IMG/VR virus record: IMGVR_UViG_3300029305_006221
Coordinates: 64,001 to 128,000 of that record
Source of the DNA: a virus
Strand: one strand, 5' to 3'
DNA length: 64,000 bases
The notes under the pieces were generated by a model that was given only the letters and a program-made list of their open reading frames with translations, made no database searches and was not told the origin of the DNA. Below are positions 1 through 64,000 of this stretch, one piece after another. Positions within the stretch are counted from its first letter, which is position 1; every line of letters starts with the position of its first letter. The translations under genes and the position numbers were made by a program.

Positions 1-110
1 TATGGAATTACATAACCGCCAATCTCTTTGGCTCTTTTTTCCGCCTCTTTTTTATTGGTAAACAAATCCTCAAAAGCGCAAGTATAATCTTCACATACTA
101 CATAGACTTT
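1..110 (-). CDS. hypothetical small protein. N-terminal part only; the ORF runs off the window start
   Basis: ATG at 110-108 preceded by an AGGAGAAG RBS. Reads MKVYVVCEDYTCAFEDLFTNKKEAEKRAKEIGGYVIP with no stop before position 1. Confidence 0.4.
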
Positions 111-140
111 CATTTTTTCTTCTCCTTATATTTTTTATGA

Positions 141-161
141 GAGAGGGCTTTGCGCCCTCTC
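141..161. other. GC-rich inverted repeat GAGAGGGC-TTTGC-GCCCTCTC that overlaps the TGA stop of the 160..513 gene
   Basis: Perfect 8-bp stem. Same core as the hairpin at 778-797. One of a family of GGGCGC/GCGCCC hairpins between early genes. Confidence 0.5.
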
Positions 162-513
162 AATAAGTGTCATAGCCAAGTATCTCAGCGGTTTCTCCGT
201 CTACAAGACCAAGAAATATTGCATTGTCAAAGTTGTCATCAGCAATCTCTTGACATTTTGCTATAAAGTCTTCCATTTCTTCTCCGTCTTCTTTCTTGAG
301 TTCTACAAAGAAGACTTCTCCGCTTTCTTCGTCTACAAAGTTGCTATCAAGCCACTCGCCAACCTCTGTGATATCCCATATTGCTTTGTTTGTGTCTAAC
401 ATTGTTTTTACCTCTCTTTTATGTATTTGTATCAAGAGCAAGTTGTCTGTCTGCTCTAAACTACTCAATGGTTTCGGGTATCTCAACCGTGCGTTCTCCG
501 AGTTTTCGTTCAT
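160..513 (-). CDS. hypothetical acidic protein, 117 aa
   Basis: Intact ORF with no in-frame TAG. Sits directly downstream of the consensus promoter at 546-574. Confidence 0.6.
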   Translation of the reverse strand: MNENSENARLRYPKPLSSLEQTDNLLLIQIHKREVKTMLDTNKAIWDITEVGEWLDSNFVDEESGEVFFVELKKEDGEEMEDFIAKCQEIADDNFDNAIFLGLVDGETAEILGYDTY

Positions 514-545
514 CGTTTCCGAGCCTTGCTCTTGATTACATACAT

Positions 546-574
546 ATTATATCATAAATAAATCTATTTGTCAA
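546..574 (-). promoter_or_regulatory. sigma-70 consensus promoter (TTGACA-17-TATAAT) on the minus strand
   Basis: Minus strand reads cacTTGACAaatagatttatttatgaTATAATatg. -35 = plus 569-574, -10 = plus 546-551, spacer 17 nt. Confidence 0.7.
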
Positions 575-610
575 GTGTTTTTGCAAAAGTTTTTTTGAAA
601 TATCGAACAA

Positions 611-728
611 GTTTACAAAAGGTTCATAATTTAATAGTAGGTGTTAAACTATTGCCTTTACGGGTAACAAATTTGAAATGAATGGTTCATAATTTTGTGT
701 AAAAAAGTTTACAAACTGTTCACAATTG
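611..728. repeat. cluster of operator-like repeats GTTTACAAA-n3-GTTCA(C/T)AATT upstream of the promoter at 546-574
   Basis: Three copies: 611-632 GTTTACAAAAGGTTCATAATTT, 684-696 GGTTCATAATTTT, 707-728 GTTTACAAACTGTTCACAATTG. Related copies at 1425-1455 and 1963-2054. Confidence 0.5.
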
Positions 729-761
729 CGCAAAGCGGCTCGCGCGCGATTGTGTGCGAGC

Positions 762-797
762 CGGCAAAGAAAAGAAGAGGGCGCAAAGCCCTCTATA
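762..797 (-). terminator. rho-independent terminator on the minus strand
   Basis: Minus strand reads AGAGGGCTTTGCGCCCTCT then TCTTTTCTTTGCC, immediately after the stop of the 798..974 gene. Confidence 0.6.
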
Positions 798-974
798 TTA
801 GTTTATCGCTTGAATACAAACTACATCATCTGATGTTTCGTATATTTCAACGTCAGGATTGTCTGTTGAAGTCTTGACCTCTACATATCCGACATAGCCA
901 CTCATAACCTCAAGCATAATAGGTGCGTCTTGAGGCATTTCTTCAAGTTTCTTTATAAGTTCTCTTACTGTCAT
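798..974 (-). CDS. hypothetical small protein, 58 aa. Below the 60-aa cut-off of the ORF track
   Basis: AGGAAAGGAGA RBS, then ATG at 974. Reads MTVRELIKKLEEMPQDAPIMLEVMSGYVGYVEVKTSTDNPDVEIYETSDDVVCIQAIN and ends at TAA. Confidence 0.45.
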   Translation of the reverse strand: MTVRELIKKLEEMPQDAPIMLEVMSGYVGYVEVKTSTDNPDVEIYETSDDVVCIQAIN

Positions 975-1003
975 ATGTATCTCCTTTCCTTATGGGGATT
1001 GCC

Positions 1004-1279
1004 TTAGCAATCCCCCGTGTAGCAACCCATATAGGGGTCAAAGCCGCTCTCATCAGCTTCATCGACGAAATCATCGTCCCACGCATCATTATAGATGAGG
1101 CTATTGGCGCCGTGGTCATAGATGATTTGCGCCATAGCGGTTGCGCGCTCTTTGTCGAGCATATCGTCTGCAACAAGGTCAACAAGTTGCGCGATTGCGA
1201 TAGTGTGAATATCCTCAAAGCCGAATTCCTGAACCGCCAAGTTCTGACAGTTATGAAGAGTAAGTTTGGTGTAGTCCAT
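1004..1279 (-). CDS. hypothetical acidic protein, about 91 aa. The ORF track shows 1004..1321
   Basis: An internal ATG at 1279 has a good AAGAGGT RBS. Asp/Glu-rich. The overlapping ORFs 943..1218(-) and 992..1417(+) are judged spurious. Confidence 0.5.
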   Translation of the reverse strand: MDYTKLTLHNCQNLAVQEFGFEDIHTIAIAQLVDLVADDMLDKERATAMAQIIYDHGANSLIYNDAWDDDFVDEADESGFDPYMGCYTGDC

Positions 1280-1385
1280 AGTGTACCTCTTGATTATGTA
1301 TTCAGTAAAAGAGCCTTGCAAGGTAGGAGTGCATATTGCGAGGGTGCTTTTTCAACCCTTATCTCCTCTCTCTTACTGTACCATT

Positions 1386-1414
1386 ATTATATCACATATC
1401 GGGATAGAAGTCAA
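1386..1414 (-). promoter_or_regulatory. sigma-70 consensus promoter (TTGACT-17-TATAAT) on the minus strand
   Basis: Minus strand reads ctaTTGACTtctatcccgatatgtgaTATAATaatgg. -35 = plus 1409-1414, -10 = plus 1386-1391. Confidence 0.7.
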
Positions 1415-1424
1415 TAGGCAGAAT

Positions 1425-1455
1425 GCACAAACTTTCAATCAAATATTTGTGTAAC
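1425..1455. repeat. operator-like repeat of the same family as 611-728, in inverted orientation
   Basis: Plus strand GCACAAACTTTCAATCAAATATTTGTGTAAC. Its reverse complement contains GTTACACAAAT and AAAGTTTGTGC. Confidence 0.4.
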
Positions 1456-1475
1456 CTATACAAATCGCGTAAAAC

Positions 1476-1535
1476 GTCGCGCCACGACCGCCGGCGCGAC
1501 GGCGAAAGGAAAAGCGCCTTGATGCTGCAAGGCGC
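1476..1535 (-). terminator. two rho-independent terminators in tandem on the minus strand, closing the GC-rich ncRNA
   Basis: Minus strand GCGCCTTG-cagcat-CAAGGCGC then TTTTCCTTTC (plus 1504-1535). Then GTCGCGCC-ggcggtcgt-GGCGCGAC then GTTTT (plus 1473-1500). Confidence 0.65.
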
Positions 1536-1899
1536 TTTATAGTCTACCTCTTGCAGGAGGACAGGAGGTAAGCCATCTGCAAGAGGTTGGTCATATGCTC
1601 GAATGAGGGTGGTTATACGCTACCTACCAAAACGCTCCCGACTATATGCCGTAGGCTCGGGTTATTGGTCGTGGTTTATGGAGAGCCACGCTCCGCTCCG
1701 ATATTGAACACAAGCCCTCGGAGTGGGGTAGGGTAGTCGTTGTTCGCCCCTTCGCTACCAATAGGGGGCGGCTACTTTGCAGTTGCCAAGCTGGACGGTG
1801 TTATCGACTATCCCAACTGTCGGTCAAGGGGCGGTCAGCCGTTACTCTCGTGTGGATTGGGTGCGATTGTCGAGGTCTGTCGCTCCGCTCTCCCTTTGA
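1504..1899 (-). ncRNA. unidentified structured GC-rich non-coding RNA, about 400 nt
   Basis: A GC-rich island sharply bounded within an AT-rich genome. No ORF apart from a spurious 62-aa one. Transcribed on the minus strand from the perfect extended -10 promoter at 1907-1935 and closed by tandem terminators. Long-range complementarity GGGAGAGCGGAGCG (5' end) with CGGAGCGGAGCGUGGCUCUCC, and an 11-bp stem ACCTCTTGCAG/CTGCAAGAGGT. No match I can recognise to tRNA, tmRNA, RNase P, 6S, group I or hammerhead motifs. Confidence 0.6.
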
Positions 1900-1906
1900 C
1901 ACTTAT

Positions 1907-1935
1907 ATTATACCACAATGGATACTAAATGTCAA
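1907..1935 (-). promoter_or_regulatory. sigma-70 consensus promoter with extended -10 (TTGACA-17-TGgTATAAT) on the minus strand, driving the ncRNA
   Basis: Minus strand reads cctaTTGACAtttagtatccattgtggTATAATataagtg. -35 = plus 1930-1935, -10 = plus 1907-1912, TGn at plus 1913-1915. Confidence 0.75.
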
Positions 1936-1962
1936 TAGGTTTTATAAATTTCTTTATGAATT

Positions 1963-2054
1963 TTTTGTAAACAGTATATGAATATTGGGATAAGTTTTGT
2001 TCATAAAATATTTACAATTTGGAAACAAATAATTTACAAATCGTTCACAAATTG
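1963..2054. repeat. cluster of operator-like repeats of the GTTTACAAA / GTTCACAA family upstream of the ncRNA promoter
   Basis: 1963-1985 TTTTGTAAACAGTATATGAAT (inverted copy), 1994-2020 GTTTTGTTCATAAAATATTTACAATTT, 2031-2054 AATTTACAAATCGTTCACAAATTG. Confidence 0.5.
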
Positions 2055-2109
2055 CTTTAGCGGCGCGTCGCGGGGGATGACGCGCCGCGCAGTCAATATT
2101 AAGCGGATA

Positions 2110-2129
2110 AGGGCGCACTCAGGCGCCCT
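2110..2129. other. GC-rich hairpin AGGGCGC-actca-GGCGCCCT with the TGA stop of the 2119..2439 gene in its loop
   Basis: Member of the hairpin family at 141-161, 778-797, 2656-2675 and 3119-3137. Confidence 0.45.
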
Positions 2130-2439
2130 CGTCATCAAGCTGTGACTCTATGAATGGTATAATAGTTTTAAGTATCTCAACCTCTTTGGCGGTCAACCCT
2201 ATAATATCATAGTAGGCTATCACTTCCCCAATATCCTTATAGATAGGATATACACTTGGGGGCAGATATTTATTAACCTCAATATATGGCTCACTGTCGC
2301 TGTCTCCCCACATTCTGCGCCCTTCTTTATCGTATATGGCGAGGACGTCACCAAAGTATCTTGCAAGGTATTCTGCCCACTGTGTAAACTCATTTTCGAT
2401 ATGTATTCTTTTCATTTGTTTAATTCTCCTTATACTCAA
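2119..2439 (-). CDS. hypothetical protein, 106 aa
   Basis: Intact ORF with no TAG. Confidence 0.55.
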   Translation of the reverse strand: MSIRRIKQMKRIHIENEFTQWAEYLARYFGDVLAIYDKEGRRMWGDSDSEPYIEVNKYLPPSVYPIYKDIGEVIAYYDIIGLTAKEVEILKTIIPFIESQLDDEGA

Positions 2440-2665
2440 ATTTAACTGTTACCTTTGTATAACCGTATTGCTCTAAGTGTCGAGGGGTTAGCGCCCTACT
2501 CTTGCATAATGACAGTATGGCGCGCTCTTGATAATACTTCTTATTTGCAATATAATCCTCTATGCTTTGTATCTCTACTCTGCGGGTAAGGGGTTGGCGC
2601 CCCTTATCGCTTAATAATATTATTCTTGCATATAACATAATCCTACCTCTTGAGTAGGGGCTCAT
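2420..2665 (-). CDS. hypothetical protein, 81 aa
   Basis: Its ATG (2665-2663) overlaps the TGA stop (2664-2662) of the upstream small ORF as ATGA. The overlap suggests translational coupling. Confidence 0.5.
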   Translation of the reverse strand: MSPYSRGRIMLYARIILLSDKGRQPLTRRVEIQSIEDYIANKKYYQERAILSLCKSRALTPRHLEQYGYTKVTVKFEYKEN

Positions 2666-2770
2666 TTGAGCCCCTTATGATATTTGTATTCTTGATATAT
2701 GGATATTACTATTGTCGGAATACTTGCAATGCCTATAACCAATATAAAACCCAACATTTCACCTAACATT
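2662..2770 (-). CDS. small hydrophobic peptide, 35 aa. Below the ORF-track cut-off
   Basis: GAAGGGAG RBS, then ATG at 2770. Reads MLGEMLGFILVIGIASIPTIVISIYQEYKYHKGLK. Its stop lies in the loop of the GC hairpin at 2656-2675. Confidence 0.35.
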
Positions 2771-2788
2771 GTTATATACTCCCTTCTT

Positions 2789-3094
2789 TTAAAATGTATT
2801 TGTAAATGCGTCAACACTTAATTCCACAGGTTTGTCGAATGAGTGCATATATATTTTAATTATTATAATGTCTCCCCTATTCCAGTCTTTTGTTATTTCA
2901 TAGCCGTGTTCATTCATAAGCTCGGTAAGATATTCATTGCTTGTTAAGAGGTCAAGCAACGTATTTTTATATGAGTAAACAGTTAAGGTATTATCATAAG
3001 AAATACCATACGCATATTTTTCAGATACTAAAACTGCTGTTGTGTTATAAGTGCAAAAATATTCATTGTTAAAGATTTTTACTGTTTTTTTCAT
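2789..3094 (-). CDS. hypothetical protein, 101 aa
   Basis: Intact ORF. RBS AAAAGGGGGAT upstream of ATG 3094. Confidence 0.55.
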   Translation of the reverse strand: MKKTVKIFNNEYFCTYNTTAVLVSEKYAYGISYDNTLTVYSYKNTLLDLLTSNEYLTELMNEHGYEITKDWNRGDIIIIKIYMHSFDKPVELSVDAFTNTF

Positions 3095-3125
3095 TTTTAA
3101 ATCCCCCTTTTATATAGCGGGGCGC

Positions 3126-3308
3126 TTATTGCGCCCCTATTAACTTTTGAGTGTTACCGATATTCGCTTTATATTCAAAGTATAGCGCCATTTCATCAAG
3201 CTCCTCATCTGTTGGAATATGTGGCTTTAATTCGTTTTCTAACTCTTGCAACGCTATCTCAAACTCAAGCTCTCTTTTATTGTCTATGTATCTGTCAATA
3301 ACTACCAT
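3126..3308 (-). CDS. hypothetical protein, 60 aa
   Basis: Intact ORF. Its TAA stop lies in the loop of the GGGGCGC-ttatt-GCGCCCC hairpin at 3119-3137. Confidence 0.5.
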   Translation of the reverse strand: MVVIDRYIDNKRELEFEIALQELENELKPHIPTDEELDEMALYFEYKANIGNTQKLIGAQ

Positions 3309-3311
3309 TAT

Positions 3312-3566
3312 TTAATCCCCCCTTGTATCAAACTCATCTTGAACATTATTAAAAAAGTATTCAACATTATTGACGTCAATTCTGTAATACTCACAAAACT
3401 CTTTTCTTGCTTGTTCGTCGGTGTTTAGCTTGTGGAGTCTTGCGTTATGGTTTTCTATATTATCAGAACCGTAACAAGCTAAAAAAGTATAGTGTTCTTG
3501 TTCCCAGCTTGTGCCTTTGTTATAAACGACGGGCTTTTTAAGTTTGTAGCATATTGTGTTAGCCAT
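3312..3566 (-). CDS. hypothetical protein, about 84 aa. The ORF track shows 3312..3614
   Basis: The internal ATG at 3566 (MANTICYKL...) is preceded by an AAAAAGGGGAT RBS. The 16 codons upstream are a poly-A read-through artefact. Confidence 0.45.
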   Translation of the reverse strand: MANTICYKLKKPVVYNKGTSWEQEHYTFLACYGSDNIENHNARLHKLNTDEQARKEFCEYYRIDVNNVEYFFNNVQDEFDTRGD

Positions 3567-3626
3567 TTTTTTTATCCCCTTTTTATTTTTTCTTTTTTTT
3601 GTTAAAGTGACCATTTTTAGATATTG

Positions 3627-3776
3627 TTAATTTATTGCAACCAATATCCATTCTTTACAGTCGCAACCATTGTTTTTCATTGCTTCCCATACATTAATAC
3701 CTTTAATGTGTTTTACTGTTCCATTGTACTTGTTTGCAATTCTGAAAGTTAAAAGATTGTTGTTTGTGTTCATCAT
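3627..3776 (-). CDS. hypothetical small Cys-containing protein, about 49 aa. The ORF track shows 3627..3878
   Basis: Internal ATGATG at 3776 with an AGAGAGGTAAAAAA RBS. The upstream part is a poly-A/poly-Lys artefact. Confidence 0.4.
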   Translation of the reverse strand: MMNTNNNLLTFRIANKYNGTVKHIKGINVWEAMKNNGCDCKEWILVAIN

Positions 3777-4077
3777 TTTTTTACCTCTCTTTTCTTTTTT
3801 TGTTTTTTGCTTGACTCTCTCAAGCTCTGTAAATATTATACCACTTTTAAAAATAATTGCAAGAGGTAAAATGCACAAAGTTTAAAATTTTTTTAGGTAT
3901 TTTTTTGTGCGTTTTGCCAAGACTACACAGAGATATTGGTAACATTTGGAAATGGTAAAAAATGGGAGGCTTTCAGGATAAATTTTCCAGAAATTGCCAA
4001 TACCCCTTTGCTCACGAAAACTCTCTCCTAGAAAATTCTTTTTATTCTAAAAAACGAAAATCATCCCCATTTCATCA

Positions 4078-4104
4078 AAAAAGAGGGATTTTAAATCCCT
4101 CTTT
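4078..4104. terminator. bidirectional hairpin terminator AAGAGGGATTT-taa-AATCCCTCTT
   Basis: Perfect palindrome with a T-run on the minus strand after the stop of the 4146..4457 gene. Confidence 0.55.
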
Positions 4105-4145
4105 CTCTTTTCTCATATTCACTCTATTTTTTACCCATGCGTATA

Positions 4146-4457
4146 TTAACCGCCAATTCGATCGTTTACGCACTCTCCCAAATCAAATAGATGCCAAACA
4201 TAAGGCCCATGTGTTAAACTTCCTATAAACTCCACTTGGCGCCCATTGCTTTTACTATACACGTTATCAAGCGGCCACCCTGTTCCTACACAAGCAACCA
4301 TGCGCGCGACCTTTGGCGCATTAGTGTTTACTCTTGCCCAAAAACACATATTATCTGCAGGATCCAATCCAAAGCTAACAATCTGCGCGCCCTCTGGCAA
4401 ATAATATTCCTGATTAATAATATTAGGCTCAACATTATATTTCCAAATACTATACAT
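4146..4457 (-). CDS. hypothetical protein, 103 aa. Last gene of the leftward early block
   Basis: Intact ORF with no TAG. Divergent from the late-operon promoter at 4529-4557. Confidence 0.6.
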   Translation of the reverse strand: MYSIWKYNVEPNIINQEYYLPEGAQIVSFGLDPADNMCFWARVNTNAPKVARMVACVGTGWPLDNVYSKSNGRQVEFIGSLTHGPYVWHLFDLGECVNDRIGG

Positions 4458-4528
4458 TTTTAAATCTCCTTTTTATTTTTATTATAACATTATTTTTTCT
4501 TAAAGTCAATCTAAAATACCACACTTTC

Positions 4529-4557
4529 TTGACAGGCGCAAAAAATTTTGGTATAAT
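4529..4557 (+). promoter_or_regulatory. sigma-70 consensus promoter (TTGACA-17-TATAAT) at the head of the rightward operon
   Basis: cTTGACAggcgcaaaaaattttggTATAATtta. -35 = 4529-4534, -10 = 4552-4557. Confidence 0.75.
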
Positions 4558-4589
4558 TTATTTAAAGATAGATGAAAGGAGCCAATAAC

Positions 4590-5759
4590 TTGGATTACGA
4601 TAATACTCAAGACCTTTTGGACATAGAAGACGAAGACTCGGCTCCTAACCAAGAGGCAGATATAATTGAAGACTAGATTGCGGCAGAGGATATTGAACAA
4701 ACTCTGCATTTAGACTATACTTTAAAAACTTGCGAAGAGCGCGCCGGTCTTGTTAATAAGATCGTAGAGCAAACTCCGGCGCAGAATCTTACAAATCGTT
4801 ATTTAGAAATATTAGGCGATTATATAATGGGCGGCATTACAAAAGAAGAAAAGAAGGGGCGCCAATACCTTACTACAAACCGCCTTATAACCATTAATAA
4901 GCGCGAAACCTCATACGAAGGATTAGCAGAAAAACTTGAAAATGGTGAAGATGGTATTTATAATTTAATCACTGATAATAAAAATATGTTTTTTCAATTA
5001 AAAGATCCTATTTCAGAGCGGGATATTGAAGAAATTCCTGGATTAAAAGAGCTGCGCGAAGAGATTGAAAAAGTAGAGGCGGCATGTAAAAGCGCCCGTG
5101 GCAAGAGAAAATATCTGTTAAAAAAACAATTAATTGAAATGCGTAAAGATCAATATATATTACGAAGTTCGGTGCGCCAGCCTGTGGTTGCGGCACCCTG
5201 CGCCAAAGGAGTAAATAAAATTGATTTGCACGTAGAATATTGGTTAGATGAAAATAGAATTCCACAAAGTAAAGGTGTAATATCTTTTTTTGATCCTAAG
5301 CATATTTCTGCAATTATGTGCAATTATAATGGATTAAAACTTGCTGTTAAAGATAAATTTTCTAGCGATTTTTATTTTCTTATGCTGGATTTTGATGAGC
5401 TATTGGACAAGGCGCTTAACAATGAACCTATATTTCGCGATATTGTCAATATGAAGTTTGATGGGATTCAGAATATTGATATACAAAAATATTTATTAAA
5501 AACATATAATAAAACCTACACCGTAGAATATATTTCAAACCTATGGCGCAATAAAATACCTAAATTAATAGCACAACAGGCGCAAATCGATTATGTTATA
5601 AAATACTATTAGTCACATAAAGGCGCCCGTTGGAAAAAATGTTCTTGTTGTGGGGTAACTAAACCCGCTCATACTTATTTCTATTCTAAAAATAGCAGTT
5701 CTAAAGATGGATGGTATAGTATGTGTAAAAAATGTCGTAATGCAAAGAATAAAAAATAA
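4590..5759 (+). CDS. hypothetical protein with a C-terminal zinc ribbon (CSCCG...CKKC), 389 aa with TAG as sense
   Basis: AAAGGAG RBS, then TTG at 4590 (ATG at 4572 also in frame). The frame is open to TAA 5757-5759 through two in-frame TAG codons (4683, 5610). This joins ORF-track ORF 4827..5612 to the downstream Cys-rich tail. Confidence 0.55.
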
Positions 5760-5845
5760 TTTAAACATATTATAAAAATTATTATAATAATATTTTTAAT
5801 TCTCTATAGAATAAATTATTTAATTAGAAAGGAGAATAAAATTGA

Positions 5846-7066
5846 ATGGCAACTTGTTTTTGTGATAAGTGTCAAAAGACAATGGATGAAGGATAGTTTT
5901 ATACCTATCATGATGGAACTAAAACTGAACTTTGTAAAAAATGTATGACACTTCATATTAATAATTTTGATGAGTCTACTTTTGTTTGGCTTTTAGAAAA
6001 AATGGATGTTCCTTACGTTCCTGGTGAATGGAATAGATTACGAGACAACGCAATGGCAAAAGCGAATGATGATCCTCGTAAATTAAATGGCATGTCTGTC
6101 TTTGGAAAATATTTATCTAAAATGAAACTGAAACAATTTAAAGATGCGCGCTGGGCGGATAGTGAGCGCCTATAGGCAGAGGCTGCGCAGAAAAAAGCTG
6201 CATCTGATGCAGAACTAGCAGAATTGGACGCAATGTATCAAGAGCAGTATGATAAAGGGGAAATTTCAGAAGCTTAGTATAGAACATTAGTAAGCACCAC
6301 TGCGCGAAATGCTAATTTTTATTCAAAGGCGCCATCTATAGCTTAGCCGATTGCGCCTGATACCAACTTTTTTGATGAAAATCAATTCTTAGATGATTCT
6401 GAGATCCCAGACCCCGCCGCGTCTTTAACATAGGAAGATAAAATAGCAATGGCTGTAAAATGGGGAAAGCTATACAAACCAAATGAATGGGTTATTCTTG
6501 AAACAGATTATACTAAAATGAAAAAATCATTTGATATTCAAGATGCGGACTCTGAAAATACCTTAATCCTTCTTTGTAAAACTAATTTAAAAGCTAATCA
6601 AGCTATTGACTGTGGAGATATTGAAGGTTATCAAAAACTTGCGAAAGTGGCAGAATCTTTGCGTAAAAGCGCAAAATTTACCGCTCAATAGAATAAAGAG
6701 GAAAAAGGAGATTTTGTTGACTCTGTTGGTGAATTAATAGCGTTATGCGAAAGAGATGGTTTTATTCCTAGATTCGCTACAGATATTCCTCAAGATAAAG
6801 TAGATATGACTTTAAAAGATATGAATGAATATGTGCGCAAATTGGTTACTCAAGACCTTGGTTTCGGACAGCAAATAGAAGATTCTTTAAAAAAGATTAT
6901 GCTTCAAAATGAAATGAATAAAGAGGCGGAAGAGCGTCAAATGGAAGAGGGCGACGATTATGATCCATATGCGCCAAATGAATTGGCTGATGAAGATTTA
7001 ATTGATTATTATGATGAAATTATGAGTCAAAAAATACAAGATAAAAATATTTATACTGAGGTATAA
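5846..7066 (+). CDS. hypothetical protein with an N-terminal zinc ribbon (CFCDKC...CKKC), 406 aa. Possibly a terminase small subunit or DNA-binding protein
   Basis: AAAGGAG RBS, then ATG 5846 with an in-frame TGA just upstream. Open to TAA 7064-7066 through about 7 in-frame TAG codons. Joins ORF-track ORFs 5945, 6449 and 6806, all in frame 2. Sits immediately upstream of terL. Confidence 0.55.
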
Positions 7067-7069
7067 GAT

Positions 7070-8815
7070 ATGGCGCTACAAGATTTATTAGACCTTACTC
7101 TTGATAGAGGTCAACAAAAAATAGGCTTATCAGAAGAACGCGTTAGGGCGCAATTACCTATAGTCCGCCAGTATGTTGCCTATTGGCGTGAATATCCAGA
7201 TATGTTTGTAGAGTTTCTTTGTGGTCCTAACCCAGAAAATTTTTAGCTTTTCTTTTATTAGCGTCTTTTCCTTAGAGCAGTGATGCGTCATAGATATGCC
7301 TATGCGACGTTTCCAAGAGCCTATTCAAAGAGCTTTTTATCAGTTCTTGTATTGATGCTTAGATGTATTTTATATCCAGGTAGTCATTTATTCGTCACTA
7401 CGGGCGGAAAAGAGCAAGCAGCAGGAATTGCTAAAGAGAAAAGTGATGAACTTTGCAAGCTAATTCCAGGCTTGCGAAACGAGTTAGATATGACAAGAGG
7501 TAAGACTAAAACAAGTAAAGATAACATTGAATTAATATTTAAAAATGGTTCAAAACTTGATATTATGGCAGCGCGCCAGTCTTCGAGAGGTAAGCGTGCT
7601 ACTGGCGGACTTATGGAGGAGTGTATCTTAATTGACTAGACGCTACTGAATGAAGTAATAATTCCCACCCTTAATGTCGACAGGCGATTGGCAGATGGTA
7701 GTCGTATAGAATCGGAAACTGTAAATAAGAGCTAGATCTACGTAACAACAGCGGGTTGGAAAAACAGCTTCGCATATGAAAAACTTATAGAGCTTCTTAT
7801 CCGTTAGATTATATACCCTGATGAAGCCGTTGTTATGGGCGGAACCTGGCGTATTCCAGTTATGGAAAAGCTACTGAAAAAGAGTTTTATTGATGAGCTA
7901 AAGCTTGACGGAACATATAATGATGCATCGTTCTCAAGAGAGTATGAGTCTGAGTGGAGCGGCGATGCTGAGAATGCATTTTTCTCAGCTGAAAAATTTG
8001 ATAAGCACAGGTCGCGCCTATTGCCCGAGTATGAGTATTCAGGCAAAATCTCAAAGAATGGATACTATGTCTTAGGTGTCGACGTAGGTAGATTTAAATG
8101 TACAACCGAGGTTTGTGTATTTAAGGTCTCGCCCCAGGCGCAAGGCGCCGCTATTAAGTCACTTGTTAATCTCTACTCTTATGAAGCAGAGGACTTTGAA
8201 GCACAAGCGATTAAGATTAAAAAATTATTTTACAAATATCGCGCGCGAGTAGCGGCAATCGACGCCAATGGTCTTGGCGCAGGATTAATAGACTTTATGA
8301 CCAAGGCGCAAGAGGATCCTGAATCAGGTGAGTACTTACCTCCTTTTGGAGTGGCTGGAGGAACTTCAGATGAATTCAATGAGCAATATAAGAAGATTAA
8401 AGGCGCAGGAGTGGAAGAGGATGCTATGTATTTAATTAAGGCTAATGCACCTATTAACACAGAAGCTCATACCTATGTACAAACCTAGCTTGTTGGTGGT
8501 AAAATTTAGTTCCTAATTGATGAAGTTACGGCTAAGAACAAGCTTATGACAACCAAGGTGGGACAGGAGATGGATGCTGATAAGCGTGCAGAATATTTAA
8601 AGCCATTTACTTTAACCACTATTTTGCGTGAGCAGCTTTTAAACCTTGTAGAAGACAACGAAGGAACTAATATTATTCTAAAACAATCTTCTCGTAGTAT
8701 TCCTAAGGATAAGTTTTCTGCTTTTGAGTATGGTTTGTATTATATTAAACAAGAAGAAGAGCGATCTAAAAAGAGAAAAAAGAGAAATATATCTCAAATG
8801 ATGTTCTACTCATAA
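7070..8815 (+). CDS. terL: terminase large subunit, 581 aa with 7 TAG codons read as sense
   Basis: MALQDLLDLTLDRGQQKIG... continues through TAG into ORF-track ORFs 7280, 7835 and 8546, all in frame 2. ATPase and nuclease regions typical of large terminases. No TAA or TGA until 8813-8815. Confidence 0.8.
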
Positions 8816-8889
8816 CTAAAATTTTAGGACATTTTTTAATAAAATCGTTATTACAATTTTTATATAACAATAGTAAAGGAGTGAGAAGT

Positions 8890-9246
8890 ATGAAAGCAAG
8901 TCGAGGAGAAATTAAAATATATGATATTTTAACAGCTGAAGGAGTTTCTTTTAAAGAAGAATATTCTTTTCCCGATCTTGTCAGTCATTCTAAAACACCA
9001 CTTCGTTTTGACTTTGCAGTGCTCGACGATGAGGGTGAGGTTGATTTTTTAATTGAGTTTCAAGGAATTCAACATTATGAACCCAAGTCTAAATTTGGTG
9101 GAATCGCTGGATTACGCACTTAGCAGTATTATGATATGCTTAAGAGGGAATACTGTAAAAAACACCGTATTCCCTTAGTTATAATTCCTTATACAGATGA
9201 AAGTATTATAACCTATGATTATATCTTTACTGCCGCGGGTTATTGA
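8890..9246 (+). CDS. DUF559/Vsr-like (PD-(D/E)xK) endonuclease-domain protein, 118 aa. Free-standing homing-endonuclease-like gene between terL and portal
   Basis: AAAGGAG RBS, then ATG 8890. Motif RFDFAVLDDEGEVDFLIEFQGIQHY. One in-frame TAG (9121). Ends at TGA 9244-9246. Confidence 0.5.
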
Positions 9247-9271
9247 CAAAGTTTAAAATTTAAAATATAAT
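9243..9271 (+). promoter_or_regulatory. sigma-70 consensus promoter (TTGACA-17-TATAAT) upstream of portal
   Basis: taTTGACAaagtttaaaatttaaaaTATAATatt. -35 = 9243-9248, -10 = 9266-9271. Confidence 0.7.
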
Positions 9272-9298
9272 ATTAGAAGAAAGAAGAGGTGCTTAAAC

Positions 9299-10891
9299 TT
9301 GGACAGAATGGAAGAAATTCGTAAAAAAGGTTTTGACATGAGCACCCCAAGAAGTATCCCAGTCGAAGGAAATGTTATCCCAGAAATGGAATATGCTAAA
9401 ATGAAAGTTGGAATTAAATCTCTTAATGATGCGGTTATGAATTTAGGCGCATATAAGAAAATTAATCCACAAATGACTAAAGAAAATATTCTGCAGGCGA
9501 TAGCGCGCGGAGATATTGAAACTATGCGAAGCGCCTCAGAGTTTTACTTTAAAATTAGTGGTATTTATTCTAGACTTTGTAAACATTTAGCTAATTTTTA
9601 TAGATATGACTGGACAATTACTCCTTTTACTCCATCAGATAAAGTTACACCAGATAAAATAATTGACGGCTTTAATAAAAGTAGTTATTATTTAAATGAA
9701 TTTGGAGTAAAAGAATTTTTTAGTGAAGTAGCTTTAAAAGTAATGCGCAGAGGATGCTATTATGGATATATTATTCAAGATGGCGATACGGCGCAAATTT
9801 AGGAGCTATTGCCTAAATACTGTAGAGTAAGATATAGCATTAAAGGTAGACCTGCAGTAGAATTCAATATGAAATTCTTTGATGATGAATTTAAAAATGT
9901 TGATTATCGAATGAGAGTCTTGGCAATGTGGCCAAAAGACTTTTAGAAAGGTTATATTGCTTTTAAAGAGGGAAAATTGATACCCGATTTTCCTGGGGAT
10001 ACAGCGGGATGGTATTTGCTTGATATTGAGCATACTTTTAAATTTAATATTAATAATGAAGATTATCCGCCTTTTGTTTCGGTAATTCCACATATTATAG
10101 ATTTGGATGCTGCACAAGAGTTAGATAGAAAAAGAATGGCGTAGAAACTATTAAAAATTATCATTCAAAAAATGCCATTAGATAAAAATGGTGAATTGAT
10201 ATTTGATGTGGATGAAGCGCAAGAACTTCATAATAATGCAGTTAAGATGCTGGGCAAAGCAATTGGTATTGACGTACTTACAACTTTTGCAGATGTTGAA
10301 GTTGCAGATATGGCAGATACTCAAGCCGCAGCAAGTATGGATGAATTGGAAAAAGTTGAAAGATCTGTTTACAATGAATCTGGTACTGCACAAAATTTAT
10401 TTAATACTGATGGCAATATTGCGTTAGAAAAAAGTATTCTTGATGATGAGGCAAATATTTATGGACTCATTCTTCAATTTGAAACATTTTTAAATTATCT
10501 TATTAAACCTTTTAATAAAAATCCAAAAAAGTTGTATTATAAAGTAAATATACTTCCTACAACTATTTATAATTATAAAGATATGTCAAAACTTTATAAA
10601 GAACTTAGCGCAACTGGTGGCTCAAAACTACTTTCAAGTGTTGCTTTAGGGCAGTCTCAAGCTGGTGTAATTGCAACTGCTAAGTTTGAAAATGAAGTTC
10701 TTGATGTAACTGGATTATTCACTTCTAAATAGGCGCAAGAAGAACATAAGGCTAAGATATAGCCTGCTAACACCTAGCCTTCAGGCGCACAATAGGATAA
10801 ACCTGTTGAAAAAAAGAAAACCGGTCGTCCAGAAAAAGCGGATGATCAAAAGTCTGAAAAGACTATTCAAAACAGAGAAGCTATGAGCTGA
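9299..10891 (+). CDS. portal protein, 530 aa with about 8 TAG codons read as sense
   Basis: TTG start at 9299 (next in-frame ATG at 9308). ORF-track ORFs 9299..9802 and 10172..10732 are joined in frame 2 through TAGs. Ends at TGA 10889-10891. Size and position (after terL, before scaffold and capsid) fit a portal. Confidence 0.6.
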
Positions 10892-10907
10892 GGAGAGGAG
10901 AAACATT

Positions 10908-12314
10908 ATGCACAAATCTGTTGCAACGATAAACTCTCCTGAGTTTATCAACTTAACCCCACTTGATATCAATCCTCTTATGAGCGCTTGCGAAATCAAG
11001 GTTCTTTATATTGGTGAAAATAGGAATAGATCCTATATTACCAAAGAAGTAGCCACAGATATGGCGAAAACGCTTAGAGGCGCGCCAATTGTTGGCTATT
11101 ATAAAGAAGAAAAAGAAGATTTTCGAGATCATGGAAAAGAAGTCATCATTGATGATGAGGGTATCAAGTTTAATTGCAAAACTGTTCCTTACGGTTTTGT
11201 AGCTCCAGATGCAAAGGTATGGTTCCAAGAGTTCCAAGATACCAATGATTTTGGAGAAAATATTTTGAGAGAATATCTAATGACTACTGGATATTTGTGG
11301 ACTGGTCAATTTGAAGAATGTAAGTCTGCCGTTGAGAGTGATGGCAAGCCGCAATCAATGGAATTAGATGAAGATTCTTTACAAGGACACTGGGAAACAA
11401 ATACTCGTGGCATGGATTTCTTTATTATAAATGACGCAATTTTTTCAAAACTTTGCATTTTAGGTGATGACATTAAGCCTTGTTTTGAGGGAGCTAGTGT
11501 AACAGCACTAAATGTTAGTGCGTCTTTTACTAAAGTTGATGATAACTTTAGACAAACATTATTTACGATGATGCAGGATTTAAAAACTGCATTAGAAGGA
11601 GGTCAGCAAATGATAGACACAATCGTCGATCCTGTTGTTGTCGAAGAGCCGGTTGTTGAGCCTGCTGCAGAACCTGTAGTTGAGTCAGTAACTGAGCCCA
11701 TTGATGGCGCAGAACCTTCATCTGCTGCATCTGAAGAGCCTGTTGTTGAAGAAGCGCCTATCGCTGTTGAAGAACCGGTAGCTGAGCCTGTTGCTGAGGA
11801 GCCTGTAGCTGAACCAGCGGTTGAGCCAGAGCCTATTGTAGAACCTACTCCAATAGATCCTGAACCAACTCCCGCGCCTTCTATTGAAGAACAGTATACG
11901 GCATTGCAAGAAACTCTTGAAACAGTAAGAGCTGAATATTCTGCTCTTGAGTCTCAGTATAGTGAGCTTCAATCTAGATACACAGAGCTTGAAACTGCAC
12001 ATGCAGAACTTGTTGAATTTAAAAGACAAAGTGACGATGCAAAGAAAGATGAAATGATTAATAAATTCTATATGCTTAGCGATGAAGATAAGGCAGAAGT
12101 CATTTCTAACAAAGCTAATTACACTGTAGAAGATATTGAAGAAAAACTTTCTGTAATTTGTTTCAGAAAAAAGGTCAATTTTGATTTAGAGGATTCCTCT
12201 AAAAATAATAATAAAATAGAGCAGCCAGCTGTGACATTTAATGTGTCTGATCCTGGTGCTTCAAAACCTGAGTGGCTTATTGCAGTTGAAAATGTAATGG
12301 CTAAAAATATTTAA
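10908..12314 (+). CDS. scaffolding-like or minor head protein with a Glu/Pro/Val-rich repeat linker and a C-terminal coiled coil, 468 aa
   Basis: Intact ORF with no TAG. Repeats of the EPVVEPAAEPVVE type followed by heptad-like ALESQYSELQSRYTELE. Confidence 0.5.
   Translation: MHKSVATINSPEFINLTPLDINPLMSACEIKVLYIGENRNRSYITKEVATDMAKTLRGAPIVGYYKEEKEDFRDHGKEVIIDDEGIKFNCKTVPYGFVAPDAKVWFQEFQDTNDFGENILREYLMTTGYLWTGQFEECKSAVESDGKPQSMELDEDSLQGHWETNTRGMDFFIINDAIFSKLCILGDDIKPCFEGASVTALNVSASFTKVDDNFRQTLFTMMQDLKTALEGGQQMIDTIVDPVVVEEPVVEPAAEPVVESVTEPIDGAEPSSAASEEPVVEEAPIAVEEPVAEPVAEEPVAEPAVEPEPIVEPTPIDPEPTPAPSIEEQYTALQETLETVRAEYSALESQYSELQSRYTELETAHAELVEFKRQSDDAKKDEMINKFYMLSDEDKAEVISNKANYTVEDIEEKLSVICFRKKVNFDLEDSSKNNNKIEQPAVTFNVSDPGASKPEWLIAVENVMAKNI
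11627..11880 (+). repeat. imperfect tandem ~15-nt coding repeats (GAGCCTGTTGTTGAA-like) encoding the EP(V/A)VE linker
   Basis: Visible as reiterated gagcctgt(t/a)g(t/c)tga(a/g) units. Confidence 0.6.
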
Positions 12315-12338
12315 GTTTAATTAAGGAGGACATATAGC

Positions 12339-12869
12339 ATGGCTACTATTAAGCGTATTGGATTTGGTCAGGTAGAGCCTAACCATCTATCCGCTCAAAG
12401 AAACGGTCAGGTTTACGCATCTCTCCCTTGTAACAAGGATATTAAGATCCTTGAGAATGGTCAGTTCGTAAAATATGACTATGCTACAAACGGTGGCGAA
12501 ATTAACTTTACTGGCAAGGGCGAGTGGATGCTCGTTATGAATGAAGTAAAGCTTTATGATGATTCTTGGAGAGAGTCTTACAAGGATTTTGCTCTTCAAG
12601 CTGATAATTTTAATGGTGGTGTAATGGCGCCAAGAGTTCTTAAGACTATGCCTGGTGACATTTATACTACAAACTGCCTTGAGGGCGCAAATACCTCTGG
12701 CAAGGCTGTTTTTGAAGGTACTGAGGAAATCGACGTTGGTACTGAGCTTAAGATCAATGATGAAGGATTCCTTTCTACTGCAGGAACTAGCGATATCGTA
12801 TTCCAAGTTGTTAAAGTTTACACAATGCCTGACGGTCAACAGGGCGTTAAGGTAATGCGTATTAAATAA
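12339..12869 (+). CDS. head protein, possibly a decoration or minor capsid protein, 176 aa
   Basis: Intact ORF with no TAG. Strong AAGGAGG RBS. Lies between the scaffold-like gene and the major capsid gene. Confidence 0.45.
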   Translation: MATIKRIGFGQVEPNHLSAQRNGQVYASLPCNKDIKILENGQFVKYDYATNGGEINFTGKGEWMLVMNEVKLYDDSWRESYKDFALQADNFNGGVMAPRVLKTMPGDIYTTNCLEGANTSGKAVFEGTEEIDVGTELKINDEGFLSTAGTSDIVFQVVKVYTMPDGQQGVKVMRIK

Positions 12870-12886
12870 TAAGGGAGGGAATAATA

Positions 12887-13939
12887 ATGGCATTAAATAG
12901 AAATAGTTTATTTACATTAGCACACAAAGTTGCTGACGCTAATCCTTCTGCTCCCGTTGCTTATTCTTTCGAGAATAAGAACTATAGTTATGCAGATCTT
13001 GATAACACTCTTCGTGAAGAGCTTAATAGTCTTATTGGAACGTATGCTCTTTGGAGAGAGAATCACAATATTGTATTCGCACTTATGGAGGAAATTATCA
13101 CAGATAAGCTTCCTGCTAAGGTAATGCAGCAATATGGCGCATTTGCTGAAGTTAAAACATATAGACAAGGCGAAAAACCAATCTTTACACAGAAGATCAC
13201 AGAAGCTTCTCGCAGACGTGCAAAGCAGTTTATTGCAATGCCTGCAGGACTTGCTGGTCGTTACGAAGTATTCAAACTTGATGGACGTAGCTACGAAGTT
13301 AAGACTTCTGCTATGGCTGCTGCTTGTCAGATCGCTATCGAGGAATATCTTGATGGACGTGTTGACATGGCTACTCTTATCGACATCGTTATGGAAGGTA
13401 TGGATGATAGAATCTATGCTGAGATAGCAAGTTGTCTAATTGCTGCTGTTGATACAATTCAGCCTGCAAACAAGTTTGAAGGCGCAAGTTTCATCGAAGC
13501 TGAAATGGATTCTCTTCTTGCCGTAGCTGACTCTTATGGAAATGGTAGATCTACAATTTATTGCACTTTTGAGTTTGCTTCGCAAATGCTTCCTGATAAT
13601 GCTTGGGAAAAGGGCAAGATGTCTGACTCTATGAAGGACGAGTACTGGGCAAATGGTAGACTTGCAGGTTATAAGGGTCACCAAGTAATTGTTCTTCGCC
13701 AGTCTTATGTTGACGAGACCAACTCGAAGAAAGTTATTGATCCTGCATACGCATGGATTATTCCTGGCGGAGCTGAGAAGCCTATTAAGATTGCCTTTGA
13801 AGGCGATACAATGATTAAAGAAGAGGACAATGACGACTGGTCTAAGAGCATCCATTTCTATAAGAAAGTCGGAGTTGCCACAATGATTAATAATGATATT
13901 TGTGTTTATAAGAACACATCTCTCACTATTGATAGATAA
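12887..13939 (+). CDS. major capsid protein, 350 aa
   Basis: Intact ORF with no TAG. GGGAGGG RBS. Typical size and position. Followed by a strong terminator. Confidence 0.6.
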   Translation: MALNRNSLFTLAHKVADANPSAPVAYSFENKNYSYADLDNTLREELNSLIGTYALWRENHNIVFALMEEIITDKLPAKVMQQYGAFAEVKTYRQGEKPIFTQKITEASRRRAKQFIAMPAGLAGRYEVFKLDGRSYEVKTSAMAAACQIAIEEYLDGRVDMATLIDIVMEGMDDRIYAEIASCLIAAVDTIQPANKFEGASFIEAEMDSLLAVADSYGNGRSTIYCTFEFASQMLPDNAWEKGKMSDSMKDEYWANGRLAGYKGHQVIVLRQSYVDETNSKKVIDPAYAWIIPGGAEKPIKIAFEGDTMIKEEDNDDWSKSIHFYKKVGVATMINNDICVYKNTSLTIDR

Positions 13940-13959
13940 TTAATAAACTGAACTTTAAC

Positions 13960-13995
13960 GAGGGAAGTGAAGGAAACTTCCTTCCCTCTTAATTT
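13960..13995 (+). terminator. rho-independent terminator after the capsid gene
   Basis: GAGGGAAG-tgaaggaaacttc-CTTCCCTC then TTAATTT. Confidence 0.6.
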
Positions 13996-14022
13996 CAAAA
14001 GGAGATAAAAGGAGATTATTAT

Positions 14023-14598
14023 ATGATAGCTAACACAGATAAAATTAGAGTTGAAAATAGGGCTAATGCAATTGTTGCATATGTAGTTCCAGAGTCTAAT
14101 ATAATTAGACGTTTTGTTCCAGGAGAAACTAAAGAGATTACTATGAATGAATTGCGCCAAGCTGTTCAAATACCTGGAATTTATCGTTTAATTGAAAGCA
14201 ATTTAATTATTCACAGTAAGGAAGCGGCTGATGAACTTCTTCCTGGAGTAGAGCCTGAGTATTTTTATAATGCAAAAGATGTAGATTATCTACTTGAGCG
14301 CGCAACCCTTGATCAATTAAGAGATGCTCTTGATTTTGCGCCTGAAGGCGTTGTTGAACTTATTAAGGAAAGAGCTGTAAAAACTAAACTTAATGACGTT
14401 CGTAAAAGAGAAATTATTCTTGAGCAAACTAATTTCGATGTAACAAAAGCAATAGAAATTCAACATCTAAGTGAAACAGAAATAAAAACAGAAACTAGAA
14501 CAAGACGTGCTGCGCCTTTGACAGAAGAGGCTCAAAATAACGAGCCTGAGATGCCGGTTAGACGCGCTGCCGCACCTAAATATACCGTTATAAAATAA
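14023..14598 (+). CDS. hypothetical head-associated protein, 191 aa
   Basis: Intact ORF with no TAG. Ends at TAA 14596-14598. Confidence 0.5.
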   Translation: MIANTDKIRVENRANAIVAYVVPESNIIRRFVPGETKEITMNELRQAVQIPGIYRLIESNLIIHSKEAADELLPGVEPEYFYNAKDVDYLLERATLDQLRDALDFAPEGVVELIKERAVKTKLNDVRKREIILEQTNFDVTKAIEIQHLSETEIKTETRTRRAAPLTEEAQNNEPEMPVRRAAAPKYTVIK

Positions 14599-14615
14599 AA
14601 ATAGGAGGTGTTATT

Positions 14616-15092
14616 ATGCCAATAGCATCAACACCTTTTTCCGCAGTATATGATAAATTTTTATCAAAAGTAACTGATGATATGTATATGGAGCTTACTG
14701 TTGAAGAAACTAACAATCTTCTTTTTGAGTTGCTTCAAAGTGCATTACCTTGGTTTGAGTTTCCACGTGTAGATTTGAGTGCTAGAACTGATACTGAATT
14801 TTTAGTTTAGCTATCAGAAGAAGAGCTGAATATTATTGCTACTTATATGATTGTTGAATGGATGGGTCAATAGTTAGCAACTATTGAATTAATTCGAATG
14901 AAATATAGCGGTAGTGATTTTAAGTTTACATCTTAGGCAAATCATATGCATAAGCTTAAAGATTTGCAAAAAGAATATGAAAGAAAAGGATTTCATTTAC
15001 AAAGATTATACAAGCGGAGAAAAGCAGATAGTAAAGGTATTATGAGATCTACTTTTGGTAGTATTATGGAGTCTTCTTTTAAGGGGGACTAA
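14616..15092 (+). CDS. head-tail connector or adaptor-like protein, 158 aa with 3 TAG read as sense
   Basis: AGGAGG RBS, then ATG 14616. Open through TAG at 14808, 14871 and 14934 to TAA 15090-15092. Confidence 0.45.
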
Positions 15093-15095
15093 TTA

Positions 15096-15407
15096 ATGAT
15101 ACTAAAATATGGATTTGATATAGAATTAGAGGCGATTAAAGCCAATCTTGCTCGTCTTACTAATTAGATATATAAGTTATTGCCATTACGCGAAGAGGGA
15201 CATGATTGGCAAAAACCTCTTGAAACGATAATGGAAGAGCTTGCAGGAATGGATAGGTTATTTCTCGATCAATAGTCTAATCTTTATAAATTAACCTGTA
15301 AGTTAGAAGGATTGTTTTCCCTTGAAGCAAAAAGTGATTTTATGCTATATCGCGGAGTTATTTTTGAATGCTTGGGAATAATAGGAGAATTATAGAAATG
15401 TCTTTGA
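15096..15407 (+). CDS. hypothetical structural protein, 103 aa with 3 TAG
   Basis: ATG 15096 four nt after the upstream stop. Ends at TGA 15405-15407. Confidence 0.4.
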
Positions 15408-16342
15408 ATAATTTGAAAGCTAGACTTAATTATTATGGCGGCAAGTAGTAGGTAGATCGAATGATTGAGGATAAAGAGCGTAGTTTTAGAAATTCTCTAT
15501 GGCGCGCTTATCAATCAGCCACTGCAGTATTACAAGATGGTAGAGAGTTTAGATGTTTAATAAATCCAAATAAACTTAGCATGGAACTAGATGATAAAAT
15601 GTTGTCTATTCCATTTAAAGATATATGTTTAAATAAGGCGCCGGGCGCCGATGGTAAAACTTCAGTTGCCAAAGAAGATATAGGAGTAAAATGTGGAGAT
15701 GTTATTACTTGGAAAGAAAATAATACACATTGGATCGTGTATTCATAGTATTTACAAGAAGTAGCATATTTCAGAGGACTAATGAGAGAATGTGAGAATG
15801 AGCCATTAACTATTAATGGTAAAGATTATTACTATTATCTTAAAGGACCTGATGAAAAAGGTATCGATTGGCAAAAAACTAAGCATTTTGTTTTTAATGA
15901 ACTTAATTATAATATAGAAATTTATATTTCTAATGATTAGATAACAAATTAGTTCTTTCAAAGATTTAAAAAATGTAATATAAAAGGAAAACCTTATGAA
16001 GTATAGGCAGTAGATAGACTTACTACAGAAGGTATTTTAACAATTTACTTAAAAGAAGATTTTGGCAATAATTGGGAGCAAACAGATATTATTGAAGAGC
16101 CAGATGATTCTTTAATTATTGGTCCTAAAGAAGTTTATCCTTTTGATATAGTTTCATATTCTATTCAAGATTAGAGTGATGGAACTTGGTCGATTAGTAA
16201 TAAACGAGCGTCAATTATTGAATAGGATGGTTCTTTTGTAAAAATTGAAATCATCACTGGAAAAAGTGGAGATTTTAGTTTAATATATAAAAAAGACGGT
16301 ATTGAAGATATTGTAAAAAATATTAAAATACTATCATTGTGA
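15398..16342 (+). CDS. hypothetical structural protein, 314 aa with about 8 TAG
   Basis: ATG 15398 overlaps the upstream gene. Frame 2 is open through ORF-track ORF 15461..15748 to TGA 16340-16342. Confidence 0.45.
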
Positions 16343-16359
16343 GATAAAAGGAGCGTATT

Positions 16360-16944
16360 ATGAAGAGAGATTTAGTTTTAACATAGCCTATTACATCTTC
16401 ATTTTTATCTTGTGAAAAAGACACTGAATTGATATTGCGAAAACTTTTTGTTGAAAGCAGACCTTATAGCGATATTTTAAAAAGATTATTAGTGCTACCG
16501 GTTAAAGATTGTATTAGTAATTTTGAAAATATTGAATATAAGCAAAAAATTGATTCTATGTCCGTAGCAAAGCTAAGAGAAGATGGATATATAGTTCTTG
16601 AACCTCGTCTACCTTTTTACGAACATGAAGAAATAAAGTCTTATATTATATTAAGTTTTGATCATTTTACACCTAACGCAAACAATCCTGAATTTAGAGA
16701 TTGTACTGTAAATTTTGATATTATATGTCATACCAAGCATTGGGATTTAGGAAATTTTCAAATGCGTCCTTTAAAGATAGCTGGCTATATAGATGGTATT
16801 TTAAATAGAAGCAAGCTTTCTGGAATAGGAGAGTTTAATTTTCTAGGATGTAAAGAATTAGTTATTAATCAAGACTTTTCTGGATATTTATTATCATATA
16901 GGGCTATTCATGGATCAGATGACTAGATAATAAATGAAAAATAA
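16360..16944 (+). CDS. hypothetical structural protein, 194 aa with 2 TAG
   Basis: AAAAGGAG RBS, then ATG 16360. Includes ORF-track ORF 16429..16926. Ends at TAA 16942-16944. Confidence 0.5.
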
Positions 16945-17683
16945 TTTACTTTTACTCTCTGGAGCAGATATCCCTTTTATCGAAGGTACCGCAACAATTC
17001 ATTAGCCCACTATTTATGAAATTTCATTAATTGGAGAAGAAGCATTATTTTCAGGCTGTGAATTATTACGGTTTTCAAAAGATATATTATCAACTGAGGA
17101 CAAAACTAGATTATCTAATTATACAGATTTTAATATATTAATGTCAATAATGAATGATAACAGTGCCTCAGTTAAATCTAATGTATCTGATGCAAAACAA
17201 GTATTATAGTTAATTTTTCCGCAATATGAAGTAGTGATTAATCAAAAAGAAATTTTACTACTTGATGTAAATGATAAATTTACGCTATGTGGACAAATTA
17301 ATGATATTAATTTTCTTTAGTTTAAAGAAGTCATTTCAGAGATATTTTGTTTGAAATAGACTTCTTCTACACAAGATTATAATGTGTAGGGAGAATTAGC
17401 GAAAAAGATTGCAGAAAAGTTTAAACGCAGACAACAATAGCTTGCCGAGTTATCTCCAAAGTCTGATAAAAAAATCTCAATCTTTAGTAGATATATTTCT
17501 ATACTAACAGTTGGAGAGCATAAAGATATGAATTCTTTTATGAAGTACACTGTTTATCAACTTTTTGACGAGTTCTAGCGTTTTTAGCTTAAAATGGGTT
17601 ATGATATTTATTTTAAAGCGCGAATGGCTGGGGCAAAAGATATGAAAGAGCCTGAAGATTGGATGAAAGACATCCATGAATAA
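16934..17683 (+). CDS. hypothetical structural protein, 249 aa with about 8 TAG
   Basis: ATG 16934 overlaps the upstream stop. Frame 2 is open to TAA 17681-17683. Confidence 0.45.
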
Positions 17684-17732
17684 GGTTTATAGTATTTTAC
17701 TTAAAAAATAACTTTAAGGAGGACACAAACAT

Positions 17733-18635
17733 ATGAAGTTTGGTGTACGCGAAATATGCGATGTCGTATTTAAGGCTAAAGCAAAAGTCAAAATTGGTGG
17801 AATTGAGTTCCAACCTGGACAACCTGTTCTTTATATTGACTCTGCTAAGACATCTACAATTGAGGGCGCAGCTACTACAGTATATGCTCAGGGTGGCCGC
17901 GGAAATACTCGTTTAATTGCTTGGGAAGGCGAAAAAACTCTTACATTTACTGTTGAAGATGCACTTCTTTCTCCTATGGGATTTGCAATTCTTTCTGGAG
18001 CTGGTCTTTTAAAAGGAACAGATGCAGAGAAGGTAAATGTTCATACCACAACTATGGCTTATGCAGATGATGATGGTAAGATTGATCTTGCTGATGCTCT
18101 TGGCGCAGATAGCTTTAGTTCTGATCCAGATGCGAAGATTTATGTTCTTCCTGTTGCAGCAGATGGATCTTTAAATGGTAAACCTGTTCTTGGTGTTAAA
18201 GGAGAGGAAGCAGATGCTAAAACTGTTACTGCTACTGGCGTAAAGGGAGCTTGTTTTGTAGATTATTATATTGAGAAGACAAGCGATAAGGTTTCTGAGC
18301 TTCAAATAGATGCGGAAAACTTTGCTGGTTACTACTACGTAGAGGCTAGTACGCTCTTTAGACGTCAAGACAATGGTAAGGATATGCCTGCTGAAATTAC
18401 ATTCCCTAATGTTAAGATTCAGTCTAACTTTACATTCTCTATGGCTTCTACGGGAGATCCTTCAACATTTACATTCACAATGGATGCAATGCCTGGATAT
18501 ACCTATTTTGAACCTACTCGTAAAGTTCTTTGCGCAATTCAGATCGTTGAAGATACTTCTGATATCGAGGATATTAAGACAGTATTCCCTGTTAATAGTG
18601 AAGATAACTTTGCAGACGATAACTCAATAGTATAA
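17733..18635 (+). CDS. major tail protein (tail tube), 300 aa
   Basis: Intact ORF with no TAG. AAGGAGG RBS. Followed by a strong terminator and then by genes leading into the tape measure. Confidence 0.55.
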   Translation: MKFGVREICDVVFKAKAKVKIGGIEFQPGQPVLYIDSAKTSTIEGAATTVYAQGGRGNTRLIAWEGEKTLTFTVEDALLSPMGFAILSGAGLLKGTDAEKVNVHTTTMAYADDDGKIDLADALGADSFSSDPDAKIYVLPVAADGSLNGKPVLGVKGEEADAKTVTATGVKGACFVDYYIEKTSDKVSELQIDAENFAGYYYVEASTLFRRQDNGKDMPAEITFPNVKIQSNFTFSMASTGDPSTFTFTMDAMPGYTYFEPTRKVLCAIQIVEDTSDIEDIKTVFPVNSEDNFADDNSIV

Positions 18636-18659
18636 TTATTAAATAATTAATGGTAGGAA

Positions 18660-18689
18660 GGCGGCGCCAATCGGTGCCGCCTTTTATTT
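18660..18689 (+). terminator. rho-independent terminator after the major tail gene
   Basis: GGCGGCGCC-aatc-GGTGCCGCC then TTTTATTT. Confidence 0.7.
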
Positions 18690-18701
18690 AAGGAGGTAAA
18701 A

Positions 18702-20381
18702 ATGAGTGCATTAAGTGATTACATTCATTTACATAGAGAAAACTATTTAGAGCATGGTACTTTTAGAAATACCGATAATAATAGTAATGATGGAAAAGAA
18801 GCTTTTTAGAGGTTTGCTAATCAAATTTAGAATCGTGCAACTCATTATTTAAATGATGAAACAAGATTGCGTTAGCTTGAAGAAACTTTTAATGAAGAAA
18901 GAAAAAGAAAAATAGAAGCTTTAAAAATTTTAGCTAAAACTCCTGCAGACTATACTAAGTTTATTGAAGCTGTTTTAAAAGCAGCAGAGCTAAAAAAATT
19001 TAATCCAAATGATATAGCAAAATGGCTCACAGTAAATGAAAACAATAATACTTTAAAATTAAATGAAATTTTTGAAAAAGCAGATACAACACAAAGAATT
19101 ACAATTCCTAATATTTCTAGTAAAATTAATTTTTCTTATATCGATACTCTTTTATCTCATATAAAGATTGGTCATCAAATGATAAAAATGCTACAAGATT
19201 AGAATACAAAAAATCTTTTAAGAGATAGATTAAATTTTTTAGCTGCTTCTTTATATCGTATAAAATAGCAGGCTTTAAAAGAAGGAAATAGTTTACGATC
19301 TTTTTATTCAATTAACGATAATAAAATTACTGGTTTATTAGGAGAAGGACAAGTTTTTTTAGACAAAGGTAAAGTAGCAATAAGCGCACCTATGAATAGA
19401 ATTATTAATAATGAAATTATTTCAATTTCTAAAACCGCAAGACTAAGTTCTGTTATGAGTAATATCTTGGGAGCAACAGAAGAAGTTCTGGGAACAATTG
19501 GCGCACCGCTTTTATAGGATATAGCAAATGAAACAATGGATGGGTTTTTAAACAATATAAAATATATATTGAATAATTAGAATATTACTAAAGGCTAGTC
19601 CACTTCATCTATGAACTTTAAAATAGATGATATTGTTTTTAATAAATACGAATTACAAAAAGATAAATATAAAAATTATGTTACAAAACTTGCTGATGGC
19701 ACTCTTACATTGGAGTTAAATTATGATACTAAAAACAAAGCTGACTTTTCTATAAGTGTAGATGGCAATAATATAGGGGTAAGTTCAAAAGCTATTGATT
19801 TAAGTAAAACAGGATACACTAATAAAAAAGGAGAGTATATTCCCGCATAGGTAACTTTACAAAGTGGAACTAATTTATTGGCTTACTTATTAAAAGCCCA
19901 AGAAATTATAGATAAAACTGGAACCCATTTTTTAAATGCTTATGCGACAGGATCCTTAACCGATGAAGCAGACAAGGCCTTAACTATCTTCTTGGTCTAT
20001 ACTGCATTAACAGGAGATATTCTAAAAAAAGAAGGCAATGCTGGATTACTATATATTTATGATACCAGTAATAAATTACCTGATGGTAGTAATAGGGTTC
20101 ATTTTTTTAGCATTGGTTCAATTATATAGTCATTATTAAAAAATGAAAATCCAGAAGATGTGGTATTATTTTCTCCGTCTTTGCAAAGTATATCTTAGGA
20201 ATTACAAAAAGCAAACGAAGAAGTAGATCCAAAAGACTGGGAGTTAGAAGAGAAGAGTAAGATTGGCGCAGCAATTTCTGCTCGTCATACAAAAGTCTTA
20301 GGAGAAGCTAGATTAACAATTTTAAGTATAGCTTTAACTAATGATCATATAAGAAGTTTAATTAATAATAAAATTACTTGA
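18702..20381 (+). CDS. hypothetical tail protein, 559 aa if all 11 in-frame TAG are read as sense
   Basis: AAGGAGG RBS, then ATG 18702. Frame 0 is free of TAA and TGA up to TGA 20379-20381. Joins ORF-track ORFs 19611 and 19878. Confidence 0.45.
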
Positions 20382-20406
20382 CTTCTTAAAAATTTTTTAT
20401 TATAAT
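20378..20406 (+). promoter_or_regulatory. sigma-70 consensus promoter (TTGACT-17-TATAAT)
   Basis: acTTGACTtcttaaaaattttttatTATAATata. -35 = 20378-20383, -10 = 20401-20406. Confidence 0.65.
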
Positions 20407-20447
20407 ATAATTAAGAAAACTAAGTCGAGATAAAAGGAGATAATAAT

Positions 20448-20981
20448 ATGAATTTTACAGAAATGAATTTATCTATTAATAATAATGTTAATACTATTAA
20501 TTTTAATGATAATATTATTATTAATGTATTAAATTATTTACCAATTAAAGATAAGAATGACCTTATTTCAATAGCTCTTTAGAATAGCGAAGAGAATGGA
20601 GTATATAATTTAATTAAATTACATATGTATTTTAATATGTATTTAACTATACTTTATACAGATATTGAATTTGATAATGAAATGCTTGAAAATAATATGG
20701 ATGAAGTTTATAATATTCTTAAGAGTGCTGGCATTATTGATGCAGTTAGAAATGCTATTCCTGAAAGCGAGCTTACTTATCTTGAGTCAACTCTTGATCA
20801 AACAATGTGGAATAAAATGAATCACAAGAATACCTTGGCTTCCGTTATCAATAATTTTATTGAGAATTTGCCAGTTAATGCGGAGACTGCTAAGGGTATT
20901 ATAGAGAACTTTGATCCTGCACAATTTCAAAAAATAATGGAATTTGTTCAAGCGGCGAATGGAAATAGACCTATTAATTAA
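20448..20981 (+). CDS. possible tail assembly chaperone, 177 aa with 1 TAG
   Basis: AAAAGGAG RBS, then ATG 20448. Includes ORF-track ORF 20625..20981. Lies directly upstream of the tape-measure gene. Confidence 0.4.
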
Positions 20982-21084
20982 TTGGACTAAATAAGAAAAT
21001 ATATTTACCCTTATTATTATATTAATAATAAGGGTATTTCTATAGGTATGGAAATACAAAAGAGAAACAAGGAGGAATATTTAA

Positions 21085-24000
21085 ATGGCTAATTAGGGAA
21101 GAATTACTTTTGGCATTGGTTTTAATGTAGATTAGTCTGGTTTAAATTAGCTTAAGGCTTCTTTAGCAAGTTTATAGAATATGCAAACTAGAGATTTAGT
21201 AAATGTAGATTCTAAAGGGAAAGCATAGGCTAAATTACGTGAAATTAAAGAAATGGCTGGCCAAGTAGAAGCTGCTCTTTAGCAAAGTTTTAACCCTGCA
21301 TTAAACACCTATAATATTGATACTTTTAAAAAGAAATTAAATGAAAATGTAGGAACTTTATCTTAGGTAAAAGCAAAAATGGCAGAGGCTGGCGCTGAAG
21401 GTACAATAGCGTTTAGAAATTTAGCTACTGCAATTTCTTCAACGAAATTACCTTTAAGAGAATCTCATGATTTACTTAAGGCAATGGGCACCACCTTAAT
21501 GAACACTGTAAAATGGAGTATTGCATCAAATGCAATTAATACTGTAACAGGTTCTGTTCAAAAAGCTTGGAGCTATACAAAGTAGCTTGATGAATCATTA
21601 AATAATATAATGATAGTAACCGATAAAAGCGCGGATTCGATGGCATAGTTTGCGCGCTAGGCAAATAAAGCCGCAAAAGAGTTAGGTAAAAGCACTAGAG
21701 ATTATACGGATGCTTCTCTTATTTACTATCAATAGGGTCTTGATGATGCATAGGTAAAATCTAGAACCGAAACGACATTAAAGGCGGCAAACGTAACGGG
21801 TTAGTCTGCAGATGTTGTATCTGAATAGTTAACTGCCGTTTGGAATGGTTACAAGGTATAGGCGCAAGAAGCTGAGTTATATGTAGATAAACTTGCGGCC
21901 GTTGCTGCAACTACGGCGGCCGACCTTGAAGAACTTTCAACTGGTATGTCAAAAGTTGCTTCTGCAGCTAATACAATGGGAGTAGATATTGACCAGTTAA
22001 ATGCAATGTTAGCAACTGCTGTTTCTGTAACGCGTCAGGCGCCTGAGTCAGTTGGTACTGCATTTAAAACTGTATTTGCGCGTATTGGCGATATTGAAGC
22101 TGGCATAAGCGATGAAGCTACTCTTGGTGAGTATACGAAATAGATGCAATCAATGGGTATAAATGTCCTTGATACAAATGGCAAACTTCGTGATCAAGGA
22201 GACGTAATTGAGGAAATTGGTAATAAATGGAATCAAATGTCTCGTGAGCAACAAATTGCTCTTTCTCAGACTATGGCTGGTACCAGACAATATAATAATC
22301 TTTTAGCGCTGTTTGATAACTGGAATATGTATGAGCAAGCAATGAAAACCTCTGTAAATGCAGCTGGAACATTGCAGAAACAATAGGACACTTATATGGA
22401 ATCTATTGAAGCGCATATGGAGCAACTTAGAACTGCCGGCGAGCGCGTTTATCAAGCATTGTTAGATCCTGATAGTGCCAATGACTTACTTGATGTATTA
22501 ACTGAAATAGTTGATAAATTTGGTAGCTTTATAGAGTCTATTGGCGGCGGTGGTAATTTATTGATGTCGCTTATTCCTATTTTAACTAGAGTATTTTCAG
22601 GTTCTATTGCAACAGGCTTAACAACTTTTGTAACAAACCTTAAAAATGCAGGCCAAGAAGCAACAACATTAAAATCGGTGCTCTAGGGGATAAATGAAAT
22701 AGGATCCTTAGACAGTTTGACCGAAGCTGATAAAAAAATTAATGATTTAAGACGCACTTTGGTGCTTTTGCGACAACAAGGTGTTATAACAATAGAAGAA
22801 TTTAATTCAATGTCTGCAAGTGTTACAGAGTATGGAGATGCGATTTCAGAAATTGAAAGAAAAAAAGAAAATAGAGAAAAAACTAAAGATAGATTAGGAG
22901 TTTTAACAGATGCAGGCTTAGCAGAAAAAGGTAATCATAATATAGCTAAAGATAAAGCGAAAAGAGAAAAATATTTCGACAGAGTCTATACTTTTGGAGA
23001 TGAGTTAAGCTCCAAAGGATTATCGGAAGAAGCCATTAAATCTTCTATCGGAGATAAAAACGCAGCTCTTGCAAAGAGTGGTGCAGCAAATGCTTATAAA
23101 GAAATTAATGACGCATTGATTTCAATTAAAAATAATATAGATGATATTGATAATAAAAATAAAGAATTTACTAAGGGTATTTAGACCACTATTGCTAATT
23201 AGGAAAAATATAGTAGAACCATTATAGATTCTAAGCGATAGTTTGAGAAACTTGTGGAAAAAACAGAATCTTTAAAAACTTTTTACACTGATACGACTGA
23301 AGGAAAAAAATTTGAAAATTATGAAGCTAGAATTTCTAAATTATTATCAAAAGAACATCTTGACTCTGAAGAAATGGCGATATTGCAAAAATTGCAAAAT
23401 GAATATAGTAGTTTTATTAACAGTCATTTACAAGAAGTGTCGTCTTTAGGCAGTAAAGAGGAACTAGAATCTATTGATATTAAAATTAAAGAATTAACTG
23501 CTTCATCAAATAAGTTTAAACAGTCTATTGAAGATATAAATAAAGCTCATAGTAATCAAGAAGATTAGATTGAAAAAATTAAGTCGAAGTTTGAAGAACT
23601 TGATAAAGAAGCTAAAAAATTAGAAGATGCAAATTTACTTGGCGGAGCAAGCAGAGGAGATTTAACTAAAAGAGCTAATAGCATTAGAAATTTACTTGAT
23701 GACACTAGTAAAAGAGGAGAGCTCTTAAAAGATCCAGAAAAATTATCACATTTATATGAAGAATATGAGGCGACACTGCAAAAAGCAATAGCAGAAGGTA
23801 GAAAAGAAGTTAAAAATTTATCTACTGATATAGATAAGGGTATAACTGATGGAGTTGGAAAAGCAAAGGCTCAAGCAGAAGGTCTTGGAGAGGCTTTAAG
23901 AAATGCTCTTTCAAAAGCTTAGCTAGAGTTAAAGATAAAATAGTTTGTTAATTTAACTTCCAATATTGCAATGGCTGGTAATGCACTTCGAAATTTAATT

Positions 24001-27000
24001 AATTTAGGAGACATTTGGAATAATCAAGATTTAGAACTAGGGGAAAAAATATTTTAGACAATAACCAATGTAGGCTCCTCTTTAAGTATGCTTCTTCCTA
24101 CCATTACAATGATAACAGCTGCAATTTCTAAGAAAACTGCTGCAACTACTGCTTCAACAGGCGCTACAGCCGCTTCTGCGATAACTGATATGTTTTATGC
24201 TAAAACACAGGACGAAGTTACCGAAGAAATGACTGACTAGGCATTTTGGTTAAAATCACTAAAAAGTCTTTAGAACGATCTTAATGATGAACAGAGAAAA
24301 GCAATTGCAAACACATTGAAGGAAGCTGCGGCAAGAAAAAAGAATAATGAAGAGCTTGCTAAAGAAGCTTTGCTTAAAGATACTGAGCAAAATATAAACG
24401 ATAATAAAAAATCTTTTAATCTCTTTAAATCAAAAAAAGCTCCAACAACAGCAGCAGGTAAAGTTTTAAATGTTGGTGGAGGCGCCTTAGCGGCGGCCGC
24501 CGCAGCATATATAGGAGCAACTTTAACTTCTAAGCTTGTTACCTCTTTGTATGATTAGCAAGAAGCCAATTTTAAAGCGGCTTCAGAAGCAGCAAAATAG
24601 GCCGAGTCTAATTTAAACAAAGTAACCGAAGCCTATGACAATTTATCAAATTCACTTTCTAATATTTCTTCTTTAAAGGATTCTTTAAAGGATTTAACAG
24701 AAGGTAGTGTTGAATGGGAAAAAGCGGTTGCTGATATTAATGCTGAAACTAGGTAGCTTATTGAAACATACCCAGAAATAGCTAAAAATGGCTATTATGA
24801 AAATGGAGTATTAACCCTAGACTCAGAAAGTTAGTTAAAAGTTGAAAGAGAATTGTTAAACCAAAGATATAAAGCTCAAAACTCTAAAATAGTAGCAGAT
24901 GAGACTAAATAGGCAGCAGAAATTGCTGCAAAACAAGAAAGTCTTGCAGGCGAGCTTAATTATTTGAATGAACTTTCAGAATTGGGGACTGGGGCAACAG
25001 TAGCAATTTCTCTTGCGCTGGGTGGTATTTTTGGGTTAGCAACTGGTGGATTAGCAGTTCCAATTATTGCTGGATTAGGACTTGGAGCCTTTGGAGGAGG
25101 ATTTTCTACATACCTTGAAGAAGAAGAAGAAAATGATACAGAAGAGGCTTTAATAAAAGTAGTAAACAAATTAGCAGAGTCAGAAGAGAAAGACTTAAAT
25201 GGATATTTACAGAATAGCTCTAAGCATCTCGCAGAATTGTTAGACAAGAATGTTGAAGAGTTAACAAATGCAGAAAGAGCCTTATTGAGTAATACCAGTG
25301 AAATAAATGCTTTAGCTTAGGAGATAAGAAAAGCAAATGAGTTAAAGCTCATGCAAGATACTGAGTTTTATCGTCAAAGATATTTGTCTCAAGGATATTC
25401 TGTAGAAGATGCGGCTGCAATGGGAGGTATGACTGCATCAGCTACCGATTATGCTGCAGAAGAAGAGGCGATAAGTAAACGCGCCGAATAGATAATGAAA
25501 AAGAAGGGGAATAATAAAGATCTCATTATCTAGTGGGCAGAATCTTAGGGAATTACTTTAACCAAGGACGATATTAAAGAAACAGGCGGAGCTAATTTTA
25601 AATATAAAAACGCTAATGGCGAATGGGTATCAATGAGCTATGAAACAATAGCTCGCCAATAGGCCACCACAGAAGTAAAAAATACTGCCTCTAGTGAAGT
25701 AAATGCATTAGAATACAAGAAATAGCTTAACGCAATTGTAAAAGGTATTTCTTTAGAAGGAACAGATATTTTAAAATCACTTTTGGCTTCTAATAAAGAA
25801 ATTTTAGCTGAAAATATTGAAGAGTTTAATAATGCCACTATTGATGAACTACAAAAGATATGGGAAAGGGCTGATGAATTAAATTTATCAAGTGAGGCAA
25901 AAAAAGCGCTTGGAAAAACTATTGAGGAAGCTAAAATATATTAGGAAAATATTGCCACAGTAGAAAACTGGGGTGAAAGCACTTATGATGCTATTAATAA
26001 GATTTTCAATGATAATGGCGAATGGTCTAACATTTGGAATAATTTTAGTGCCTCTTAGATTAGAGCTTTTGGTAAAGCATTAACTAAAATCGAATTATTC
26101 GGTGGAAAACAAGCAGCTAAAGCAGCAGAGTCTATATTTAGTAAGATGACTGATGCAGATGCAGAATCTGTGCTTACTAATATGAACTGGGAATCAGAGA
26201 CTTTACTTGCAGACTTTTCTGCAGAAATGGAAAAAGTTGGTAAAGTTTTAGATTATACTAGTGGAGAAGGTTTTGCGATTGCGTATGCTTTATCTCGTGC
26301 TAATGATTAGATGGTGATTTCCAAGGAAGCGTGGAAAGAAACTGCAAGCATTCTTGAGTCATTAAATGAAGAGCAAGCATCGTTAGATATGGATAATTAT
26401 TAGCATCTTATTGAGATGTATGGAACAGCTATCTCTAAGTATTTTACTCAAATGGAAGATGGCACTTATAGATTGATAACTGCCTCTACTGATTTTGCTA
26501 AGACTATTGATGACTTGGAAGAAAGAAAAATAGAAGCAGCTATTAAGACTGAAATTGAGTCTATTAGGACTTTTGACGAAGAGTATGATAAAATTTTAAA
26601 TGATTTTGTTTTTAATACGATACCTGATTCCGACGATGGAATTTCTGCTTCTAAAATTAAAACGCTTGATGAAATAATTAAGGTAAAAGGATATGAAAAT
26701 GCTAGTTTAACAGGAAAAGATCTTAATAAAACTGAAGGTTTTTCTGAATCACAAACTCATGCGGTGTTATAGGGAGCACTTACTCTTGATGAATATAAAG
26801 GATTAAATAAAGTAATAGATTTTGTTTATACTAAAACATATGGCGATAACTGGCGAGATAATGGTGATGCTTGGAATGATATGACGGAATAGGTTGGCGG
26901 AAAGAATTTTATCATTGATTTAGACCCCGCTGGAGATTCAACATCATTTACTTATGATGAATTACAATAGGAATTTACAGAAGAAGAAATAAAAAAATGG

Positions 27001-30000
27001 TTTAAAAATACGACATCATCTGGAGGATATTATGCAAATAATGTTGAAGCTAACTATGCACAGCTTACTAACGCAATCGCTAATCAAGCAGCCAAAGAAC
27101 GAAATGAAGCTCTTGGAGTCGATAATAAATATGTAAAAAAATCTGATATTGCTCAATGGTTATATTAGTTATCTGCTATTGGCGCGTTAAATAGTGAGCT
27201 TTATACCAAATATTCACAAGAATTAGACGGACTTCCCCCAGAGTCGGAATCATTAAAAGTGCCAGAAGATGGTGGAGATTGCGCTTTTGTTGCTGATGTT
27301 AAAAAAGACCTTGAATCAAGTGATGTTAAACCAGATACTGAAAAATTAAACGAATATATTGATCAGTGGATTAGAAGCGCAGATTCTCAAGAAGAGTTTG
27401 ATGAACGAGTAGCAGAAGCTCAAGGACTAGCTTCAACAGTTTTAGGAGACGAGTTTGATGAAAAAGCCTTTAAAGATACGGTAAAAGAATTACAAATTTC
27501 ATTAGGAGTAAAACTCGAAACTAAGGCGCTTGAAAACTTCAAAACTGAGATGGATCAAATCTCTAATTTAATTTCTAATTTAGATAGTAAACTATCACAC
27601 TTATCATCTGTGGCAGATTCCTTGTATGGACAAGATAGACTAGATTATATTGAGGAATAGAATAAGGTTATTCAACAATAGATAAAGCTTCTTGAACGTC
27701 AAGCTAAGATTGAGTAGCTAGAACTCAATAGGCAAAGAACGTTTACCCCTGGAGAAAACAACACTACTTATGAGGCTGCGTTAAAAGATCTTGCTCGATT
27801 AGCAGGCTATGCAAATGCTGATATTATGAGTGAAGCTGAGCTTTGGAACGCACTCGGTATTACAGATGTAACAACTCAAGAAGGTGCTTAGAATTCTCTT
27901 TTAAATATAAGAGAAATGTTTGCTCAGCGTGGAATAGCTGCTGATGAAAATCTTAATAAGTTATACCTTGCAGCGATTGGTAATCTAGAAACTATTTTGG
28001 AGCCAGTTACTTCTGGAAAAACAAAGTATGCTATAGATGAAAAGAAAGCTCAAGAGTTAGCTAATAATCTTGTTAGTTTTGAACATAAAATTGAATTTAC
28101 TTTAGATGAAGGTGAATTAAAAAGAGAGTTTGAGGCACTAAAACGAGAAGTATTTATTGATGAAGAAGATTTTTCAGAAATAACTAAATCTTATATTACA
28201 GATTATCAAACCGCAATTAGTGATCTTACAACTATTGAAGATGCTCTTAAAGAAATTGATAGTTTAAACATTTCTGCAGAAGCAAAGCTTGAGAAAAGAA
28301 AAGAATTAACTTCTCAATACGGAGAAAAGTTAAAAGAGATTTAGTAGATTGAAGAATCTATTGATCAATAGAGACTTGCAGCTTTAAATAAAATTTCTGA
28401 GGGATATGAAAAACAAATTTCTTATCTTGAAGAAATTAATGGTCTTTTAGATACTCAAAGAAGCATGATAGAGCTTATTTATGGCGAAGATGCGTATGAG
28501 ATGTTAAATTCTTATTATAGTTCTTCTCTTGATAATGCATTAGCTATTCAAGAAAGCACTCAATAGAGATTTGCAGCAGCTGCTTCAAACTATAGCAGAA
28601 TTAACGATACTACAATGAGTGACGAAGAACGCGAAGCTATTATTGAAGAATATACTGCAGCAGGACAGGCAAGCGCAGAAGCGATGTATTCGGTAATGGA
28701 AGCGCGCCGTGATAAATATCTGAATGATACAGAGATTGCTATAAAGAATTTTAATAAGAGTGTTTATGGTAGTTTAGATACAGAGCTATTTACCAGTGAA
28801 TGGGATTGGACTAAATCTCAAATGGATAAATACTATGATTCTGTATAGAGCTTGTTCGAAAAAGATAAACTTGCTGTTCAATTTGATACTGCGGCTAATG
28901 AAGCTACTTCACTTCGTGCACAAGAGCAGATTAATAAACTTAAGAGAGAAGAATTGGCGCAACTTGAAGAAATTGAGAAATTAAGTGAGTATGATGTGCA
29001 ACATGCACAAAAGAAGCTTGATATCCTTTAGGCCGAAATTGCGCTTCGTGAAGCTCAAGAGAATAAAACTCAAATGCGCTTAATGAGGGGCGCAGATGGC
29101 TCTTATAGTTATCAATATGTTGCTGATTAGGCGGCAATTGTTGAAGCTTAGAATAAACTAACAGAAGCTCAAGATGCTTTATATAATATGGAACTAGATG
29201 AATACACTTCTTCTATTGATGAATTTTAGGGCGCAATGTAGGATTTAGCGGATGTAATTCGCAAATTCGGAGAAGATGGTATTTACACCACAGAAGAATT
29301 AGCATTGATTGAGAAGCGTAAAAAAGAAATTTAGAATTTAGCAGAGAGAAGCATAAGAATTAGAACCAATGTTTTTGAATCTGCTGAGTTAGCGGCTTCA
29401 ACTTTTGGTAAAGATCTTTCTGAGCTGACCCAAGGAACTGTTCTTTAGATGACTAAAGATATCGATGCTATTATTAATGAGGTAGCAAAAAATGGTATTG
29501 ATAATAGTTATCAAAGTTTAATGGATACAATGCTTACTATTTCTAATAAATATTTAGATAAATAGAAAACTGGAGCAGAAGAATTGGCCACTGTAATTGG
29601 TTCTGCTGATCCAAGTTCTGGATTAATCGGCTCTTATTAGACATTATCAGAAAAATAGGATGCGGTTATTAAACAATATTAGACTGAATATTCAGAGGTA
29701 TCTATTCTTGCTGGACAATATGATATCCTTAAAGCTTCTCTTGAGCGAGTTAGGGATATGTATATTGCAATTGCAAACGCAAGAAAATTAAGCAATAAAG
29801 AAGAGGAAGAAGAGATTTCTGGACCTGGTCCTGACAATACTAGAACTGGTGGACTACGAAAAACTAATAAAACAAGTAGTGAGGTTGCTAGTTTATTTAA
29901 TCAAGAAGTTTATTTGTATTCAGAAAGAAGCCGATTCGATGAAGAGGGAAATAGAGTAGCAAGCTGGAGAACAGGAAATATTCATACCTATAATAGTTCT

Positions 30001-30588
30001 GGTGAATTAGATATTATTACTGTTTCTGATCATACTGGTAAAGATATGAAGAACACTAAATATACGGTTATAAGTTCAGATATATGGACAGATGCAGAAG
30101 GTTGGGGATATGTGCAAGTGCGAGATAAAGATGGAGAAATTTTTTATCTTCCAATTGAATTTTTAAAAAATGAGAATAAGAATTCAGAGAACGGCCATTG
30201 GGCAGTATTAAATTCTGGATTATTTGATGGTCTAGAAAAATATGATACTGGTGGATACACTGGTGAATGGGGCACAGATGGTCGTATGGCAATGCTTCAT
30301 GAAAAGGAATTGGTTCTTAATAAAAAAGATACTGAGAATTTCTTAGACGCACTTTCAATTCTTCGTGAGCTTAACCTTTCAATGATGGCGCAAATCGGCC
30401 GCTTTGGAATGCCATTTAGCAATTCACAAAATTCTATCTTATAGCAATTAGCTTCTCAACCAATTGAGCAAAATGTTACAATTCAAGCAGAGTTCCCGAA
30501 TGCGACAGACAAAGATGAGATTAAAGAGGCGTTTAATGACCTTATTAATCTAGCTACTTAGTATGTGCATTAGGATGATAAATTTTAA
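21085..30588 (+). CDS. tail tape measure protein, 3167 aa with dozens of TAG codons read as sense
   Basis: AAGGAGG RBS, then ATG 21085. Thirteen ORF-track fragments from 21379 to 29758, all in frame 1, are joined only by TAG. No in-frame TAA or TGA until TAA 30586-30588 across the inter-fragment gaps I checked by hand (23568-24316, 24558-24964, 25320-26416). TP901-family core motif IGNKWNQMSREQQIALSQTMAGTRQYNNLLALFDNW at about 22200. Long Ala/Gly-rich and coiled-coil regions. Confidence 0.8.
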
Positions 30589-30593
30589 TAATA

Positions 30594-30620
30594 AGAGGGT
30601 GGGTTTCACCCACCCTCTTA
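30594..30620 (+). terminator. strong hairpin AGAGGGTGGG-tttca-CCCACCCTCT immediately after the tape-measure gene. Weak T-tail
   Basis: Shares its GGGTGGG/CCCACCC core with the terminator at 43707-43736. Confidence 0.5.
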
Positions 30621-30642
30621 AAGAGAGAAAAGGAGAGATAAT

Positions 30643-33600
30643 ATGAGTAATATAGTTGAAAATTTATTTTCAGCGGTTGATATTCAAATTGATAGTAAAT
30701 TGCGCCAAACGGACTATACGCGCACCATAATAGGAACTGTCATTGGATGCATTGACCCAGAATAGCGTATTTATAAGATAAACTATCAAGATACTATATT
30801 TGAAGCTTAGGCGCCGACTGGAGAATATGGTAAAGATGAGAAAGTTAAGATACTTACCACCAATGTTGAAGATGAGTCACTTAAAGTGATTGTTGGGCGC
30901 ACCTCAGTTAGTGATTTAACCACTTTAAAAGAGAGCTCTTTATATACCTCTTTAGGCTCTTCTATTGTAGAGGATAATGAAGAGGATGATATTGTTGAAT
31001 ATACTCTTTCTGATTCTAAAACAATACTTTATGAAAAAGGCGAGTCTAATAACCTTTTGAAAGTGAATGAGACTTTATTAGAAAAGCATCTTAAAGAGTC
31101 TATGATGTTTTCTATTGGCGCAGAAGTTTTAGCTGAACTAAGTTCTGGAAGTATAGATTTAGTTTTTGAATTAAGTTACAAAGGATAGCTTGTTAAATCT
31201 GCTGTAAAAATAGAAATTACTCAAAATAGCTTTGATTTTAAATCTTATCAAAGTTATTTTAAAGATTATGAATTTGATACTATTGAATCTATTTATTTGG
31301 AAAAAATAAATGAATTATCTAATTCAGAAGTATTAAAAATTAAAAATATAACCTTTAATATTATAAAAGAAAACGAAAGTGCCAATCGTATGTAGGCGGT
31401 TATCCATGGATATGAAGGAGATACTCTTCACGATAAAGTAGAGCAGATTACGATTGAGGCAAGAATGATGTAGGGCGCCACTTTTATAGATCCTGATTTA
31501 TGTGGTTTTTAGTGGTATATTGAGGATCCTTGGGAAGAGAGCGGCTGGAAAAAATTGGAAACGGCGCGCTGGTAGAGACCTATTGTATAGCTTACTTCAG
31601 AAGATATATATTATTCTCCAATGAAATATAAGGTAGAAATTACTTATGGAGAAATGATTTTTGAAGCTAATACTATTTTAAAGAATTTAACCCCTTCTTA
31701 TTCTGGTTTATATATCTCATAGCAAACAGTAGACTCTTATGAAAAAGTTCTTATTGCAATGAATGAAAATGAAAAAGAGTGTCAATATAAATGGGAACAC
31801 ATAGATGTTTATGGTCAAAAAGACACATCCTATTCTACTGAACAATAGATATCAGTGTTCTTAGATAGTAATTATAATCTTTGGAAATGCCATTACAGAG
31901 ATGGTGACAAGTATATTGGATATGCTTCTATAGTTATTAATAATGATGATTTATTATACTTGCCTGAATAGACTGTGGAATTCGCTTTTAGCGATAATGA
32001 AGATCATGCACCTTTTGATGGACCTTGGGCACCTCGTATAGGAGAAATAAGTAATATTGATAAACCAATACTTTGGAAGCGAGTTACTAAAAATATAGAA
32101 GAAGGTAAAAATACAATAGTAATAAGTTCGTGTAAAGAAAGAAATATTGCTTATATAGAGACTAAACAACAAGATCTTTATCGTATTTGGAGAGTATATT
32201 ATACTAATGGTTTTATTGAATATAATGATATGTTAATTTCAGAATAGGATGATGGATACTAGTATATTCTCTATGGAGAGAAAGATGGGTTGATTGATAT
32301 TGATAAGAAAAAAGAAGCAACTTTAGAATCGGATATAAATACTGATTATCCATATCTCTGTTATGAAAAAACAAATACTGAAACAAGGATGGTATTAGCA
32401 AAACTAGGAACCGCTGACTATACTGGAATTCCTTCATTAACCTTCTATTGGATTGGTAATAATTATCCTTATGTAGGAGTTGAAAATAGCAAGGTTTATT
32501 TTGGGAAGCCTGATAAAGAATATGACGTATGGACGACAGAGGCTTTAGAAATTGATAATGAATATAAAAATAGATATAGAACTGAATGTCCTTATAACTA
32601 GCTTGGTAAGCTACACTATAACGAAAATACTAAAGATTGGAGTAATTTCGTTTTAGATGGTAACTATTCAGTAGATGGTCTTCCAGGAGCGCCCGGCGCG
32701 CCAGGAGAGCCCGGTAAAGCCGCTAAAAGCTTTCGATTAAAAACGGATGCTTTAATTTATAAAAAATCTTCTCCAGAATATATTGCTTTTTCAATAGAAA
32801 TAAGCGGATATGAAACTTCTGAATGGGAAATTAAAGCGGAAGTTCTTAAGGATAGCATTTGGACATCTGTAAATGATTTGGGTTTTGGAATAGTTTTAAA
32901 TCCAGATTCTAAAATTTTAACATTAGAGCATATTTCATCATTATATTCTGAAATTCGCTGCACTGCAGAATTAACCTCCAAAGAAGCGGTTGATGTTGTT
33001 ACACTTACTCGAATTGAAGATGGAGAAGCTGGTTTTAATGTTATTATTTCTAATCCGAATATTATTTTTGATAAAATTAATAATACTGCAATAGAAGTTG
33101 CAGATATTGAAGTATACCAAGGGAAAGAAAAAATTGAATGCTATGACACTAAGCCTATAACAAACGATTCTTCTAAGCGCTATGTCGCAGTAGTATCAAA
33201 CAAATATCAAAAAGAAAGTTTAAATAAACCTGACAATGCTTTAATTTAGAATTTAGTATTTTAGAAATCAGCGCCAGAAGAAGAAAAGTTGACAGCAATG
33301 ATTTCTAACCCAGGCGAGTCAGGTAAATATTATTTGCAAATTGAGATATATGATAACACAATTGTAGCAAACGAAGGATCTGTCCCAGAAATAATCTTGG
33401 ACTCTAGTATTAATTGTTTGGTTATCGATAATGGTCTTCGAATTAATATTTATAGTGAAAACTACTCTTTTTAGAATGCAGAAAAAAAATCAGTTCCTTT
33501 AGAGATTGCTGTTTAGCAAGGTCTTGCAACAGTAGTAGATAGGACAGGCACAATTTTAACAAATGTTGGCTATGAATTTTAGTTTTTTCAAGAAGGTTAT

Positions 33601-35592
33601 ATTACAAAAGATGGAGAGGAAGTAAAGGATGAGACCTTTATTTAGAATATCCTAACAAAGCAAGAAGGAGCCTATTATCAAATAGAGAATCCTTGGGGAT
33701 TAGGGCTAGAGTTAGAATATACCATTTATAAGATTAAATTAAATTTTATGATTTATCTTGATGGAAAACAAATTGGAGAGAATATTTAGTGGATTTATAT
33801 CTATTATAATACAAAAGGGGAAAATTCTATTCCTTATTTAGAACTAAGCTCTTCTAATGAAACAATAATGATTGATGAAAGCTTTAATCCTATTAATAGT
33901 TTTGTTAATTATTTTAATTATTATATCAATGAAGAAAAGCAAATAATAGATATTGAAAGGTTGTCAATTTCTCCCAAATCTAATGATACCTGGGCTTATG
34001 AATATAAAAAGCTGGGCAATGATCAAGTAATTTTCACATTGTTAGATTTTCCAAAATATAACGGTGCGGAATAGTTGTTTAATATAATATATACCCCTGA
34101 AACTGGAAATCCAGTAAGAGGAATGTTTACTTTAAGAGTAGCGTAGAAAGATTTTTAGTATTAGATACTTTTTAATGAACACCCTAATGGTATTATTGAT
34201 ACAACAAATTCAAAAGCAACTGATATCTTTTTAGAAACCATATCTATAAGTTTTAAAGATGATGAAAACATATAGCAGGTTTACACTACTCCCGATTCAT
34301 TACCAAGTGGGTATTAGTTATCTTACCTAAAAAATAATGAAGAAGAAGTTATTTTTACAGGAAATGAAGAATTTTCTGTAGAACTAGGATTAACAGATAC
34401 AGTAATATTTAATTTTAAAAAATTAGATACTTCTTATGGAAATTTAATAATTTTATCAAAAACATTAAGAAGTATTTTTAATGGATCAGAACTAACTACT
34501 TATAAGGCTTTTAATACTTTGACCAATAATGGAGAAAATACTGGTATCATTTATTTAGCTAAAAATCTTGTAACAGATGGGGGAGATTATGATATTGAAG
34601 ATATGAATGGATCAAAGTATCGATATGTTCAAGTATACCCTCGTCCTATTTTTGAAGATTTTGACGGGTCTAATAAATTCTCTACCATTCCAAATGATAT
34701 TGGAGGAATAGGTATTCTTTATAATGCAGATTCTGTTGAGCTTTTTATTAATGCAAGTATGATTAAAACTGGAATTCTTAATGCAGACCTGATTAGTGCA
34801 GGAGCAATAAAGATTGGAGATAAATTCTATGCTAATGCAGATAAAACAGCGATTGATCCAGAAGTAAAAATAGGTGGTTTTAAAGTTGCAGAGACCTATT
34901 TATATTCAGGAGAACGCACCAGTGTATGGGATACTCAAGCAGAGGGCGCATATTTTGGAACTAACGGAATTTCAGTTGGAAGTGGATCCTCTGGTATGAC
35001 TGCCTCTTTTGCAGTTGACACAACAGATAAAGGCATTGTTGGAGGATGGTATTTTACTGGATAGGGTTTTTAGACTAAAGATGTATATAATCAAACTTAT
35101 GCAAATTAGTCTAGCTCTATTGATGCATTTGGGCTTGGACCGGCGCCAAGCGATCAATCAAAAGGATATTATATTTTAAACGACGGAACTGCATTTTTAA
35201 AATATCTATTATTAGAAGAATATGCTGTAACAAGTTCTGATGAAAAATATAAAAATTCTATTTCTGCTAATTTAGAAAAATATTCTATTTTATTTGATTA
35301 GCTACAGCCAGTTAGTTATAAATATAATAAAGATGAATCATAGTAGACTCATTTTGGTTTTACAGTATAGAAAACACAATAGGCTTTCTCAAAAGCTAAC
35401 TTAAATTCATAGGACTTTGCTATTGTGCAATGTTCAAACGATATAAATGGTTTAGTGTATACTGAATTCATTGCACTTAATACCTATGAAATTTAGAAAC
35501 TTAAGAAATAGGTTTCTGAATTAGAAACTCAAAACAGCAAATTGGAAGAACGTATTGCTGCACTTGAAAAAATTATTATCAATTCTAATTAA
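30643..35592 (+). CDS. giant multidomain tail protein (distal tail, tail-associated or fibre type), 1649 aa with a short collagen-like G-x-y run and a C-terminal coiled coil
   Basis: AAAGGAGAG RBS, then ATG 30643. Frame 1 is continuous through ORF-track ORFs 30886, 31975, 32290, 32878, 33289, 33868 and 34519 via TAG only. GLPGAPGAPGEPGKA at about 32680-32725. Ends at TAA 35590-35592. Confidence 0.55.
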
Positions 35593-35680
35593 TTGATTTT
35601 AAATAAAAATAATATAATTATAGGAGTTAAGAAGTGCTATATTTCTTAACTCCTAGTATTGGAAGACAGGAGGATATATA

Positions 35681-36010
35681 ATGGTAATTCAAAAAAACCT
35701 GAACTTTGTTTCAAATACTACAATTCCTGTTTTATCAAAGACATTTATTAATGCTTCAGGAGACGTATTATCTTTAGAGATAAAGGGTAATGGAGTTATT
35801 TACATTGATGGGCGCCTATAGGATGACTCAGATTGGTTCTCAATTGCGGGAATCAATTTAAGTGATTTTTCAGTGTCTAAAGATGGATTCACTAAACCTG
35901 GACTTTATGAGATAGGCGTCATTGGCATTAGACAACTTCGCGCGCGTGTTGAGGCTGTTCAAGACAATGTCTCTGTTCATGGTTAGATAATCAGCTCGGA
36001 GGAAACTTGA
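35681..36010 (+). CDS. hypothetical tail protein, 109 aa with 2 TAG
   Basis: GGAGGA RBS, then ATG 35681. Ends at TGA 36008-36010. Confidence 0.45.
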
Positions 36011-36011
36011 T

Positions 36012-36896
36012 ATGGCGATAGATACGATTGCAAGAGGCTTAGCCACTTCTATTTATGGGCCAGACGGCAGAATTGCCGCAAATAAAATGCCTAAAGTTGA
36101 AATTACAGATACTACTGGATTCACTTCGATAGGTAAGTTAACAGATCCTAATTTAGTTGCTGGTAAAACCTCAGAGGAAATTTTATTAATGATGCTCTTT
36201 GGTATCGTAACGCCTGCGCTTAAGGCGCCTAGCGTGCGCCTCGTATTAAATGAAGAAATTTCTTATTTAATAGTTGGAGAAAAGAAGACTATTAATGGAG
36301 TTGTTTAGTTTGATCGAGGATCGATTGAACCAGCTTATGGCACATCTGGCAAGCGCGCAGGTCTTCCTACTTCTTATCAGGTAAATGAAAGTGCTTATTC
36401 ATCAAATGATTTATCACTTTCTTTTTCTATTGATATAATTCCCGTTCCTGGAGAGAATATTCTTTCTTACGCAGTATTTTATAACGCCGGAGAATAGCCT
36501 CTTAATAGTATTGGTTAGCCTTTTGAGGCGCCATTGCCTGCAGGAATGGTATCTGGATCAATTTCTGTTGATGGGGTTTATTAGCTTTATTCGGCCGACC
36601 ACGTCCCAATGAGTTTTAATTGGTTTGAAGATACTGATGGAGAAGGATATCAATCGATTTTCTTATCTGAAGGAAGCGGAACAAAGCAAGCTTTCGCGCT
36701 CGATTCAAGTGTTTCTGTTATAGGCTTTAAAGCTATTGATCCTATTACGAAAGAATGGATTTGGTTAGGCGGAGAAGGACCAGAAGTTTCACTATCTTTC
36801 TTTGATATTGCAGAAGACAAAGAAAAAAATCGTAAAATCTATACTCATAACTATTTTACAGTTGGAGAAAGAGAATTACGAATTTATGTAGCTTAA
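36012..36896 (+). CDS. hypothetical tail protein, 294 aa with 4 TAG
   Basis: Joins ORF-track ORFs 36012..36308 and 36609..36896 in frame 0. Confidence 0.5.
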
Positions 36897-36907
36897 GGAG
36901 GTAAAAT

Positions 36908-37453
36908 ATGGCTAGATATAAAGGTATTTTTAAGGCTGCCGCAAACTACGAGCCATAGATTGCTGCACCTTTTGATGCAAGAATGTTAGTTGATGCGAAA
37001 GCAGATCTAACAGATAGGAGCATTTGGCAATAGAGTAATGGAGATGTCTGGGTTTACTCAGGCATGATCGTAGCTGTTGCGAATGATGAAAATAGCGAAA
37101 ATAATGGCATTTATATGCTATTAAATAGCGCGCGCTTTGAAGAAGAGTCATCTTGGCGAAAGATGTCAGATGATAGTAGTATTGCCGCGCTTGATGCTGC
37201 TATTAAAGAATTACAAGAACAGATTAAGAATATTGAAATCTCTGGAGAAGGTAGTGTATCTATTGAAGTAGATACAATGGATGATCTTCCTAAAATTGGA
37301 GATAGCGATACTACTTATTATGTTAAAGAAAACTTAAGTATCCAAAGATGGAACGAAGCTACACAATCTTATTTAGCTTTTGGCGGATAGGGTAGCGCGC
37401 CTGAATTGGATATAAAAATTATTTACGGAGGAAATGCAAATGTCACAGATTAA
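36908..37453 (+). CDS. hypothetical tail protein, 181 aa with 3 TAG
   Basis: AAGGAGG RBS, then ATG 36908. Includes ORF-track ORF 37064..37390. Ends at TAA 37451-37453. Confidence 0.45.
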
Positions 37454-38786
37454 TACTAGAATTGTATTAAGAAATGATACCAAGGCGAATTGGGAAGCAG
37501 TCAAAGATACTGCTACTCTTAAACCTGGTGAGTTTGGTGTTGAGACCGATACTGGTTTATTCAAAATCGGTAAAGAAAAGTCTGAAGGGGTTCTTTGCAC
37601 TTGGGCAGAACTTGAGTATGCAAATGATATTCCTGAGATTGATCTTTCTGACGTAACCAACGATGTTCAAGTCGTTGAAGGCACTATTGACAATCTTGTT
37701 GCTGGCAAGGTTGTTGGAGATATGGGTATTGTTAAAACTCCTCTTTATGAAGGAGCTACAACTTATACCTACACAGCTTATGTATGGAATGGCGAAGCAT
37801 GGGCGGCAATGGATGGAAACTACAATGCAGCTAATGTTTATTTTGACCAAGATTTAACTTATACTACTTCCGTAGGTGCGCTTAAACTTGCAAGCGGAAA
37901 GAACTCTGATACTTATGCGGCTAAGGGTAAATCTTTAGAGGAAGTTATTAGACGTATTATGGCAGAGACTATTGCGCCTACAATTACCCAGGCTTCCTAT
38001 GGAATGAGCGCAAGCTACACTGCAGATAATGGCACTGAGGTTGGTAGTAAAATCACTGCTCTTAAGTGGGATGGTACATTTACAGATGGTAGCTATAGCT
38101 ATGGTAGATCTTCTACTGCAGATGGTGGCGCTGGCAATGTTTCTACAACAAAAGGTGCAGGATGTACTGCAACTTATTCAATGGAATGTGATCAAGCTGG
38201 AACTACATCAACCCCTGCTACAGTAGATGGAACTTGGACTCTTACAACTCCTTTCTAGATAACTTCTACTTCAGAAGCTACTGTTGGTAAGATTACAACT
38301 CATTGTGTTATTAGTGATGCTAAATATTGGCCTATTAATAATATAAATGAAGTTGTCGATGGTAAGCTTAGTGGCAAGACTGTTGATAAGGAAAGCACTG
38401 TTAAAGTTACTGGATTCCGTGGATGGTTCTGCGGCTGGAAGAATGGAACAAACGCACTTGCTGATCCTACTGCTATTACAAGTGATCAAGTTCGTGCACT
38501 TACTAAGAAAAATGGCTCTTGGGAGAGCTCAATGAATGTATCACAAATGAAACAGATGTTCTTCTTGGCGCCTGCTGGTAAGGGTTATAAACCTGCTATT
38601 AAAGACTCTAAGACAGACGCGCCTCAGACAGTTGAAGGACCTGTTACAGTATATGTAAAGGGTGCTAATAACTATGTAGCTGCAGGTGATGAGACCACTA
38701 ATGGCGGTATGGCTTATGATATGTGGTATGTAAACAACGCAGCTGCTGCTTCTGGTAGCGCTACGCTTAATATAACAAAGGCTTAA
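37434..38786 (+). CDS. tail fibre protein with a HylP/tail-fibre-type N-terminal domain, 450 aa with 1 TAG
   Basis: N-terminus MSQINTRIVLRNDTKANWEAVKDTATLKPGEFGVETDTGLFKIGKE. ORF-track ORFs 37434..38258 and 38532..38786 are joined in frame 0. Confidence 0.6.
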
Positions 38787-38799
38787 GGAGGAATAAATA

Positions 38800-41691
38800 A
38801 TGTCGATTAGAGATGATTTTTTTGCGGCTCAAGCTAAGGCTTCTTTATGGGACGTAGCCGTCTCGATAAAGAGAGGTAATCCGCTTCCTCTTGATGCGAA
38901 TTCGGTATTCAAGGCTTACGGAACAGTAGGCGGAGCAGATTACGCTGGTTCATTACTTGAATATGTAACCGATAATCCTGTTGCTTATCCTGGTCAGATT
39001 TGCGCAGTTGTAGGAGCAGACGCTACTACTATTTATTACTTAGACCAAAATCTTGCTATTCAACCCGTTGGAATTATTCCTACTGGCGATGGTAAATCTA
39101 TTGATGTTGCTGAGGGTGGAGAAATTTCTCTTCATGGTTTTGGCGATTTAACCGCTTCTCACGTTGGATACCTTCCTCGTGTAAAGAAAGTTGTAGATGT
39201 AGCTGCGGCTGAGGATGTTGAAGAGGTATTTCATCTTGAAATTGAATGGGCGCCTGTTTCCGCGATCGTTGAAGGTGATGGTAATAGCGTAACTGAGGTT
39301 GCTGCTGGTTGCCCTTGCATTAACGTTGAAGATAAGGCAGAGGAAGATTTTGAAGGTCATAAATATGAAATTTCTCTTAACCTTTCTGCCGAAGAAGGCA
39401 ATATCCTTAAGGAAAAAGAAGACGGACTTTATGCAGAGGTTATTATTCCTGATGTCCCTGAGTATGCTGTAAAAGCAGATGAAAGAGCTGAAGGCGCGAC
39501 TGAAACTACTTATCACTTAACAAAAGACGGTACCAATGTTGATGTTGCAATTGTAGTTCCTGATGCTTATAATGATGAGGCGCTTGCAGGACGCGTTGGC
39601 GCACTTGAAGGAAAAGTAGATACTGGCGATAAGAAAGTTAGTGTTTATGTTGCTGAGCAAATTGCAAATGCAGAAGTCGGTAAATTAACAAAGATTATTA
39701 TTGATTCTGTTACTGAAGATGGCAAGGTAGTAATTGATGGAGAGACAACTGACCCTATTGAGCATATTATCTATATGCTTAAGGTTGAATCTGCTACTGG
39801 CGACATGTATAAGGAATACATGGTTATTGGCGGAGAGCTTGTTCAAACTGGCGACACAACTACAGATTTAAGCGGATATGTTACTAAGACTACTAAGATT
39901 AATGGTAAGGCGCTTGAAAGTGATATTACACTTGAATCTGATGATATTAACGTTTCAGAAAATGCTGAAACTCCAAATGCATTTGAAGGCTAGACACTTA
40001 CACAAGCTCTTAATTCTCTTTCTGAGACTGCCAATACGGCAAATAGCAAAACTGCTGAAGATATTATTGTTGAGACTGAGTCTAATGGAACTATAAAAGA
40101 TGCGATTGTTGCATTAAAAAATTCTACTATTAATGGAAAAACATTTAACGATAATCTTGGTATCGGCTCCATTTGGAGTGAAGATTAGACTAATGGAGTA
40201 ATTCTTTACGGAACGGATATTACAGTTGACGAAAACAATGATACTCGTACTATTGCAAAAGCTATCGAAGATGCAGAAGGAGCCGTTGAAACTTTAGCAA
40301 CAAATGTTGAAAGAGACTATGCCAAGAAAGCGACTACTCTGGCTGGTTATGGTATAACAGATGCTTATACTAAAACTGAAATTGATAATAAGATCGGTAC
40401 TCCTGGAGTTCCTGAGCTTAAAGATGGTGAAGGCAATACTACTCAAGAAGCTGTAGATGGTACAGGTATCTTTGCTTCTGCGTACTCTAAAGCAGAAGTT
40501 AATGCATTGCTTGATGCAGTAAGCGGAGGATCTTCTGAAACTGCCGCATCTGTTAAGAGACAATTGGATGAATATAAGACATCTAATAATGAACGCGTTT
40601 CGAATATTGAAAACCAGGTTGGTCATGATGTAAATGGTGAAACTCCTGCAACAGGACTCTTCCTTGAAGTAGATCAGGCGCGCGCTCAGGCTGATACAGC
40701 GCTTAATAATGCGCAAGCTGCTAACCAAGCAGTAACTCAACTTGCTGAAGGTCAGGTTGCAACAAATAAGTCCAATATTGAAAATCTTCAGGCACTTGTC
40801 GGTGCAATTGGAGACGGAAAAGATACCACTCTCGCAGGAAAGATTGGCGCCCTTGAGGCACACGATCAAGCTCATACTGCAGAATTTAATCTTCTTTCTG
40901 GTAAGGTAAATCAAAATAGTGAGGACATTGGTAAGAGAGCTCTTGCAGATAATGTTTATACAAAGGGTGAAGTTGATGCTAAACTTGTTCCTCTTGCACT
41001 TGCGGCAAATGTATATAGCAAGACTGACGCAGATGATAAGTTCCTTGCAAAAGCTGACGCGTATGATGATACTGCAGTTAGAGGTTTAATTACAGCTGAA
41101 GAAAACCGTGCTAAGGGAGAAGAAAATAAGCTTCAATTAGCAATAGATCATATCTATAAGGCTGGAAATGAAGAGCTTGGAACTCAAGATGAAGGTCTTC
41201 TTGCAACTGCTATTGACGATATTAAACAAAATAGTGCAAATATTACTACGCTTGTTGGCGCCGATCAAGCAAAATCAGTAAGAACAATTGCTCAAGAAGA
41301 GATTGCTTCTCAACTTGCAACAGCACCTGAAGCATTCGATACTCTACTTGAAATGGCGGAATGGCTCGGCACTCATAGCACAGATGCAGTTAATATGGAT
41401 AACCGTATTAAGGCTAATGAGGATAAGCTCGTTGGTATCGGCGGAGAAGATTAGCCTGCTACCGTACTCGATGCCATTAGAGCTGCTGAGTACACTCTTC
41501 CCGTAGCAACAGCTGAAGCACTTGGTGGTATCAAGTCTGCGGCTGATGTTGATGGCGTAGCAGTTGTTAATACGGTTTATGTAGCTAACGACGGTAAGGC
41601 AGATGTTAAGGCAATTAGTACTGATATTCTTGTTAACGGCGAGGCTGAACTCGTCCTTAATGGTGGTAATGCAGCAGGCGCAACAGCTTGA
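38800..41691 (+). CDS. long fibrous tail fibre protein, 963 aa with 3 TAG. Extended coiled-coil and Ala-rich regions
   Basis: AAGGAGG RBS, then ATG 38800. ORF-track ORFs 38800..39993 and 40507..41454 are joined in frame 1. Ends at TGA 41689-41691. Confidence 0.6.
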
Positions 41692-41794
41692 TTGTAAACA
41701 CCTAATATAAACAATAACAGGCGCCTTTGGGCAACCCTGGGCGCCTGATAACCATAAATTAAAAAATTTTAATTACGAAAAGGAGAAAATTATT

Positions 41795-43693
41795 ATGGCA
41801 TTTGCTGATAATATTCTTAATGTAAGACTTCAACTTAAGTATGACTCTCTTGAAAATTGGGCAAGAGAAAATCCCCTTCTTAAAGCCGGTGAGGTTGCGA
41901 TTGCATATCTTCCTCCTAAGGGCAATGGAGAAGCTCCTGCTGCTACTTCTGAAGCAGTATTAATGAAGGTTGGTCCTGGTAACTTTAACAGTCTTCCTTT
42001 CACAAGCGCTCTTGCAGCTGATGTTTATGGATGGGCTAAGGAGAACGAACTTAAGTTCTCTAAAGCAGGCACAGGTAATGTTGTTTCTGGCATCGAATGG
42101 GACGCTACTCTTAATGGAAACAAGGGTGGTATTAAATTTACGACTGCTTCTGTTGCAACCTCTGAAGGATTAGAAGAAGTTCAAAATGATATCGCTGCAA
42201 TTGAAAAAGATATTTCTGATAATCGCGCAGCTTGGGCAAAGGATGATAATACAACTTATACTTTTGCTAAATCTGCAGATGGCAAGGGAATTACAATTAC
42301 TCCTTCTGAAGGTAATGGTTCTACAATTTCTTTTGCTTTCTTAACGCAAGCAGAAATTGAAGCTCTTAATTATCTTGTAAAAGCAGATATTACAACCGGT
42401 AGTGCTAATGGTACAATCGCTGTTGAAGGTGCTGATGTTGCAGTTAAGGGTCTCCAGGACGCTGCTTATACCACAGTATCTGCGCTTAATGCAACAGCTA
42501 AGGGATATGCTGATGCAGTTGAAGCTAAGATTCCTACCGAACTTGGCGTTATGTCTGTTGCTGAAGGTAATGATACAATCACTATTGGTGGTACAGCTGC
42601 TAATCCCACTATTGTGGTAACAGCGAATAAGTTTGATGCATACGGTGCAGCAGCGGCAGTTCAAACTGGTGTTGAAAATGGAACAGTTAAAGCTAAAGTT
42701 GCAGAAACGGCAGATAAAGTTGCCAACTCTTTAACTGTAGGTAGTAAAACTTATAATGGTTCTGAAGCAATTTCAATTACTGCAGCAGACCTTGGCTTAT
42801 CCAATGCTCTTCACTTTGTTGGCACATCTTATCCTTCAAACCCTGTCGCAGGTGATGTAGTTCTTGATGGTAATAAGGAATATGTTTATGATGGCTCTAA
42901 GTGGATTGAACTTGGAGATGAAAGTAGTCATGCTTTGAATACCATCACTATCACTGGAACAGATGGTCTTGAAGGCGGAGGTAATCTTACTGAAAATAGA
43001 ACTTTAAAAATTGCGGATAGCGGTGTAACTACTGTTAAGATTGCAAATGATGCAGTAACCGCTGATAAACTCGCCGATGCTATTAATACAGATATCGCCA
43101 AAGGTGTAACTGCTCATGGCTGGGGTAACCATGCCAATGCAGGTTATGCTAAGACTGCTGATCTTGGTGATCTTGCAACTCTTGATACAATTACTTCTGA
43201 AAAAGTAACTGATTTTGAAAATGCCGTCAACAACACTAACATAGGCGGAACTAATGAGGGTGTAACTGTTGCTAGCGGCCTTAACAATGCTCTTGACAGA
43301 GTTACTACTCTTGAAAGCAACAAGGTTGATAAGACAACTACTGTAAACGGTAAGGCACTTTCTGAGAGCATAAATATTTATGCAGAAAATATTCATGTTG
43401 AGTCTGATTCAGTTATGGATAGAGGCGTTACAGTTTATGACTCTCTTGAGGCAATTGCTAAAACAACGATTAATGGTGAAACAATTCTTGAAAACTTTAG
43501 TGCTGGTGATTATGCTACATCTAGACAGTTTGTTCTTAATGGTGAAACTCTTAAGATGTCTGGAACAGATACAACAACTCTTAATGCGGCAATTACTGCT
43601 CGTCAGACAGAGGCTCAGGTTAATGCTCTTATCGAGGCAGCACTTGGCGCAATTACAACAATTAACTGTGGTTCTTCTACAGAGGTTATATAA
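41795..43693 (+). CDS. tail fibre protein with a HylP-type N-terminal domain, 632 aa with no TAG
   Basis: Intact ORF. N-terminus MAFADNILNVRLQLKYDSLENWARENPLLKAGEVAIAY. Confidence 0.6.
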   Translation: MAFADNILNVRLQLKYDSLENWARENPLLKAGEVAIAYLPPKGNGEAPAATSEAVLMKVGPGNFNSLPFTSALAADVYGWAKENELKFSKAGTGNVVSGIEWDATLNGNKGGIKFTTASVATSEGLEEVQNDIAAIEKDISDNRAAWAKDDNTTYTFAKSADGKGITITPSEGNGSTISFAFLTQAEIEALNYLVKADITTGSANGTIAVEGADVAVKGLQDAAYTTVSALNATAKGYADAVEAKIPTELGVMSVAEGNDTITIGGTAANPTIVVTANKFDAYGAAAAVQTGVENGTVKAKVAETADKVANSLTVGSKTYNGSEAISITAADLGLSNALHFVGTSYPSNPVAGDVVLDGNKEYVYDGSKWIELGDESSHALNTITITGTDGLEGGGNLTENRTLKIADSGVTTVKIANDAVTADKLADAINTDIAKGVTAHGWGNHANAGYAKTADLGDLATLDTITSEKVTDFENAVNNTNIGGTNEGVTVASGLNNALDRVTTLESNKVDKTTTVNGKALSESINIYAENIHVESDSVMDRGVTVYDSLEAIAKTTINGETILENFSAGDYATSRQFVLNGETLKMSGTDTTTLNAAITARQTEAQVNALIEAALGAITTINCGSSTEVI

Positions 43694-43706
43694 TTAAATA
43701 CACATA

Positions 43707-43736
43707 AGGGTGGGTAATTCTACCCACCCTCTTTTA
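43707..43736 (+). terminator. rho-independent terminator
   Basis: AGGGTGGGTA-attc-TACCCACCCT then CTTTT. Confidence 0.7.
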
Positions 43737-43800
43737 AAAGCCACTTGAGTTTGAAAGTGATAACTCAAGAATTTAATACTTGAAAAGGAGATAGTATATT

Positions 43801-44589
43801 ATGGCTACAACTGAAGCATTAAAATTTCGTATTGTGCATAAGCACGATACCGAAGAGAATTGGCTTAAAGCCACAAACTTTATCCCTAAGCAGGGAGAAA
43901 TAATTATTTATGATATTGACGCGAATTACAATTATGAGCGTTTTAAAATAGGTGATGGCACTAGTAATGTAAATGCATTGCCTTTTGCTAATAATGGTTC
44001 TAGTGAAACTACAGAAATATATGGAGACGCTCCAAATCTTCCTCTTTTAGATGAGCAAACTTATGACCAAGCTTGTATTGTTCCATTAAAAATTAGGGTT
44101 AAAAACAATACTATTAATTATAGCGGTACTGGAAATCTTCCTTATTACCAGTATTTTGATAGAACTTTAGAAGTACCCGCATACACTATGGAAGGAACCT
44201 TTTACTCAGAGACCTTTACCGTTAGTAATTATTCTGGAGGAATGGAAGATACGACTACTTATACTGTTAGTATAACTTTTAATAGAGGAAATTGGACGAT
44301 TAATAATGATTCTAATGGTATAATTACCTTTTTAATGGATGAAGAATTAACAACGGTAGGCGCAGGTAGGGCGCTAAGAGAAACATCCGATAGATTTAGT
44401 GTTACGACAGCATGGGATGGATCAAATGATGTTCCAGCTATTAAGGTAGGTAATACAGTTCTTACCGAAACAAAACTTAGTCAATTAATTGCGTACATTG
44501 ATGGTTTAGCAAGCGGTGATCCTGCAGTAGTTGAACCTATTGCGCAGAACTATCTTGACACGACAGTAGCAGAGGAGGCGACTTGGTAA
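43801..44589 (+). CDS. tail fibre or receptor-binding protein with a HylP-type N-terminal domain, 262 aa with no TAG
   Basis: Intact ORF. N-terminus MATTEALKFRIVHKHDTEENWLKATNFIPKQGEIIIYDID. Confidence 0.55.
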   Translation: MATTEALKFRIVHKHDTEENWLKATNFIPKQGEIIIYDIDANYNYERFKIGDGTSNVNALPFANNGSSETTEIYGDAPNLPLLDEQTYDQACIVPLKIRVKNNTINYSGTGNLPYYQYFDRTLEVPAYTMEGTFYSETFTVSNYSGGMEDTTTYTVSITFNRGNWTINNDSNGIITFLMDEELTTVGAGRALRETSDRFSVTTAWDGSNDVPAIKVGNTVLTETKLSQLIAYIDGLASGDPAVVEPIAQNYLDTTVAEEATW

Positions 44590-45689
44590 TGGGATTTAAT
44601 GAAAAAATGACTACATTAGCAGATGAAGTGAGAACGCTAAGTGGCGCTACTGAGGAAAAGAGTCTTGATGATTTAATATCTGATACTACTGCGGCTAATA
44701 GTGAGGTTGATGCGCAGACCGAGTTAATTGAACAGATTATGACTGCGCTTGATGGTAAGGCTGGCGGCTCAGGAGGAACAGTTCTTCCTACTCTTGATAA
44801 TCCTGCAAGTGCTACAGACATTCTTAGTGGAAAAGAAGCTATTGATGGTGAAGGTAATAAGATTACTGGTTCAATTGCTACTAAAACATCAAGTGATTTA
44901 ACTGCAAGCGGTTCTACGGTTACGGTTCCCGCAGGATATTATGCAAGTAACGCAAGTAAGTCTGTAGCTACTGTTACTCAAGCAACTCCTACAGTGTCGG
45001 TTAGCGCCAGTGGTTTAATTACAGCAAGTGCCACACAGAGCGCGGGATATGTAGCTTCAGGAACTAAGAGTGGAACTAAACAATTGACCACTAAAACAGC
45101 GACCACTTATACTCCTACTACTTCGAATCAAACAATATCAAGTGGAATTTATTTAACTGGCACTCAGACTATTAAAGGCGATGCAAATCTTAAAGCTGAA
45201 AATATTGCTTCTGGAGTTAGCATTTTTGGAGTAGCTGGAACTCATAGCGGAAGTGAAAATCTTGATACTGAATTAACTGAACAAGAAAGTTTAATTTCAG
45301 AGTTAAGCACTATCTTAGATAGTAAAGCAAGCGGAGGCTCTGGTGGAGGGAGCATAGAGACTTGCACTGTAACTATAAGCAGCAATTCATCATTTAATGG
45401 TATTTGGATTATATTTTATAATTCTTTAGAAAATAATTCCATTATAGGAAAAAAAAGTGACTTCCTTCTTAATTCTACATCTACAATAACTGTTAATGCG
45501 CTACAAGGCTCTGTAATTACCATAGTTGCTTTCGACATAGGGGTTTTTAACGACTATGGTATGAGTAATTGTAGTGTTTCCAATGGAGGCAATTTGTTAC
45601 ATGTGATGCAAGATTCTGTAAATATTGTAAATGTCGGTCTTGTAATCCAACTACCAAATGAAAACGATTGTACTATAACCTGTAGTTAA
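44583..45689 (+). CDS. receptor-binding-protein paralogue A, 368 aa with no TAG. Contains GGSGG linkers
   Basis: Intact ORF. The module ATQATPTVSVSASGLITASATQSAGYVASGTKSGTKQL...TIKGDANL is paralogous to the 46096..47151 gene. Confidence 0.5.
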   Translation: MVMGFNEKMTTLADEVRTLSGATEEKSLDDLISDTTAANSEVDAQTELIEQIMTALDGKAGGSGGTVLPTLDNPASATDILSGKEAIDGEGNKITGSIATKTSSDLTASGSTVTVPAGYYASNASKSVATVTQATPTVSVSASGLITASATQSAGYVASGTKSGTKQLTTKTATTYTPTTSNQTISSGIYLTGTQTIKGDANLKAENIASGVSIFGVAGTHSGSENLDTELTEQESLISELSTILDSKASGGSGGGSIETCTVTISSNSSFNGIWIIFYNSLENNSIIGKKSDFLLNSTSTITVNALQGSVITIVAFDIGVFNDYGMSNCSVSNGGNLLHVMQDSVNIVNVGLVIQLPNENDCTITCS

Positions 45690-45707
45690 TAAGGAGGTAA
45701 ATAAATA

Positions 45708-46076
45708 ATGTCAAATAAAACAAGATTACAAACAAATAACACCAACCTCCAAGCACTTATAGATAAGGCAAACGCACTTCCTGATGCTGGCGGAGGTTCT
45801 GGCGGAGGAGGAGACTTGGAAACTTGTACTCTTACATTATCCAGTATGGGCGTACCCACGGGCGACGAAATAGTTTATTATATAGATGACACTTTAACGC
45901 TTCAACAATCTAGTTTTCCCGCCTTTAGACAGAGTAAATCTGTAATCGTTATGAAAAATAGTATAATTTTTGTTGAATATGCGTCTGAGATCTCTGGAAG
46001 CATCGCTTCAATTGGTACTGGTACAAGTCATCAAGGATTTTTTATTTCGGGTGATGCAACTTTATCGAAAGGATAA
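45708..46076 (+). CDS. receptor-binding-protein paralogue B (short), 122 aa with no TAG
   Basis: N-terminus MSNKTRLQTNNTNLQALIDKANALPDAGGGSGGGG resembles the N-terminus of 46096..47151. Confidence 0.5.
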   Translation: MSNKTRLQTNNTNLQALIDKANALPDAGGGSGGGGDLETCTLTLSSMGVPTGDEIVYYIDDTLTLQQSSFPAFRQSKSVIVMKNSIIFVEYASEISGSIASIGTGTSHQGFFISGDATLSKG

Positions 46077-46095
46077 TGTAAAGGGGGATTAACAA

Positions 46096-47151
46096 ATGTC
46101 AAATTATAATACGCAATTACAAGCAAACAATTCCTCTTTGGAGGAAATTATAACACAGCTTAATGAGTTGCCCGATGTGGGAGGTACCGACCCTATTCTT
46201 CAAGATAAAACAGTAACTCCTTCAACGAGTCAGCAAACGGTAACTGCAGATAGCGGATATGATGGATTAGATACGGTAACTGTTAATGCAATGCCTACGG
46301 CTACACAGGCAACACCGAGTATTACTGTTAATTCAAGTGGACTGATTACTGCAACTGCAACTCAGACTGCTGGTTATGTGGCGGCAGGTACTAAATCTGC
46401 AACTAAACAGTTAGCATTTCAAGCTGCGCAAACCATTATCCCTGGTACAACTAATCAGACAATTGCATCTGGACAGTATTTAACTGGGGTGCAAACTATT
46501 AAAGGCGATGCTAATTTAGTAGCGAGCAATATCGTAAGTGGCAAGAGTATTTTTGGAGTGGTTGGTACTGCTAATAGTGGAGGTGGAAGTAGTGGCGGAG
46601 ATACAAGTGCAGAAGATGGACTAGTAACTAGAACTTTGACGACTTATACAAATGATAGAGTAACAACTATTGGAAATTATGCGTTTTATTCTTGCTCAAG
46701 CCTTACAAGCGTAAGTTTTCCACAATGTACAACTATTGGAGACTATGCGTTTCGATATTGCTCAAGCCTTACAACTGTAAATTTTCCAGCGGTTACAACT
46801 ATTGGTGCTTCTGCCTTTGTAGGTTGTTTAAAACTTGCGGGAGTGAGCTTTCCAGCAGTTACAGCTATTAACCTCGCTGCATTCCAAAACTGTTCAAACC
46901 TTACGACTGTAAGTTTTCCAAAAATTACAAATATTAGTTCTTACGCATTCCTACGTTGTTCAAAACTTGCTTCTATTTATCTTGCTGCATCTACAGTATG
47001 TTTTTTAGAAGGCTCAGACGCTTTTTCACAAACTAGTATCTGGTCAAACAAAGGCTCAATCTTCGTTCCGGCCTCCTTACTTGCTTCTTATAAAGCTGCA
47101 ACTAACTGGGTTTTCTTTTCAAATAGAATTTTTTCATATAACTTCACATAA
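46096..47151 (+). CDS. receptor-binding-protein paralogue C with a C-terminal BspA-type leucine-rich repeat domain, 351 aa with no TAG
   Basis: Intact ORF. Five or more tandem LRR units of the type TIG(N/D)YAF..CS.LT.V.FP. Shared module with 44583..45689. Confidence 0.55.
   Translation: MSNYNTQLQANNSSLEEIITQLNELPDVGGTDPILQDKTVTPSTSQQTVTADSGYDGLDTVTVNAMPTATQATPSITVNSSGLITATATQTAGYVAAGTKSATKQLAFQAAQTIIPGTTNQTIASGQYLTGVQTIKGDANLVASNIVSGKSIFGVVGTANSGGGSSGGDTSAEDGLVTRTLTTYTNDRVTTIGNYAFYSCSSLTSVSFPQCTTIGDYAFRYCSSLTTVNFPAVTTIGASAFVGCLKLAGVSFPAVTAINLAAFQNCSNLTTVSFPKITNISSYAFLRCSKLASIYLAASTVCFLEGSDAFSQTSIWSNKGSIFVPASLLASYKAATNWVFFSNRIFSYNFT
46680..46960 (+). repeat. tandem ~69-nt coding repeats encoding the BspA-like LRR units
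   Basis: Reiterated ...tgctcaagccttacaa(g/c)(c/t)gtaa(g/a)ttttcca.. units. Confidence 0.6.
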
Positions 47152-47183
47152 TATTTAAAAGAGATAAAAGGAGATAAAAGGAA

Positions 47184-48164
47184 ATGAAATTACAAATTTT
47201 AGTACCTCAGTATAAAGAAACGGAAGATATTATTAAACCATTACTTGATAGTATTGAGGTTCAACAAAATGTAAACCTAAAAGAAGATGTTGGTGTCATT
47301 ATAGTAAATGATGGCACTGATGTCCATCTATCAGAAGACTTCTTTAAGAGATATTCTTTCCCAATTGAGTATCATCTCAATGAACATAAAGGTGTTTCTG
47401 CAACTCGTAATGCTTGTCTTGATAAAGCAACTGCAGATTATGTAATGTTCTGTGATGCAGATGATATGTTCTACAATGCTTGCGGCTTATACATCATCTT
47501 CCGTGAAATAGAGAATGGTGGCTTTGATAGTTTAGTATCTGCATTCATTGAAGAGTCTCATATTCCAGATACTAAAGAACCGCTTTATATCAATCACGAT
47601 ATGGATTCTACTTTTGTGCATGGAAAAGTGCATCGTAGACAATACCTTATTGATAATAATATTCGTTGGAATGATAAGTTGACGATTCACGAGGATAGTT
47701 ATTTTAATTGTCTATGTCAGAGACTTGCAAAAGAGTTGAAGTATTCTCAGACTTCATTCTATTTGTGGCGTTGGCGCGATGCTTCGGTTTGCCGCCATGA
47801 TCCAAAGTATATTTTAAAAACCTATAACAATATGCTTGATAGTAATGATGCTCTTGTAACTCAATTCTTAAATCGCAAGAGAAAAGAGGATGCTCAATTC
47901 TATGTAGTAGGCATGATTTATGATGCATATTTCACAATGAATAAAGACGAGTGGCTAAATCAAGAGAATAAAAATTATCGTTATGCAACGGAGAGACGCT
48001 TTAAGGAGTATTGGCTAAAGTATAAAAAGTTGCATGATGAAATTCCTCAAGATATAAAAGCTCAGATTATTATGGGAATTAAGAATCGGATGTATGCTGA
48101 AGGTATGGTACTTGAAACGCTTACTTTTAACGAGTGGATTAAGCAAGTTGAAGCAATGGTGTAA
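47184..48164 (+). CDS. family-2 (GT-A fold) glycosyltransferase, 326 aa with no TAG
   Basis: Motifs VGVIIVNDGTD, CDADD (DxD) and ATRNACL. AAAGGAG RBS. Confidence 0.7.
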   Translation: MKLQILVPQYKETEDIIKPLLDSIEVQQNVNLKEDVGVIIVNDGTDVHLSEDFFKRYSFPIEYHLNEHKGVSATRNACLDKATADYVMFCDADDMFYNACGLYIIFREIENGGFDSLVSAFIEESHIPDTKEPLYINHDMDSTFVHGKVHRRQYLIDNNIRWNDKLTIHEDSYFNCLCQRLAKELKYSQTSFYLWRWRDASVCRHDPKYILKTYNNMLDSNDALVTQFLNRKRKEDAQFYVVGMIYDAYFTMNKDEWLNQENKNYRYATERRFKEYWLKYKKLHDEIPQDIKAQIIMGIKNRMYAEGMVLETLTFNEWIKQVEAMV

Positions 48165-48205
48165 AAACAAGATTTAACAGAACCCCAATTTTTTACAATG
48201 GAGGG

Positions 48206-48520
48206 ATGATAATGACTACAACTATTATATTATTGATAATAACGTCCATTTTTAACATAATTGATTATTGCCAAACAGCATACGCCATAGGACTTTTTGG
48301 ACTTGGCGTTGAGCTCAATCCAATAGGGCGCCTTATGTTTGCAGCCGATTGTGGATGGCTAAAATTAATTATTATGCCAATTTTATTGTTAGCTCTTGGC
48401 CTTATTATTAAAGCTGATAAGAGGCTGTCTTGGGAGGCTTGGCTTGTGACAATATTGTATCTTATAGTTATTATAAATAATTTTTATATGTTAATACGAG
48501 CGGGAGTATTTTTCTTCTAA
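48206..48520 (+). CDS. small polytopic membrane protein, 104 aa with 3-4 predicted TM helices. GtrA/flippase-like or holin-like
   Basis: Hydrophobic segments IILLIITSIFNII, IIMPILLLALGLII and LVTILYLIVIINNFYML. Immediately downstream of the GT2 gene. Confidence 0.45.
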   Translation: MIMTTTIILLIITSIFNIIDYCQTAYAIGLFGLGVELNPIGRLMFAADCGWLKLIIMPILLLALGLIIKADKRLSWEAWLVTILYLIVIINNFYMLIRAGVFFF

Positions 48521-48550
48521 AATAAAAATTCTATATTGGAGGATTAGATT

Positions 48551-48670
48551 ATGATGTGTTTTACCTGTCCTATATGTATCGCTTGTGCGATTATTACAGC
48601 AGTTTCTACTATGACTATGGGCGCCTTATGTGCGTGCTATAAGCATTTGAAGAAGAAAAACAAAGTATAA
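48551..48670 (+). CDS. small Cys-rich single-pass membrane peptide, 39 aa
   Basis: GGAGGA RBS. Reads MMCFTCPICIACAIITAVSTMTMGALCACYKHLKKKNKV. Followed by a terminator. Confidence 0.35.
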   Translation: MMCFTCPICIACAIITAVSTMTMGALCACYKHLKKKNKV

Positions 48671-48687
48671 TCAAGCTATGTTTCAGA

Positions 48688-48722
48688 TAGCAGGCCTTAG
48701 CCGCCTGCTATCTATTTTATTT
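48688..48722 (+). terminator. rho-independent terminator
   Basis: TAGCAGGC-cttagcc-GCCTGCTA then TCTATTTTATTTAATTT. Confidence 0.6.
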
Positions 48723-48787
48723 AATTTATTTATAACATTTTTTATATATAAATAGAAAACATTTATGCAAAGGAGGATTTGACAACA

Positions 48788-49282
48788 ATGGTCGAATTAT
48801 TAACAACCTATGGTGTGACTGGCATCATTGTTATTTTACTTATAGCTATTCCATCCATAGTTAATTTTATCTCTTGGTGTAAAAAGCTTTGGAAACAAAG
48901 ATAGGCTTTTGCACAAGAGAATGAACAAAGGGGATATCAGGAAGGTGTTGAAGCTGAAGAAGAGCAATTTGAAAAAAGTAAACTTGAAGAAAGAGTTAAA
49001 AAAATGGAATCTGATATCGTTGATTTAAAGGTAATTGTTTCTCAATAGAAAGAATTAATTGAGCAATTGACAGAGTCAGATATGCTTAATACTAAAGCTT
49101 GGATAAAAGAGCAACATGAAAAGTGGATTGCGCTTCAATGCATTGACAGCTAGAGTTTAGACCTGATTTTACAGCGCTATAAAATATATAATAAAGAAGG
49201 CGGCAATGGATGGGCGAAAAAAATGGTAGAAGAGATTAGTGCACTTCCTACTATTACTGTAATCCCAGTTCATAAAGACTGA
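48788..49282 (+). CDS. protein with an N-terminal TM helix followed by a coiled coil, 164 aa with 3 TAG. Holin-like or a lysis regulator
   Basis: AAAGGAGGA RBS, then ATG 48788. TM segment GVTGIIVILLIAIPSIVNFISW. Ends at TGA 49280-49282. Confidence 0.4.
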
Positions 49283-49319
49283 TATAAAGAATTTATAAAG
49301 AGATAAAAGGAGTGATTAT

Positions 49320-51005
49320 ATGATAGATACAAAAATTTTGTATCCTCCAATAATAGATGAAACATATTCTTGCACTAGCAGTATCGTTCCTATTGAATTT
49401 TTGCATACTGTTAATGTCGACACAGGTCGAATAATAGTAAAATTATAGACGTGGAATAAAGACGAAAACAAATGGGAAACCAATATTGCGTTATAGAACG
49501 TATCTAATAATAGTATAACCTTGCAAGATGGTAAAATAAGAATTTAGGCAATAACTATTGCGAAAAACTAGGATATTTCAGATGTATAGCAATGGCTTGA
49601 AGATTCCAATAACAAGCAATATCATTCAGTATGGAGTGATACTATAGAAAAGATTATTATCGACGGAATATATCTTGCTGGAGAAAATTATATGCCAGCT
49701 GATTCAACTCTTGATATATCTTCTTATTTATCAAATTAGGTGGAAGGATTAACTGATGTGCTCTATCAAGAGATTTCATTATATTCATATGCAGAAGACA
49801 AGTATCTAATTGAACCAGAAACTCGATACTATGAAGCAGAAGTCTGGACACATGTTTTAGATACTACTCCAATTGATAAAATGGAATATCTCTTTAAGAT
49901 AATGAGAAAATATGTGGCAAAATCAGGCTTTACTTTATCAAATACAACAACATGGTCGGAATATCCCGGAGAATGGTCACCAGAGAGTGAAGTAGCAAAA
50001 AAAGCAGAACAAGAATTAGATACTCTTAGCTTTATTAGTAAAATACAAAAATTTTATAGCTCTCCCTATGGGTCTGGTCAATACGGCGATATTTCTGGGA
50101 TAATAAGCTTTATATCTAATAATATTAAATTTTCATCTATGAGATTTACATGGAATGAAGGTGGATCAGATTTAATCAAAGAGCTATATTATGATAATAC
50201 AATGGTTTATTATTATCATAATGCGTTTGGGACAACTGGAGAAATTGAGGAATATTGGATTGATGATACTTTTAAATCTATTGAAATTATTATCCCTTCA
50301 GATAATGAAGAGTTAACTCAATGGATTAAAGAAAATACTTATACGAATAAATTTTCTTTAGTAAGAAAAAATATACTTACAAATAAAATTGAGAGAGTTG
50401 CAAAAAACGTTAATGACTATATAGATAAAACACTTGAAATAGGTGTTCCTTATGAGTATTACTATAAAGAAAATGGCATTACTACTAAAGAATTAATATG
50501 TATTGATTATGATCATATGGTTCTTTGTACTAAAGATAAATCATTGCGTATTTAGTATGATCCAAAAGTATCTGGGTTAAAGAGAAATAGTATAGATAAG
50601 TTAACTCCAACTTTAGGCGCACGTTATCCCAAGGTAATGAGAAATGGTATTTAGGATTATAGAAGTTTTACTATAAATGGTTTAATAACACTTGGATTTA
50701 ATGATGAAGGAAATGAAGACTTTATTTCTACTGGGTTGAAAGAGCAATATTAGGCGGCTAACCTTGACCCTAAGGCGCTTGATTTTGCACTTGAAAAGAA
50801 TTTTAGAGACAATGTATTAGAATTCTTATATTCTCCTGATGTAAAACTTTTCAAATCTGCCCCAGAAGGAAATATTTTTGTTTATTTAACAAATATTTCT
50901 TTAACACCAAAAGAAGAGTTAGGTAGAATGATTTATTCATTTTCAGCTTTAGCTACTGAAGTAGCAGAAGCAAACGGTGTATCTTATCAAAAATACTTCT
51001 CTTAA
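49320..51005 (+). CDS. hypothetical structural protein (baseplate or tail type), 561 aa with about 9 TAG
   Basis: AAAAGGAG RBS, then ATG 49320. Frame 0 joins ORF-track ORF 49740..50555. Ends at TAA 51003-51005. Confidence 0.5.
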
Positions 51006-51019
51006 TAAAGGAGGGTATT

Positions 51020-52888
51020 ATGAGATATTATTATAATAAAGATATTTTAAACTATATAGACTCTTTATTAATTAAAGAATAGTATGTAAGACTTACTATT
51101 TTAAATGATAAAGATATTCCTTTAAAAAGTATCTCTGGATTGGCGACAGGAGGAAGTATCAATGTTAATGCAAAATCAGTGGTTAGACGAACTGGTTCCG
51201 TTTCACTTATTTCTATTGCTAATGATCCAGATGATGCAATTGCGCACGTGACCGATATTGAGAATCTTATATCAATTAATAAAAGGGTGAAGATAGAGAT
51301 TGGTTTGCGCAATACAGATAATCAATATTTAGATTATGATTACTTTTGGTTTAATCAAGGTGTTTTTGTAATTAAAAGCGCATCGGTATCAAACAACGCT
51401 TAGAATATTTCTATTTCAGTTTCTATAAGTGATAAAATGTCGTTGCTTAATGGAGATTGCGGCGGACGCTTCACAAGTGCACTCATACACTCGCCTATTG
51501 CTGTTGAAAACGGTGATGAAGAGCCTGTTTTATTTACTACTTTAATTCATGAATTGGTAAGTGAAATGGGTGGTATACCAGAAGATAAAATAATGATAGA
51601 AGATATTGAAGATGAATTTAAAGCTGTTGTAAGATGGACTGGTTTAGGAAATATTTTTATGATTCCTATCGAAAATGATAGATATAAATTAACTTCTATT
51701 CCTCAAGAAGGAGCTTTACTGTTTAAAAACCAAGAGAATTTAGGATATAAAAAAGAAAAGTTTACTTATCCTGGAACTCTTGAATCTAAAGCTGGAGAAA
51801 CAGTAACTTCAGTATTAGACAAGATTAAAAACGCTCTAGGTAATTATGAATATTACTTTGATGAAAATGGTATATTTCATTTTAAAGAAATCAAAAACTA
51901 TTTGAATGAAGGTAGTTCTATTGACGATTTAAATGAAGCTATTAATGAAAAGTATTTAAAGAATTTATCTAATGGTAAAGTGGAATATTCTTTTGAAAAC
52001 AATGCTTTAATTACGTCTTACAATAACTCACCTCAATATACAAATATTAAAAATGATATTATTATTTGGGGAAAGGCTGAAGATAAATAGGCGCCAGTGA
52101 GATATCATTTGATTATAGATACTCCTCCAGAGGAGCGAGACTGGTTTACTATTGATGATGTAGAGATTGACTATCTTGGCAATATCAAAGCAAAAAAAGT
52201 GACTAGATATTCTGCCAATGATAAACCTGAAAATGCAATTAAAGCATCTAACTGGCAATAGCAATATTATTTAAGCATTATTGCAGATAGTATTCAAACC
52301 AATCTTGCTAAAGAGTTTAAAGAAGAGTTCCCTAAGATATTTGATATTGGCTTTAATGGCGCGACGGCAAATGGAAAAACAGGATGGAAATATACTCTTA
52401 GTTCTAGTTCTATAAAATATTTCTTAGATATGCTAGATCCTAAATCTTTAGTTGGAGACAATATGATTAAGGATATGTCTGCTGAAAAGATAGGATAGAG
52501 AAATACAGTTATAAACGATAATGCTGTAAATTGTGTTTTTGAACCTAAGTTTGATGAAGTATTGTTTATTAATGAAGATGATGCTGCTCCAGTTGGTAAA
52601 AAATATATTGTTTTAACAGACGATATTAAGAATTATGTTTCAATAGGAGTAGCTTAGGTTTCTGCTTATGAAACTGTGCGCTCGGCGCTTCATACTTATA
52701 CAAGTTATGCAAATACAGTTTCTTTATAGACAATTCCCGTTTATCACTTAAAACCAAATTCAAGAATTTACATTAAAGACGATAATAGTGATATAGATGG
52801 AGAGTTTATGATAAACTCTATTACCATTCCTCTTGATGCAAGTGGTATGATGAATATTAGTGCTTCTAAAGCAGATGAACGAATATAA
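51020..52888 (+). CDS. hypothetical structural protein, 622 aa with about 8 TAG
   Basis: AAGGAGGG RBS, then ATG 51020. Frame 2 joins ORF-track ORFs 51140 and 51437. Ends at TAA 52886-52888. Confidence 0.5.
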
Positions 52889-52896
52889 AAAATAAA

Positions 52897-52923
52897 AAGA
52901 ACTCAGCGATGAGTTCTTTTTTT
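52897..52923 (+). terminator. rho-independent terminator. First of two ending the structural operon
   Basis: AAGAACTCA-gcga-TGAGTTCTT then TTTTT. Confidence 0.75.
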
Positions 52924-52972
52924 ATTGAAAGAAATAAAATATTAAAATTTTGAATAAAAATAGAAAAAATGA

Positions 52973-53003
52973 AGTTCTCATCATATTGATGAGAACTTTT
53001 TTT
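52973..53003 (+). terminator. rho-independent terminator. Second of the tandem pair
   Basis: AGTTCTCATCA-tatt-TGATGAGAACT then TTTTTT. Confidence 0.75.
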
Positions 53004-53099
53004 ATTACCTGCTAAATTTCAAAATTTATATCAAAATTTAATAAAAGCACTATTTAAATTTTCATATAATCTTGAACAAGAGTGAAAGGAGAATAAAAA

Positions 53100-53564
53100 A
53101 TGAATATGTTCAATAATCTACCTCAGTAGGCGCCAGCGTATTATTATGCGCCACAAACTTATCAAAGACAAGCTTCTTAGGTGGCAGAGATGACTGCTCC
53201 AGTTTAGCCAACCTACACGCAGCCTTTGATGATGCAACCAAATTATATTAAAGGTCGCCCAGTAGTTTCAATCGATGAAGCAAGAGCTAGTTAGATTGAT
53301 TTAGATGGCTCGCTCTATGTTTTTCCAGATCTGGGAAATAAGAAAATTTATACCAAACAGATAAATATGGATGGAACTGCGGCTTTTAATATTTTTGAAT
53401 TAAGCGGCGCCGGAGCCGATTAGAGCGCCTCGACTCCAGTATACGTTACTAAAGATGAGCTTGATGAAATATTAGCCAGATTTAAAGAAAGCTTAGTCTA
53501 GGAAAAGAATACTGAAGCTGGTCCCGCGCCTAAGCCACAAACTGTAAAAACATTTAATCTATAA
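53100..53564 (+). CDS. hypothetical protein with a Q/P/Y-rich low-complexity N-terminus, 154 aa with 6 TAG
   Basis: GGAGAA RBS, then ATG 53100. Frame 0 is open to TAA 53562-53564. Confidence 0.4.
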
Positions 53565-53575
53565 GGAGGTATATA

Positions 53576-53824
53576 ATGGCTTATAATGTAGATCCTGCAT
53601 ACTTATTAATGCAAATGCGTCAGGGTAAAAATCCTGAGCAACTTATGATTGATATTCTTGAAGGAGAAGCTTCACAGAACCCAATCATTGGCAACCTATT
53701 AACTATGGCAAAAGATAATCGTACGGCAGATATAGAAAAATTTGCGCGTAATCTTGCTAAGGAGTAGGGTATTGATTTCGATAAAGAATTCAGTAGATTC
53801 AAAAAGCAGTATTTTGGACTCTGA
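53576..53824 (+). CDS. hypothetical small protein, 82 aa with 1 TAG
   Basis: AAGGAGG RBS, then ATG 53576. Ends at TGA 53822-53824. Confidence 0.4.
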
Positions 53825-53861
53825 TTCTAAATAAATATTTTTTTATAAAGGAGGACATAAT

Positions 53862-53969
53862 ATGTTCAACACTTCAAACGGATATTCATTATCCGACATC
53901 GCTGCTGTAACAGGTGGCAACAGAGGAAACGGAGGATTCGGAGACGGCTTTGGAGAGAATGGATGGTAA
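53862..53969 (+). CDS. Gly-rich small peptide, 35 aa, with a double-glycine-leader-like N-terminus
   Basis: AAAGGAGGA RBS. Reads MFNTSNGYSLSDIAAVTGG then NRGNGGFGDGFGENGW. The LS..(D/E)(I/L)..V.GG pattern resembles class II bacteriocin/microcin leaders. Confidence 0.3.
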   Translation: MFNTSNGYSLSDIAAVTGGNRGNGGFGDGFGENGW

Positions 53970-54150
53970 ACCGATCTGCCATCTTTAAATCGCGGAATTA
54001 AGCTGGAACCCTGAAATGGGAATCAGAACCGAAGGCTATACTAAGTATAGTCAGGGGCAACGCATAGCGGGTGAAAAGATATAATCCCGCCACGAGGCCG
54101 CGACTATTAAAATTTTTTGGAAAAATTAATAGAAAAGATATGCTGACCTA

Positions 54151-54179
54151 TTACAAATAACAAGTAATAGAACTATAAG
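54151..54179 (+). promoter_or_regulatory. candidate promoter TTACAA-17-TATAAG
   Basis: ctaTTACAAataacaagtaatagaacTATAAGata. Sits 22 nt upstream of ATG 54201. Confidence 0.35.
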
Positions 54180-54200
54180 ATAAAAAGCTTATAGGATAAC

Positions 54201-54973
54201 ATGAAGGGATCATTCTTCTTTTCCTATTCACTGGATGGGGAAGAAACGGCTGGGGCAATGGAGGTTCCGAAGGAGGAAGTGGATACGTTCTTAATCCCTA
54301 CTTCTATGGATTTGGCTCTAGTTCGGGCGCTTGTGCAACTAAAGACGACGTTCGCGCGGCTGTTGATCAGCAAACCCTTATTTCTAAACTTGATAACCAA
54401 ACCTACGGTCTCGCTGATAGCACTTATTCATTAAGTAATGCTATCACATCTGGATTCCATGGAGTAGATAATGCAATCTGTACTCTTGGATACCAAAATC
54501 AGGCAGGCTTTACCGCACTTGGTAATCAACTTGCACAATGCTGCTGCGACACTCGTGCCGCTATCGCAGACGTAAAAACTCAGGGTGTAATTAACACTAA
54601 TGCCCTATCTAGCCAGTTAGCGGCTTGCTGCTGTGACATTGAGAAGGCTAATATGGAAAACCGTTTTGCTGCTCAAACCTATAATTGCAACACGCTTCAG
54701 GCTATTGACAAACTTGGTGATAGAATCATTGACTTCATGACGCAAGATAAGATCGCTTCTCTTACTGCGGAGAATCAATCTCTTAAGTTTGCGGCATCTC
54801 AAGCAAATCAGAATGCATTTATCACTGCTAACCAAGAGGCTCAAACAGCAGAACTTATTCGTAGACTTGGCAGAGATTGCCCAATTCCTGCGTATGTAGT
54901 TCCAAATCCTAATTGCTGCTATACCCCTCAGGTTCAGATCGCATCTTCTAACTGCGGCTGCGGTTGCTTCTAA
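54201..54973 (+). CDS. Cys-rich, Gly-rich secreted-like protein (CCCD repeats, C-terminal NCGCGCF), about 258 aa. The start codon and the body are in different frames
   Basis: ATG 54201 with an AGGAT RBS is in frame 0. The clearly coding frame is frame 2, stop-free from 54200 to TAA 54971-54973, and includes ORF-track ORF 54653..54973. That frame has no ATG, GTG or TTG before 54653. The two frames meet around the T4 run at 54218-54221. Confidence 0.4.
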
Positions 54974-54998
54974 TCTAAGAATGGAGGCTTGAAAAAGA

Positions 54999-55418
54999 AT
55001 GGAATTAATTGCTAATGCTTTACAAACAGTTGGTGCTGGCGAAAATGTTCAGTTTACAGATGAAGTTGTTAGTGGATGTAACTCGATTCTCCATCGAGCA
55101 GGAAGTGGCTTAATTACCTTGCGCGGCATTACCAATCAGTGTCGCGCAAGATTCAAGGTTTTCTTTAGCGGAAATATTGCTATTCCTGCAGATGGAACCG
55201 TAGAAGCCATTTCAATTGCCATCTCGGTAAATGGAGAGGCTATTGCTTCAACAACTATGATTCAAACTCCTGCTGCGGTAGAGGAATTTGCAAATGTGGC
55301 TAGCGCAGCTTATATTGATGTTCCAGCAGGTTGCTGCATTTCTGTTGCAGCAAGAAACACAAGTACACAAGATATCGATGTACAAAACGCAAATTTAATC
55401 ATAGAAAGGGTGGCATAA
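54999..55418 (+). CDS. BclA C-terminal-domain-like (C1q/TNF-fold) protein, 139 aa
   Basis: Intact ORF. Ends in NANLIIERVA (compare BclA ending ...SIIIEKVA). Internal ISIAISVNGEAIA resembles BclA LTIQVNGVPV. Confidence 0.5.
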   Translation: MELIANALQTVGAGENVQFTDEVVSGCNSILHRAGSGLITLRGITNQCRARFKVFFSGNIAIPADGTVEAISIAISVNGEAIASTTMIQTPAAVEEFANVASAAYIDVPAGCCISVAARNTSTQDIDVQNANLIIERVA

Positions 55419-55419
55419 T

Positions 55420-56124
55420 ATGGAAAATTTAAAGAAAATGAAAGAATGTCTTATTGGCGTTGCTGAAGGACAAGTTTATGGAAACCTTGAAAAAGTCAAT
55501 GCTGAAGAGCTTGGCGAAGTAATGGATATGATTAAAGACCTTTCTGAAGCTGTTTACTATTGCACTATAACAGAATCAATGGAAAAGCAAGCTAATGAAG
55601 AAAAAGGCAGTATGCCTATGTATTATTCTCCATACCCAGCAGAAATGTATGATCCTCGTTATGATGAGAGATATTATCCTGGCACTATGTATGCGCAAGG
55701 CGGCAATAGTGGTGGCAGAGGCTCTTCATCAAATGGTGGTAACGGCGGTCGTTCTTCTGGTGGAAACAATGCTCGCGGAGGCGGCACTAGAGGATATATG
55801 GATGGAATGATCAGACGCTATGATGACGGACAAACATCCTACTCTATGTATAATGATGGAGGAGCTTCTTCATATTCTATGTATCATGAACCTATGCCCT
55901 ATATTTATAGAGACGGTATGATGCAGGACCCAAGACATGCAATGATGCGCGACCCTAAAGAAGGAAGAAGCGGTGAGCGCCGCAAGATGTATATGGAAGG
56001 AAAAGGACATCATGACAAGTCCAAACAAATGCAGGAACTTGAATCTTATATGCAAGAGCTTGCAAATGATATGACTGAAATGATTCAAGATGCATCTCCA
56101 GAAGAGAAACAACTTCTTCAATAG
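55420..56124 (+). CDS. Tyr/Gly/Met-rich low-complexity protein, 234 aa. Spore-coat-like composition
   Basis: Intact ORF. Reads ...MYYSPYPAEMYDPRYDERYYPGTMYAQGGNSGGRGSSSNGGNGGRSSGGNNARGGGTRGYMDG... Confidence 0.5.
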   Translation: MENLKKMKECLIGVAEGQVYGNLEKVNAEELGEVMDMIKDLSEAVYYCTITESMEKQANEEKGSMPMYYSPYPAEMYDPRYDERYYPGTMYAQGGNSGGRGSSSNGGNGGRSSGGNNARGGGTRGYMDGMIRRYDDGQTSYSMYNDGGASSYSMYHEPMPYIYRDGMMQDPRHAMMRDPKEGRSGERRKMYMEGKGHHDKSKQMQELESYMQELANDMTEMIQDASPEEKQLLQ

Positions 56125-56156
56125 AAGATCTCTATGTTAGCATCTAAAGTAAAATA

Positions 56157-56480
56157 ATGTTTACTATTAATGGAGAATATTGGTAGATAGTTTTAGTTTA
56201 TCCATACGACGTTGCACTTTTAATGCCAAATGGTAGATATGCTTTAGGAGCGTGTAATGATACTACTAAAACTATCTATATCAGTAATGCGCTTCATAGT
56301 GAGATGTTTGAGCAGGTATTGTGTCATGAATTAGTACATGCCTCAATGTTTGCGTATAATGTCCTGTTAGAGCACGATGAAGAGGAGTTAATTGCAGAAA
56401 TTATTTCTGTGTTTGGAGAGGAGATTATAGACATTACTGATATGATGTTTGAAAGAATAAAAAGAGGAAGATATAGATAA
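56157..56480 (+). CDS. ImmA/IrrE-family-like zinc metallopeptidase (HEXXH) small protein, 107 aa with 1 TAG
   Basis: ATG 56157. An in-frame TAG at 56184 joins it to ORF-track ORF 56223..56480. Motif TIYISNALHSEMFEQVLCHELVHA. Confidence 0.45.
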
Positions 56481-56495
56481 TATATCTTCCTCTTT
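56461..56495. terminator. bidirectional palindromic terminator between two convergent genes
   Basis: AAAGAGGAAGATATA-gataa-TATATCTTCCTCTTT, with the TAA of the ImmA-like gene in its loop. Confidence 0.6.
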
Positions 56496-56498
56496 TGT

Positions 56499-57008
56499 TT
56501 ACCATTCCAAAGCTGCGGTATAATCTTTTTCTTTTTTAGGATTAAGATAGGCATGGCCTATGCATACGGCATCTGCTATATCATCATTGGTTAAAGATAG
56601 ATTATATGTTTTATTTGCGAAATCAATATCTTTTTGCTTTTTCTATTCTCGTTTAGAGCTGCGTCCATCTTCTATGCCACATACTGAGCGCCAAGAGCTA
56701 GGATAAATCATTTCAATCTATACCTCTGGATGTTTATCGTGCATTTCAATATGAATTAATGCCTATAAATACATTAATGCACGAAATGTATTTGTGTTTT
56801 TACTATGATCTGGAATAACTTCTTCCATTACAATCTAATTAATTCCTAGCTAATCTACGACAGCTAGAATATTGTCCACCATTTTATGTATTCTTTTATA
56901 TAGATCTGTAGATGAAGAGGTAATACAAGCCTATCCAATTAATTCTTTATCTTTAAAAATTGCAATTCCTGTTGCTTTAGTTGAAGCATCTAATGCCAAT
57001 AAGTACAT
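56499..57008 (-). CDS. RuvC-like Holliday-junction resolvase, 169 aa with 6 TAG read as sense. Absent from the ORF track
   Basis: GGAGGTG RBS, then ATG at 57008. Reads MYLLALDASTKATGIAIFKDKELIG(TAG)ACITSS... The LALDASTKATGIAIF segment resembles the RuvC catalytic N-terminal motif. No TAA or TGA until 56501-56499. Confidence 0.65.
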
Positions 57009-57050
57009 AAATGCACCTCCATTCTGGATATATTATATTTTAAATTTTTT

Positions 57051-57087
57051 AAAAAATCAAAAAGAGCGAGATTTAATCTCGCTCTTT
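57051..57087 (-). terminator. rho-independent palindromic terminator after dut
   Basis: AAAGAGCGAGAT-tta-ATCTCGCTCTTT then TTGATTTTTT on the minus strand. Confidence 0.7.
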
Positions 57088-57090
57088 AAA

Positions 57091-57576
57091 TTATTTATTT
57101 CCACTTGACCCAAAGCCACCATCTGCTCGAGCAGTAGTTCCAATTGATTTTACTTCGTTAAATTCAACACGTAAGAAAGGTTGAACAATTAGTTGCGCAA
57201 TACGTTCACCATGTTCTATTACTTGCATTTCATCAGAATCATTTTTAAGAGCCACTATGACGGCGCCTCTATAGTCTGCATCAATGATGCCAACAGTGTT
57301 TGCTAATACAAGACCTCTTTTTGTTGCCATTCCGCTTCGTGGATAGATTGCGCCAAAGGTGCCCCGAGGCAGCGCAATAGCAATGCCTGTAGAAATTTTT
57401 TTATAGGTGTGAGGTGGAATTACAATCTTATCTAATCCTTCTAGGTCAGCATGAAGATCCCAACCAGCTGCCTGTTCACTTCCTCTCACCGGCGCCTGTG
57501 CAGTAGATGTAAGCTTTACAAAATCGATTTCATTAGCGGGCTTCGGAGTAACTATATATCCATTTTTTATATTCAT
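57091..57576 (-). CDS. dut: dUTP diphosphatase (dUTPase), 161 aa
   Basis: Motifs AAGWDLHA, RSGMATKRGLVLANTVGIIDADYRG and FGSSG. Confidence 0.85.
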   Translation of the reverse strand: MNIKNGYIVTPKPANEIDFVKLTSTAQAPVRGSEQAAGWDLHADLEGLDKIVIPPHTYKKISTGIAIALPRGTFGAIYPRSGMATKRGLVLANTVGIIDADYRGAVIVALKNDSDEMQVIEHGERIAQLIVQPFLRVEFNEVKSIGTTARADGGFGSSGNK

Positions 57577-57578
57577 AA

Positions 57579-57830
57579 TTAAAACGCTCCTATCTTATAT
57601 TCTACTGAGGCTTCACCACAGGGTTGCTTAGGATCATCAAATCCTTTCACCAAGGTGACTATATAATATTCGTCTACTATTTCACCTTTTTGCTTTCTTT
57701 CTTTTTTTACAGAGGAATATTTTACAAGAATATAGCGTCCATCTGCTTTTGCTGCATTGATAAGCTCTGCCGCTTCATGCTCAGTATCTGCACGATGTTC
57801 TTCTGTTGTTTTTATTAGATATTTTCCCAT
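57579..57830 (-). CDS. hypothetical protein, 83 aa
   Basis: Intact ORF with no TAG. Confidence 0.5.
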   Translation of the reverse strand: MGKYLIKTTEEHRADTEHEAAELINAAKADGRYILVKYSSVKKERKQKGEIVDEYYIVTLVKGFDDPKQPCGEASVEYKIGAF

Positions 57831-57841
57831 ACACCTTCTCC

Positions 57842-58102
57842 TTAAACATATTTAAAAATAAGTTCCGTTTTTTCATAATCATTTATCTGTGCGTTTTTTA
57901 ACATATGCTCTATTCCTTCCATATAAAGGCGAGAACCTGATAAATCAATATGATTAATATTATAATTTTTTAGCAATGCAAAAACGACATCTTCTAAATT
58001 TTCTATTTGTATTCCTATTGACTCTACTTTCTTCCCATCTACATAAGCGTAAACATATTGAAAGGGTCCAACAGGCTCTCCACGAATTATAAGTTTATTC
58101 AT
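57842..58102 (-). CDS. hypothetical protein, about 86 aa. The ORF track shows 57842..58174
   Basis: The internal ATG at 58102 is preceded by a GAGGAGGA RBS. The longer version would overlap the upstream gene by 62 nt. Confidence 0.45.
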   Translation of the reverse strand: MNKLIIRGEPVGPFQYVYAYVDGKKVESIGIQIENLEDVVFALLKNYNINHIDLSGSRLYMEGIEHMLKNAQINDYEKTELIFKYV

Positions 58103-58112
58103 ATTATCCTCC

Positions 58113-58544
58113 TCAATACTCAAGCACTGCTTCACCATATGGGAAAAGGTAATAAGCAAAACATCCTTCAACAAGATCTTTAATCCAAAACTCCCATACT
58201 CCGTCTGGCTGTAATTCGGCTGAAAGTAAAGTTCCGCGGTTTGTTAAACATTCTATAATATCAAAGGCTGCGTCCATTACCATTTTATCTTGTGGTATTT
58301 TCCAAGAATTGGTTTTATCAAGATTAAATAGAGTATAATCTCTGCGCTCGTGACAGAGTAGCATAAAATATTTTTGTGCAAATAATTCTATGAGCCAGTT
58401 TTTAAGAGCGGTTTCAGTATTCATAATTTCATTATCTGTTAAAGCAATTTCTTTTTCCATAAGTTGCTTATTCATATCATAGAGATTTCCAAGAGCAACT
58501 TCAGAAGTTTTCTTTGGAATTTTATCTTCATAATTGGCTTTCAT
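58113..58544 (-). CDS. hypothetical protein, 143 aa
   Basis: Intact ORF downstream of the promoter at 58578-58606. Confidence 0.5.
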   Translation of the reverse strand: MKANYEDKIPKKTSEVALGNLYDMNKQLMEKEIALTDNEIMNTETALKNWLIELFAQKYFMLLCHERRDYTLFNLDKTNSWKIPQDKMVMDAAFDIIECLTNRGTLLSAELQPDGVWEFWIKDLVEGCFAYYLFPYGEAVLEY

Positions 58545-58577
58545 TAACTTTTCTTCTCCTTATCACTTTATAAAATA

Positions 58578-58606
58578 ATTATAACTTAATTTTTTATAAA
58601 ATTCAA
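58578..58606 (-). promoter_or_regulatory. sigma-70 near-consensus promoter (TTGAAT-17-TATAAT) on the minus strand
   Basis: Minus strand reads agaTTGAATtttataaaaaattaagtTATAATtat. Confidence 0.6.
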
Positions 58607-58797
58607 TCTTCTACTTTAATATATAAGCCACAGTTACATATCGTTCCTTTTGGCGCTTCACGAAATTCTTTACACATACATAAAGTATCTTGATTTCTAA
58701 AAGGCTCCAATACACAAGGGCAATGACCTTGAGATGCACGAATTGATGCGCGTATTTCCTGCGCAAGTTCTTCGCTTGCATATTTTTGAATTTTCAT
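58603..58797 (-). CDS. small triple-CxC protein (CPC...CMC...CNC), 64 aa. Resembles the ferredoxin-thioredoxin reductase catalytic subunit
   Basis: Reads ...QGHCPCVLEPFRNQDTLCMCKEFREAPKGTICNCGLY. The FTR catalytic chain has CPC/CPC/CHC at similar spacing. Confidence 0.35.
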   Translation of the reverse strand: MKIQKYASEELAQEIRASIRASQGHCPCVLEPFRNQDTLCMCKEFREAPKGTICNCGLYIKVED

Positions 58798-59279
58798 TAG
58801 CTAATCCTTTCTGCATATTGATTTGGACTAGCAAGTTTTACTCCAAGTATATCATCAAAGTGAGATTCCATATCTGGAATATAGCGTCCAAATTTTACAA
58901 TAATATTTGAAAAATGTTTTAATTGATTTAATTGATCTTCAATCTCATCATCATAATATCCTGTGTAAATAACAACATCATCTTCTATTAAATAACATTC
59001 TCTAAAAACAAAGAGAAAGTCATATAAGTCTTCAAAGGTATCAAAAGGCTCCAATCCTTGAAATACTATTGCATGTGTAAACGGAGTCTTTTGATATAGC
59101 TCAATAATAGAGTCTATTGAATAATCAAGAGTTGGCATATTTGCCAATGTACTATTTTGACACACTGGCATGCCGCATTCTCGATCACATTTAAAACCTT
59201 TGCAATAAGGAGTTTCTATTGTTAAAGAAGGAATTTTATAATTAACGAAATCTTCTGTTATAATTCCTTTGACTTTCAT
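58797..59279 (-). CDS. nrdG: anaerobic ribonucleotide reductase activating protein (small radical-SAM NrdG type), 160 aa
   Basis: Cys cluster YCKGFKCDRECGMPVC. Overlaps the nrdD stop. Typical nrdD-nrdG arrangement. Confidence 0.65.
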   Translation of the reverse strand: MKVKGIITEDFVNYKIPSLTIETPYCKGFKCDRECGMPVCQNSTLANMPTLDYSIDSIIELYQKTPFTHAIVFQGLEPFDTFEDLYDFLFVFRECYLIEDDVVIYTGYYDDEIEDQLNQLKHFSNIIVKFGRYIPDMESHFDDILGVKLASPNQYAERIS

Positions 59280-62200
59280 TTTTTATTTACTGGCTCCCAT
59301 TTTCTCATTTTATATTCATTTGTGCGCTCTTTTGACCAAGTTTTAATCGGTGTATAAAAGCCTACAATTCTTGTATATTCGGTTTCAACTGGACGACCAC
59401 AAACGGGGCATTCGTGACCATAAAACGCATGATTATTATCGCAAGCTTGGATTTTAGTATTAAAAGCAAAATATGTTACTCCAGCATCAGAAATATAGTT
59501 AACCATTTCCCAAGCTTTATCAAAATTGTCAAATGGAGCATCAATATTGGCGTGAAGAATTGAACCTCCATTGCAGTAGCCATCAAACTCCGCGGCAATT
59601 CTAACACGTTCCGCAAGAGTAGTTTGAATACCAAGAGGAATAAATTGATTGCCATATAAAGGAAGATCAAAGATATCAGAATCTGGATAGAAGAATTTAT
59701 CTTTACGCATTAGTTTGGCGGCGGCTGACTCTCCAGGGATCTGCTCTGTGTTAATATGATAGTCGGCACTCATATCTTCAATAAACTGATCAGCAACCTC
59801 ACGCATCGTTTGGAAAATTCTCTGACCAAGCGAAGACGCTTCTTCTGTATAGTATACATTTCCAAAATCATCTGTGCGAGTATAGCCAAAGCGCTTCATT
59901 GTTTCATAAACGCCAATAAAGCCAATAGTGTTATAGAGATGTTCAAAATCTACAAGCCCCATAGAGAAATTGGGGAGAAGTCCTTTTTCAACATTACGAC
60001 GAATAATATTTCTAACACAATGAAGAGCCTGAAGATTAAGTAAAGTGCGCTTTCTTAATTCCATTAGATATTCAAATTCACTATTCGTATCAAGCGCCAG
60101 GCGCGCAAGATTAATAGTAGATACTTTTACAGAACCAACTTTAAGCGCAGTACCTCCGATACTATTAAAATAACCCAGATCCTTAATATCGCTCTTTAAA
60201 CGGCAACAGTTGGAAAGTGAAGTCACAGAGTCATCAATAAACAAGTTACTATCTGACCAACGCATGTTATGCTTTACGGCCCAGCGCGCAAATTCCTCAT
60301 CTTGGAACTCTCCATCTTGTTTTAGCAAAGAGATTGAAAGCACTGGGAAAGTAAACATATTATGAGATCTAATTTCTGCAACTTCTTCCATGTACCATTT
60401 TTGAAACTCAATAATATCCTCTTCATAGTCAATCATAAAGCTGCCATCGGGAAATTCGCTACCGCCAAATAATGCTTCATAATAGGGGCGATCAAATACA
60501 CTTGTGTTAGTAAAAGCGCTTTGCGAACCATCACGAACATAAGGCTGATTTACGGCGTAGACAAAACGCTGAAAGTTCTGGCGCGCATATTTTTCAGCAT
60601 TGCCACTTGAAGCTAAGCCAAGGTAATCAGACTCAACGTCTTTATGCCAAAAATACCACATATAAGGAATAAGGTTAGGCAAACCGACGGCGCCTGATGA
60701 ACGATTAGATGCATAACTAATATATTCTTTAACGAAGTCTACAAAAGTTGTTAAATGTTTTGCAGGTTCGGGATTAAATGGAGCTCCTATAAAATAAAGT
60801 CCTTTTTCGGCTAAATCTTTTAGATCATAAGCAAAACAGTTATGAGATAGAATATTATTACAAATAAAATGACCTGTTTCTGTTGTTAAGTCATATACCT
60901 CAGGGCATTCATCAATATACTCTGAGTTATCAATAATTGAAACCCATCCATAGTTGTATTCATATTGTTTATTTTTAAAATTGCCTTTTCGAGTTAAAGG
61001 CGTATATTTTTCTTGAATTTTAACGCTTCCAATGTTTAAAAAATATTCCTCATTTGTAAGAGTAAAGCCGATACCGAACATTGGTAGCTTTTGTTCAAAG
61101 CTTCCAATTCTATTATATCTAAATGGTGTTCTATCTCCTACAAAGATTCCTTTTGAGTGCAAATACATGCTTAACTGGCGACAAAGAACTTCTGAAGCAA
61201 TACGGATATGACAATGTCTATTCTTATATCCATCAATAGTACCATCTCCATCAATCATTCCTGCAATAACCCCATCCATAAAATCTGATGGTAATTGCAT
61301 AAAATAAGAAGGCAAACATTTATTAACAGAAGTTTGTTTATTGAATAAAGAAATTAACCATTTTTGGAATTCACTGTTGTGCAGATAAAATTTTCTATCT
61401 CCACTTTCTGCAAAAGGAATTTCATGAGTATTTAAAATTTGTCTCATTTTCTCTGCTTGAATAGAATTTAATTTTTGTGCTATAACAAATTGTCTATTAT
61501 TTATAACATTGCCTTCAGATAAGGCCATGCCAGTGACCCATCCTAAATCTTTTAATTGATTTTGTTTAAAAGGCAATTCGCAATTGAATGAGCAAGAGGG
61601 TTGAATGGTAAAGACACGATATTCATCATTTACATCTTTTGCAGGAATGTCGCCACAATCTGTAATAATAGGATGGTCTTCAGTTACAATTTGCGATAAA
61701 CCATTTGCTAACTTAATAAAACGCATAGACTTATTATTTGTGTGTTTAACTGCGCGAGTAACCTTAGTCCAACATTTTTCTCCAGTTTCTTCATTAATAT
61801 CAAGTACCTCAATATTTTTTGGAAATAATGCTTTTTGCTCAATAGATACATCATAACGCTCTTCTGCTTCGGTATCCATTGCAAGAATATTGTCATATAA
61901 CTCTTTTAAAGCAAAAGTATATTCACGGTGTATTCTATCTCTTACTGTTACAAGCTCTTCACCTTTATAACAGTAGTGTTTAAAAGTGCTAGTATCAGCA
62001 TCATGCATGTAAAGCTGTCCTACCCATTCAGATTTTAACCATTCATTGGCTGTTTTAAATCCAAACTCTTTTTGCATTTCATAATGAATTTTATTATATG
62101 CCAATAATTTTCTATGTGGTTTTGGCATTTCATTAAGAAGTGTTACTATATCTTTTTTACTGACGTTACTATTGCCATCAATACTCGCATCCGCAACTAC

Positions 62201-62350
62201 TTTGGTATCAATAAAATTATCAATAAAATCAACATAGCTCAATTGATTATCGTCAAAGCCATTGAGTCTAGCAATATCTGTTCCATATTCAGCCTAAAGC
62301 TTATTATAGGCTGTGGTAAAATTCTTTTTTAGTCTAACATTAATGTCCAT
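59276..62350 (-). CDS. nrdD: anaerobic ribonucleoside-triphosphate reductase with an intein, 1024 aa from ATG 62350. One in-frame TAG at codon 19. The ORF track starts at TTG 62242
   Basis: Extein motifs LYMHDADTSTFKHY / CFAYDLKDL, and a C-terminal Zn ribbon and glycyl-radical region (CPVCG, RIVGFYTP). Upstream of TTG 62242 the frame stays open through TAG 62296-62294 to ATG 62350. That ATG overlaps the nrdH stop (ATGGACATTAATG). Encoded N-terminus MDINVRLKKNFTTAYNKL(TAG)AEYGTDIARLNGFDDNQ. Confidence 0.85.
60839..61972 (-). mobile_element. intein (378 aa) with a LAGLIDADG homing-endonuclease domain, inserted in nrdD
   Basis: N-terminal Cys (CYKGEELVTV), block B TEDHPIIT, LAGLIDADG-like motifs LGWVTGMALSEGNV and GVIAGMIDGDGTIDG, C-terminal ILSHN followed by +1 Cys. 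The extein junction HY|CFAYDL matches the conserved NrdD N-terminal region. Confidence 0.7.
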
Positions 62351-62573
62351 TTGGGTGCTCCTTTATCCAGTTATTTATCCATTTAATAGCGTTTGGTCCA
62401 ACAAAGGCTCCAACTTCTGTAACTAAAACAGGAGCTCCTTGATATCCAAGTGCTATAATAGCATCTATATCCTCAATATGAGTATATTGAATTCCTGCTG
62501 CGTCCATCTTCATTTTAAGAACTTTGCATTGAGGACACCCAGGCTTTGAGTAGAAAGTAAATTTCATTGTCAT
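62340..62573 (-). CDS. nrdH: NrdH-like glutaredoxin, 77 aa
   Basis: CPQC redox motif at the N-terminus. Adjacent to nrdD. Confidence 0.65.
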   Translation of the reverse strand: MTMKFTFYSKPGCPQCKVLKMKMDAAGIQYTHIEDIDAIIALGYQGAPVLVTEVGAFVGPNAIKWINNWIKEHPNGH

Positions 62574-62626
62574 TTTCTCCTTATCATTTGATTTTGCGTT
62601 TATATATAAAAATTATTATAAATAAA

Positions 62627-63295
62627 TTATTCAGCACTGCCCTCAATATCAGTTGATTCAGCTTTTTTCGACATTGAGCTCTCCCAGCGCTTAATGGTCT
62701 CGAACTGAGTATCTACATCGAGTGTCTGCCACATTGTTTCAAATTCTTCAATGCAACTATTGCAGTCTTCTAAAAGGTCAAGACTTGTGCCATCATAATT
62801 TTCAATATTATATCTATCAAAATCAAGGTCTGCAAAATCTTTTTCATCAGTAAAGTAGCGCCTGCACATTTCTGCACAATCGGGATATTCTTCTCTATTA
62901 AGATATCGCATTAATCGCTGCTTATCAGGCGCCACTATTTCAAATACTTTAACATTAAGGCGAGGATCTTCAAGTAGAGCTTCAACCCCTGCAGGATTAA
63001 ATACTCCAATATTGATTTTATCTTTTGCAAGAGAATCAAGAGTGGTTCCATAAAACCAATCTCTAAACTCTGTTGCTTCAAGCATATCTCCATTAAGTAC
63101 CTTGCGTGTAAACTCATTAAGTGAAATAAAGTGGTAATCTACTCCTTCTACTTCCCCCTCTCGCGCTGGACGTGTCGTGCAGCTAACAATAGGGTGAAAC
63201 ATGAGAGGGTGTAATTCGCAAGTTGCCTTTTGAATTGAATCTTTACCTGCGCCCGCTTTTCCAATGAGCGCGACTACTTGATATTTATTTTCCAT
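62627..63295 (-). CDS. guanylate-kinase-like nucleotide kinase, 222 aa
   Basis: P-loop IGKAGAGKDS and the guanylate-kinase signature CTTRPAREGEVEGVDYHFIS. Confidence 0.55.
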   Translation of the reverse strand: MENKYQVVALIGKAGAGKDSIQKATCELHPLMFHPIVSCTTRPAREGEVEGVDYHFISLNEFTRKVLNGDMLEATEFRDWFYGTTLDSLAKDKINIGVFNPAGVEALLEDPRLNVKVFEIVAPDKQRLMRYLNREEYPDCAEMCRRYFTDEKDFADLDFDRYNIENYDGTSLDLLEDCNSCIEEFETMWQTLDVDTQFETIKRWESSMSKKAESTDIEGSAE

Positions 63296-63467
63296 TTTTA
63301 TTTTCTCCTTTTGTAAATTTTCTTATCCAAGCTTTATATTCTTCTTGAGCTTGAACGAGATATTTTAAAATAATATCTCGTTCAATACTGCTATCTGTTC
63401 CTACTAAAATATGATACATAAACTCATTTTCATAAGTCTCTTCTGTATAGTTTTTTTGTATCATCAT
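63285..63467 (-). CDS. hypothetical small protein, 60 aa
   Basis: Intact ORF overlapping both neighbours by a few nt. Confidence 0.4.
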   Translation of the reverse strand: MMIQKNYTEETYENEFMYHILVGTDSSIERDIILKYLVQAQEEYKAWIRKFTKGENKNGK

Positions 63468-64000
63468 TCTTCTGCATCAACCCTTTCATGATTTAATTCC
63501 ATATTACGTCCATCGTTGCATAGAGTAATTTGGTAAACACTGTGTGTTGGAGTATGTTTATAGGTCTTTACTACAAACTGGTCTCCTCTGCGATAACCTG
63601 TGAACATAAGAAGATTTCCACGTTTAAACCATCCGCGCTCAACTATTTTTTTTGTCCCATCTTCTTGTTTTTCAGATATTTGTTTCTTAAATTTTGCATA
63701 TTGATCTTTTGTAAGTTTAACTGTTACAACTCCATTTGGAGTGAGTAAAGTTAAAGAAGCTTTATTATCATTCTTTGCGATTACAGTTCCAATAATTTTA
63801 TGCGTTTTCCAAATCGGAATCTGCTGACCATTTCGCTTAAAGTAGTAATCAACTTCTGGCTCTTCTGGAAGCGCAAAGAAGTTTGAAATACCATACTTAT
63901 GAGTGTCAACATTTGCTAACTCGTGCTCATGGTAATAGAAACATAAAGATTCCATTTCCCAAGAGGATAAAGATCCTTGAGCATATTTATTCCAAGTATC
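63464..64000 (-). CDS. C-terminal part of a larger protein whose ORF continues beyond the window end
   Basis: No stop upstream of ATG 63955 out to position 64000 (…DTWNKYAQGSLSSWEMES…). No in-frame TAG. Replication-module context. Confidence 0.45.
   Translation of the reverse strand, partial: DTWNKYAQGSLSSWEMESLCFYYHEHELANVDTHKYGISNFFALPEEPEVDYYFKRNGQQIPIWKTHKIIGTVIAKNDNKASLTLLTPNGVVTVKLTKDQYAKFKKQISEKQEDGTKKIVERGWFKRGNLLMFTGYRRGDQFVVKTYKHTPTHSVYQITLCNDGRNMELNHERVDAEE

Follow-up and report, generated by a model that had tools for sequence, protein, structure and literature searches.

The textbook tape measure protein (TMP) is gpH of phage lambda, a protein ruler that, since the work of Katsura in 1987, is said to set tail length. 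It has 853 aa, and the lambda tail measures about 135-150 nm. At the far end of the scale, the tail of Thermus phage P74-26 is nearly 1 µm long (PMC10034513). Very long TMPs also occur in the giant Bacillus siphoviruses Tsamsa and Thrax1-5 (Tyrovirus group), phages of siphovirus form whose genomes span 157-169 kb. By electron microscopy (EM), the tail of Tsamsa, with a TMP of 3123 aa, measures 440 nm (PMC3903500), and those of Thrax1-5, with TMPs of 3032-3150 aa, measure 431 ± 28 nm (PMC9703825); the Thrax2 TMP as annotated has 3031 aa. The corresponding values are 2439 aa and 381 nm for Perkons (PMC13245101) and 1508 aa and 238 nm for PMBT24 (PMC11035940).

The phage described here belongs to a broad group with phAss-1, the Enterococcus phages EF1, H1, and VRE9, and the Enterocloster phage PMBT24. 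Like it, the phAss-1 group (OQ749652, BK046881, BK025033) consists of large, human-gut-type phages that read TAG as Gln and whose TMP gene is broken up by TAG under the standard code. The recoded TMPs of that group, 3149-3209 aa in length, were published by Babkin et al. in 2023 together with the suppressor tRNAs, for which the genomes carry tRNA-Sup(CTA) genes (PMC10607447). The Enterococcus phages VRE9_4, H1, and EF1 (about 134-142 kb) use the standard genetic code. A literature search for EM of the EF1, H1, and VRE9 phages found none. One paper's table enters EF1 as a myovirus, without supporting data there.

We analysed a 64-kb stretch of DNA (the window), whose tail region contains the following features:

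17733..18635, + strand: 300-aa virion structural protein (phrog_2729, E 1.7e-53; 0 TAG)
20448..20981, + strand: 177-aa protein in the tail assembly chaperone position (phrog_30570), directly upstream of the TMP gene
21006..21036, + strand: perfect 14-bp hairpin in the gap that separates the chaperone-position gene from the TMP gene
21069-21075, + strand: Shine-Dalgarno sequence AAGGAGG, 9 nt upstream of the TMP ATG, read from the sequence
21085..30588, + strand: tape measure protein gene (PF10145, PHROG TMP families, 69 TAG as Gln, TAA stop)
30643..35592, + strand: 1649-aa fibre or spike protein (collagen-like GxP stretch; Peptidase_S74 at aa 1532-1586; 38 TAG)

Judged by its domain, gene position, and conserved ends, the 3167-aa product (352 kDa, pI 4.7) is the tape measure. 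Pfam PF10145 (PhageMin_Tail) matched aa 194-399 over the whole profile (1-201/201; E 1.3e-30; 107.2 bits vs a cutoff of 33.2), and 11 PHROG TMP families matched, among which 34405 and 4211 reached E values of about 1e-70. The gene sits in the tail module after the tube and chaperone-position genes and is followed by fibre genes. Up to the TMP gene, this siphovirus-like module is syntenic with Enterococcus phage VRE9_4, which has the same PHROG order from portal to TMP (portal, phrog_4088, 30998, 3853, 29637, 31155, 6123, 4051, 2729, 30570, and the TMP, phrog_34405). Because the phrog_2729 gene occupies the matching position in VRE9_4, the 300-aa protein is probably the tail tube protein, a role suggested by position only. 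The orthologue of the 177-aa protein gave a faint match to YomO. G/GT frameshifted chaperone pairs are common, yet not universal, in phages with a TMP. Lambda has such a frameshifted chaperone, whereas none was found upstream of the window's TMP: 20448-20981 contains no in-frame slippery heptamer for a -1 shift, and its other two frames are closed by TAA or TGA.

The tape measure gene is a single frame of 9504 nt (3168 codons with the terminator) that starts with ATG and ends with TAA, as the original prediction had proposed when it joined TAG-separated fragments into a 9.5-kb gene for 3167 aa. The frame contains 69 TAG codons. In-frame TAA and TGA codons that might have been overlooked, a concern raised in that prediction, were sought along the full frame, and there were zero of either, where base composition predicts about 195 in 3167 codons (probability of none, about 1e-85). 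It is the longest frame without TAA or TGA in the window, and the other five frames across the same interval have 136-457 stops apiece. Under the standard code the gene is split into 70 fragments (median 25 codons, longest 253). The 69 TAG codons compare with 69.6 expected by composition, so TAG is not avoided in this gene.

To identify the residue encoded by TAG, we examined alignments of the best 120 of 4275 homologues. Gln accounted for 34% of residues in TAG columns vs 37% in CAA/CAG columns; over all aligned columns, it fell outside the eight commonest residues, each of which accounted for at least 6.3%. In the same 120 homologues, Gln was invariant or nearly so in the TAG columns at aa 217, 240, 248, 991, and 3159. 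TAG columns thus match Gln as often as CAA/CAG columns do, which indicates that TAG encodes Gln (code 15). Each of the 52 genes checked in the window terminates in TAA or TGA and none in TAG, while in-frame TAG codons number 7 in TerL, 7 in portal, 69 in the TMP gene, and 38 in the 1649-aa fibre gene. Neither ARAGORN nor Rfam detected a suppressor tRNA (anticodon CUA) in the 64-kb window, which is part of a genome that, judging by relatives, probably measures 130-160 kb. The decoding agent is therefore assumed to be encoded elsewhere in the genome.

TAG codons are unevenly distributed within the gene: over the first 264 codons they account for 71% of the codons for Gln, vs 37% after (p = 0.004). 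Such front-loading could act as a translational gate that holds back the costly 9.5-kb message until suppressor tRNA accumulates, in which case TAG would not be a mere neutral alternative to the other Gln codons. A recoded relative, L024, is likewise front-loaded (p = 0.0008), and the minus-strand metabolic genes and the most abundant virion proteins are without TAG. However, five other recoded relatives (L020, L022, L026, L027, and L034) showed no front-loading, and we rejected it as a general rule. The frequency of TAG in the gene also equals the compositional expectation, and the TAG-free structural genes, which are higher in GC, perhaps differ just in their history. We therefore regard a gate as unlikely.

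The phage shares with phAss-1 the accessory genes NrdD/NrdG and dUTPase, a TerL that is 42% identical, and a TMP that likewise carries the PF10145 module at its N-terminus (33% identity over aa 131-477) and has a similar C-terminal end. The two differ in gene order, the TMP gene lying ~18 kb upstream of TerL in phAss-1 and 12 kb downstream of it in the window, and in TAG content: by our count the phAss-1 TMP gene has 3150 codons and 110 TAG, vs 69 here. The phAss-1 group encodes a suppressor tRNA, whereas none is visible in this 64-kb window. A megablast search of window positions 6000-30600 in the phage collection returned no match, and there was no near-identical GenBank phage genome. Members of the proposed genus Phassvirus share 80-86% nucleotide identity (PMC10607447). 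Given the lack of a megablast match and a TerL identity of 42%, the phage falls outside that genus and can be placed in the wider group at most.

VRE9_4 likewise has a very long TMP, of 2673 aa (494 aa below the window's). Over aa 1-470, the N-terminus of the VRE9_4-type TMP shares 30.5% identity with the window's, and TerL is 43% identical. Unlike the TAG-recoded phage in the window, this group has a 452-aa protein encoded after the chaperone-position gene and before the TMP gene, and phrog_3267 tail proteins after the TMP gene where the window has an S74 fibre. The N-terminal module of the Tsamsa/Thrax TMPs shows distant homology to the one here (23.5% identity, E 1e-16). These phages differ, however, in that they use the standard code, are temperate, have a TerL that is only about 30% identical, and carry a tyrosine recombinase gene adjoining the TMP gene. 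Lambda gpH shares the proposed ruler mechanism and has no detectable sequence similarity to the window TMP.

The original prediction had described the TMP as exceptionally long, a description that did not survive comparison with its family. The homologue search gave 4275 matches, the best 120 of which span 2032-3301 aa with a median of 2806; seven of those 120 equal or exceed 3167 aa. IMG/VR relatives, standard-code and TAG-recoded alike, have TMPs of 2758-3051 aa, and the TMP of P0001, the closest relative among the matches listed, has 3024 aa and 52 TAG. TAG-recoded TMPs of 3149-3209 aa were moreover already in print (PMC10607447). By sequence comparison, TMPs of about 3167 aa are the norm within the family and lineage.

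Alignments, hydropathy, and structure prediction divide the TMP into the following parts:

21085..22650, + strand: conserved N-terminal module (aa 1-520, includes PF10145), 80-95% identical to P0001
22558..25107, + strand: part with four or five hydrophobic Gly/Ala-rich segments (Kyte-Doolittle scan)
22650..28400, + strand: fast-diverging, proline-poor central ruler part, 10-30% protein identity to P0001
29857..30159, + strand: small beta-rich domain at about aa 2925-3025 (AlphaFold2 model) that varies from homologue to homologue
30235..30588, + strand: C-terminal module conserved across the TMP family (alignments), 94% identical to P0001

The protein as a whole is rich in A, E, L, and K and contains 0.8% Pro, and the hydrophobic segments fall at aa 492-510, 996-1014, 1127-1152, and 1300-1341. 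The C-terminal module carries the invariant motif TGGYTG.W...G.....H.KE.VL...DT.N.L followed by IEQ.V.I.AEFPN.... For the centre, the helix estimate comes from the model of a homologue rather than from the window's own sequence: AlphaFold2 of P0004 aa 995-1947 (35% identical, standing for TMP aa 1148-2106) gave 75% helix and 3% strand, with about 400 residues modelled as short helices in confident packing. The model of aa 2867-3119, which includes the beta-rich domain, had a mean pLDDT of 58 with blocks up to 83. Foldseek against the PDB with the beta-domain model returned nothing significant (best E 0.07), and an SH3b-like fold, at a Foldseek probability of just 0.18, was rejected as evidence. 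When the full-length TMP was searched against PDB sequences, nothing matched at E ≤ 0.01. Self-BLASTP detected no internal repeats, and Tandem Repeats Finder gave trivial short arrays only; the length of the TMP was thus not built by recent tandem duplication.

Similarity to P0001 at the DNA level is absent from the central 5.7 kb, whereas the flanks are 76-94% identical, and TMP length stays at ~2.7-3.3 k aa across relatives although the central sequence is replaced. These features could be read as a two-part device, in which a swappable, length-held centre of ~5.7 kb between conserved ends is combined with the 5' TAG gate, a reading that we consider improbable. If it were true, exchange or diversification of the central cassette among phages that are otherwise nearly identical could evade systems of the host or its prophages that act against the TMP on entry, for instance Ltp-type superinfection exclusion, and the 5' TAG cluster would make TMP translation depend on the supply of suppressor tRNA.

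To estimate tail length, we used the cultured phages with both a TMP sequence and EM. The ratio is 0.139-0.158 nm per residue across Tsamsa, Thrax, Perkons, and PMBT24; regression on these cultured relatives yields 449 nm for 3167 aa. A tail of 440-500 nm, with a best estimate of about 450 nm, is therefore a reasonable prediction from cultured relatives. It overlaps the 450-480 nm proposed originally, and the assumed scaling of tail length with TMP length at ~0.15 nm per residue agrees with the values from these distant relatives with similar TMPs. The expectation of a tail far beyond those of typical siphoviruses likewise holds for the predicted length, siphovirus tails usually measuring 50-200 nm (PMC10034513). 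The tail of P74-26, a siphovirus of an unrelated lineage, is about twice as long as the one predicted here.

The TMP could instead be real and very long while the tail falls well below 450 nm, with folded or cleaved portions serving envelope penetration. The packed short helices in the P0004 proxy, together with the ~100-aa beta-rich domain near the C-terminus, imply that not every residue need add 0.15 nm. In addition, the Tsamsa TMP ran as two bands of 280 and 100 kDa, so that processing of the TMP is possible, and SPbeta-type TMPs are annotated with a lytic transglycosylase domain. However, every cultured relative with EM tracks the full TMP length, including those whose TMPs of 3032-3150 aa accompany tails of 431-440 nm. 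Pfam, PHROG, and PDB sequence searches detected no enzymatic domain in the window TMP, and length is kept across relatives despite the replaced centre. A markedly shorter tail is thus improbable. Least credible of all is that TAG is a true or leaky stop in a pseudogene or a string of short ORFs that yields no full-length protein: the window lacks a suppressor tRNA and phAss-1 is annotated in GenBank (standard code) as fragments only, but decay would build up all three stops plus frameshifts rather than leave a frame free of TAA and TGA, TAG occupies the family's invariant Gln positions, TerL, portal, and other essential late genes show the same TAG pattern with none ending in TAG, and relatives encode tRNA-Sup(CTA) (PMC10607447).

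Collectively, our results very probably describe the TMP of a large, siphovirus-like phage in which TAG is read as Gln and whose predicted tail measures ~450 nm. For such a phage, we propose that a few copies of the mostly helical TMP would lie extended inside the tail tube, as in lambda gpH, TP901-1, and T5, with the conserved C-terminal module anchoring them in the tip complex. Tube protein would polymerise around the TMP from the tail-tip complex and stop at the N-terminal end of the TMP, so that tail length would follow TMP length; a tail of ~450 nm would comprise some 110 rings of tube protein, each adding about 4 nm. During infection the TMP would be the first to exit, and the hydrophobic Gly/Ala-rich segments in it may contribute to a channel through the Gram-positive envelope. 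With 69 TAG codons, full-length TMP would be made only when suppressor tRNA-Gln(CUA) is available, so that assembly of the tail would depend on the infection having reached its late, recoded phase.

Reading TAG as Gln recovers a TMP that predicts a tail of ~0.45 µm, and the significance lies mainly in annotation. Because the standard code breaks the 9.5-kb gene into fragments, the phage otherwise appears to lack a tape measure. TMPs of this length, including TAG-recoded ones, are already known and normal for the lineage. Specialists would expect the result, because descriptions of equally large recoded TMPs date from 2023 and EM has already put the length rule to the test at 3032-3150 aa. Metagenomes commonly contain TMPs of 2.7-3.3 k aa (matches run into the thousands, in both codes), which suggests that very long-tailed siphoviruses are probably regular members of such communities.

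The 1649-aa protein downstream had been taken for a tail-tip protein whose large size fits a long tail. Its C-terminal Peptidase_S74 intramolecular-chaperone domain and collagen-like GxP stretch mark it as a fibre or spike; its features do not identify it as the tail tip, and the size of such a protein is no evidence on tail length. Its orthologue in L004 has 1672 aa, likewise with PF13884. Antisense ORFs of 101-121 aa occur within the tape measure gene under code 15. The reverse frames hold 136-229 stops, and the strand composition skew across the gene agrees with coding on the + strand.

The tape measure protein (TMP) gene lies at 21085-30588 (+), and a recount reproduced exactly the coordinates, length, and description given in the original prediction. 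When checked for genuine stops that the prediction might have missed, its 9,504-nt frame was found to contain 69 TAG codons and, before the terminal TAA, no TAA or TGA. Stops in the remaining frames of this stretch number 240 and 457 (forward) and 136-229 (three reverse). Given its base composition (A 37%, T 29%, G 21%, C 14%), about 195 TAA or TGA codons would be expected per 3,167 codons (probability of none, ~1e-85). The composition predicts 69.6 TAG codons, and there is thus no TAG avoidance in the gene. This is the longest TAA/TGA-free frame in the window, and AAGGAGG stands 9 nt upstream of its ATG. The 104-nt intergenic region before the gene is 100% identical in L004, the locus of the closest relative. 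Two hairpins occupy 21006-21056, after the 177-aa gene and ahead of the TMP start, and the one at 21006-21036 is AT-rich and perfect over 14 bp; candidate roles for this region are terminator, attenuator, or processing site.

We aligned the Q-substituted product with the best 120 of 4,275 homologues (E ≤ 1e-5). Among these 120, Gln accounts for 34% of aligned residues under the 69 TAG codons and 37% under the 97 CAA/CAG codons; over all alignment columns, Gln is outside the eight commonest residues. Invariant or nearly invariant Gln occurs at TMP aa 217, 240, 248, 991, and 3159. In-frame TAG is found across the window, in TerL, portal, TMP, fiber, and many more late genes. All 52 genes checked terminate in TAA or TGA. 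Judged from these sequences, TAG is a glutamine codon here. No tRNA genes were found within the 64-kb window; phages of the phAss-1 group carry two or three tRNA-Sup(CTA) genes per genome of 133-138 kb (PMC10607447).

There is a hint that TAG might act as a regulatory gate. Over TMP codons 1-264 (21085-21876), 71% (15/21) of Gln codons are TAG, versus 37% later (Fisher p = 0.004); the related locus L024 has the same 5' enrichment (p = 0.0008), and TAG is missing from the capsid, scaffold, and tube genes as well as from most metabolic genes. However, this front-loading is not general, as it is missing in five other recoded relatives. Reading TAG as a true stop, which under the standard code splits the TMP gene into 70 pieces (median, 25 codons), is excluded for practical purposes.

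Late genes without TAG (10908-13939, 14023-14598, 17733-18635, and 41795-48520) comprise a scaffold-like gene, a 176-aa gene, the probable capsid and tube genes, and a fiber gene block. Their GC content is 0.38-0.41, compared with 0.28-0.34 in neighbors, where TAG provides 40-60% of Gln codons; expression level or different origin could account for this uneven use. At 56499-57008 (-), a 169-aa protein with a DUF3882 match (Lactococcus phage M3 protein) is encoded with 7 Gln codons, 6 of them TAG, and the surrounding minus-strand genes have no TAG. In the related locus L033 (IMGVR_UViG_3300021431_000157), the TMP frame from position 10001 has 25 TGA, 1 TAA, and 3 TAG in 3,000 codons, which points to TGA recoding in this member of the TMP family.

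Calibration of tail length relied on cultured phages that have the same N-terminal TMP module.

Calibration phages, with TMP length, tail length by electron microscopy (EM), and ratio
PMBT24: 1,508 aa; 238 nm; 0.158 nm per residue
Perkons: 2,439 aa; 381 nm; 0.156 nm per residue
Thrax1-5: 3,032-3,150 aa; 431 ± 28 nm; 0.139 nm per residue at the midpoint of 3,091 aa
Tsamsa: 3,123 aa; 440 nm; 0.141 nm per residue

The tail of 450-480 nm originally predicted is sound because, for 3,167 residues, this four-row calibration gives 449 nm by linear fit and 442-500 nm by the range of ratios. A shorter tail, with parts of the TMP folded or cleaved, is argued against by the same set. A classical protein ruler that would set tail length, here in a code-15 phage, is very probably the best explanation. 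With a tail tube rise of ~4 nm per ring, the predicted tail would comprise roughly 110 rings. At ~450 nm, it would indeed be far longer than the usual siphovirus tail of 50-200 nm, and the P74-26 tail is about twice this predicted length (PMC10034513).

Within the TMP, Pfam gave a single match (PF10145, PhageMin_Tail, aa 194-399; 107 bits versus a cutoff of 33). Eleven PHROGs annotated as "tail length tape measure protein" match, led by phrog_34405 and phrog_4211 (E ~1e-70; profiles of 2,675 and 2,625 positions). From portal to TMP, the gene order equals that of Enterococcus phage VRE9_4, family for family: phrog_2739 (portal), 4088 (probable capsid protein), 30998, 3853, 29637, 31155, 6123, 4051, 2729 (probable tube protein), 30570, and then the TMP, annotated at 2,673 aa in VRE9_4. 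No sheath protein was recognized, and PMBT24, a cultured member of the wider group, is a siphovirus by EM (PMC11035940). TerL is 42-45% identical to those of Geobacillus virus E3, Enterococcus phages H1/VRE9/EF1, and phAss-1; identity reaches 70% with that of an unannotated human fecal contig. No near match to the window exists among GenBank phages, and the phage is therefore a new one. At 18702-20381, a 559-aa protein (11 TAG) with no PHROG match and no credible Pfam match is encoded between the probable tube gene and the gene in the chaperone position; the L004 orthologue of this protein has 514 aa.

Genes downstream of the TMP gene
30643-35592: 1,649-aa protein with a Peptidase_S74 intramolecular-chaperone domain (aa 1532-1586; 33.6 bits versus a cutoff of 22)
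36012-47151: several fiber-like genes
47184-48164: family 2 glycosyltransferase gene within the tail fiber block, then a gene for a small membrane protein
49320-52888: distal-tail/hub candidates of 561 and 622 aa (phrog_1887, "tail protein"; phrog_32343)

The 1,649-aa protein had been labeled a tail-tip protein. Its S74 domain, the match of its C-terminus to a tail-fiber PHROG, and its GLPGAPGAPGEPG stretch are features typical of fibers or spikes rather than a tail-tip hub. Multiple fiber-like genes do follow the TMP gene, as proposed, but their size and number are uninformative on tail length. The genes at 49320-52888 are likely distal-tail or hub genes by profile match; most siphoviruses have these directly behind the TMP, whereas here they lie ~19 kb downstream, past the fiber block.

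Ala, Glu, Leu, and Lys are abundant in the TMP product (352 kDa, pI 4.7), and Pro makes up 0.8%. Hydrophobic Gly/Ala-rich segments occur at aa 492-510, 996-1014, 1127-1152, and 1300-1341, and neither self-BLASTP nor Tandem Repeats Finder detected internal repeats. No lytic domain was detected, unlike in SPbeta-type TMPs, which have an annotated lytic transglycosylase.

TMP regions among the best 120 homologues
aa 1-550: conserved
aa 600-900: variable
aa ~900-1300: conserved
aa 1800-2200: variable
aa 2300-2800: conserved
aa 2800-3000: variable
last ~120 aa: conserved

In the C-terminal module, TGGYTG.W…G…H.KE.VL…DT.N.L is invariant and precedes IEQ.V.I.AEFPN. AlphaFold2 modeled aa 2867-3119 (pLDDT 58) as a helix, a ~100-residue beta-rich domain, a disordered GGYTG stretch, and two helices; Foldseek found no significant match to this model in the PDB. 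The central TMP was modeled by proxy, using aa 995-1947 of homologue P0004, which align to TMP aa 1148-2106 at 35% identity. Helix makes up 75% of the proxy model and strand 3%; its long helices have 44-55 residues, and in one stretch shorter helices are packed with confidence.

Although called exceptionally long, the TMP is not unusual for its lineage: the best 120 of the 4,275 homologues span 2,032-3,301 aa (median, 2,806), and 7 have at least 3,167 aa. Among 34 related IMG/VR loci, the 23 complete TMP frames (on contigs up to 175 kb) are 2,758-3,051 aa; these relatives use the standard code (0-1 TAG), TAG recoding (7-78 TAG), or, in one case, apparently TGA recoding. TAG-recoded TMPs of 3,149, 3,150, and 3,209 aa are described for phAss-1, BK046881, and BK025033 (PMC10607447); our own count for phAss-1 is 3,150 codons with 110 TAG. 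Tsamsa (3,123 aa) and Thrax1-5 (3,032-3,150 aa; Thrax2 annotated at 3,031 aa) are similar. The window TMP thus belongs to a known, already described kind, while the phage itself is new. The main value lies in correct annotation of a TAG-recoded TMP gene and in one more sign that siphoviruses with ~0.45-µm tails are common in such samples.

The closest relative, P0001 (on a Logan contig), has a 3,024-aa TMP with 52 TAG and the same flanking genes (514 aa, 177 aa, TMP, 1,672-aa S74 protein). DNA identity is 76-85% at the ends of the two TMP genes and 76-94% in the flanking DNA (94% over 35441-39951). In the central 5.7 kb (22650-28400), there is no detectable DNA similarity and protein identity is 10-30%, yet TMP length differs by just 143 residues. 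By this comparison, the center of the gene is mosaic or hypervariable with its length kept. A kept length with a free sequence is the behavior expected of a ruler.

Elsewhere in the window, 59276-62350 (-) encodes the anaerobic ribonucleotide reductase NrdD, with an intein splicing domain (aa ~177-504) and one TAG, and adjoins the gene for an NrdG-like 4Fe-4S protein (58797-59279).

Follow-up and report, generated by a model that had tools for sequence, protein, structure and literature searches.

Modular genes of receptor-binding type in the tail region of a TAG-recoded phage

Results

Organisation of the locus

The 64-kb window, by which we mean the whole stretch of viral DNA that was analysed, contains three adjacent open reading frames on the + strand, each with a Shine-Dalgarno site. 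These are referred to here as A (44589..45689, 366 aa), B (45708..46076, 122 aa) and C (46096..47151, 351 aa). They are located inside a tail gene module where all the genes are on the same strand and have strong ribosome-binding sites; a tape measure protein (PhageMin_Tail) and an S74 fibre are encoded on the 5' side and a phrog_1887 tail protein on the 3' side. A preliminary description of the three reading frames stands as a whole, with corrections to the start of A, to the distribution of modules and N-termini among the proteins and to the size of the TAG-free block in which they lie. Gene A had been given a TTG start at 44583. The most likely start is the ATG at 44589, which overlaps the preceding stop codon (TAATG) and has GAGGAGG 10 nt upstream; public gene calls for A also give 366 aa.

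The stop codon in that overlap belongs to a gene (43801..44589, +) whose 262-aa product has an N-terminal domain of the Mtd_N type and is conserved in other viral contigs over residues 1-65 only (51-81%). Upstream of this is the gene for a fibre protein of 632 aa (41795..43693, +), the N-terminus of which is weakly Mtd_N-like. These two and the product of the gene at 37434 had been described as sharing a HylP-type N-terminus. A common motif, R..D...NW....K.GE...K.G, is indeed visible in the alignment of the three, but the Pfam family is Mtd_N (PF18454, cut-off 26.3 bits), which is significant for the 37434 gene (34.0 bits) and sub-threshold for the 43801 (23.2 bits) and 41795 (12.5 bits) genes. 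Downstream of C are a family-2 glycosyltransferase, GT2 (47184..48164, +; Pfam Glycos_transf_2, E=5.5e-14), and a small hydrophobic DUF5658 protein (48206..48520, +; 27.5 bits against a cut-off of 25.2).

Domain architecture of A, B and C

Protein A begins with two helices, followed by a GGSGG linker (residues 59-63), a 'pre' unit and a module that we term the shaft (residues 125-218; 44961..45242, +). The C-terminal part (45255..45686, +) consists of helix 2 (45255-45329), an SGGSGGGS linker (residues 248-255; 45330-45353) and the ETCT beta-domain that forms the tip (45354-45686), a beta-sandwich with resemblance to adhesins and pilins. Protein B, which has the ribosome-binding site AAGGAGG, is composed of an N-terminal helix (45708-45788), the linker GGGSGGGG (residues 28-35; 45789-45812) and, at the C-terminus, a beta-domain of ETCT type that is hypervariable (45813-46073). 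In protein C an N-terminal helix (46096-46179) and a short 'pre' unit precede a shaft module (46288-46572), the linker SGGGSSGG (residues 161-168; 46573-46599) and a BspA-type leucine-rich-repeat (LRR) tip (46600-47148). The Gly/Ser linkers that had been reported between the modules could be located in all three proteins.

The shaft modules of A and C align over 94 aa (127-220 of A, in the numbering of the preliminary description, with 65-158 of C) with 68% identity (E=8e-36) and have identical predicted strand patterns after a 60-residue offset. Their DNA is 67% identical over 297 nt, in keeping with the earlier proposal of an old duplication as opposed to an active repeat. The module had been assigned to all three genes; it is present in A and C and absent from B. 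Similarly, the N-terminal segment MSN...LPD.GG, thought to be common to the three, is shared by B and C, for which the helix of ~28 aa is 53% identical over 30 aa (E=3e-7), while A differs in having the longer two-helix segment.

B is related to A through its other end. Comparison of the two families with hhalign gave a probability of 97.8% (E=1.3e-12), or 96.3% with the helix included, and B is, as judged from these profiles, a stand-alone copy of the C-terminal third of A (helix, Gly linker and ETCT beta-domain). This homology is a link that was absent from the preliminary description.

The C-terminal 180 aa of C are a bona fide BspA-type LRR, with a predicted solenoid fold. The tandem units of 22 aa (66 nt; 46660..46989, +) comprise five regular repeats, with a degenerate sixth and a cap, in agreement with the at least five BspA-like units noted originally; a repeat search found four tandem 66-nt units at 46663-46926. 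Pfam LRR_5 (PF13306) matches residues 190-313 with 96.8 bits (cut-off 27.7; E=1.2e-27), and the profile of C matches BspA-type structures in the PDB (4fs7, 3.7e-59; 4gt6, 4.9e-46; TpLRR, 5.3e-23). In the AF2 model, calculated as for the other proteins on the monomer, the mean pLDDT is 85, with 97-98 for the LRR and <50 for the linker, and there is a beta-strand rung for every 22 residues. The tip has the same 22-residue units as the BspA-type LRR proteins (4fs7, 4gt6, 4fdw, 4h09 and TpLRR 6mlx), but in C it is fused to the helix, shaft and linker of a phage fibre and a secretion signal is absent.

Relatives and pattern of conservation

No Pfam, PHROG or NCBIfam model was found for the shaft module, nor did B match any family in these collections at the thresholds used, Tfa and chaperone models among them. 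Amongst 50,697 GenBank phage records there was no match for A and C matched by its LRR only; no characterised homologue of A, B or C was found. The shaft module is, on the other hand, present in 9,264 cluster representatives (clusters at 50% identity), a single protein having as many as 24 matched stretches, and its units recur in proteins of up to ~1,800 aa with many repeats. Relatives of A number more than 4,771 and the modules are shuffled among them. All the relatives from genome assemblies are from Clostridia MAGs, and the BFVD matches, from gut viromes, are auto-annotated as 'Tail protein'.

Across these relatives the proximal parts are conserved and the distal domains much more variable. 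The mean pairwise identity in the A family is 0.70-0.75 for the shaft as against 0.17 for the tip, in the B family alignment 0.86 for the N-terminal helix as against 0.25 for the C-terminal domain, and in the C family 0.72 for the shaft as against 0.57 for the LRR. Judged from the alignments, this gradient from conserved anchor to variable tip is the pattern typical of virion receptor-binding proteins, and it supports the original description of the genes as putative modular, paralogous proteins of tail-fibre or receptor-binding type with variable distal domains.

The order A-like, B-like and C-like (LRR) is kept in distant phages (L015/L018, L016/L017, L003, L031 and L077/78). The preliminary description had likened the locus to host-range cassettes with alternative distal domains carried side by side. 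This does not fit with the conserved order, nor with each position having its own architecture. Together with the common orientation and the separate ribosome-binding sites, these features suggest that A, B and C are co-expressed parts of one multi-adhesin apparatus.

Natural recombinants

Comparison of the locus between phages, which had been proposed as a way of detecting module swapping, revealed two independent contigs, L008 (JGI) and L013 (ENA), in which a different LRR tip is joined exactly at the junction of the C module and linker. Both are short (8.0 and 3.0 kb; samples 3300024270 and ERZ27248436) and the recombinants are known from these contigs alone. Their sequence is of the window type as far as the end of the C module, where 44 nt (46528..46571, +; encoding NIVSGKSIFGVVGTA) are identical in both parental phages; beyond these they match a co-occurring standard-code phage, of the L015 type, at 98.8%. 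A three-way alignment has 167 informative sites of the window type followed by 94 of the L015 type, and the two kinds do not intermix: the window type ends at site 46527 and the L015 type starts at 46572. The junction is exact in both contigs. These contigs show a natural exchange of the distal domain at a conserved junction, as expected of receptor-binding proteins. Among near-identical phages C is either 351 or 455 aa long, the recombinant allele being longer by ~104 aa and differing in the number of LRR units. In L008 GT2 was exchanged along with the LRR tip.

The standard code applies over 36 kb of L015, the donor-type phage, which has only A-B-C-GT2-DUF5658 in common with the window. Its GT2 is 89% identical in amino acid sequence to that of the window and its DUF5658 protein 45%. 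At the DNA level GT2 is 73-83% identical (per 100-nt window) to the L015-type copy of the recombinant, and the GC3 of the fibre block is the same as that of its neighbours. These two observations indicate that the block has long been resident and is not a recent import.

Absence of TAG codons

Reading through TAG raises the coverage by long open reading frames from 0.51 to 0.94. In-frame TAG codons number 7 each in the terminase and portal genes and 69 in that of the tape measure protein. The source phage is therefore TAG-to-Gln recoded (translation table 15), though no tRNA genes, and hence no suppressor tRNA(CUA), were found in the 64-kb window. As first noted, none of A, B and C has an in-frame TAG. 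The TAG-free block is larger than these three genes, extending over seven (41795-48520), from the fibre gene at 41795 (0 TAG among 8 Gln codons) to that of the DUF5658 protein. Within it TAG accounts for 0 of 62 Gln codons, compared with 206 of 604 (34%) elsewhere (P=5.9e-12). In L003, a second recoded phage, the fibre, A-like and B-like genes are also TAG-free. The capsid genes (10887-14598) are TAG-free too, so exchange between phages of different codes cannot be the only cause of TAG avoidance.

The phage is ~136 kb and long-tailed, and its host is probably among the Clostridia. It resembles TAG-to-Gln recoded large gut phages such as Phass-1 (PMC10607447) in the genome size of ~136 kb, in the predicted Clostridia host and in having in-frame TAG in fibre and tape measure genes as well as in those of the terminase and portal. 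With TerL 42% identical and no DNA-level match to the window, Phass-1 is a distant relative only. Neither a TAG-free fibre block nor exchange with standard-code phages is mentioned in the passages of the paper considered here.

Discussion

It would seem rather likely that A, B and C are expressed together as distal tail-fibre or adhesin proteins of the recoded phage, with helix anchors, optional shafts and swappable tips, and that the tips are exchanged by recombination between phages. Each protein has a short conserved alpha-helical anchor at its N-terminus, in some cases conserved beta 'shaft' units, and then a Gly/Ser linker, which is flexible, leading to a binding tip that varies. This tip is predicted to be a beta-sandwich of Ig/CnaB-like type in A and B; in C it is a BspA-type LRR solenoid. 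We infer their presence in the virion from context, namely the position in the tail module and the auto-annotated 'Tail protein' relatives in BFVD. Docking onto a fibre scaffold of the upstream Mtd_N-type proteins is the probable role of the helices, and the tips probably bind host cell-wall glycopolymers or surface proteins. The conserved pieces would double as patches of homology: when phages that infect the same cell recombine where the shaft module ends, the tip is replaced together with the linked GT2 and DUF5658 genes, which would alter the host range.

This would be an ordinary kind of system. In siphophages of Gram-positive bacteria the receptor-binding proteins are conserved in their proximal part and vary in the distal domain that binds, and the tip is exchanged by recombination at Gly-rich or conserved junctions, with a change of host range as the outcome. 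In the host-specificity protein of Streptococcus thermophilus phages the variable region VR2 is flanked by collagen-like Gly-rich repeats, and lactococcal receptor-binding proteins undergo head swapping. The same proximal/distal plan with crossover at the junction is seen here, where it is mapped in natural recombinants, but no sequence similarity to the siphophage proteins was found, the anchor is a helix of ~28 aa with a GGSGG-type linker, the shaft is built of previously unmodelled beta-units and parts are common to three separate genes. The fibre tip genes gp37/gp38 of the T-even phages are mosaics with conserved glycine-rich motifs, and there too hypervariable binding segments lie between short conserved motifs that favour exchange between phages. 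The folds and hosts are different, however, and one fibre tip carries gp38 as its sole adhesin or chaperone, compared with several independent proteins with LRR and Ig-like tips here. In the branched systems of Kuttervirus CBA120 (TSP1-4), phage G7C (gp63.1/gp66) and Klebsiella phage phiK64-1, several neighbouring genes specify distinct binding proteins, which have conserved N-terminal segments for attachment in common and are mounted together on one virion. A, B and C would be alike in this, presumably also in their attachment, but are small, with tips predicted to be non-enzymatic, while the former are large trimeric tailspike enzymes with defined N-terminal adaptor domains. What is new is the domain family and the exchange across genetic codes.

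B may have a different role. The Tfa proteins of Mu, P2 and lambda are tail fibre assembly proteins, and B is likewise small, directly 3' of a fibre gene and has one conserved and one variable end. B could then be a partner or assembly factor of A and not an independent adhesin, its beta-domain pairing with the tip of A either as a chaperone or to complete a heteromeric tip. The homology of its C-terminal domain to A's own tip and the order of A-like then B-like genes across phages are consistent with this, and hypervariability is expected of a domain that co-evolves with a variable partner. We consider it unlikely, since the N-terminal helix and linker are the same as those of the LRR protein C, which suggests the same docking role, and some phages have two small helix+ETCT proteins or none beside an ETCT-tipped protein (L098, L077). 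Moreover B matches no Pfam, PHROG or NCBIfam model, and it differs from Tfa in being a paralogue of the fibre's own tip with an N-terminus common to another tip-bearing protein.

Another possibility is that A-B-C-GT2-DUF5658 is a non-structural 'moron' module, providing the infected or lysogenic bacterium with BspA-like adhesins and envelope glycosylation for surface modification, adhesion or superinfection exclusion. The five genes travel as a unit between unrelated phage backbones, and being TAG-free they could be translated by host ribosomes without a phage suppressor. BspA-type LRR proteins, including the PDB relatives of C, are classically bacterial surface adhesins, and GT2 with a small membrane protein is reminiscent of phage serotype-conversion genes. 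Surface-glycan modification genes of the Gtr type pair a GtrB-like GT2 with a small membrane protein of the GtrA family; here the GT2 domain is present, inspection of the sequence showed no C-terminal membrane helices in GT2, and the best Pfam match of the small membrane protein is DUF5658, no GtrA family being reported. By inspection the N-termini of A, B and C are hydrophilic and helical, the proteins lack a signal peptide, any transmembrane segment and any wall-sorting motif, and the genes are translationally coupled to a fibre gene within the tail module. Shaft units that recur in long many-repeat proteins and 'Tail protein' entries, and the conservation gradient described above, also argue against a surface protein of the bacterium, and we regard this explanation as quite improbable. 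More improbable still is a programmed switch of host range, by DGR mutagenesis or by invertase or shufflon-type exchange within one genome. The upstream Mtd_N-type domain is named after the DGR target protein Mtd and several paralogous tips adjoin one another, but every gene has its own start site and lies on the same strand, the DNA identity of the paralogous segments is just 67% and the tips are not predicted to be C-type lectin folds. No DGR template/variable pair of direct repeats was found in the 64-kb window, and a check for inverted repeats flanking 44.5-47.2 kb, which had been suggested, found none. An invertible switch of the Mu Gin, P1 Cin or shufflon type was rejected on the absence of these repeats and the + orientation of all the genes, each with its own ribosome-binding site. 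Within the window the programmed switch is largely refuted; changes of host range look like the result of recombination between phages.

We suggest, tentatively, that the fibre block, at least A-B-C-GT2-DUF5658 and perhaps from 41795 onwards, belongs to a gene pool common to phages of different codes and is kept TAG-free by repeated exchange with standard-code phages, since an in-frame TAG would truncate the protein in the latter. The occurrence of the five genes in otherwise dissimilar phages, at least one of them with the standard code, fits with a block free of TAG; that exchange is the cause is something we infer. If true, host-range modules would be 'code-neutral', crossing freely a genetic-code boundary that the rest of a recoded genome cannot, and the L008/L013 recombinant would be a direct example of cross-code exchange.

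Very little is known of the host range of uncultured Clostridia phages from gut and rumen, and the locus offers three handles on it. The shaft family (~9,000 clusters) and the helix/Gly-linker 'connector' that marks receptor-binding proteins could become profile models for annotation and host prediction. The mapped natural crossover is a guide to sites for tip swapping, useful in engineering. Exchange of fibre tips across codes, taken with the absence of TAG, would make the link of recoded phages to the common phage gene pool a testable question.

Architecture of the putative fibre genes

Genes A, B and C lie next to one another on the plus strand (44589..45689, 45708..46076 and 46096..47151) and are real open reading frames. 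For A, the start given in the preliminary description was not upheld: translation most likely begins at the ATG at 44589, giving 366 aa. This ATG overlaps the preceding stop (TAATG), with GAGGAGG lying 10 nt before it, and public gene calls begin there too. An internal module had been ascribed to all three proteins. It is present in A and C as a 94-aa unit, here called the shaft module (68% amino acid identity, E=8e-36; 67% for the DNA over 297 nt), and the strand patterns of the two AF2 models coincide exactly after a 60-residue shift; B is without it. The N-terminal segment, likewise assigned to all three, is common to B and C as a helix of 28–30 aa (53% identity, E=3e-7), in which, for B, L7, L14, L17/I18, A21 and L24 form a short heptad-like pattern when the sequence is read by eye. 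The whole of B matches the C-terminal third of A (profile comparison, hhalign probability 97.8%, E=1.3e-12), which is made up of a second helix, a Gly/Ser linker and a beta-domain starting with an ETCT motif (the ETCT domain). The Gly/Ser linkers are where they had been placed, and appear as low-confidence hinges in the AF2 models. The tip of C is a clear BspA-type leucine-rich repeat (LRR), as had been proposed, with Pfam LRR_5 scoring 96.8 bits against a cut-off of 27.7. It comprises five regular 22-aa units, a degenerate sixth and a cap (pLDDT 97–98), its best PDB relative being 4fs7 (3.7e-59).

The three upstream genes said to begin with the same domain do have an N-terminus in common. It is of the Mtd_N type, and one gene passes the Pfam threshold while two miss it. 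In the protein encoded from 43801 only the first ~65 residues, the Mtd_N-type domain (43801–44000), have conserved counterparts (51–81%) on further large viral contigs (L105–L118), some of which are TAG-recoded too. The remainder is unique, a further case in which the anchor is conserved and the distal part varies.

Conservation and gene order

The helix, shaft units and ETCT domain gave nothing significant in Pfam, PHROG, NCBIfam or the PDB sequences. More than 4,771 metagenomic relatives of A were found, and the 124-aa 'pre+module' segment of C matches 9,264 representatives of 50%-identity clusters (4,437 at E<=1e-10), in proteins with up to 24 matched stretches and up to ~1,800 aa. The parts are combined variously amongst these relatives: shaft units number one to six, a second helix is present or absent, and tips are of the ETCT, LRR or another type. 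A tblastn search of GenBank phages gave no match for A and matched only the LRR part of C; a structure search of BFVD gave low TM-scores, the only named relatives being virome contigs auto-annotated 'Tail protein'. The literature yielded nothing specific on BspA-like phage receptor-binding proteins. Identity across relatives is 86% for the helix of B against 25% for its tip, 70–75% for the shaft of A against 17% for its tip, and 72% for the shaft of C against 57% for its LRR. Such conserved anchors and shafts with variable tips are what receptor-binding proteins usually show.

Gene order was compared through an HMM scan of 94 fetched loci. The order A-like, B-like, an optional extra gene and then C-like with an LRR is found in L015/L018, L016/L017, L003, L031 and L077/78, and in many cases a short fibre-anchor gene precedes the A-like gene and overlaps it. 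The suggestion that alternative distal binding domains are carried side by side is not borne out, as the A-B-C order recurs in other phages; from this conserved order, A, B and C make up a set with distinct roles and are not alternative copies of one gene. A fixed A/B/C heterotrimer assembled through the three helices is disfavoured, since related loci hold two to four helix-bearing genes. Many metagenome contigs (L001, L002, L009–L014, L126) end inside or beside A-B-C, which suggests that strain-level variation breaks assemblies at this locus.

Exchange of the C tip

Comparison across phages for module swapping identified two contigs with a different C tip joined at the module/linker junction. 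Among ten contig placements with an identical gene B, eight are of the window type and two differ: L008 (JGI 3300024270, 7,994 bp) and L013 (ENA ERZ27248436, a MEGAHIT contig). From 43208 to ~46530 L008 is essentially identical to the window, with a single mismatch. Past ~46530 the identity falls abruptly to 65–80%, and the whole remainder of L008 matches L015 at 98.8% identity; L015 is an IMG/VR contig whose sample also yielded the 136-kb contig of the window. When the three sequences are aligned, 167 window-type informative sites come first and 94 of the L015 type follow, unmixed. The crossover lies within 46528–46571, 44 nt identical in both parents that encode NIVSGKSIFGVVGTA, the last strand of the shaft module, directly before the Gly/Ser linker. 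This 44-nt core has the L015 type as its only carrier in IMG/VR. The recombinant junction is identical base for base in the two independent assemblies, and a read-length artefact is unlikely because the informative sites flanking it are only 45 nt apart. In the recombinant the LRR tip of C is replaced, making the protein ~104 aa longer (351 to 455 aa), and the downstream genes for a family-2 glycosyltransferase (GT2) and a DUF5658 protein are carried along.

Genetic code, relatives and likely host

The window comes from a large phage in which TAG is a sense codon. Reading through TAG raises the coverage by long ORFs from 0.51 to 0.94 and restores the terminase, the portal, a 3,168-aa tape measure (69 TAG) and a 1,657-aa fibre protein (38 TAG). 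A 135,988-bp JGI contig (L006) is 100% identical to the window. A near-identity DNA search with the fibre region and tape measure gene found no DNA-level relatives among 50,697 GenBank phage records. The terminase is 70% identical to that of a single unannotated human-faecal contig and 42–45% identical to those of ~135–140-kb Firmicutes siphophages (Geobacillus E3, Enterococcus H1) and of Phass-1, which PMC10607447 describes as a TAG-recoded phage. The strong Shine-Dalgarno sites preceding the genes and the relatives in genome assemblies, all of them Clostridia MAGs (Oscillibacter, Faecousia, Oscillospiraceae and others), point to a host amongst the Clostridia. ARAGORN found no tRNA genes in the 64-kb window, although the phage requires TAG suppression, so any suppressor tRNA must sit in the remaining ~72 kb of the 136-kb genome.

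Other features of the window were noted. The tape measure (21085–30588) matches PhageMin_Tail (E=7e-32); at the usual ~0.15 nm of tail per residue its length would predict a tail measuring several hundred nm, which is exceptionally long. The 1,657-aa protein (30622–35592) ends in a Peptidase_S74 intramolecular chaperone domain (E=8.5e-9) and includes a short collagen-like stretch, GAPGAPGEPG. On the minus strand (59276–62362) the anaerobic ribonucleotide reductase NrdD (E=4.9e-86) is split by a ~330-aa insertion, probably an intein, with a sub-threshold Intein_splicing match (31.8 against 35.8 bits).

A block shared across genetic codes

Across 36 kb of the L015-type phage all long genes are free of in-frame TAG, among them ORFs of 1,366, 856, 855, 771 and 653 aa, and the phage thus uses the standard code. 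It has only A-B-C-GT2-DUF5658 in common with the window phage (A 53%, C 58%, GT2 89%, DUF5658 45% protein identity; B alike in the helix only), with 24–30% capsid-level matches and a different gene order outside. One block is therefore found in two very different backbones with different codes. On recombination across genetic codes the literature yielded nothing specific.

In the seven genes from 41795 to 48520 TAG serves for none of 62 Gln codons, against 206 of 604 (34%) in the other plus-strand genes of the window (P=5.9e-12). The same is seen in a second recoded phage, L003, where the fibre, A-like and B-like genes are TAG-free beside TAG-rich neighbours. A foreign origin by composition was rejected: the block has the same GC3 as its neighbours, and its higher GC reflects Ala/Gly/Thr-rich proteins. 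Given this GC3, and GT2 DNA only 73–83% identical (per 100-nt window) to the recombinant's L015-type copy despite the 89% protein identity, the block is an old resident under purifying selection. CAG to TAG is a single transition, and no such change is fixed in the block; we infer that either selection acts here against TAG or the genes have been replaced repeatedly from standard-code phages. Capsid genes lack TAG as well, so that exchange alone cannot account for TAG avoidance.

The distribution of TAG is patchy and cannot be reduced to a plain early/late division. Amongst the plus-strand genes of 4566–56157, TAG-free groups outside the fibre block are the capsid/scaffold genes (10887–14598), the gene at 17718–18635 and 54200–55418. 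Towards the block TAG use declines gradually with no sharp border, being low in the protein at 37416–38786 (1 of 11 Gln codons) and in a 965-aa fibre-like protein at 38797–41691 (3 of 28). LRR genes are not always TAG-free in recoded phages, since on the 132-kb L003 contig a ~1,400-aa protein rich in BspA-type LRRs (2129–6472) has 13 in-frame TAG. GT2 (47184..48164) and DUF5658 (48206..48520), a small membrane protein, are TAG-free genes inside the tail gene module, whose possible roles are modification of the host surface or glycosylation of the Thr/Ser-rich fibre proteins.

Discussion

It seems fairly likely that A, B and C are co-expressed distal fibre or adhesin proteins, each of which would dock onto the fibre scaffold through its N-terminal helix, with Gly/Ser linkers supplying reach and flexibility and tips binding structures on the host surface. 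The conserved helix and shaft ends may double as recombination patches through which tips move between co-infecting phages. B could instead be a partner or chaperone of the homologous tip of A, which we think rather unlikely. That the block is a non-structural accessory module, through which the host cell would gain adhesins and a glycosyltransferase, appears less probable still. A programmed switch is very improbable: no inverted repeats were found around the locus, in agreement with the preliminary description, and the window has no direct or inverted repeats suited to a DGR or a shufflon.

For the reading as distal fibre proteins with exchangeable tips, it is already well known that modular receptor-binding proteins evolve by recombination at conserved junctions. 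What is new is a very large shaft/connector family without a profile model, a stand-alone copy of a fibre's own tip, and, along with a fibre block free of TAG, a tip exchange mapped between one phage that is TAG-recoded and another that uses the standard code.

Follow-up and report, generated by a model that had tools for sequence, protein, structure and literature searches.

The window, i.e. the whole 64-kb stretch of DNA that was analysed (64,000 nt), belongs to a large stop-codon-recoded gut/rumen phage in which TAG is read as glutamine. To begin with, a glycosyltransferase (GT) gene, a gene for a small membrane protein with a DUF5658 domain and a reading frame for a 39-aa Cys-rich peptide with a transmembrane (TM) helix were all found where the original prediction had placed them, between a receptor-binding-protein cassette and a terminator, and inside the tail module, with an LRR_5 protein upstream and a tail protein downstream (Table 1). 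These genes had also been predicted to be TAG-free, which was confirmed for the entire cassette block: none of its 62 Gln-type codons is TAG, against 178 of the 416 (43%) in the flanking late genes, a depletion with P ~1e-15 for the block and P = 4e-4 for the GT, DUF5658 and peptide genes only. Moreover, the G+C content ranged from 0.36 to 0.40 in the block and from 0.29 to 0.34 in the neighbouring late genes. Among the four fibre-type genes at its upstream end, the second encodes a protein with weak matches to Mtd_N and phrog_19976 (tail), while the third shares an S/T-rich N-terminal domain with the leucine-rich-repeat (LRR) protein that precedes the GT.

Table 1. Features of the cassette and its surroundings, with positions in the window
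Feature	Position	Strand	Basis or remarks
Cassette	41795-48670	+
TAG-free tail-fibre/receptor-binding-type gene, first of four	41795-43693	+	ORF; upstream part of the cassette
TAG-free tail-fibre/receptor-binding-type gene, second of four	43801-44589	+	ORF; upstream part of the cassette
TAG-free tail-fibre/receptor-binding-type gene, third of four	44583-45689	+	ORF; upstream part of the cassette
TAG-free tail-fibre/receptor-binding-type gene, fourth of four	45708-46076	+	ORF; upstream part of the cassette
BspA-type LRR tail-fibre/receptor-binding protein, 351 aa	46096-47151	+	PF13306 LRR_5, E 1.2e-27
Soluble family-2 (GT-A) glycosyltransferase, 326 aa	47184-48164	+	PF00535 Glycos_transf_2
DUF5658 membrane protein, three hydrophobic segments	48212-48520 (102 aa); 48206-48520 (104 aa)	+	PF18902
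39-aa single-helix peptide, basic tail	48551-48670	+	6 Cys; one hydrophobic helix, then KHLKKKNKV
Intrinsic-terminator-like hairpin closing the cassette	48685-48713	+	11-bp stem (6 GC pairs), 7-nt loop, T-rich tail
Neighbouring late gene outside the cassette, 164 aa	48789-49282	+	N-terminal membrane helix and coiled coil
Tail protein downstream of the cassette	51020-52888		phrog_1887

Beyond the hairpin, the gene for the 164-aa neighbour contains 3 or 4 in-frame TAG codons, according to two counts, and its product has one N-terminal TM segment, with matches to two families of unknown function (phrog_4105 and phrog_4257). Proteins of a comparable build precede endolysins in three related loci (L083, L085 and L072), which is relevant to the question of lysis. 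The window also carries a dCTP-deaminase/dUTPase-like gene, as annotated in L005. No tRNA (suppressor) gene was found in the 64-kb window or in seven related loci; in the contig of L039, TAG may be read as Glu. A blastn search with the 46.0-49.3 kb segment gave no matches among 50,697 phage records. Furthermore, none of the PADLOC defence models matched the GT, the DUF5658 protein, the peptide, their fused form or the 164-aa neighbour.

The glycosyltransferase and its association with tail-fibre genes

The assignment of the first accessory gene to a cytoplasmic GT2 enzyme, proposed earlier from two motifs, was upheld by a match to PF00535 (E 5.5e-14; 52.9 bits for a cut-off of 23.3), and both motifs were located in the translation, VIIVNDGT at residues 38-45 and CDADD at residues 90-94. 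The two marks of the GT-A family are present, i.e. the DxD motif for metal and nucleotide-sugar binding (D91-A-D93-D94) and the ED motif of the catalytic base (E170-D171). In an alignment of 85 sequences, D93 was invariant, D43, D91, D94 and D171 were conserved in at least 90% and E170 in at least 80%. The protein is soluble, since hydropathy did not exceed 0.95 over any 19-residue window and no TM segment appeared. A structural model from a shallow alignment (84-94% identity) reached a pLDDT of only 67 and was replaced, together with its Foldseek ranking, by a confident model from a deep alignment, in which the predicted structure has a GT-A Rossmann-like fold, with a catalytic subdomain (residues ~1-205) followed by a five-helix subdomain that forms a soluble bundle (residues ~209-324). 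The isoelectric point is acidic (5.5; family median 5.4). Remote matches, 24-35% identical, were all that tblastn returned, several of them annotated as glycosyltransferases (e.g. in Bacillus phage FADO), and the NCBIfam models gave sub-threshold generic GT2 matches only. A SunS-type glycocin S-glycosyltransferase with the Cys peptide as its substrate was also considered and rejected, as the combination of a SunS-like fold and a leader-bearing Cys peptide was not found.

The GT family comprised 292 clusters at 50% identity, from ruminant, horse and human gut samples. An LRR-like reading frame lay immediately upstream of the GT on the same strand in 84 out of 117 loci, or 69 out of 95 dereplicated lineages, with a median gap of 30 nt and overlapping genes in 11 loci, the BspA-type LRR being the family most often found directly upstream. 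Moreover, the GT and the LRR protein were the sole window genes widely common to otherwise unrelated loci (92 and 80 loci, respectively). Across ~100 lineages the GT shares an operon with fibre or head genes, as is expected of a virion-glycosylating phage enzyme, which is expressed with the structural genes. In particular, a GT8-GT fusion was found in a head-gene operon, between a Phage_Mu_F head protein and a scaffold-like gene (L134/L135), and a GT-GT4 fusion with a second paralogue lay 3′ of a Ser-rich fibre gene (L137). Overall, relatives of the GT were fused to GT8, GT4 or GT2 domains, and a second GT2 gene was present near the GT in ~10 phage loci; these multi-GT sets imply the building of a glycan.

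In TAG-recoded relatives, GT homologues carry in-frame TAG codons at conserved Gln positions (Q4, Q27 and Q179 in L081; Q28 in L070 and L088), from which it follows that they are late proteins there. Genes with in-frame TAG are untranslatable under the standard code of the host (bioRxiv 10.1101/2021.08.26.457843), and thus these homologues are not conversion genes expressed from a prophage in those relatives. Finally, the slot right after the GT holds true holins and endolysins in relatives.

The DUF5658 protein and its detached helix

The second accessory gene had been described as encoding a 104-aa protein with three to four TM helices. Three hydrophobic segments were found, and the ATG at 48212, which has GGAGG 8 nt upstream and is also the start used in public gene calls (P0121), is the likelier start, giving 102 aa. 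The original prediction had proposed an HMM check of this protein for the GtrA family or a holin family, and neither was matched; instead, it belongs to DUF5658 (27.5 bits against PF18902, with a cut-off of 25.2), as do 43 out of 43 relatives (best E 5e-13), 15 of which also match phrog_7761, a family of unknown function. The GtrA family (PF04138) was not matched by the window protein even at E ≤ 1, or by any of the 43 relatives at E ≤ 0.01. Seven residues of the DUF5658 protein are invariant (D20, T24, G32, E36, N38, P39 and K53). A literature search for DUF5658 or PF18902 returned zero papers.

The 39-aa reading frame is a real gene by the evidence of its homologues, because similar peptides follow diverged DUF5658 genes or are fused to them. 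Such a peptide lies 3′ of DUF5658 in five contexts, including L013, L095, L132 and L138, whose DUF5658 genes are only 44-63% identical, and is fused to DUF5658 in at least five protein clusters (L016/P0124, P0126, P0146, P0152 and P0163). The richness in Cys is not conserved, the L138 peptide having one. As judged from these sequences, DUF5658 and the peptide are one four-helix protein with a basic tail that is encoded in two pieces, the peptide being its detached fourth helix; the topology predicted from sequence and hydropathy places both the KADKR loop and the KHLKKK tail in the cytoplasm, in keeping with the positive-inside rule.

The distribution of DUF5658 was patchy and of an accessory kind (46 protein clusters). 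It lay among tail-fibre genes in all eight contexts, with the GT just upstream in five of them, and occurred without the GT in L013, L094 and L132. In turn, only 4 out of 100 dereplicated GT lineages had DUF5658, or 5 counting L138, so that an obligate pairing of the GT with the small membrane protein was not supported. The DUF5658 gene of L138 contains two in-frame TAG codons and is consequently translated late.

Possible roles and comparison with known systems

The inheritance of the GT with receptor-binding cassettes across ~100 lineages suggests that it probably modifies either the fibres or the receptor. The reading we favour, held with somewhat less than even confidence, is that the GT is expressed late from the fibre operon to glycosylate virion proteins, and that it lies beside an independent split membrane protein. 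The locus would be a slot for cargo at the 3′ end of a mobile operon for receptor-binding proteins, holding two independent accessory modules rather than one GT/flippase pair; their independence is argued by the presence of DUF5658 in only four to five of ~100 GT lineages and by its occurrence without the GT in three loci. The first module is a soluble GT2 of the inverting type, in which a catalytic and a helical subdomain are arranged as in TarS, RmlT and TarP. Its gene is probably transcribed together with the last tail-fibre gene, which is usually of the BspA-type LRR family, and is often coupled to it in translation as well; the two would move together between phages that are otherwise unrelated and infect Gram-positive bacteria of gut and rumen. 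The enzyme would act late in the cytoplasm, with a nucleotide sugar and a metal bound by the DxD motif, and its targets would be virion proteins of the phage itself, here presumably the fibres, while the additional GT8, GT4 or GT2 domains of relatives would extend the glycan. The second module would be a single four-helix inner-membrane protein, in which DUF5658 supplies three helices and the second piece, of 30-50 aa, supplies one helix and a basic tail on the cytoplasmic side, and would represent an occasional add-on in the same slot, acting as a late membrane protein. Both the acceptor of the GT and the function of the second module are inferred. The placement behind the last tail gene may only mark a permissive insertion slot, and the GT is TAG-free in the window, so that recoding sets no constraint on timing here. 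Likewise, the GT being just upstream in five of the eight DUF5658 contexts leaves room for a functional connection between the two modules.

Modification of the receptor is the other way in which joint inheritance of the fibre gene and the GT would be explained, and it is possible, if doubtful, that the enzyme acts as TarP and TarS do. In that case, the soluble GT would add a sugar to a wall glycopolymer of the host on the cytoplasmic face, before export; the altered polymer (teichoic-acid-like or a secondary wall polysaccharide) would be the receptor of the adjacent LRR fibre, and infected cells, lysogens or debris would cease to adsorb the same phage type. The catalytic-plus-helical layout matches that described for TarS/TarP/RmlT-type enzymes (PMC11697029), TarP is encoded by a prophage (PMC9650247), and some relatives are temperate, with a serine integrase 3 kb downstream in L003. 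Gram-positive hosts are indicated by the endolysins of relatives, with LysM, PG_binding_1, CHAP and Amidase_2 domains, and by TerL relatives that infect Geobacillus, Enterococcus and Bacillus, and the window GT, being TAG-free, is translatable under the standard code. However, of the teichoic-acid-glycosylating variant contained in the original prediction, only the fold-level similarity to TarS and TarP stood, and this similarity does not identify the acceptor, since phage GT-A enzymes that glycosylate DNA also have TarP as their top PDB match (bioRxiv 10.1101/2023.12.21.572611). The oligomerisation domain present in TarS and RmlT is missing from the GT, which is also acidic, whereas the acceptor would be polyanionic; its tight coupling to late fibre genes leaves no room for a promoter of its own, and the homologues with in-frame TAG are not expressible from a prophage. 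Moreover, the relatives in head operons and the GT8/GT4 fusions suit glycan building on phage proteins better than the decoration of a wall with single sugars. That the GT instead glycosylates phage DNA (hydroxymethyl-pyrimidine hypermodification) is highly improbable, despite the R...DxD...ED motif set and the TarP match shared with the newly described phage enzymes, the ParB-methyltransferase and SAM-synthetase-like genes adjoining a fused relative (L136) and the dCTP-deaminase/dUTPase-like gene in the window. The GT gene belongs to the tail-fibre operon in ~100 lineages, rather than to a set of genes for replication or nucleotide metabolism, no 5mYOX or thymidylate-synthase-type partner was present nearby, and the acidic charge argues against this acceptor as well. 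The original prediction had put forward a gtrA/gtrB-type module, which, as a three-component conversion of the Gtr or CsbB/GtcA type, would require the GT to charge undecaprenyl phosphate, the small membrane protein to flip it and a periplasmic-face enzyme to transfer the sugar. It is very unlikely, also in a softer variant in which the soluble GT is held at the membrane, or helped there, by DUF5658, even if the GT directly precedes DUF5658 in five of the eight contexts and conserved polar residues in the DUF5658 helices could bind a polar head group. None of the 43 DUF5658 members matched GtrA, and the GT has no membrane helix, hence no C-terminal TM anchor of the GtrB type, nor are GtrB, ArnC or DPMS its closest structural relatives. 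No large polytopic reading frame for a GtrC-type GT-C transferase was found in 41.7-53.6 kb, where the neighbours are fibre and tail proteins, and ~95% of GT lineages lack DUF5658, which also occurs without the GT. The strict Gtr model was therefore rejected, as its defining features were tested and found absent.

For the DUF5658-peptide unit, we rank a holin-type lysis function above superinfection exclusion, and the latter above a role as GT helper. A holin or holin-associated lysis-timing protein, encoded by the tail-fibre genes and away from the endolysin, is a tentative proposal that concerns the membrane unit only and is compatible with either explanation of the GT; it resembles the second part of an alternative already included in the original prediction, in which the GT acts on fibres and the membrane proteins are the holin, and which the gene context fits at least as well. 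In phage T4, the holin gene t sits beside the tail-fibre genes 37-38. With 102 + 39 aa, or 131-150 aa in the fused form, the unit is small; it has 3+1 membrane helices and a short, strongly basic cytoplasmic C-terminus (KHLKKKNKV), in line with the size, the one or more TM segments and the charged C-terminus expected of a holin, and the L138 copy, with its in-frame TAG codons, points to late translation. Furthermore, it takes the position of classical holins in relatives, with Phage_holin_4_1 53 nt after the GT (L087), a Holin_SPP1-like gene 138 nt after the GT (L080) and Phage_holin_5_2 present in L021. In the 64-kb window, which is about half of the genome, no recognisable holin or endolysin appeared among the genes tested: BLAST of all reading frames from 93 related loci against all window reading frames revealed no lysin homologue, and no lysin domain was detected by Pfam in nine neighbouring proteins. 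Two large proteins outside the domain scan were read by eye, one of 3168 aa as a tape-measure protein and one of 1657 aa as an S74-type fibre. However, no Pfam or PHROGs holin model matched the protein or any of its 43 relatives, the next genes were further tail-fibre genes and not an endolysin in all eight contexts, and among phages that are close relatives the unit is both rare and dispensable. In Pfam, DUF5658 has the status of a domain of unknown function to which no role in phages or as a holin is assigned. Its invariant D/T/E-x-NP/K/N constellation, which lies within the helices, would be unusual in a pore former and is more suggestive of a site for binding or catalysis. It is rather unlikely that the unit serves superinfection exclusion or immunity at the membrane, closing DNA entry or the receptor to phages with the neighbouring fibre type. 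The llp gene of T5 and the cor genes sit near receptor-binding genes, and the same rationale would apply here: DUF5658 is always found among tail-fibre genes, its distribution is patchy, and the window unit has its own ribosome-binding sites, no TAG and a terminator behind it. Against exclusion stand the lack of any PADLOC match, the lack of an evident promoter upstream and the need of the L138 copy for TAG read-through, hence its late expression, while the exclusion proteins of lytic phages are typically early.

Receptor-binding cassettes determine the host range of phages, and the locus may have implications beyond this genome. A broader and more speculative proposal is that of a widespread phage GT2 family which is tied to BspA-type LRR receptor-binding genes by glycosylating fibres or other virion proteins, with DUF5658 and its micro-peptide as a new two-piece membrane effector, either a holin or an exclusion protein, riding the same cassette. 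If this holds, it would be the first system for virion glycosylation in phages other than actinobacteriophages, and gut Firmicutes phages would have a general means of tuning or shielding the proteins with which they bind receptors. A GT acting on fibres would bear on their stability, on immune and mucus interactions and on the engineering of gut phages, while one acting on the receptor would bear on exclusion, on a serotype-like conversion of rumen and gut Clostridia and on the interpretation of phage-host networks. Furthermore, the split or fused DUF5658 unit would offer the first functional handle on this Pfam domain, and the 39-aa peptide is a clear example of so short a reading frame being a real gene.

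Among known systems, TarS and TarP of S. aureus and RmlT of L. monocytogenes (CAZy GT2) have the catalytic plus helical subdomain architecture in common with the phage GT, at an identity of only 16-17%. The phage enzyme lacks their oligomerisation or turret domain, ending at residue 326 after the helical subdomain, while TarS and RmlT run more than 220 residues further; it is encoded in a late tail-fibre operon and not in a wall-biosynthesis or lysogeny-module context, and, unlike theirs, its homologues bear recoded stop codons. The virion-glycosylation GTs of mycobacteriophages (Che8 gp110, Corndog gp38 and Myrna) are phage-encoded, often several per genome, and decorate their own structural proteins in the cytoplasm; by analogy with their multi-GT sets, to which the sets and fusions found here are comparable, a mechanism of this type is favoured for the present GT. 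They were absent from its best 50 BFVD matches, their hosts belong to a different phylum and their genes lie in a separate arm, whereas this GT is tied to receptor-binding genes. As in the GtrA/GtrB/GtrC and CsbB/GtcA systems, a phage-borne GT2 gene is followed by a small polytopic membrane protein, and in those systems modification of a surface polymer is tied to receptor specificity; however, the membrane protein here belongs to DUF5658 and not to GtrA, the GT is unanchored and resembles GtrB poorly in structure, a GT-C transferase is missing and the pairing is not conserved. With phage holins (Phage_holin_4_1, Holin_SPP1, Hol44 and the T4 holin T), the DUF5658 unit shares the small size, the late membrane character, the basic cytoplasmic C-terminus and the slot occupied in relatives, but it differs in having no HMM match and no adjacent endolysin, and its two-gene split and invariant polar residues are atypical. 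Finally, compared with DUF5658 (PF18902) and phrog_7761 at large, the phage subfamily found here adds a detachable fourth helix.

Fibre cassette in a recoded phage genome

All the elements listed in the original prediction, namely a glycosyltransferase (GT), a small membrane protein, a 39-aa ORF and a terminator, were present in the window, and the tail protein encoded further downstream places the cassette within the tail module. The second of them, described as a 104-aa protein with three or four transmembrane helices, was indeed a membrane protein, but had three hydrophobic segments and more likely comprises 102 aa.

Coordinates of the features in the window and in related loci (L) with their protein clusters (P)
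Feature	Locus	Coordinates	Strand	Remarks
Tape-measure-like protein, 3168 aa	Window	21085-30588	+	Putative, by eye; 69 in-frame TAGs
1657-aa protein	Window	30622-35592	+	Putative, by eye; after tape-measure-like ORF; C-terminal Peptidase_S74-type intramolecular-chaperone region
GT, 326 aa	Window	47184-48164		PF00535, E 5.5e-14; motifs VIIVNDGT, CDADD
Membrane protein, 102 aa	Window	48212 (likelier start)		Three hydrophobic segments; start from Shine-Dalgarno spacing and public gene calls
Peptide ORF, 39 aa	Window	48551-48670		One hydrophobic helix, then KHLKKKNKV tail
Strong terminator hairpin	Window	48685-48713		3' of peptide ORF
Late protein, 164 aa	Window	48789-49282	+	N-terminal membrane helix and coiled coil; phrog_4105, phrog_4257 (no assigned function)
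Tail protein	Window	51020-52888		phrog_1887; downstream of cassette
GT8-GT fusion P0188	L134/L135	6310-7983		Between Phage_Mu_F head protein and scaffold-like gene
GT8 fusion P0233	L136	4170-5843		Just upstream of terminase and portal genes
GT-GT4 fusion P0182; second paralogue	L137	8001-10208; 10205-11179		3' of Ser-rich repeat fibre gene
Acidic protein	L001; L014; L138; L132	10984-11187; 6978-7211; 1253-1423; 244-441		Also in about 20 other lineages

When TAG was read through, the coverage of the window by ORFs of at least 100 aa rose from 50 to 81 kb, yielding the 3168-aa ORF and the 1657-aa ORF, the latter with 38 in-frame TAGs. Three of the seven in-frame TAGs of the large terminase aligned with glutamines invariant in three homologues, so TAG is Gln in this phage. 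Homologous terminases at 42-45% identity belonged to Geobacillus virus E3, Enterococcus phages H1 and EF1, and Phass-1, a recoded phage of the human gut. The ribosome-binding sites were of the GGAGG type, and the window was near-identical to a stretch of a 135,988-bp JGI metagenome contig; the phage is therefore a large one of siphovirus type, with a Gram-positive host that is Clostridia-like. Despite the heavy recoding, tRNA genes, including suppressor tRNAs, were absent from the 64-kb window, and a suppressor tRNA, if phage-encoded, has to come from the half of the ~136-kb genome outside the window.

The TAG-free state noted originally went far beyond chance, as TAG made up 0 of 62 Gln-type codons in the block 41795-48670, which spans the fibre, GT and membrane-protein genes, versus 43% in the flanking late genes (P ~1e-15). 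This block also had a higher GC content than its neighbours and used more CAG, and thus looks like a compositional island swapped with standard-code phages. More broadly, within the recoded late region the fibre cassette from 36000 to 48670 (GC 0.36-0.41) contained few in-frame TAGs or none, and four ORFs of the head region (10887-14598) were likewise TAG-free. This suggests either that such stretches were recently exchanged with standard-code phages or that some late genes are under selection against TAG.

Elsewhere in the window, a 1029-aa ORF resembling anaerobic ribonucleotide reductases (59276-62362, minus strand), with C-terminal CPVCG and RIVGFY motifs of the glycyl-radical type, reads, judging by sequence, as split by a LAGLIDADG intein (GMIDGDGTIDG). 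A 257-aa protein (54200-54973, plus strand) with a hydrophobic Gly-rich N-terminal start, repeated CCCD motifs and the C-terminal stretch NCCYTPQVQIASSNCGCGCF matched phrog_16490 (E 1e-45; no assigned function), with a relative in L089.

Fold and neighbours of the glycosyltransferase

The family-2 motifs reported originally were confirmed in the translation of the GT, which matched PF00535 and had no hydrophobic segment by hydropathy. Its family is very large: over 120 clusters of public proteins shared 84-94% identity with it, and 292 representatives (50% identity) were obtained at E<1e-30, nearly all of them 315-335 aa long and aligned over their full length. The genome matches were all metagenome-assembled bins (yak, goat, buffalo, horse and human gut), whose inconsistent taxonomic labels, mostly Clostridia families, are a signature of phage contigs. 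The AlphaFold model (pLDDT 97.3, from an 85-sequence alignment) predicted a catalytic subdomain of the GT-A type and a second subdomain of five helices, a fold indicative of a soluble TarS-type GT2 and not of a Gtr-type lipid-carrier enzyme. The fold does not name the acceptor. GalT1, whose substrate is a glycan linked to protein, scored only slightly below the best matches, and TarP is likewise the first match of DNA-glycosylating GT-A enzymes from phages.

A total of 124 GT loci were collected, representing 100 lineages at 97% identity. In 84 of 117 loci (69 of 95 lineages), the nearest upstream ORF, in the same orientation, encoded a BspA-type leucine-rich-repeat (LRR) protein, with a median gap of 30 nt and overlapping genes in 11 loci; the remainder had other upstream ORFs, several of them large. 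The LRR gene and the GT were the only window genes widely common to otherwise unrelated loci. The downstream side was variable: many relatives were followed by a lysis cassette (Pfam Amidase_2, Phage_holin_5_2, Holin_SPP1-like, Phage_holin_4_1, CHAP, Phage_lysozyme2 or NlpC/P60), and a second GT2 was present in about 10 phage loci. In 20 of the 100 lineages, the next gene encoded an acidic protein of typically ~65 aa and ~56-77 aa overall (...HYSD.G..L.Q.ETG..Y..P.D..P..YTYTET...) with no assigned function, which also sits 5' of the membrane-protein gene in L132 and L138 and is the commoner GT neighbour of the two. In the window, the 164-aa late protein, with three or four in-frame TAGs by two counts, may be lysis-associated; proteins with this architecture were encoded directly 5' of the endolysin genes of L083, L085 and L072 and, in L137, downstream of the GTs.

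Some relatives carried fused GT8 or GT4 domains, and the fibre preceding the L137 fusion had 300 aa with Ser-rich 'SDL..YLS' repeats. Moreover, GTs of recoded relatives contained in-frame TAGs at conserved Gln positions (L081, L070 and L088), so that in those phages they are made only after the code switch, i.e. late. These observations describe the family as a late, structural-operon enzyme, often within a multi-GT set.

Separately, the strongly TAG-recoded L039 (IMGVR_UViG_3300037400_003961, contig range 97749-110717; GT at 6001-6969) had its in-frame TAGs at conserved Glu, not Gln. Both GT TAGs, at E123 and at E170 of the HED catalytic motif, fell in columns with E in 123 of 124 homologues, and five further TAGs in the minus-strand ORFs 7201-7557 and 8265-8636 also fell in E-majority columns. 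For L081, L088, L070, L001 and L075, the residue aligned with TAG was Q. On these alignments, TAG could be reassigned to Glu in one phage lineage, or the genes could be inactivated.

The DUF5658 protein and its peptide

The 102-aa protein, for which GtrA and holin families had been suggested for checking, was instead assigned to DUF5658 (PF18902), barely over threshold; all 43 relatives matched PF18902 (E-values to 5e-13) and none a GtrA or holin family in the profile search, while 15 of them matched phrog_7761 (no assigned function). This phage subfamily is small (46 protein clusters). A homologous peptide (...CA.IT..SA.ACG..C.YKHLKKK) followed DUF5658 genes of only 44-63% identity in L013, L095, L132 and L138, and was joined to the DUF5658 C-terminus in L016/P0124, P0126, P0146, P0152 and P0163. 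Given this conserved succession and the natural fusions, both parts are, judging from sequence, one four-helix protein, the 39-aa ORF being the DUF5658 partner. The predicted topology places the KADKR loop in the cytoplasm, together with the basic tail. A specific site is indicated by the invariant residues (D20, T24, G32, E36, N38, P39 and K53) and by N92-F93, which is almost invariant.

DUF5658 genes lay among tail-fibre genes in all eight contexts examined, with a GT just upstream in five and an adjoining endolysin in none; the L138 copy requires TAG read-through and is thus late. A holin would fit the position and form of the unit; an accessory exclusion protein or other effector would fit its lack of lysin linkage and of HMM matches and its rarity.

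Candidate acceptors and comparison with known systems

The analogy with gtrA/gtrB-type modules broke down at each defining point: the small protein does not belong to GtrA, the GT lacks a membrane anchor, no GT-C partner is encoded nearby, and the pairing is not conserved. Conservation applies not to the supposed pair but to LRR fibre plus GT and to DUF5658 plus peptide. The late structural-operon location and the multi-GT sets favour glycosylation of virion proteins, for which mycobacteriophages provide a precedent. A serious rival is that the GT, in a TarP-like manner, glycosylates the wall polymer and masks the fibre's own receptor, since this would account equally well for its co-inheritance with the fibre gene. 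The alternative given in the original prediction, in which the GT modifies the fibres and the membrane proteins are the holin, would be compatible with all observations.

Phage GT2 enzymes and DUF membrane proteins are not new kinds as such. Three points, all readily testable, seem not to have been described before: the systematic coupling of receptor-binding genes to this large family of GTs with a TarS fold, the fusions of the family and its location inside a head operon, and the DUF5658 unit in its split or fused form.

Follow-up and report, generated by a model that had tools for sequence, protein, structure and literature searches.

We find that positions 53100..56480 of the window, the 64,000-nt stretch of viral DNA analysed here, make up one terminator-bracketed transcription unit of six genes, for which we coined the labels g1–g6, and that this accessory block is common to thousands of gut Clostridia phages. 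Judged from its sequence, g3 is one gene interrupted by a predicted group I intron of 239 nt, excision of which rejoins the reading frame exactly, and g4 is modelled as a C1q/TNF fold of the type found in the BclA C-terminal domain (CTD) and in ExsF. The features of the unit and its borders are listed with coordinates, strand and the evidence for each.

52894-52921 and 52971-52999, plus strand: two tandem terminator hairpins (hairpin and T-run; terminator scan and sequence)
53100..53564, plus strand: g1, 154 aa, six in-frame TAG codons (ORF, phrog_21718, syntenic homologues)
53576..53824, plus strand: g2, small protein of 82 aa, one in-frame TAG (syntenic homologues)
53862..53967, plus strand: g3 exon 1, codons 1–35 and the first base of Trp36 (homologues, splice junction)
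53968..54206, plus strand: predicted ORF-less group I intron, 239 nt (P1/P10 pairing, family covariation)
54207..54973, plus strand: g3 exon 2 (phrog_16490 across the junction, homologues)
54999..55418, plus strand: g4, 139 aa, predicted stand-alone C1q/TNF jelly roll (AF2, Foldseek, phrog_20016)
55420..56157, plus strand: g5, 245 aa, one in-frame TAG (ENA gene calls and homologue alignments)
56157..56480, plus strand: g6, 107 aa, HELVH motif, one in-frame TAG (weak Pfam matches, phrog_1233)
56460-56496, not stranded: bidirectional terminator hairpin, 16 bp (terminator scan)

Upstream of the cassette the tail operon is closed by the hairpin pair at 52894..52999, and at the other end the hairpin at 56460-56496 separates the cassette from the convergent minus-strand genes RuvC, dUTPase and NrdD. 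The original prediction had correctly recognized the two tandem terminators, an accessory unit apart from the tail operon, the composition of each protein and a clean 139-aa ORF at 54999..55418. The membership it gave to the block was incomplete, g2 and g6 having been missed, and several of its gene boundaries have to be redrawn.

The most consequential revision concerns g3, which had been read as a 35-aa peptide gene (53862..53969) followed by a separate gene for a Cys-rich protein (54201..54973). The latter interval is not open in any single frame: the ATG at 54201 belongs to another frame that stops at 54434, and the frame encoding the LA.CCCD motifs, once past its stop at 54197-54199, offers no start codon before 54653. 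Joining 53862..53967 to 54207..54973 yields a 290-aa protein that is 88–90% identical, over 100% of its length, to uninterrupted single ORFs of about 286–291 aa and that matches phrog_16490 across the junction (E 6e-50); more than 8000 homologues were found. Intron-less homologues have an identical junction, GENGW-W-IILLFLF. Where the intron-less allele reads GGCTGGTGGATCATT, the window reads GGATGGT, then the 239 nt, then GGATCATT, and the predicted spliced junction is GGATGGTGGATCATT. Because of the intron, every gene caller breaks g3 up, reporting a spurious peptide of 35 aa and a 5′-truncated ORF of 106 aa.

The interrupting segment shows the pairings of a group I intron, for which splicing is predicted. 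The exon sequence GAUGGU pairs with 53978-53983 (GCCAUC) to form P1, with a U.G pair at the 5′ splice site; 53973-53977 (GAUCU) pairs with 54207-54211 (GGAUC) to form P10; and the core comprises P3 to P9.1 together with S-like AAGAUAUGCUGA and R-like UCAGGGGCAACG elements. Homologous introns interrupt the same codon in the cassette loci L041 and L110, and the terminal G at 54206 is conserved in all three g3 introns. P1 covaries among them (CAUGGU/GCCAUG in L041, CUUGGU/GCCAAG in L110), as does P10 (GGAUU/AAUCU in L110). In an alignment of 34 family members, RNAalifold proposes 46 pairs, 30 of them with compensatory (double) changes; once P7 is included, paired cells make up 94.3% compared with 32–41% when the partners are slid, the covariation score is 0.48 compared with at most 0.09, and none of 500 shuffles reaches the observed values. 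P7 is invariant and therefore without covariation. A first assignment of P7 as GGCA/UGCU was replaced by GCAUA/UAUGC, a choice on which covariation is silent since both pairings are invariant.

The family extends beyond g3. The Rfam group I model misses this family, which comprises at least 40 viral contigs. Among the relatives are introns in the terminase gene of Listeria phage LIS04, in which P3 covaries, and in that of Exiguobacterium phage vB_EauM-23, where an HNH ORF follows the intron. RF00028 did not match at the gathering threshold in the whole window, at E ≤ 10 in 53800-54300, or at E ≤ 1 in the other family members. The covariance model R1, built from the family, does match an RF00028-certified intron (L200:1484-1657, E 4.5e-4); neither R1 nor the nhmmer profile of the family matched the Twort orf142 introns. 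Because the group I architecture is conserved and covarying, and diverged phages retain the insertion in the same codon, we rejected the readings of the 239 nt as a pseudogenising insertion or as a site of translational bypass.

With the 35-aa ORF recognized as an exon, the proposal of a secreted peptide or bacteriocin-like system with a double-glycine leader falls, and we give it almost no chance of being correct. Its appeal lay in the conserved motif S-L-x-D-I-A-A-V-T-G-G of exon 1, whose hydrophobic and acidic residues are spaced as in such leaders. The second Gly of this motif is nevertheless not conserved among homologues, TIGR01847 was not matched in NCBIfam, and the six cassette proteins include no C39 peptidase or ABC transporter.

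The remaining boundary changes follow from the genetic code of the phage. Between 21085 and 30588 there are 69 TAG per 3167 codons, and four late ORFs hold 69, 38, 9 and 7 in-frame TAG; the structural genes have a high density of such codons, which recur in g1, g2, g5 and g6. Homologues of these four cassette genes align through the TAG sites, as in a TAG-reassigned phage, with K, N, Q, T or S opposite TAG at variable positions. The interval 53100..53564 counts as a gene because the phage reads TAG as sense, and its prediction as a gene stands on that reading alone. The protein predicted at 55420..56124 with 234 aa is too short: g5 passes the TAG at 56122-56124, beyond which homologue alignments continue, and ends at the TAA at 56155-56157. 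The genes called in the ENA entry of this sequence likewise have lengths of 245 aa and then 107 aa, the second corresponding to g6, whose start overlaps the g5 stop (TAATG). Frame errors under recoding, which had been named as a possible source of the unusual compositions, applied in part. ARAGORN found no tRNA, and hence no suppressor tRNA, within the 64-kb window of the 135,988-bp contig.

The TAG counts of six, one, one and one in g1, g2, g5 and g6 suggest late expression. Without TAG suppression g1, g2 and g6 are not whole. g3, g4 and nearly the whole of g5 contain no TAG and are rich in GC; expression of the core could therefore do without suppression.

The g3 protein begins with the conserved motif and a Gly-rich stretch encoded by exon 1; exon 2 contributes a short hydrophobic helix flanked by Trp, a linker rich in Gly, two long helices (about residues 80–159 and 165–256), two copies of CCCD, the motif PIPAYVVPNPN, and a tail rich in Cys that ends in NCGCGCF. 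CCC[DE] occurs in 136 of 160 cassette loci, PAYVVPNPN in only 63. An AF2 monomer model (proxy P0121, 53 sequences) reached a pLDDT of 52 and a pTM of 0.21 and was left out of the fold search; owing to this poor monomer model, a trimeric rod is no more than suggested for g3. A phmmer search of the PDB gave chance-level matches only, and Pfam and NCBIfam searches at E ≤ 1 found no CotY/ExsY, CdeC or YjcZ-type match, so that the likeness of g3 to Cys-rich spore coat and exosporium proteins is one of composition only.

g4 is a clean ORF encoding a single domain, with invariant Cys27, Cys48 and Cys112-113, and it matches phrog_20016 (E 5e-55). Its AF2 model (pLDDT 81.5, pTM 0.78) shows a ten-strand jelly roll of the C1q/TNF type, and the structures closest to it are those of Bacillus exosporium proteins, namely the F-BclA C-terminal domain (Foldseek E 9e-7), BclA and ExsFA/BxpB (TM 0.77 to BxpB). 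The suggested resemblance to BclA is thereby supported for the predicted fold; it did not extend to sequence profiles, as neither PF18573 nor any other C1q/TNF match was found in Pfam (E ≤ 1), NCBIfam (E ≤ 1) or the PDB (phmmer, E ≤ 10). g3 and g4 are free of GXY repeats, NCBIfam searches gave no match to the exosporium leader TIGR03720 in the cassette, and g4 has no signal peptide.

The other four proteins are less distinctive. g1 combines an N-terminal half rich in Gln, Pro and Tyr with a small conserved domain at its C-terminus (phrog_21718, E 3e-8), and g5 has helical N- and C-terminal parts around a low-complexity centre rich in Tyr, Gly, Arg and Met; tblastn searches of annotated phages with both matched only entries called hypothetical protein. 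g6 matches phrog_1233 (E 2e-14) and, below threshold, the Pfam families DUF6782, Peptidase_M78 and SprT-like. In the PDB (phmmer) it matched MJ1213 weakly, at chance level. With its HExxH motif, g6 is a minimal zinc-metallopeptidase-like protein. Apart from these weak g6 matches, Pfam and NCBIfam gave nothing above threshold for the six proteins, PADLOC gave no matches, no source consulted names any of them, and the literature on phages with BclA or exosporium proteins and on phage group I introns holds no description of the cassette.

A survey of viral genomes shows that the block moves as a unit among phages and prophages of gut Clostridia. The order g1–g6 is unchanged in 80 of 80 sampled IMG/VR loci (viral contigs), with g2 homologues syntenic in all 80 viral loci once contig-end truncations are allowed for. 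The g3–g4 pair, found in 76 of 80 genome loci, is the invariable core of the cassette; it is also present in Lachnospiraceae and Oscillospiraceae prophages at differing genome positions and in Butyrivibrio virus Ceridwen, isolated on Butyrivibrio fibrisolvens. A pattern scan of IMG/VR gave at least 584 confirmed cassette loci, and at 90% identity the g3 and g4 families comprise at least 8000 and at least 5469 clusters, respectively. The carriers, whose hosts are Clostridia, are phages of 40 kb, 55–60 kb and 135–175 kb that hold the block at non-homologous positions: (i) after the tail genes in the window, L017 and L041, (ii) in the head module of L005 and L111, flanked by the gene of a gp7-like head protein on one side and by the scaffold/major capsid genes on the other, and (iii) beside the integrase in L127 and Dulem virus 33.

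These positions bear directly on whether g3 and g4 form an accessory fibre or decoration on capsid or tail that aids adsorption, comparable to collagen/C1q-tipped fibres and jelly-roll receptor-binding heads. The placements next to tail and head genes agree with such a role, as do the TAG codons that the cassette shares with late structural genes and the annotation of partial g3-like coiled coils in a Bacteroides phage and a crAss-like phage as ‘viral fiber’ or ‘spike’. Yet a part that docks onto virions would be unusual in phages of such different sizes and at positions that include the vicinity of an integrase; the cassette moreover has its own terminators, g3 carries a membrane-like hydrophobic helix, and PHROG gives no structural annotation. 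We consider a virion fibre fairly unlikely. The narrower possibility of ordinary tail-fibre tips within a structural operon, raised with the original prediction, does not agree with a block that shifts genome position as a unit.

Remodelling of the host spore by lysogenic conversion, in which the phage would add BclA/ExsF-like, Cys-rich and Tyr-rich proteins to the coat or exosporium, draws on the fold matches of g4, the Cys-, Tyr- and Gly-rich composition, the Clostridia hosts, the absence of TAG from g3 and g4, and the location of g3, g4 and a g5-like gene (g5′) beside the integrase of temperate relatives (L127, Dulem virus 33), a classical moron site. The claim is weakened because g1, g2 and g6 need TAG suppression and because the host on which Ceridwen was isolated is not known to sporulate. 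In addition, the phage is large, the unit stands at the end of a late operon, the 64-kb window shows no integrase, and membership in spore-coat families finds no backing from a collagen stalk, a TIGR03720 leader or a BclA_C, CotY/ExsY or CdeC profile match. We judge spore remodelling distinctly improbable.

The explanation that we favour, tentatively and with low confidence, is a self-contained assembly of rod and C1q head made late in infection. g3 would be anchored through its short Trp-flanked hydrophobic helix and would form a long α-helical, probably trimeric, rod ending in the Pro-rich and Cys-rich tail, which putative g4 trimers would cap or cross-link. Contact between the two could be made by the Cys clusters that both carry, or by a cleft and a Pro-rich peptide as in ExsF with exosporium leaders, and g3 and g4 together may constitute a BclA-like fibre or layer in two pieces. 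g1 and g5, whose disordered regions are rich in Tyr, Gln and Gly, could serve as matrix or adaptor proteins and g6 as a protease for maturation. With TAG recoded in this phage, the full set would be made only after TAG suppression, i.e. in late lytic growth. Since the phages differ greatly in size and architecture and the genome positions differ, the cassette probably acts alone, at the envelope of the infected cell or on released material, and not as a fitted part of the virion. Lacking a signal peptide, g4 could not reach an outward-facing g3 before lysis. Specific docking of g4 on the Pro motif is doubtful because the motif is confined to a minority of loci and because cassettes of the L004 type, whose g3 keeps PAYVVPNPN, have g4 replaced by an unrelated Cys-rich ‘type B’ protein (chance-level matches only in a phmmer search of the PDB).

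An envelope device for lysis support or superinfection exclusion would use g3 as a membrane-anchored rod that spans the wall in the manner of XhlA-type or Sie-type membrane proteins, with g4 masking a receptor. The long helical region of g3, preceded at the N-terminus by a hydrophobic helix, would suit this role; in small phages lysin/holin genes usually precede the cassette by no more than a few kb (Ceridwen, Dulem 33, CPD1, L004), and TNF-like domains can be lectins, as in the BC2L-C and PLL-type matches. Six conserved genes, though, far exceed what exclusion or lysis-accessory systems are known to need, the proteins show no likeness to holins, spanins or Sie proteins, and g4 is without a secretion signal, which makes this device quite unlikely.

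The assembly of rod and head also allows a more far-reaching formulation, which we rate as unlikely in its entirety: the cassette could be a self-contained kit for an exosporium-nap-like fibre layer, cross-linked through disulfides or tyrosines, on infected cells, debris or virions, with g3 as rod, g4 as head, g1 and g5 as matrix and g6 as protease. Widespread in phages of gut Clostridia and independent of sporulation, it would be the phage counterpart, and possibly an evolutionary reservoir, of BclA/ExsF. Neither of the two very large protein families has a named member. The six genes keep together even as they pass from one phage genome to another, unrelated one, and this makes the block a strong candidate for autonomous action in the biology of gut phages and their hosts; the exosporium fold link of g4 offers a concrete hypothesis of what it does. 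Three lessons for annotation emerge: standard-code gene calling shatters g1, gene callers break g3 at the intron, and an intron family is invisible to the Rfam group I model.

Comparison with known systems places each component next to a described relative. The g3 intron resembles the group I introns of Gram-positive phages (Twort orf142, HNH-bearing terminase introns) in its P1 U.G pair, P10 and terminal G, in a P3–P9 core with R- and S-like elements, and in its exact in-frame insertion in a late gene with sporadic distribution; it differs in being without an ORF and in occupying a host gene new for introns. TAG-recoded gut phages reassign the stop codon in late genes, and the phage in the window is like them in its dense in-frame TAG in structural genes and in g1, g2, g5 and g6, unlike them in showing no suppressor tRNA within the 64 kb. 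g6 shares a length of about 107 aa and the HExxH motif with minimal zinc metallopeptidases (M78/ImmA-IrrE, SprT-like, minigluzincins, MJ1213), although all matches lie under curated thresholds and, in contrast to ImmA/ImmR pairs, no HTH repressor gene is adjacent. Structural alignments of g4 with the BclA CTD and the F-BclA tip (PDB 1WCK, 3TWI, 9H38; PF18573) give 14–20% identity; g4 differs in standing free of a collagen-like GXY stalk and N-terminal leader, and in being phage-encoded beside a Cys-rich coiled-coil protein. ExsFA/BxpB (PDB 7R1M, 8D02, 9H3D) is a stand-alone protein of the exosporium basal layer that anchors BclA and F-Anchor. It has no sequence relationship to g4, and unlike its partners g3 is α-helical instead of collagen-like and carries its Pro motif at the C-terminus, and not universally. 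In the published structure, Pro-rich leader peptides are bound in the inter-subunit clefts of ExsF trimers (PMC12357932), and g4 with the Pro-rich tail of g3 (PIPAYVVPNPN) would be a mechanistic analogy to this binding of Pro-rich fibre-protein peptides.

Tail genes, among them 51020..52888 with a match to a tail protein in PHROG, precede the block of genes between 53100 and 56480. Two tandem terminator hairpins (52894-52921 and 52971-52999) delimit the block upstream; its downstream limit is a bidirectional hairpin of 16 bp (56460-56496), beyond which minus-strand genes encode a RuvC-like resolvase, a dUTPase and NrdD. Translated with the standard bacterial code, the block appears fragmented; once TAG is read as a sense codon, it contains six genes, labelled g1 to g6:

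Genes of the cassette, with the number of in-frame TAG codons
g1: 53100..53564, 154 aa, six TAG
g2: 53576..53824, 82 aa, one TAG
g3: 53862..53967 joined to 54207..54973, 290 aa, no TAG
g4: 54999..55418, 139 aa, no TAG
g5: 55420..56157, 245 aa, one TAG
g6: 56157..56480, 107 aa, one TAG

The original prediction recognized the regions of g1, g3, g4 and g5 and overlooked g2 and g6. Its end point for g5 is an in-frame TAG, the true gene running to 56157, and its ORF at 54201..54973 does not hold as drawn: the ATG at 54201 lies in a different frame, and the frame carrying the CCCD motifs lacks a start codon upstream of 54653.

TAG is clearly a sense codon in this phage. The ORF at 21085..30588 carries 69 in-frame TAG in 3167 codons, the one at 30643..35592 carries 38, and sense usage extends across the late genes at 4572..52888 and 53100..56480. 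With read-through, these two ORFs are very large late genes of 3167 and 1649 aa. A tRNA scan of the 64-kb window found no gene, so that a phage-encoded suppressor would have to lie in another part of the 136-kb genome; alignments point to no single amino acid as the one inserted. Since g1, g2, g5 and g6 contain TAG, the full set needs suppression, implying late expression. Across its 428 codons the g3–g4 core is free of TAG; its GC content is 0.41–0.47, compared with 0.30 in the upstream tail genes, and it looks recently imported or independently translatable. On a larger scale, two segments with few or no TAG, the tail-fibre-like genes at 36000..48200 and g3–g5 at 53860..56160, reach a GC content of 0.38–0.47 versus 0.29–0.33 elsewhere, a pattern suggestive of modules that came in recently from phages using the standard code.

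The reading frame of g3 is split. The 35-aa ORF ends in ...GENGW followed by TAA, and the Cys-rich ORF has an open frame starting at 54200. When nucleotide 53967 (T) is joined to 54207 (GG), a Trp codon arises; the joined product reads ...GENGWWIILLFLFTGWG..., and the predicted junction in the spliced transcript is GGAGAGAATGGATGGT directly followed by GGATCATTCTTC. A single stretch of similarity to phrog_16490 (E 6e-50) in the spliced 290-aa protein spans the junction. There are at least 8000 g3 homologues, and the best among the matches listed are single ORFs of 286–291 aa with 88–90% identity at 100% query coverage; close homologues have GWWIILLFLF, aligned gap-free at the junction. In its DNA, L014, a sister phage found in the same sample, has GGCTGGTGGATCATT, where the window has GGATGGT, 239 nt and then GGATCATT. 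The spliced match, the intron-less homologues and the L014 DNA identify the 35-aa ORF, originally taken for a double-glycine-leader peptide, as a g3 exon and not a peptide gene. The bacteriocin reading is rejected, as the supposed peptide is this exon.

The g3 protein begins with a conserved S-L-x-D-I-A-A-V-T-G-G motif, followed by Gly-rich stretches flanking a short hydrophobic helix bordered by Trp, two long helices in the middle as predicted by a low-confidence monomer model (pLDDT 52), CCC[DE] motifs (136 of 160 loci), a Pro-rich PxYxVPNPN motif (63 of 160) and a Cys-rich C-terminal tail. The N-terminal motif, S-L-S-D-I-A-A-V-T-G-G in the window (53886..53918, residues 9–19), is kept in homologues down to 46% identity, with a spacing compatible with double-glycine leaders. 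It could represent a signal for processing or targeting, perhaps one recognized by the putative g6 protease; profile searches lent such a role no support. The g6 product is a minimal HExxH protein whose matches to DUF6782, M78, SprT-like and MJ1213 all fall below threshold, and both g1 and g5 contain low-complexity regions rich in Tyr, Gly, Arg and Gln.

The 239-nt insert has the anatomy of a group I intron. P1 pairs the 5′ exon end GAUGGU with GCCAUC (53978-53983), placing a U.G wobble at the splice site; P10 pairs GAUCU (53973-53977) with GGAUC, the first bases of exon 2; the last intron base is G (54206), and an S-like element, AAGAUAUGCUGA, and an R-like element, UCAGGGGCAACG, are present. 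Diverged copies interrupt the same g3 codon in two contigs of ~175 kb, L041 (82% identity) and L110 (77%), with compensatory changes in P1, P10, P4, P5, P6a, P7.1/7.2, P8, P9 and P9.1. A search of IMG/VR with a 34-nt core motif yielded 40 contigs, seven with g3 interrupted and 31 with the motif in other genes. From an alignment of 34 sequences, RNAalifold predicted P3, P4, P5, P6, P6a, a P7.x hairpin, P8, P9 and P9.1, and 30 of the 46 predicted pairs show double compensatory changes. With the P7 pseudoknot included, 94% of cells are paired versus 32–41% with slid partners, the covariation score is 0.48–0.49 versus at most 0.09 in slid controls, and none of 500 shuffles reached the observed values. 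Covariation of P3 is seen in the relative from Listeria phage LIS04. In two phages, LIS04 and Exiguobacterium phage vB_EauM-23, relatives split the terminase gene; in the second phage an HNH endonuclease ORF separates the two intron halves. Rfam RF00028 did not detect the family; the family covariance model matches an RF00028-certified intron (contig L200, 1484-1657; E 4.5e-4) and did not match the Twort introns. The intron is a new subfamily of a known kind. Its occurrence is sporadic, with L041 and L110 the only carriers among 167 cassette loci.

The core of this compact intron family, GGTGAAAAGATATAATCC..CCACGAGGCCGCGA, recurs in contigs L178-L217, the 40 from IMG/VR, which derive from many different metagenome samples. 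In L178, L186, L188 and L213 the distance from core motif to g3 exon 2 exceeds that in the window by ~0.5–0.7 kb, which points to extra DNA within the intron, probably an endonuclease ORF. L110 has a second, more diverged member (10547-10713, minus strand) ~3.3 kb downstream of its g3 intron, and in L200 a family member (982-1129) lies ~350 nt from the canonical Rfam intron. Outside the block, the NrdD gene (59276..62350, minus strand, 1024 aa) appears to harbour an intein, extending from ...KHY/CYKGEEL to ILSHN/CFAYDL and bearing LAGLIDADG endonuclease motifs; a weak hit to Intein_splicing is given in the JGI record.

The cassette is conserved as a unit. A g4-based scan of IMG/VR gave at least 584 confirmed loci, of which 80 were kept for tblastn; all 80 preserve the order g1-g2-g3-g4-g5-g6, allowing for truncation at contig ends. 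Phage genomes MT835516 and MT835477 likewise have all six genes in this order. GTDB species-representative genomes contributed 158 confirmed loci, mainly from Lachnospiraceae, Oscillospiraceae, Acutalibacteraceae and Ruminococcus; two isolates, Lachnospira intestinalis CLA-AA-H89B and Lachnospiraceae JLR.KK009, are among the sources and carry the cassette in prophages (L105 and L111). Of 80 kept genome loci, 76 have the g3–g4 pair and 18 have all six genes detectable by BLAST; those without detectable g1, g2 and g5 have divergent analogues at equivalent places, for example a helical domain followed by GGYSR repeats. The isolated Butyrivibrio virus Ceridwen carries g3–g4, and C. perfringens CPD1-type phages, such as CPD1 and vB_CpeS-17DYC, carry g1–g3, with g4 replaced by an unrelated Cys-rich protein ('type B'); in isolated carriers all cassette proteins are annotated as hypothetical. 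Placement varies among phages:

Positions of the cassette
Window and cassette loci L017 and L041: after tail genes, facing RuvC/dUTPase/NrdD
L005 (MT835516) and L111 (prophage of an isolate): between a gp7-like head protein and scaffold/capsid genes
L127 (cassette locus of a temperate relative) and Dulem virus 33: adjoining the integrase

As a unit the block is autonomous, and it is portable between phages that differ greatly. It also seems to be an insertion hot spot: 0.7–1.7 kb of extra DNA lies between cassette genes in L018, L019, L020, L025, L026, L039, L056, L082 and L111, where a 371-aa ORF between g3 and g4 (6819-7934) looks, from its N-terminal sequence judged by eye, like a candidate C5-cytosine methyltransferase.

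We tentatively propose that the cassette encodes a self-contained rod-plus-C1q-head assembly, made late in infection, which may act at the envelope of the cell or on material that has been released. In ExsF/F-Anchor structures, Pro-rich leader peptides occupy the inter-subunit clefts of ExsF trimers (PMC12357932); by analogy, g4 could dock on the g3 tail. Alternatively, the Cys clusters in both proteins suggest that g3 and g4 might be cross-linked, which would fit the type B partner too. The main rival, a fibre attached to the virion, is unlikely, and an envelope device that supports lysis or excludes superinfection is less probable again. The original prediction raised possible remodelling of the host spore surface by lysogenic conversion; the TAG codons in the cassette, its late-operon setting, a Butyrivibrio phage among the carriers and the failure of every spore-protein profile weaken this idea, which we regard as very doubtful.

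The exosporium comparison on which that idea drew survives at the level of fold. Neither Pfam and NCBIfam (E<=1) nor phmmer against the PDB (E<=10) linked g4, which has four invariant Cys residues, to BclA_C or any family. Its AF2 model is confident (pLDDT 81.5, pTM 0.78), and the top Foldseek matches are exosporium proteins: the F-BclA C-terminal domain (9H38, E 9e-7), BxpB (8D02, TM 0.77), ExsFA (7R1M) and BclA (1WCK, 3TYJ), followed at lower rank by proteins of the C1q and TNF families and by the heads of phage tail fibres. Among predicted viral structures the best matches are stand-alone gut-phage proteins of 130–145 aa, two of them auto-named 'BclA protein'. Because the best matches of the model are exosporium proteins, the resemblance to BclA is real for the fold; it does not extend to sequence profiles.

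Our literature search found no description of an equivalent six-gene cassette. Type B proteins (125–146 aa; MT835477, 6889-7329; L002, 8532-8909, CPD1_040) combine an N-terminal Cys cluster (MxCxxxCxxCN...) with a beta-rich body and had no match in Pfam or PDB; we take this layout to be reminiscent of Ena-type spore pilins. BclA proteins are defined by a collagen stalk and a leader, whereas g4 has neither; ExsF/BxpB is closer, in that g4 is a free-standing domain. As modelled, g4 represents a variant of the C1q/BclA/ExsF fold that is new and stands alone.
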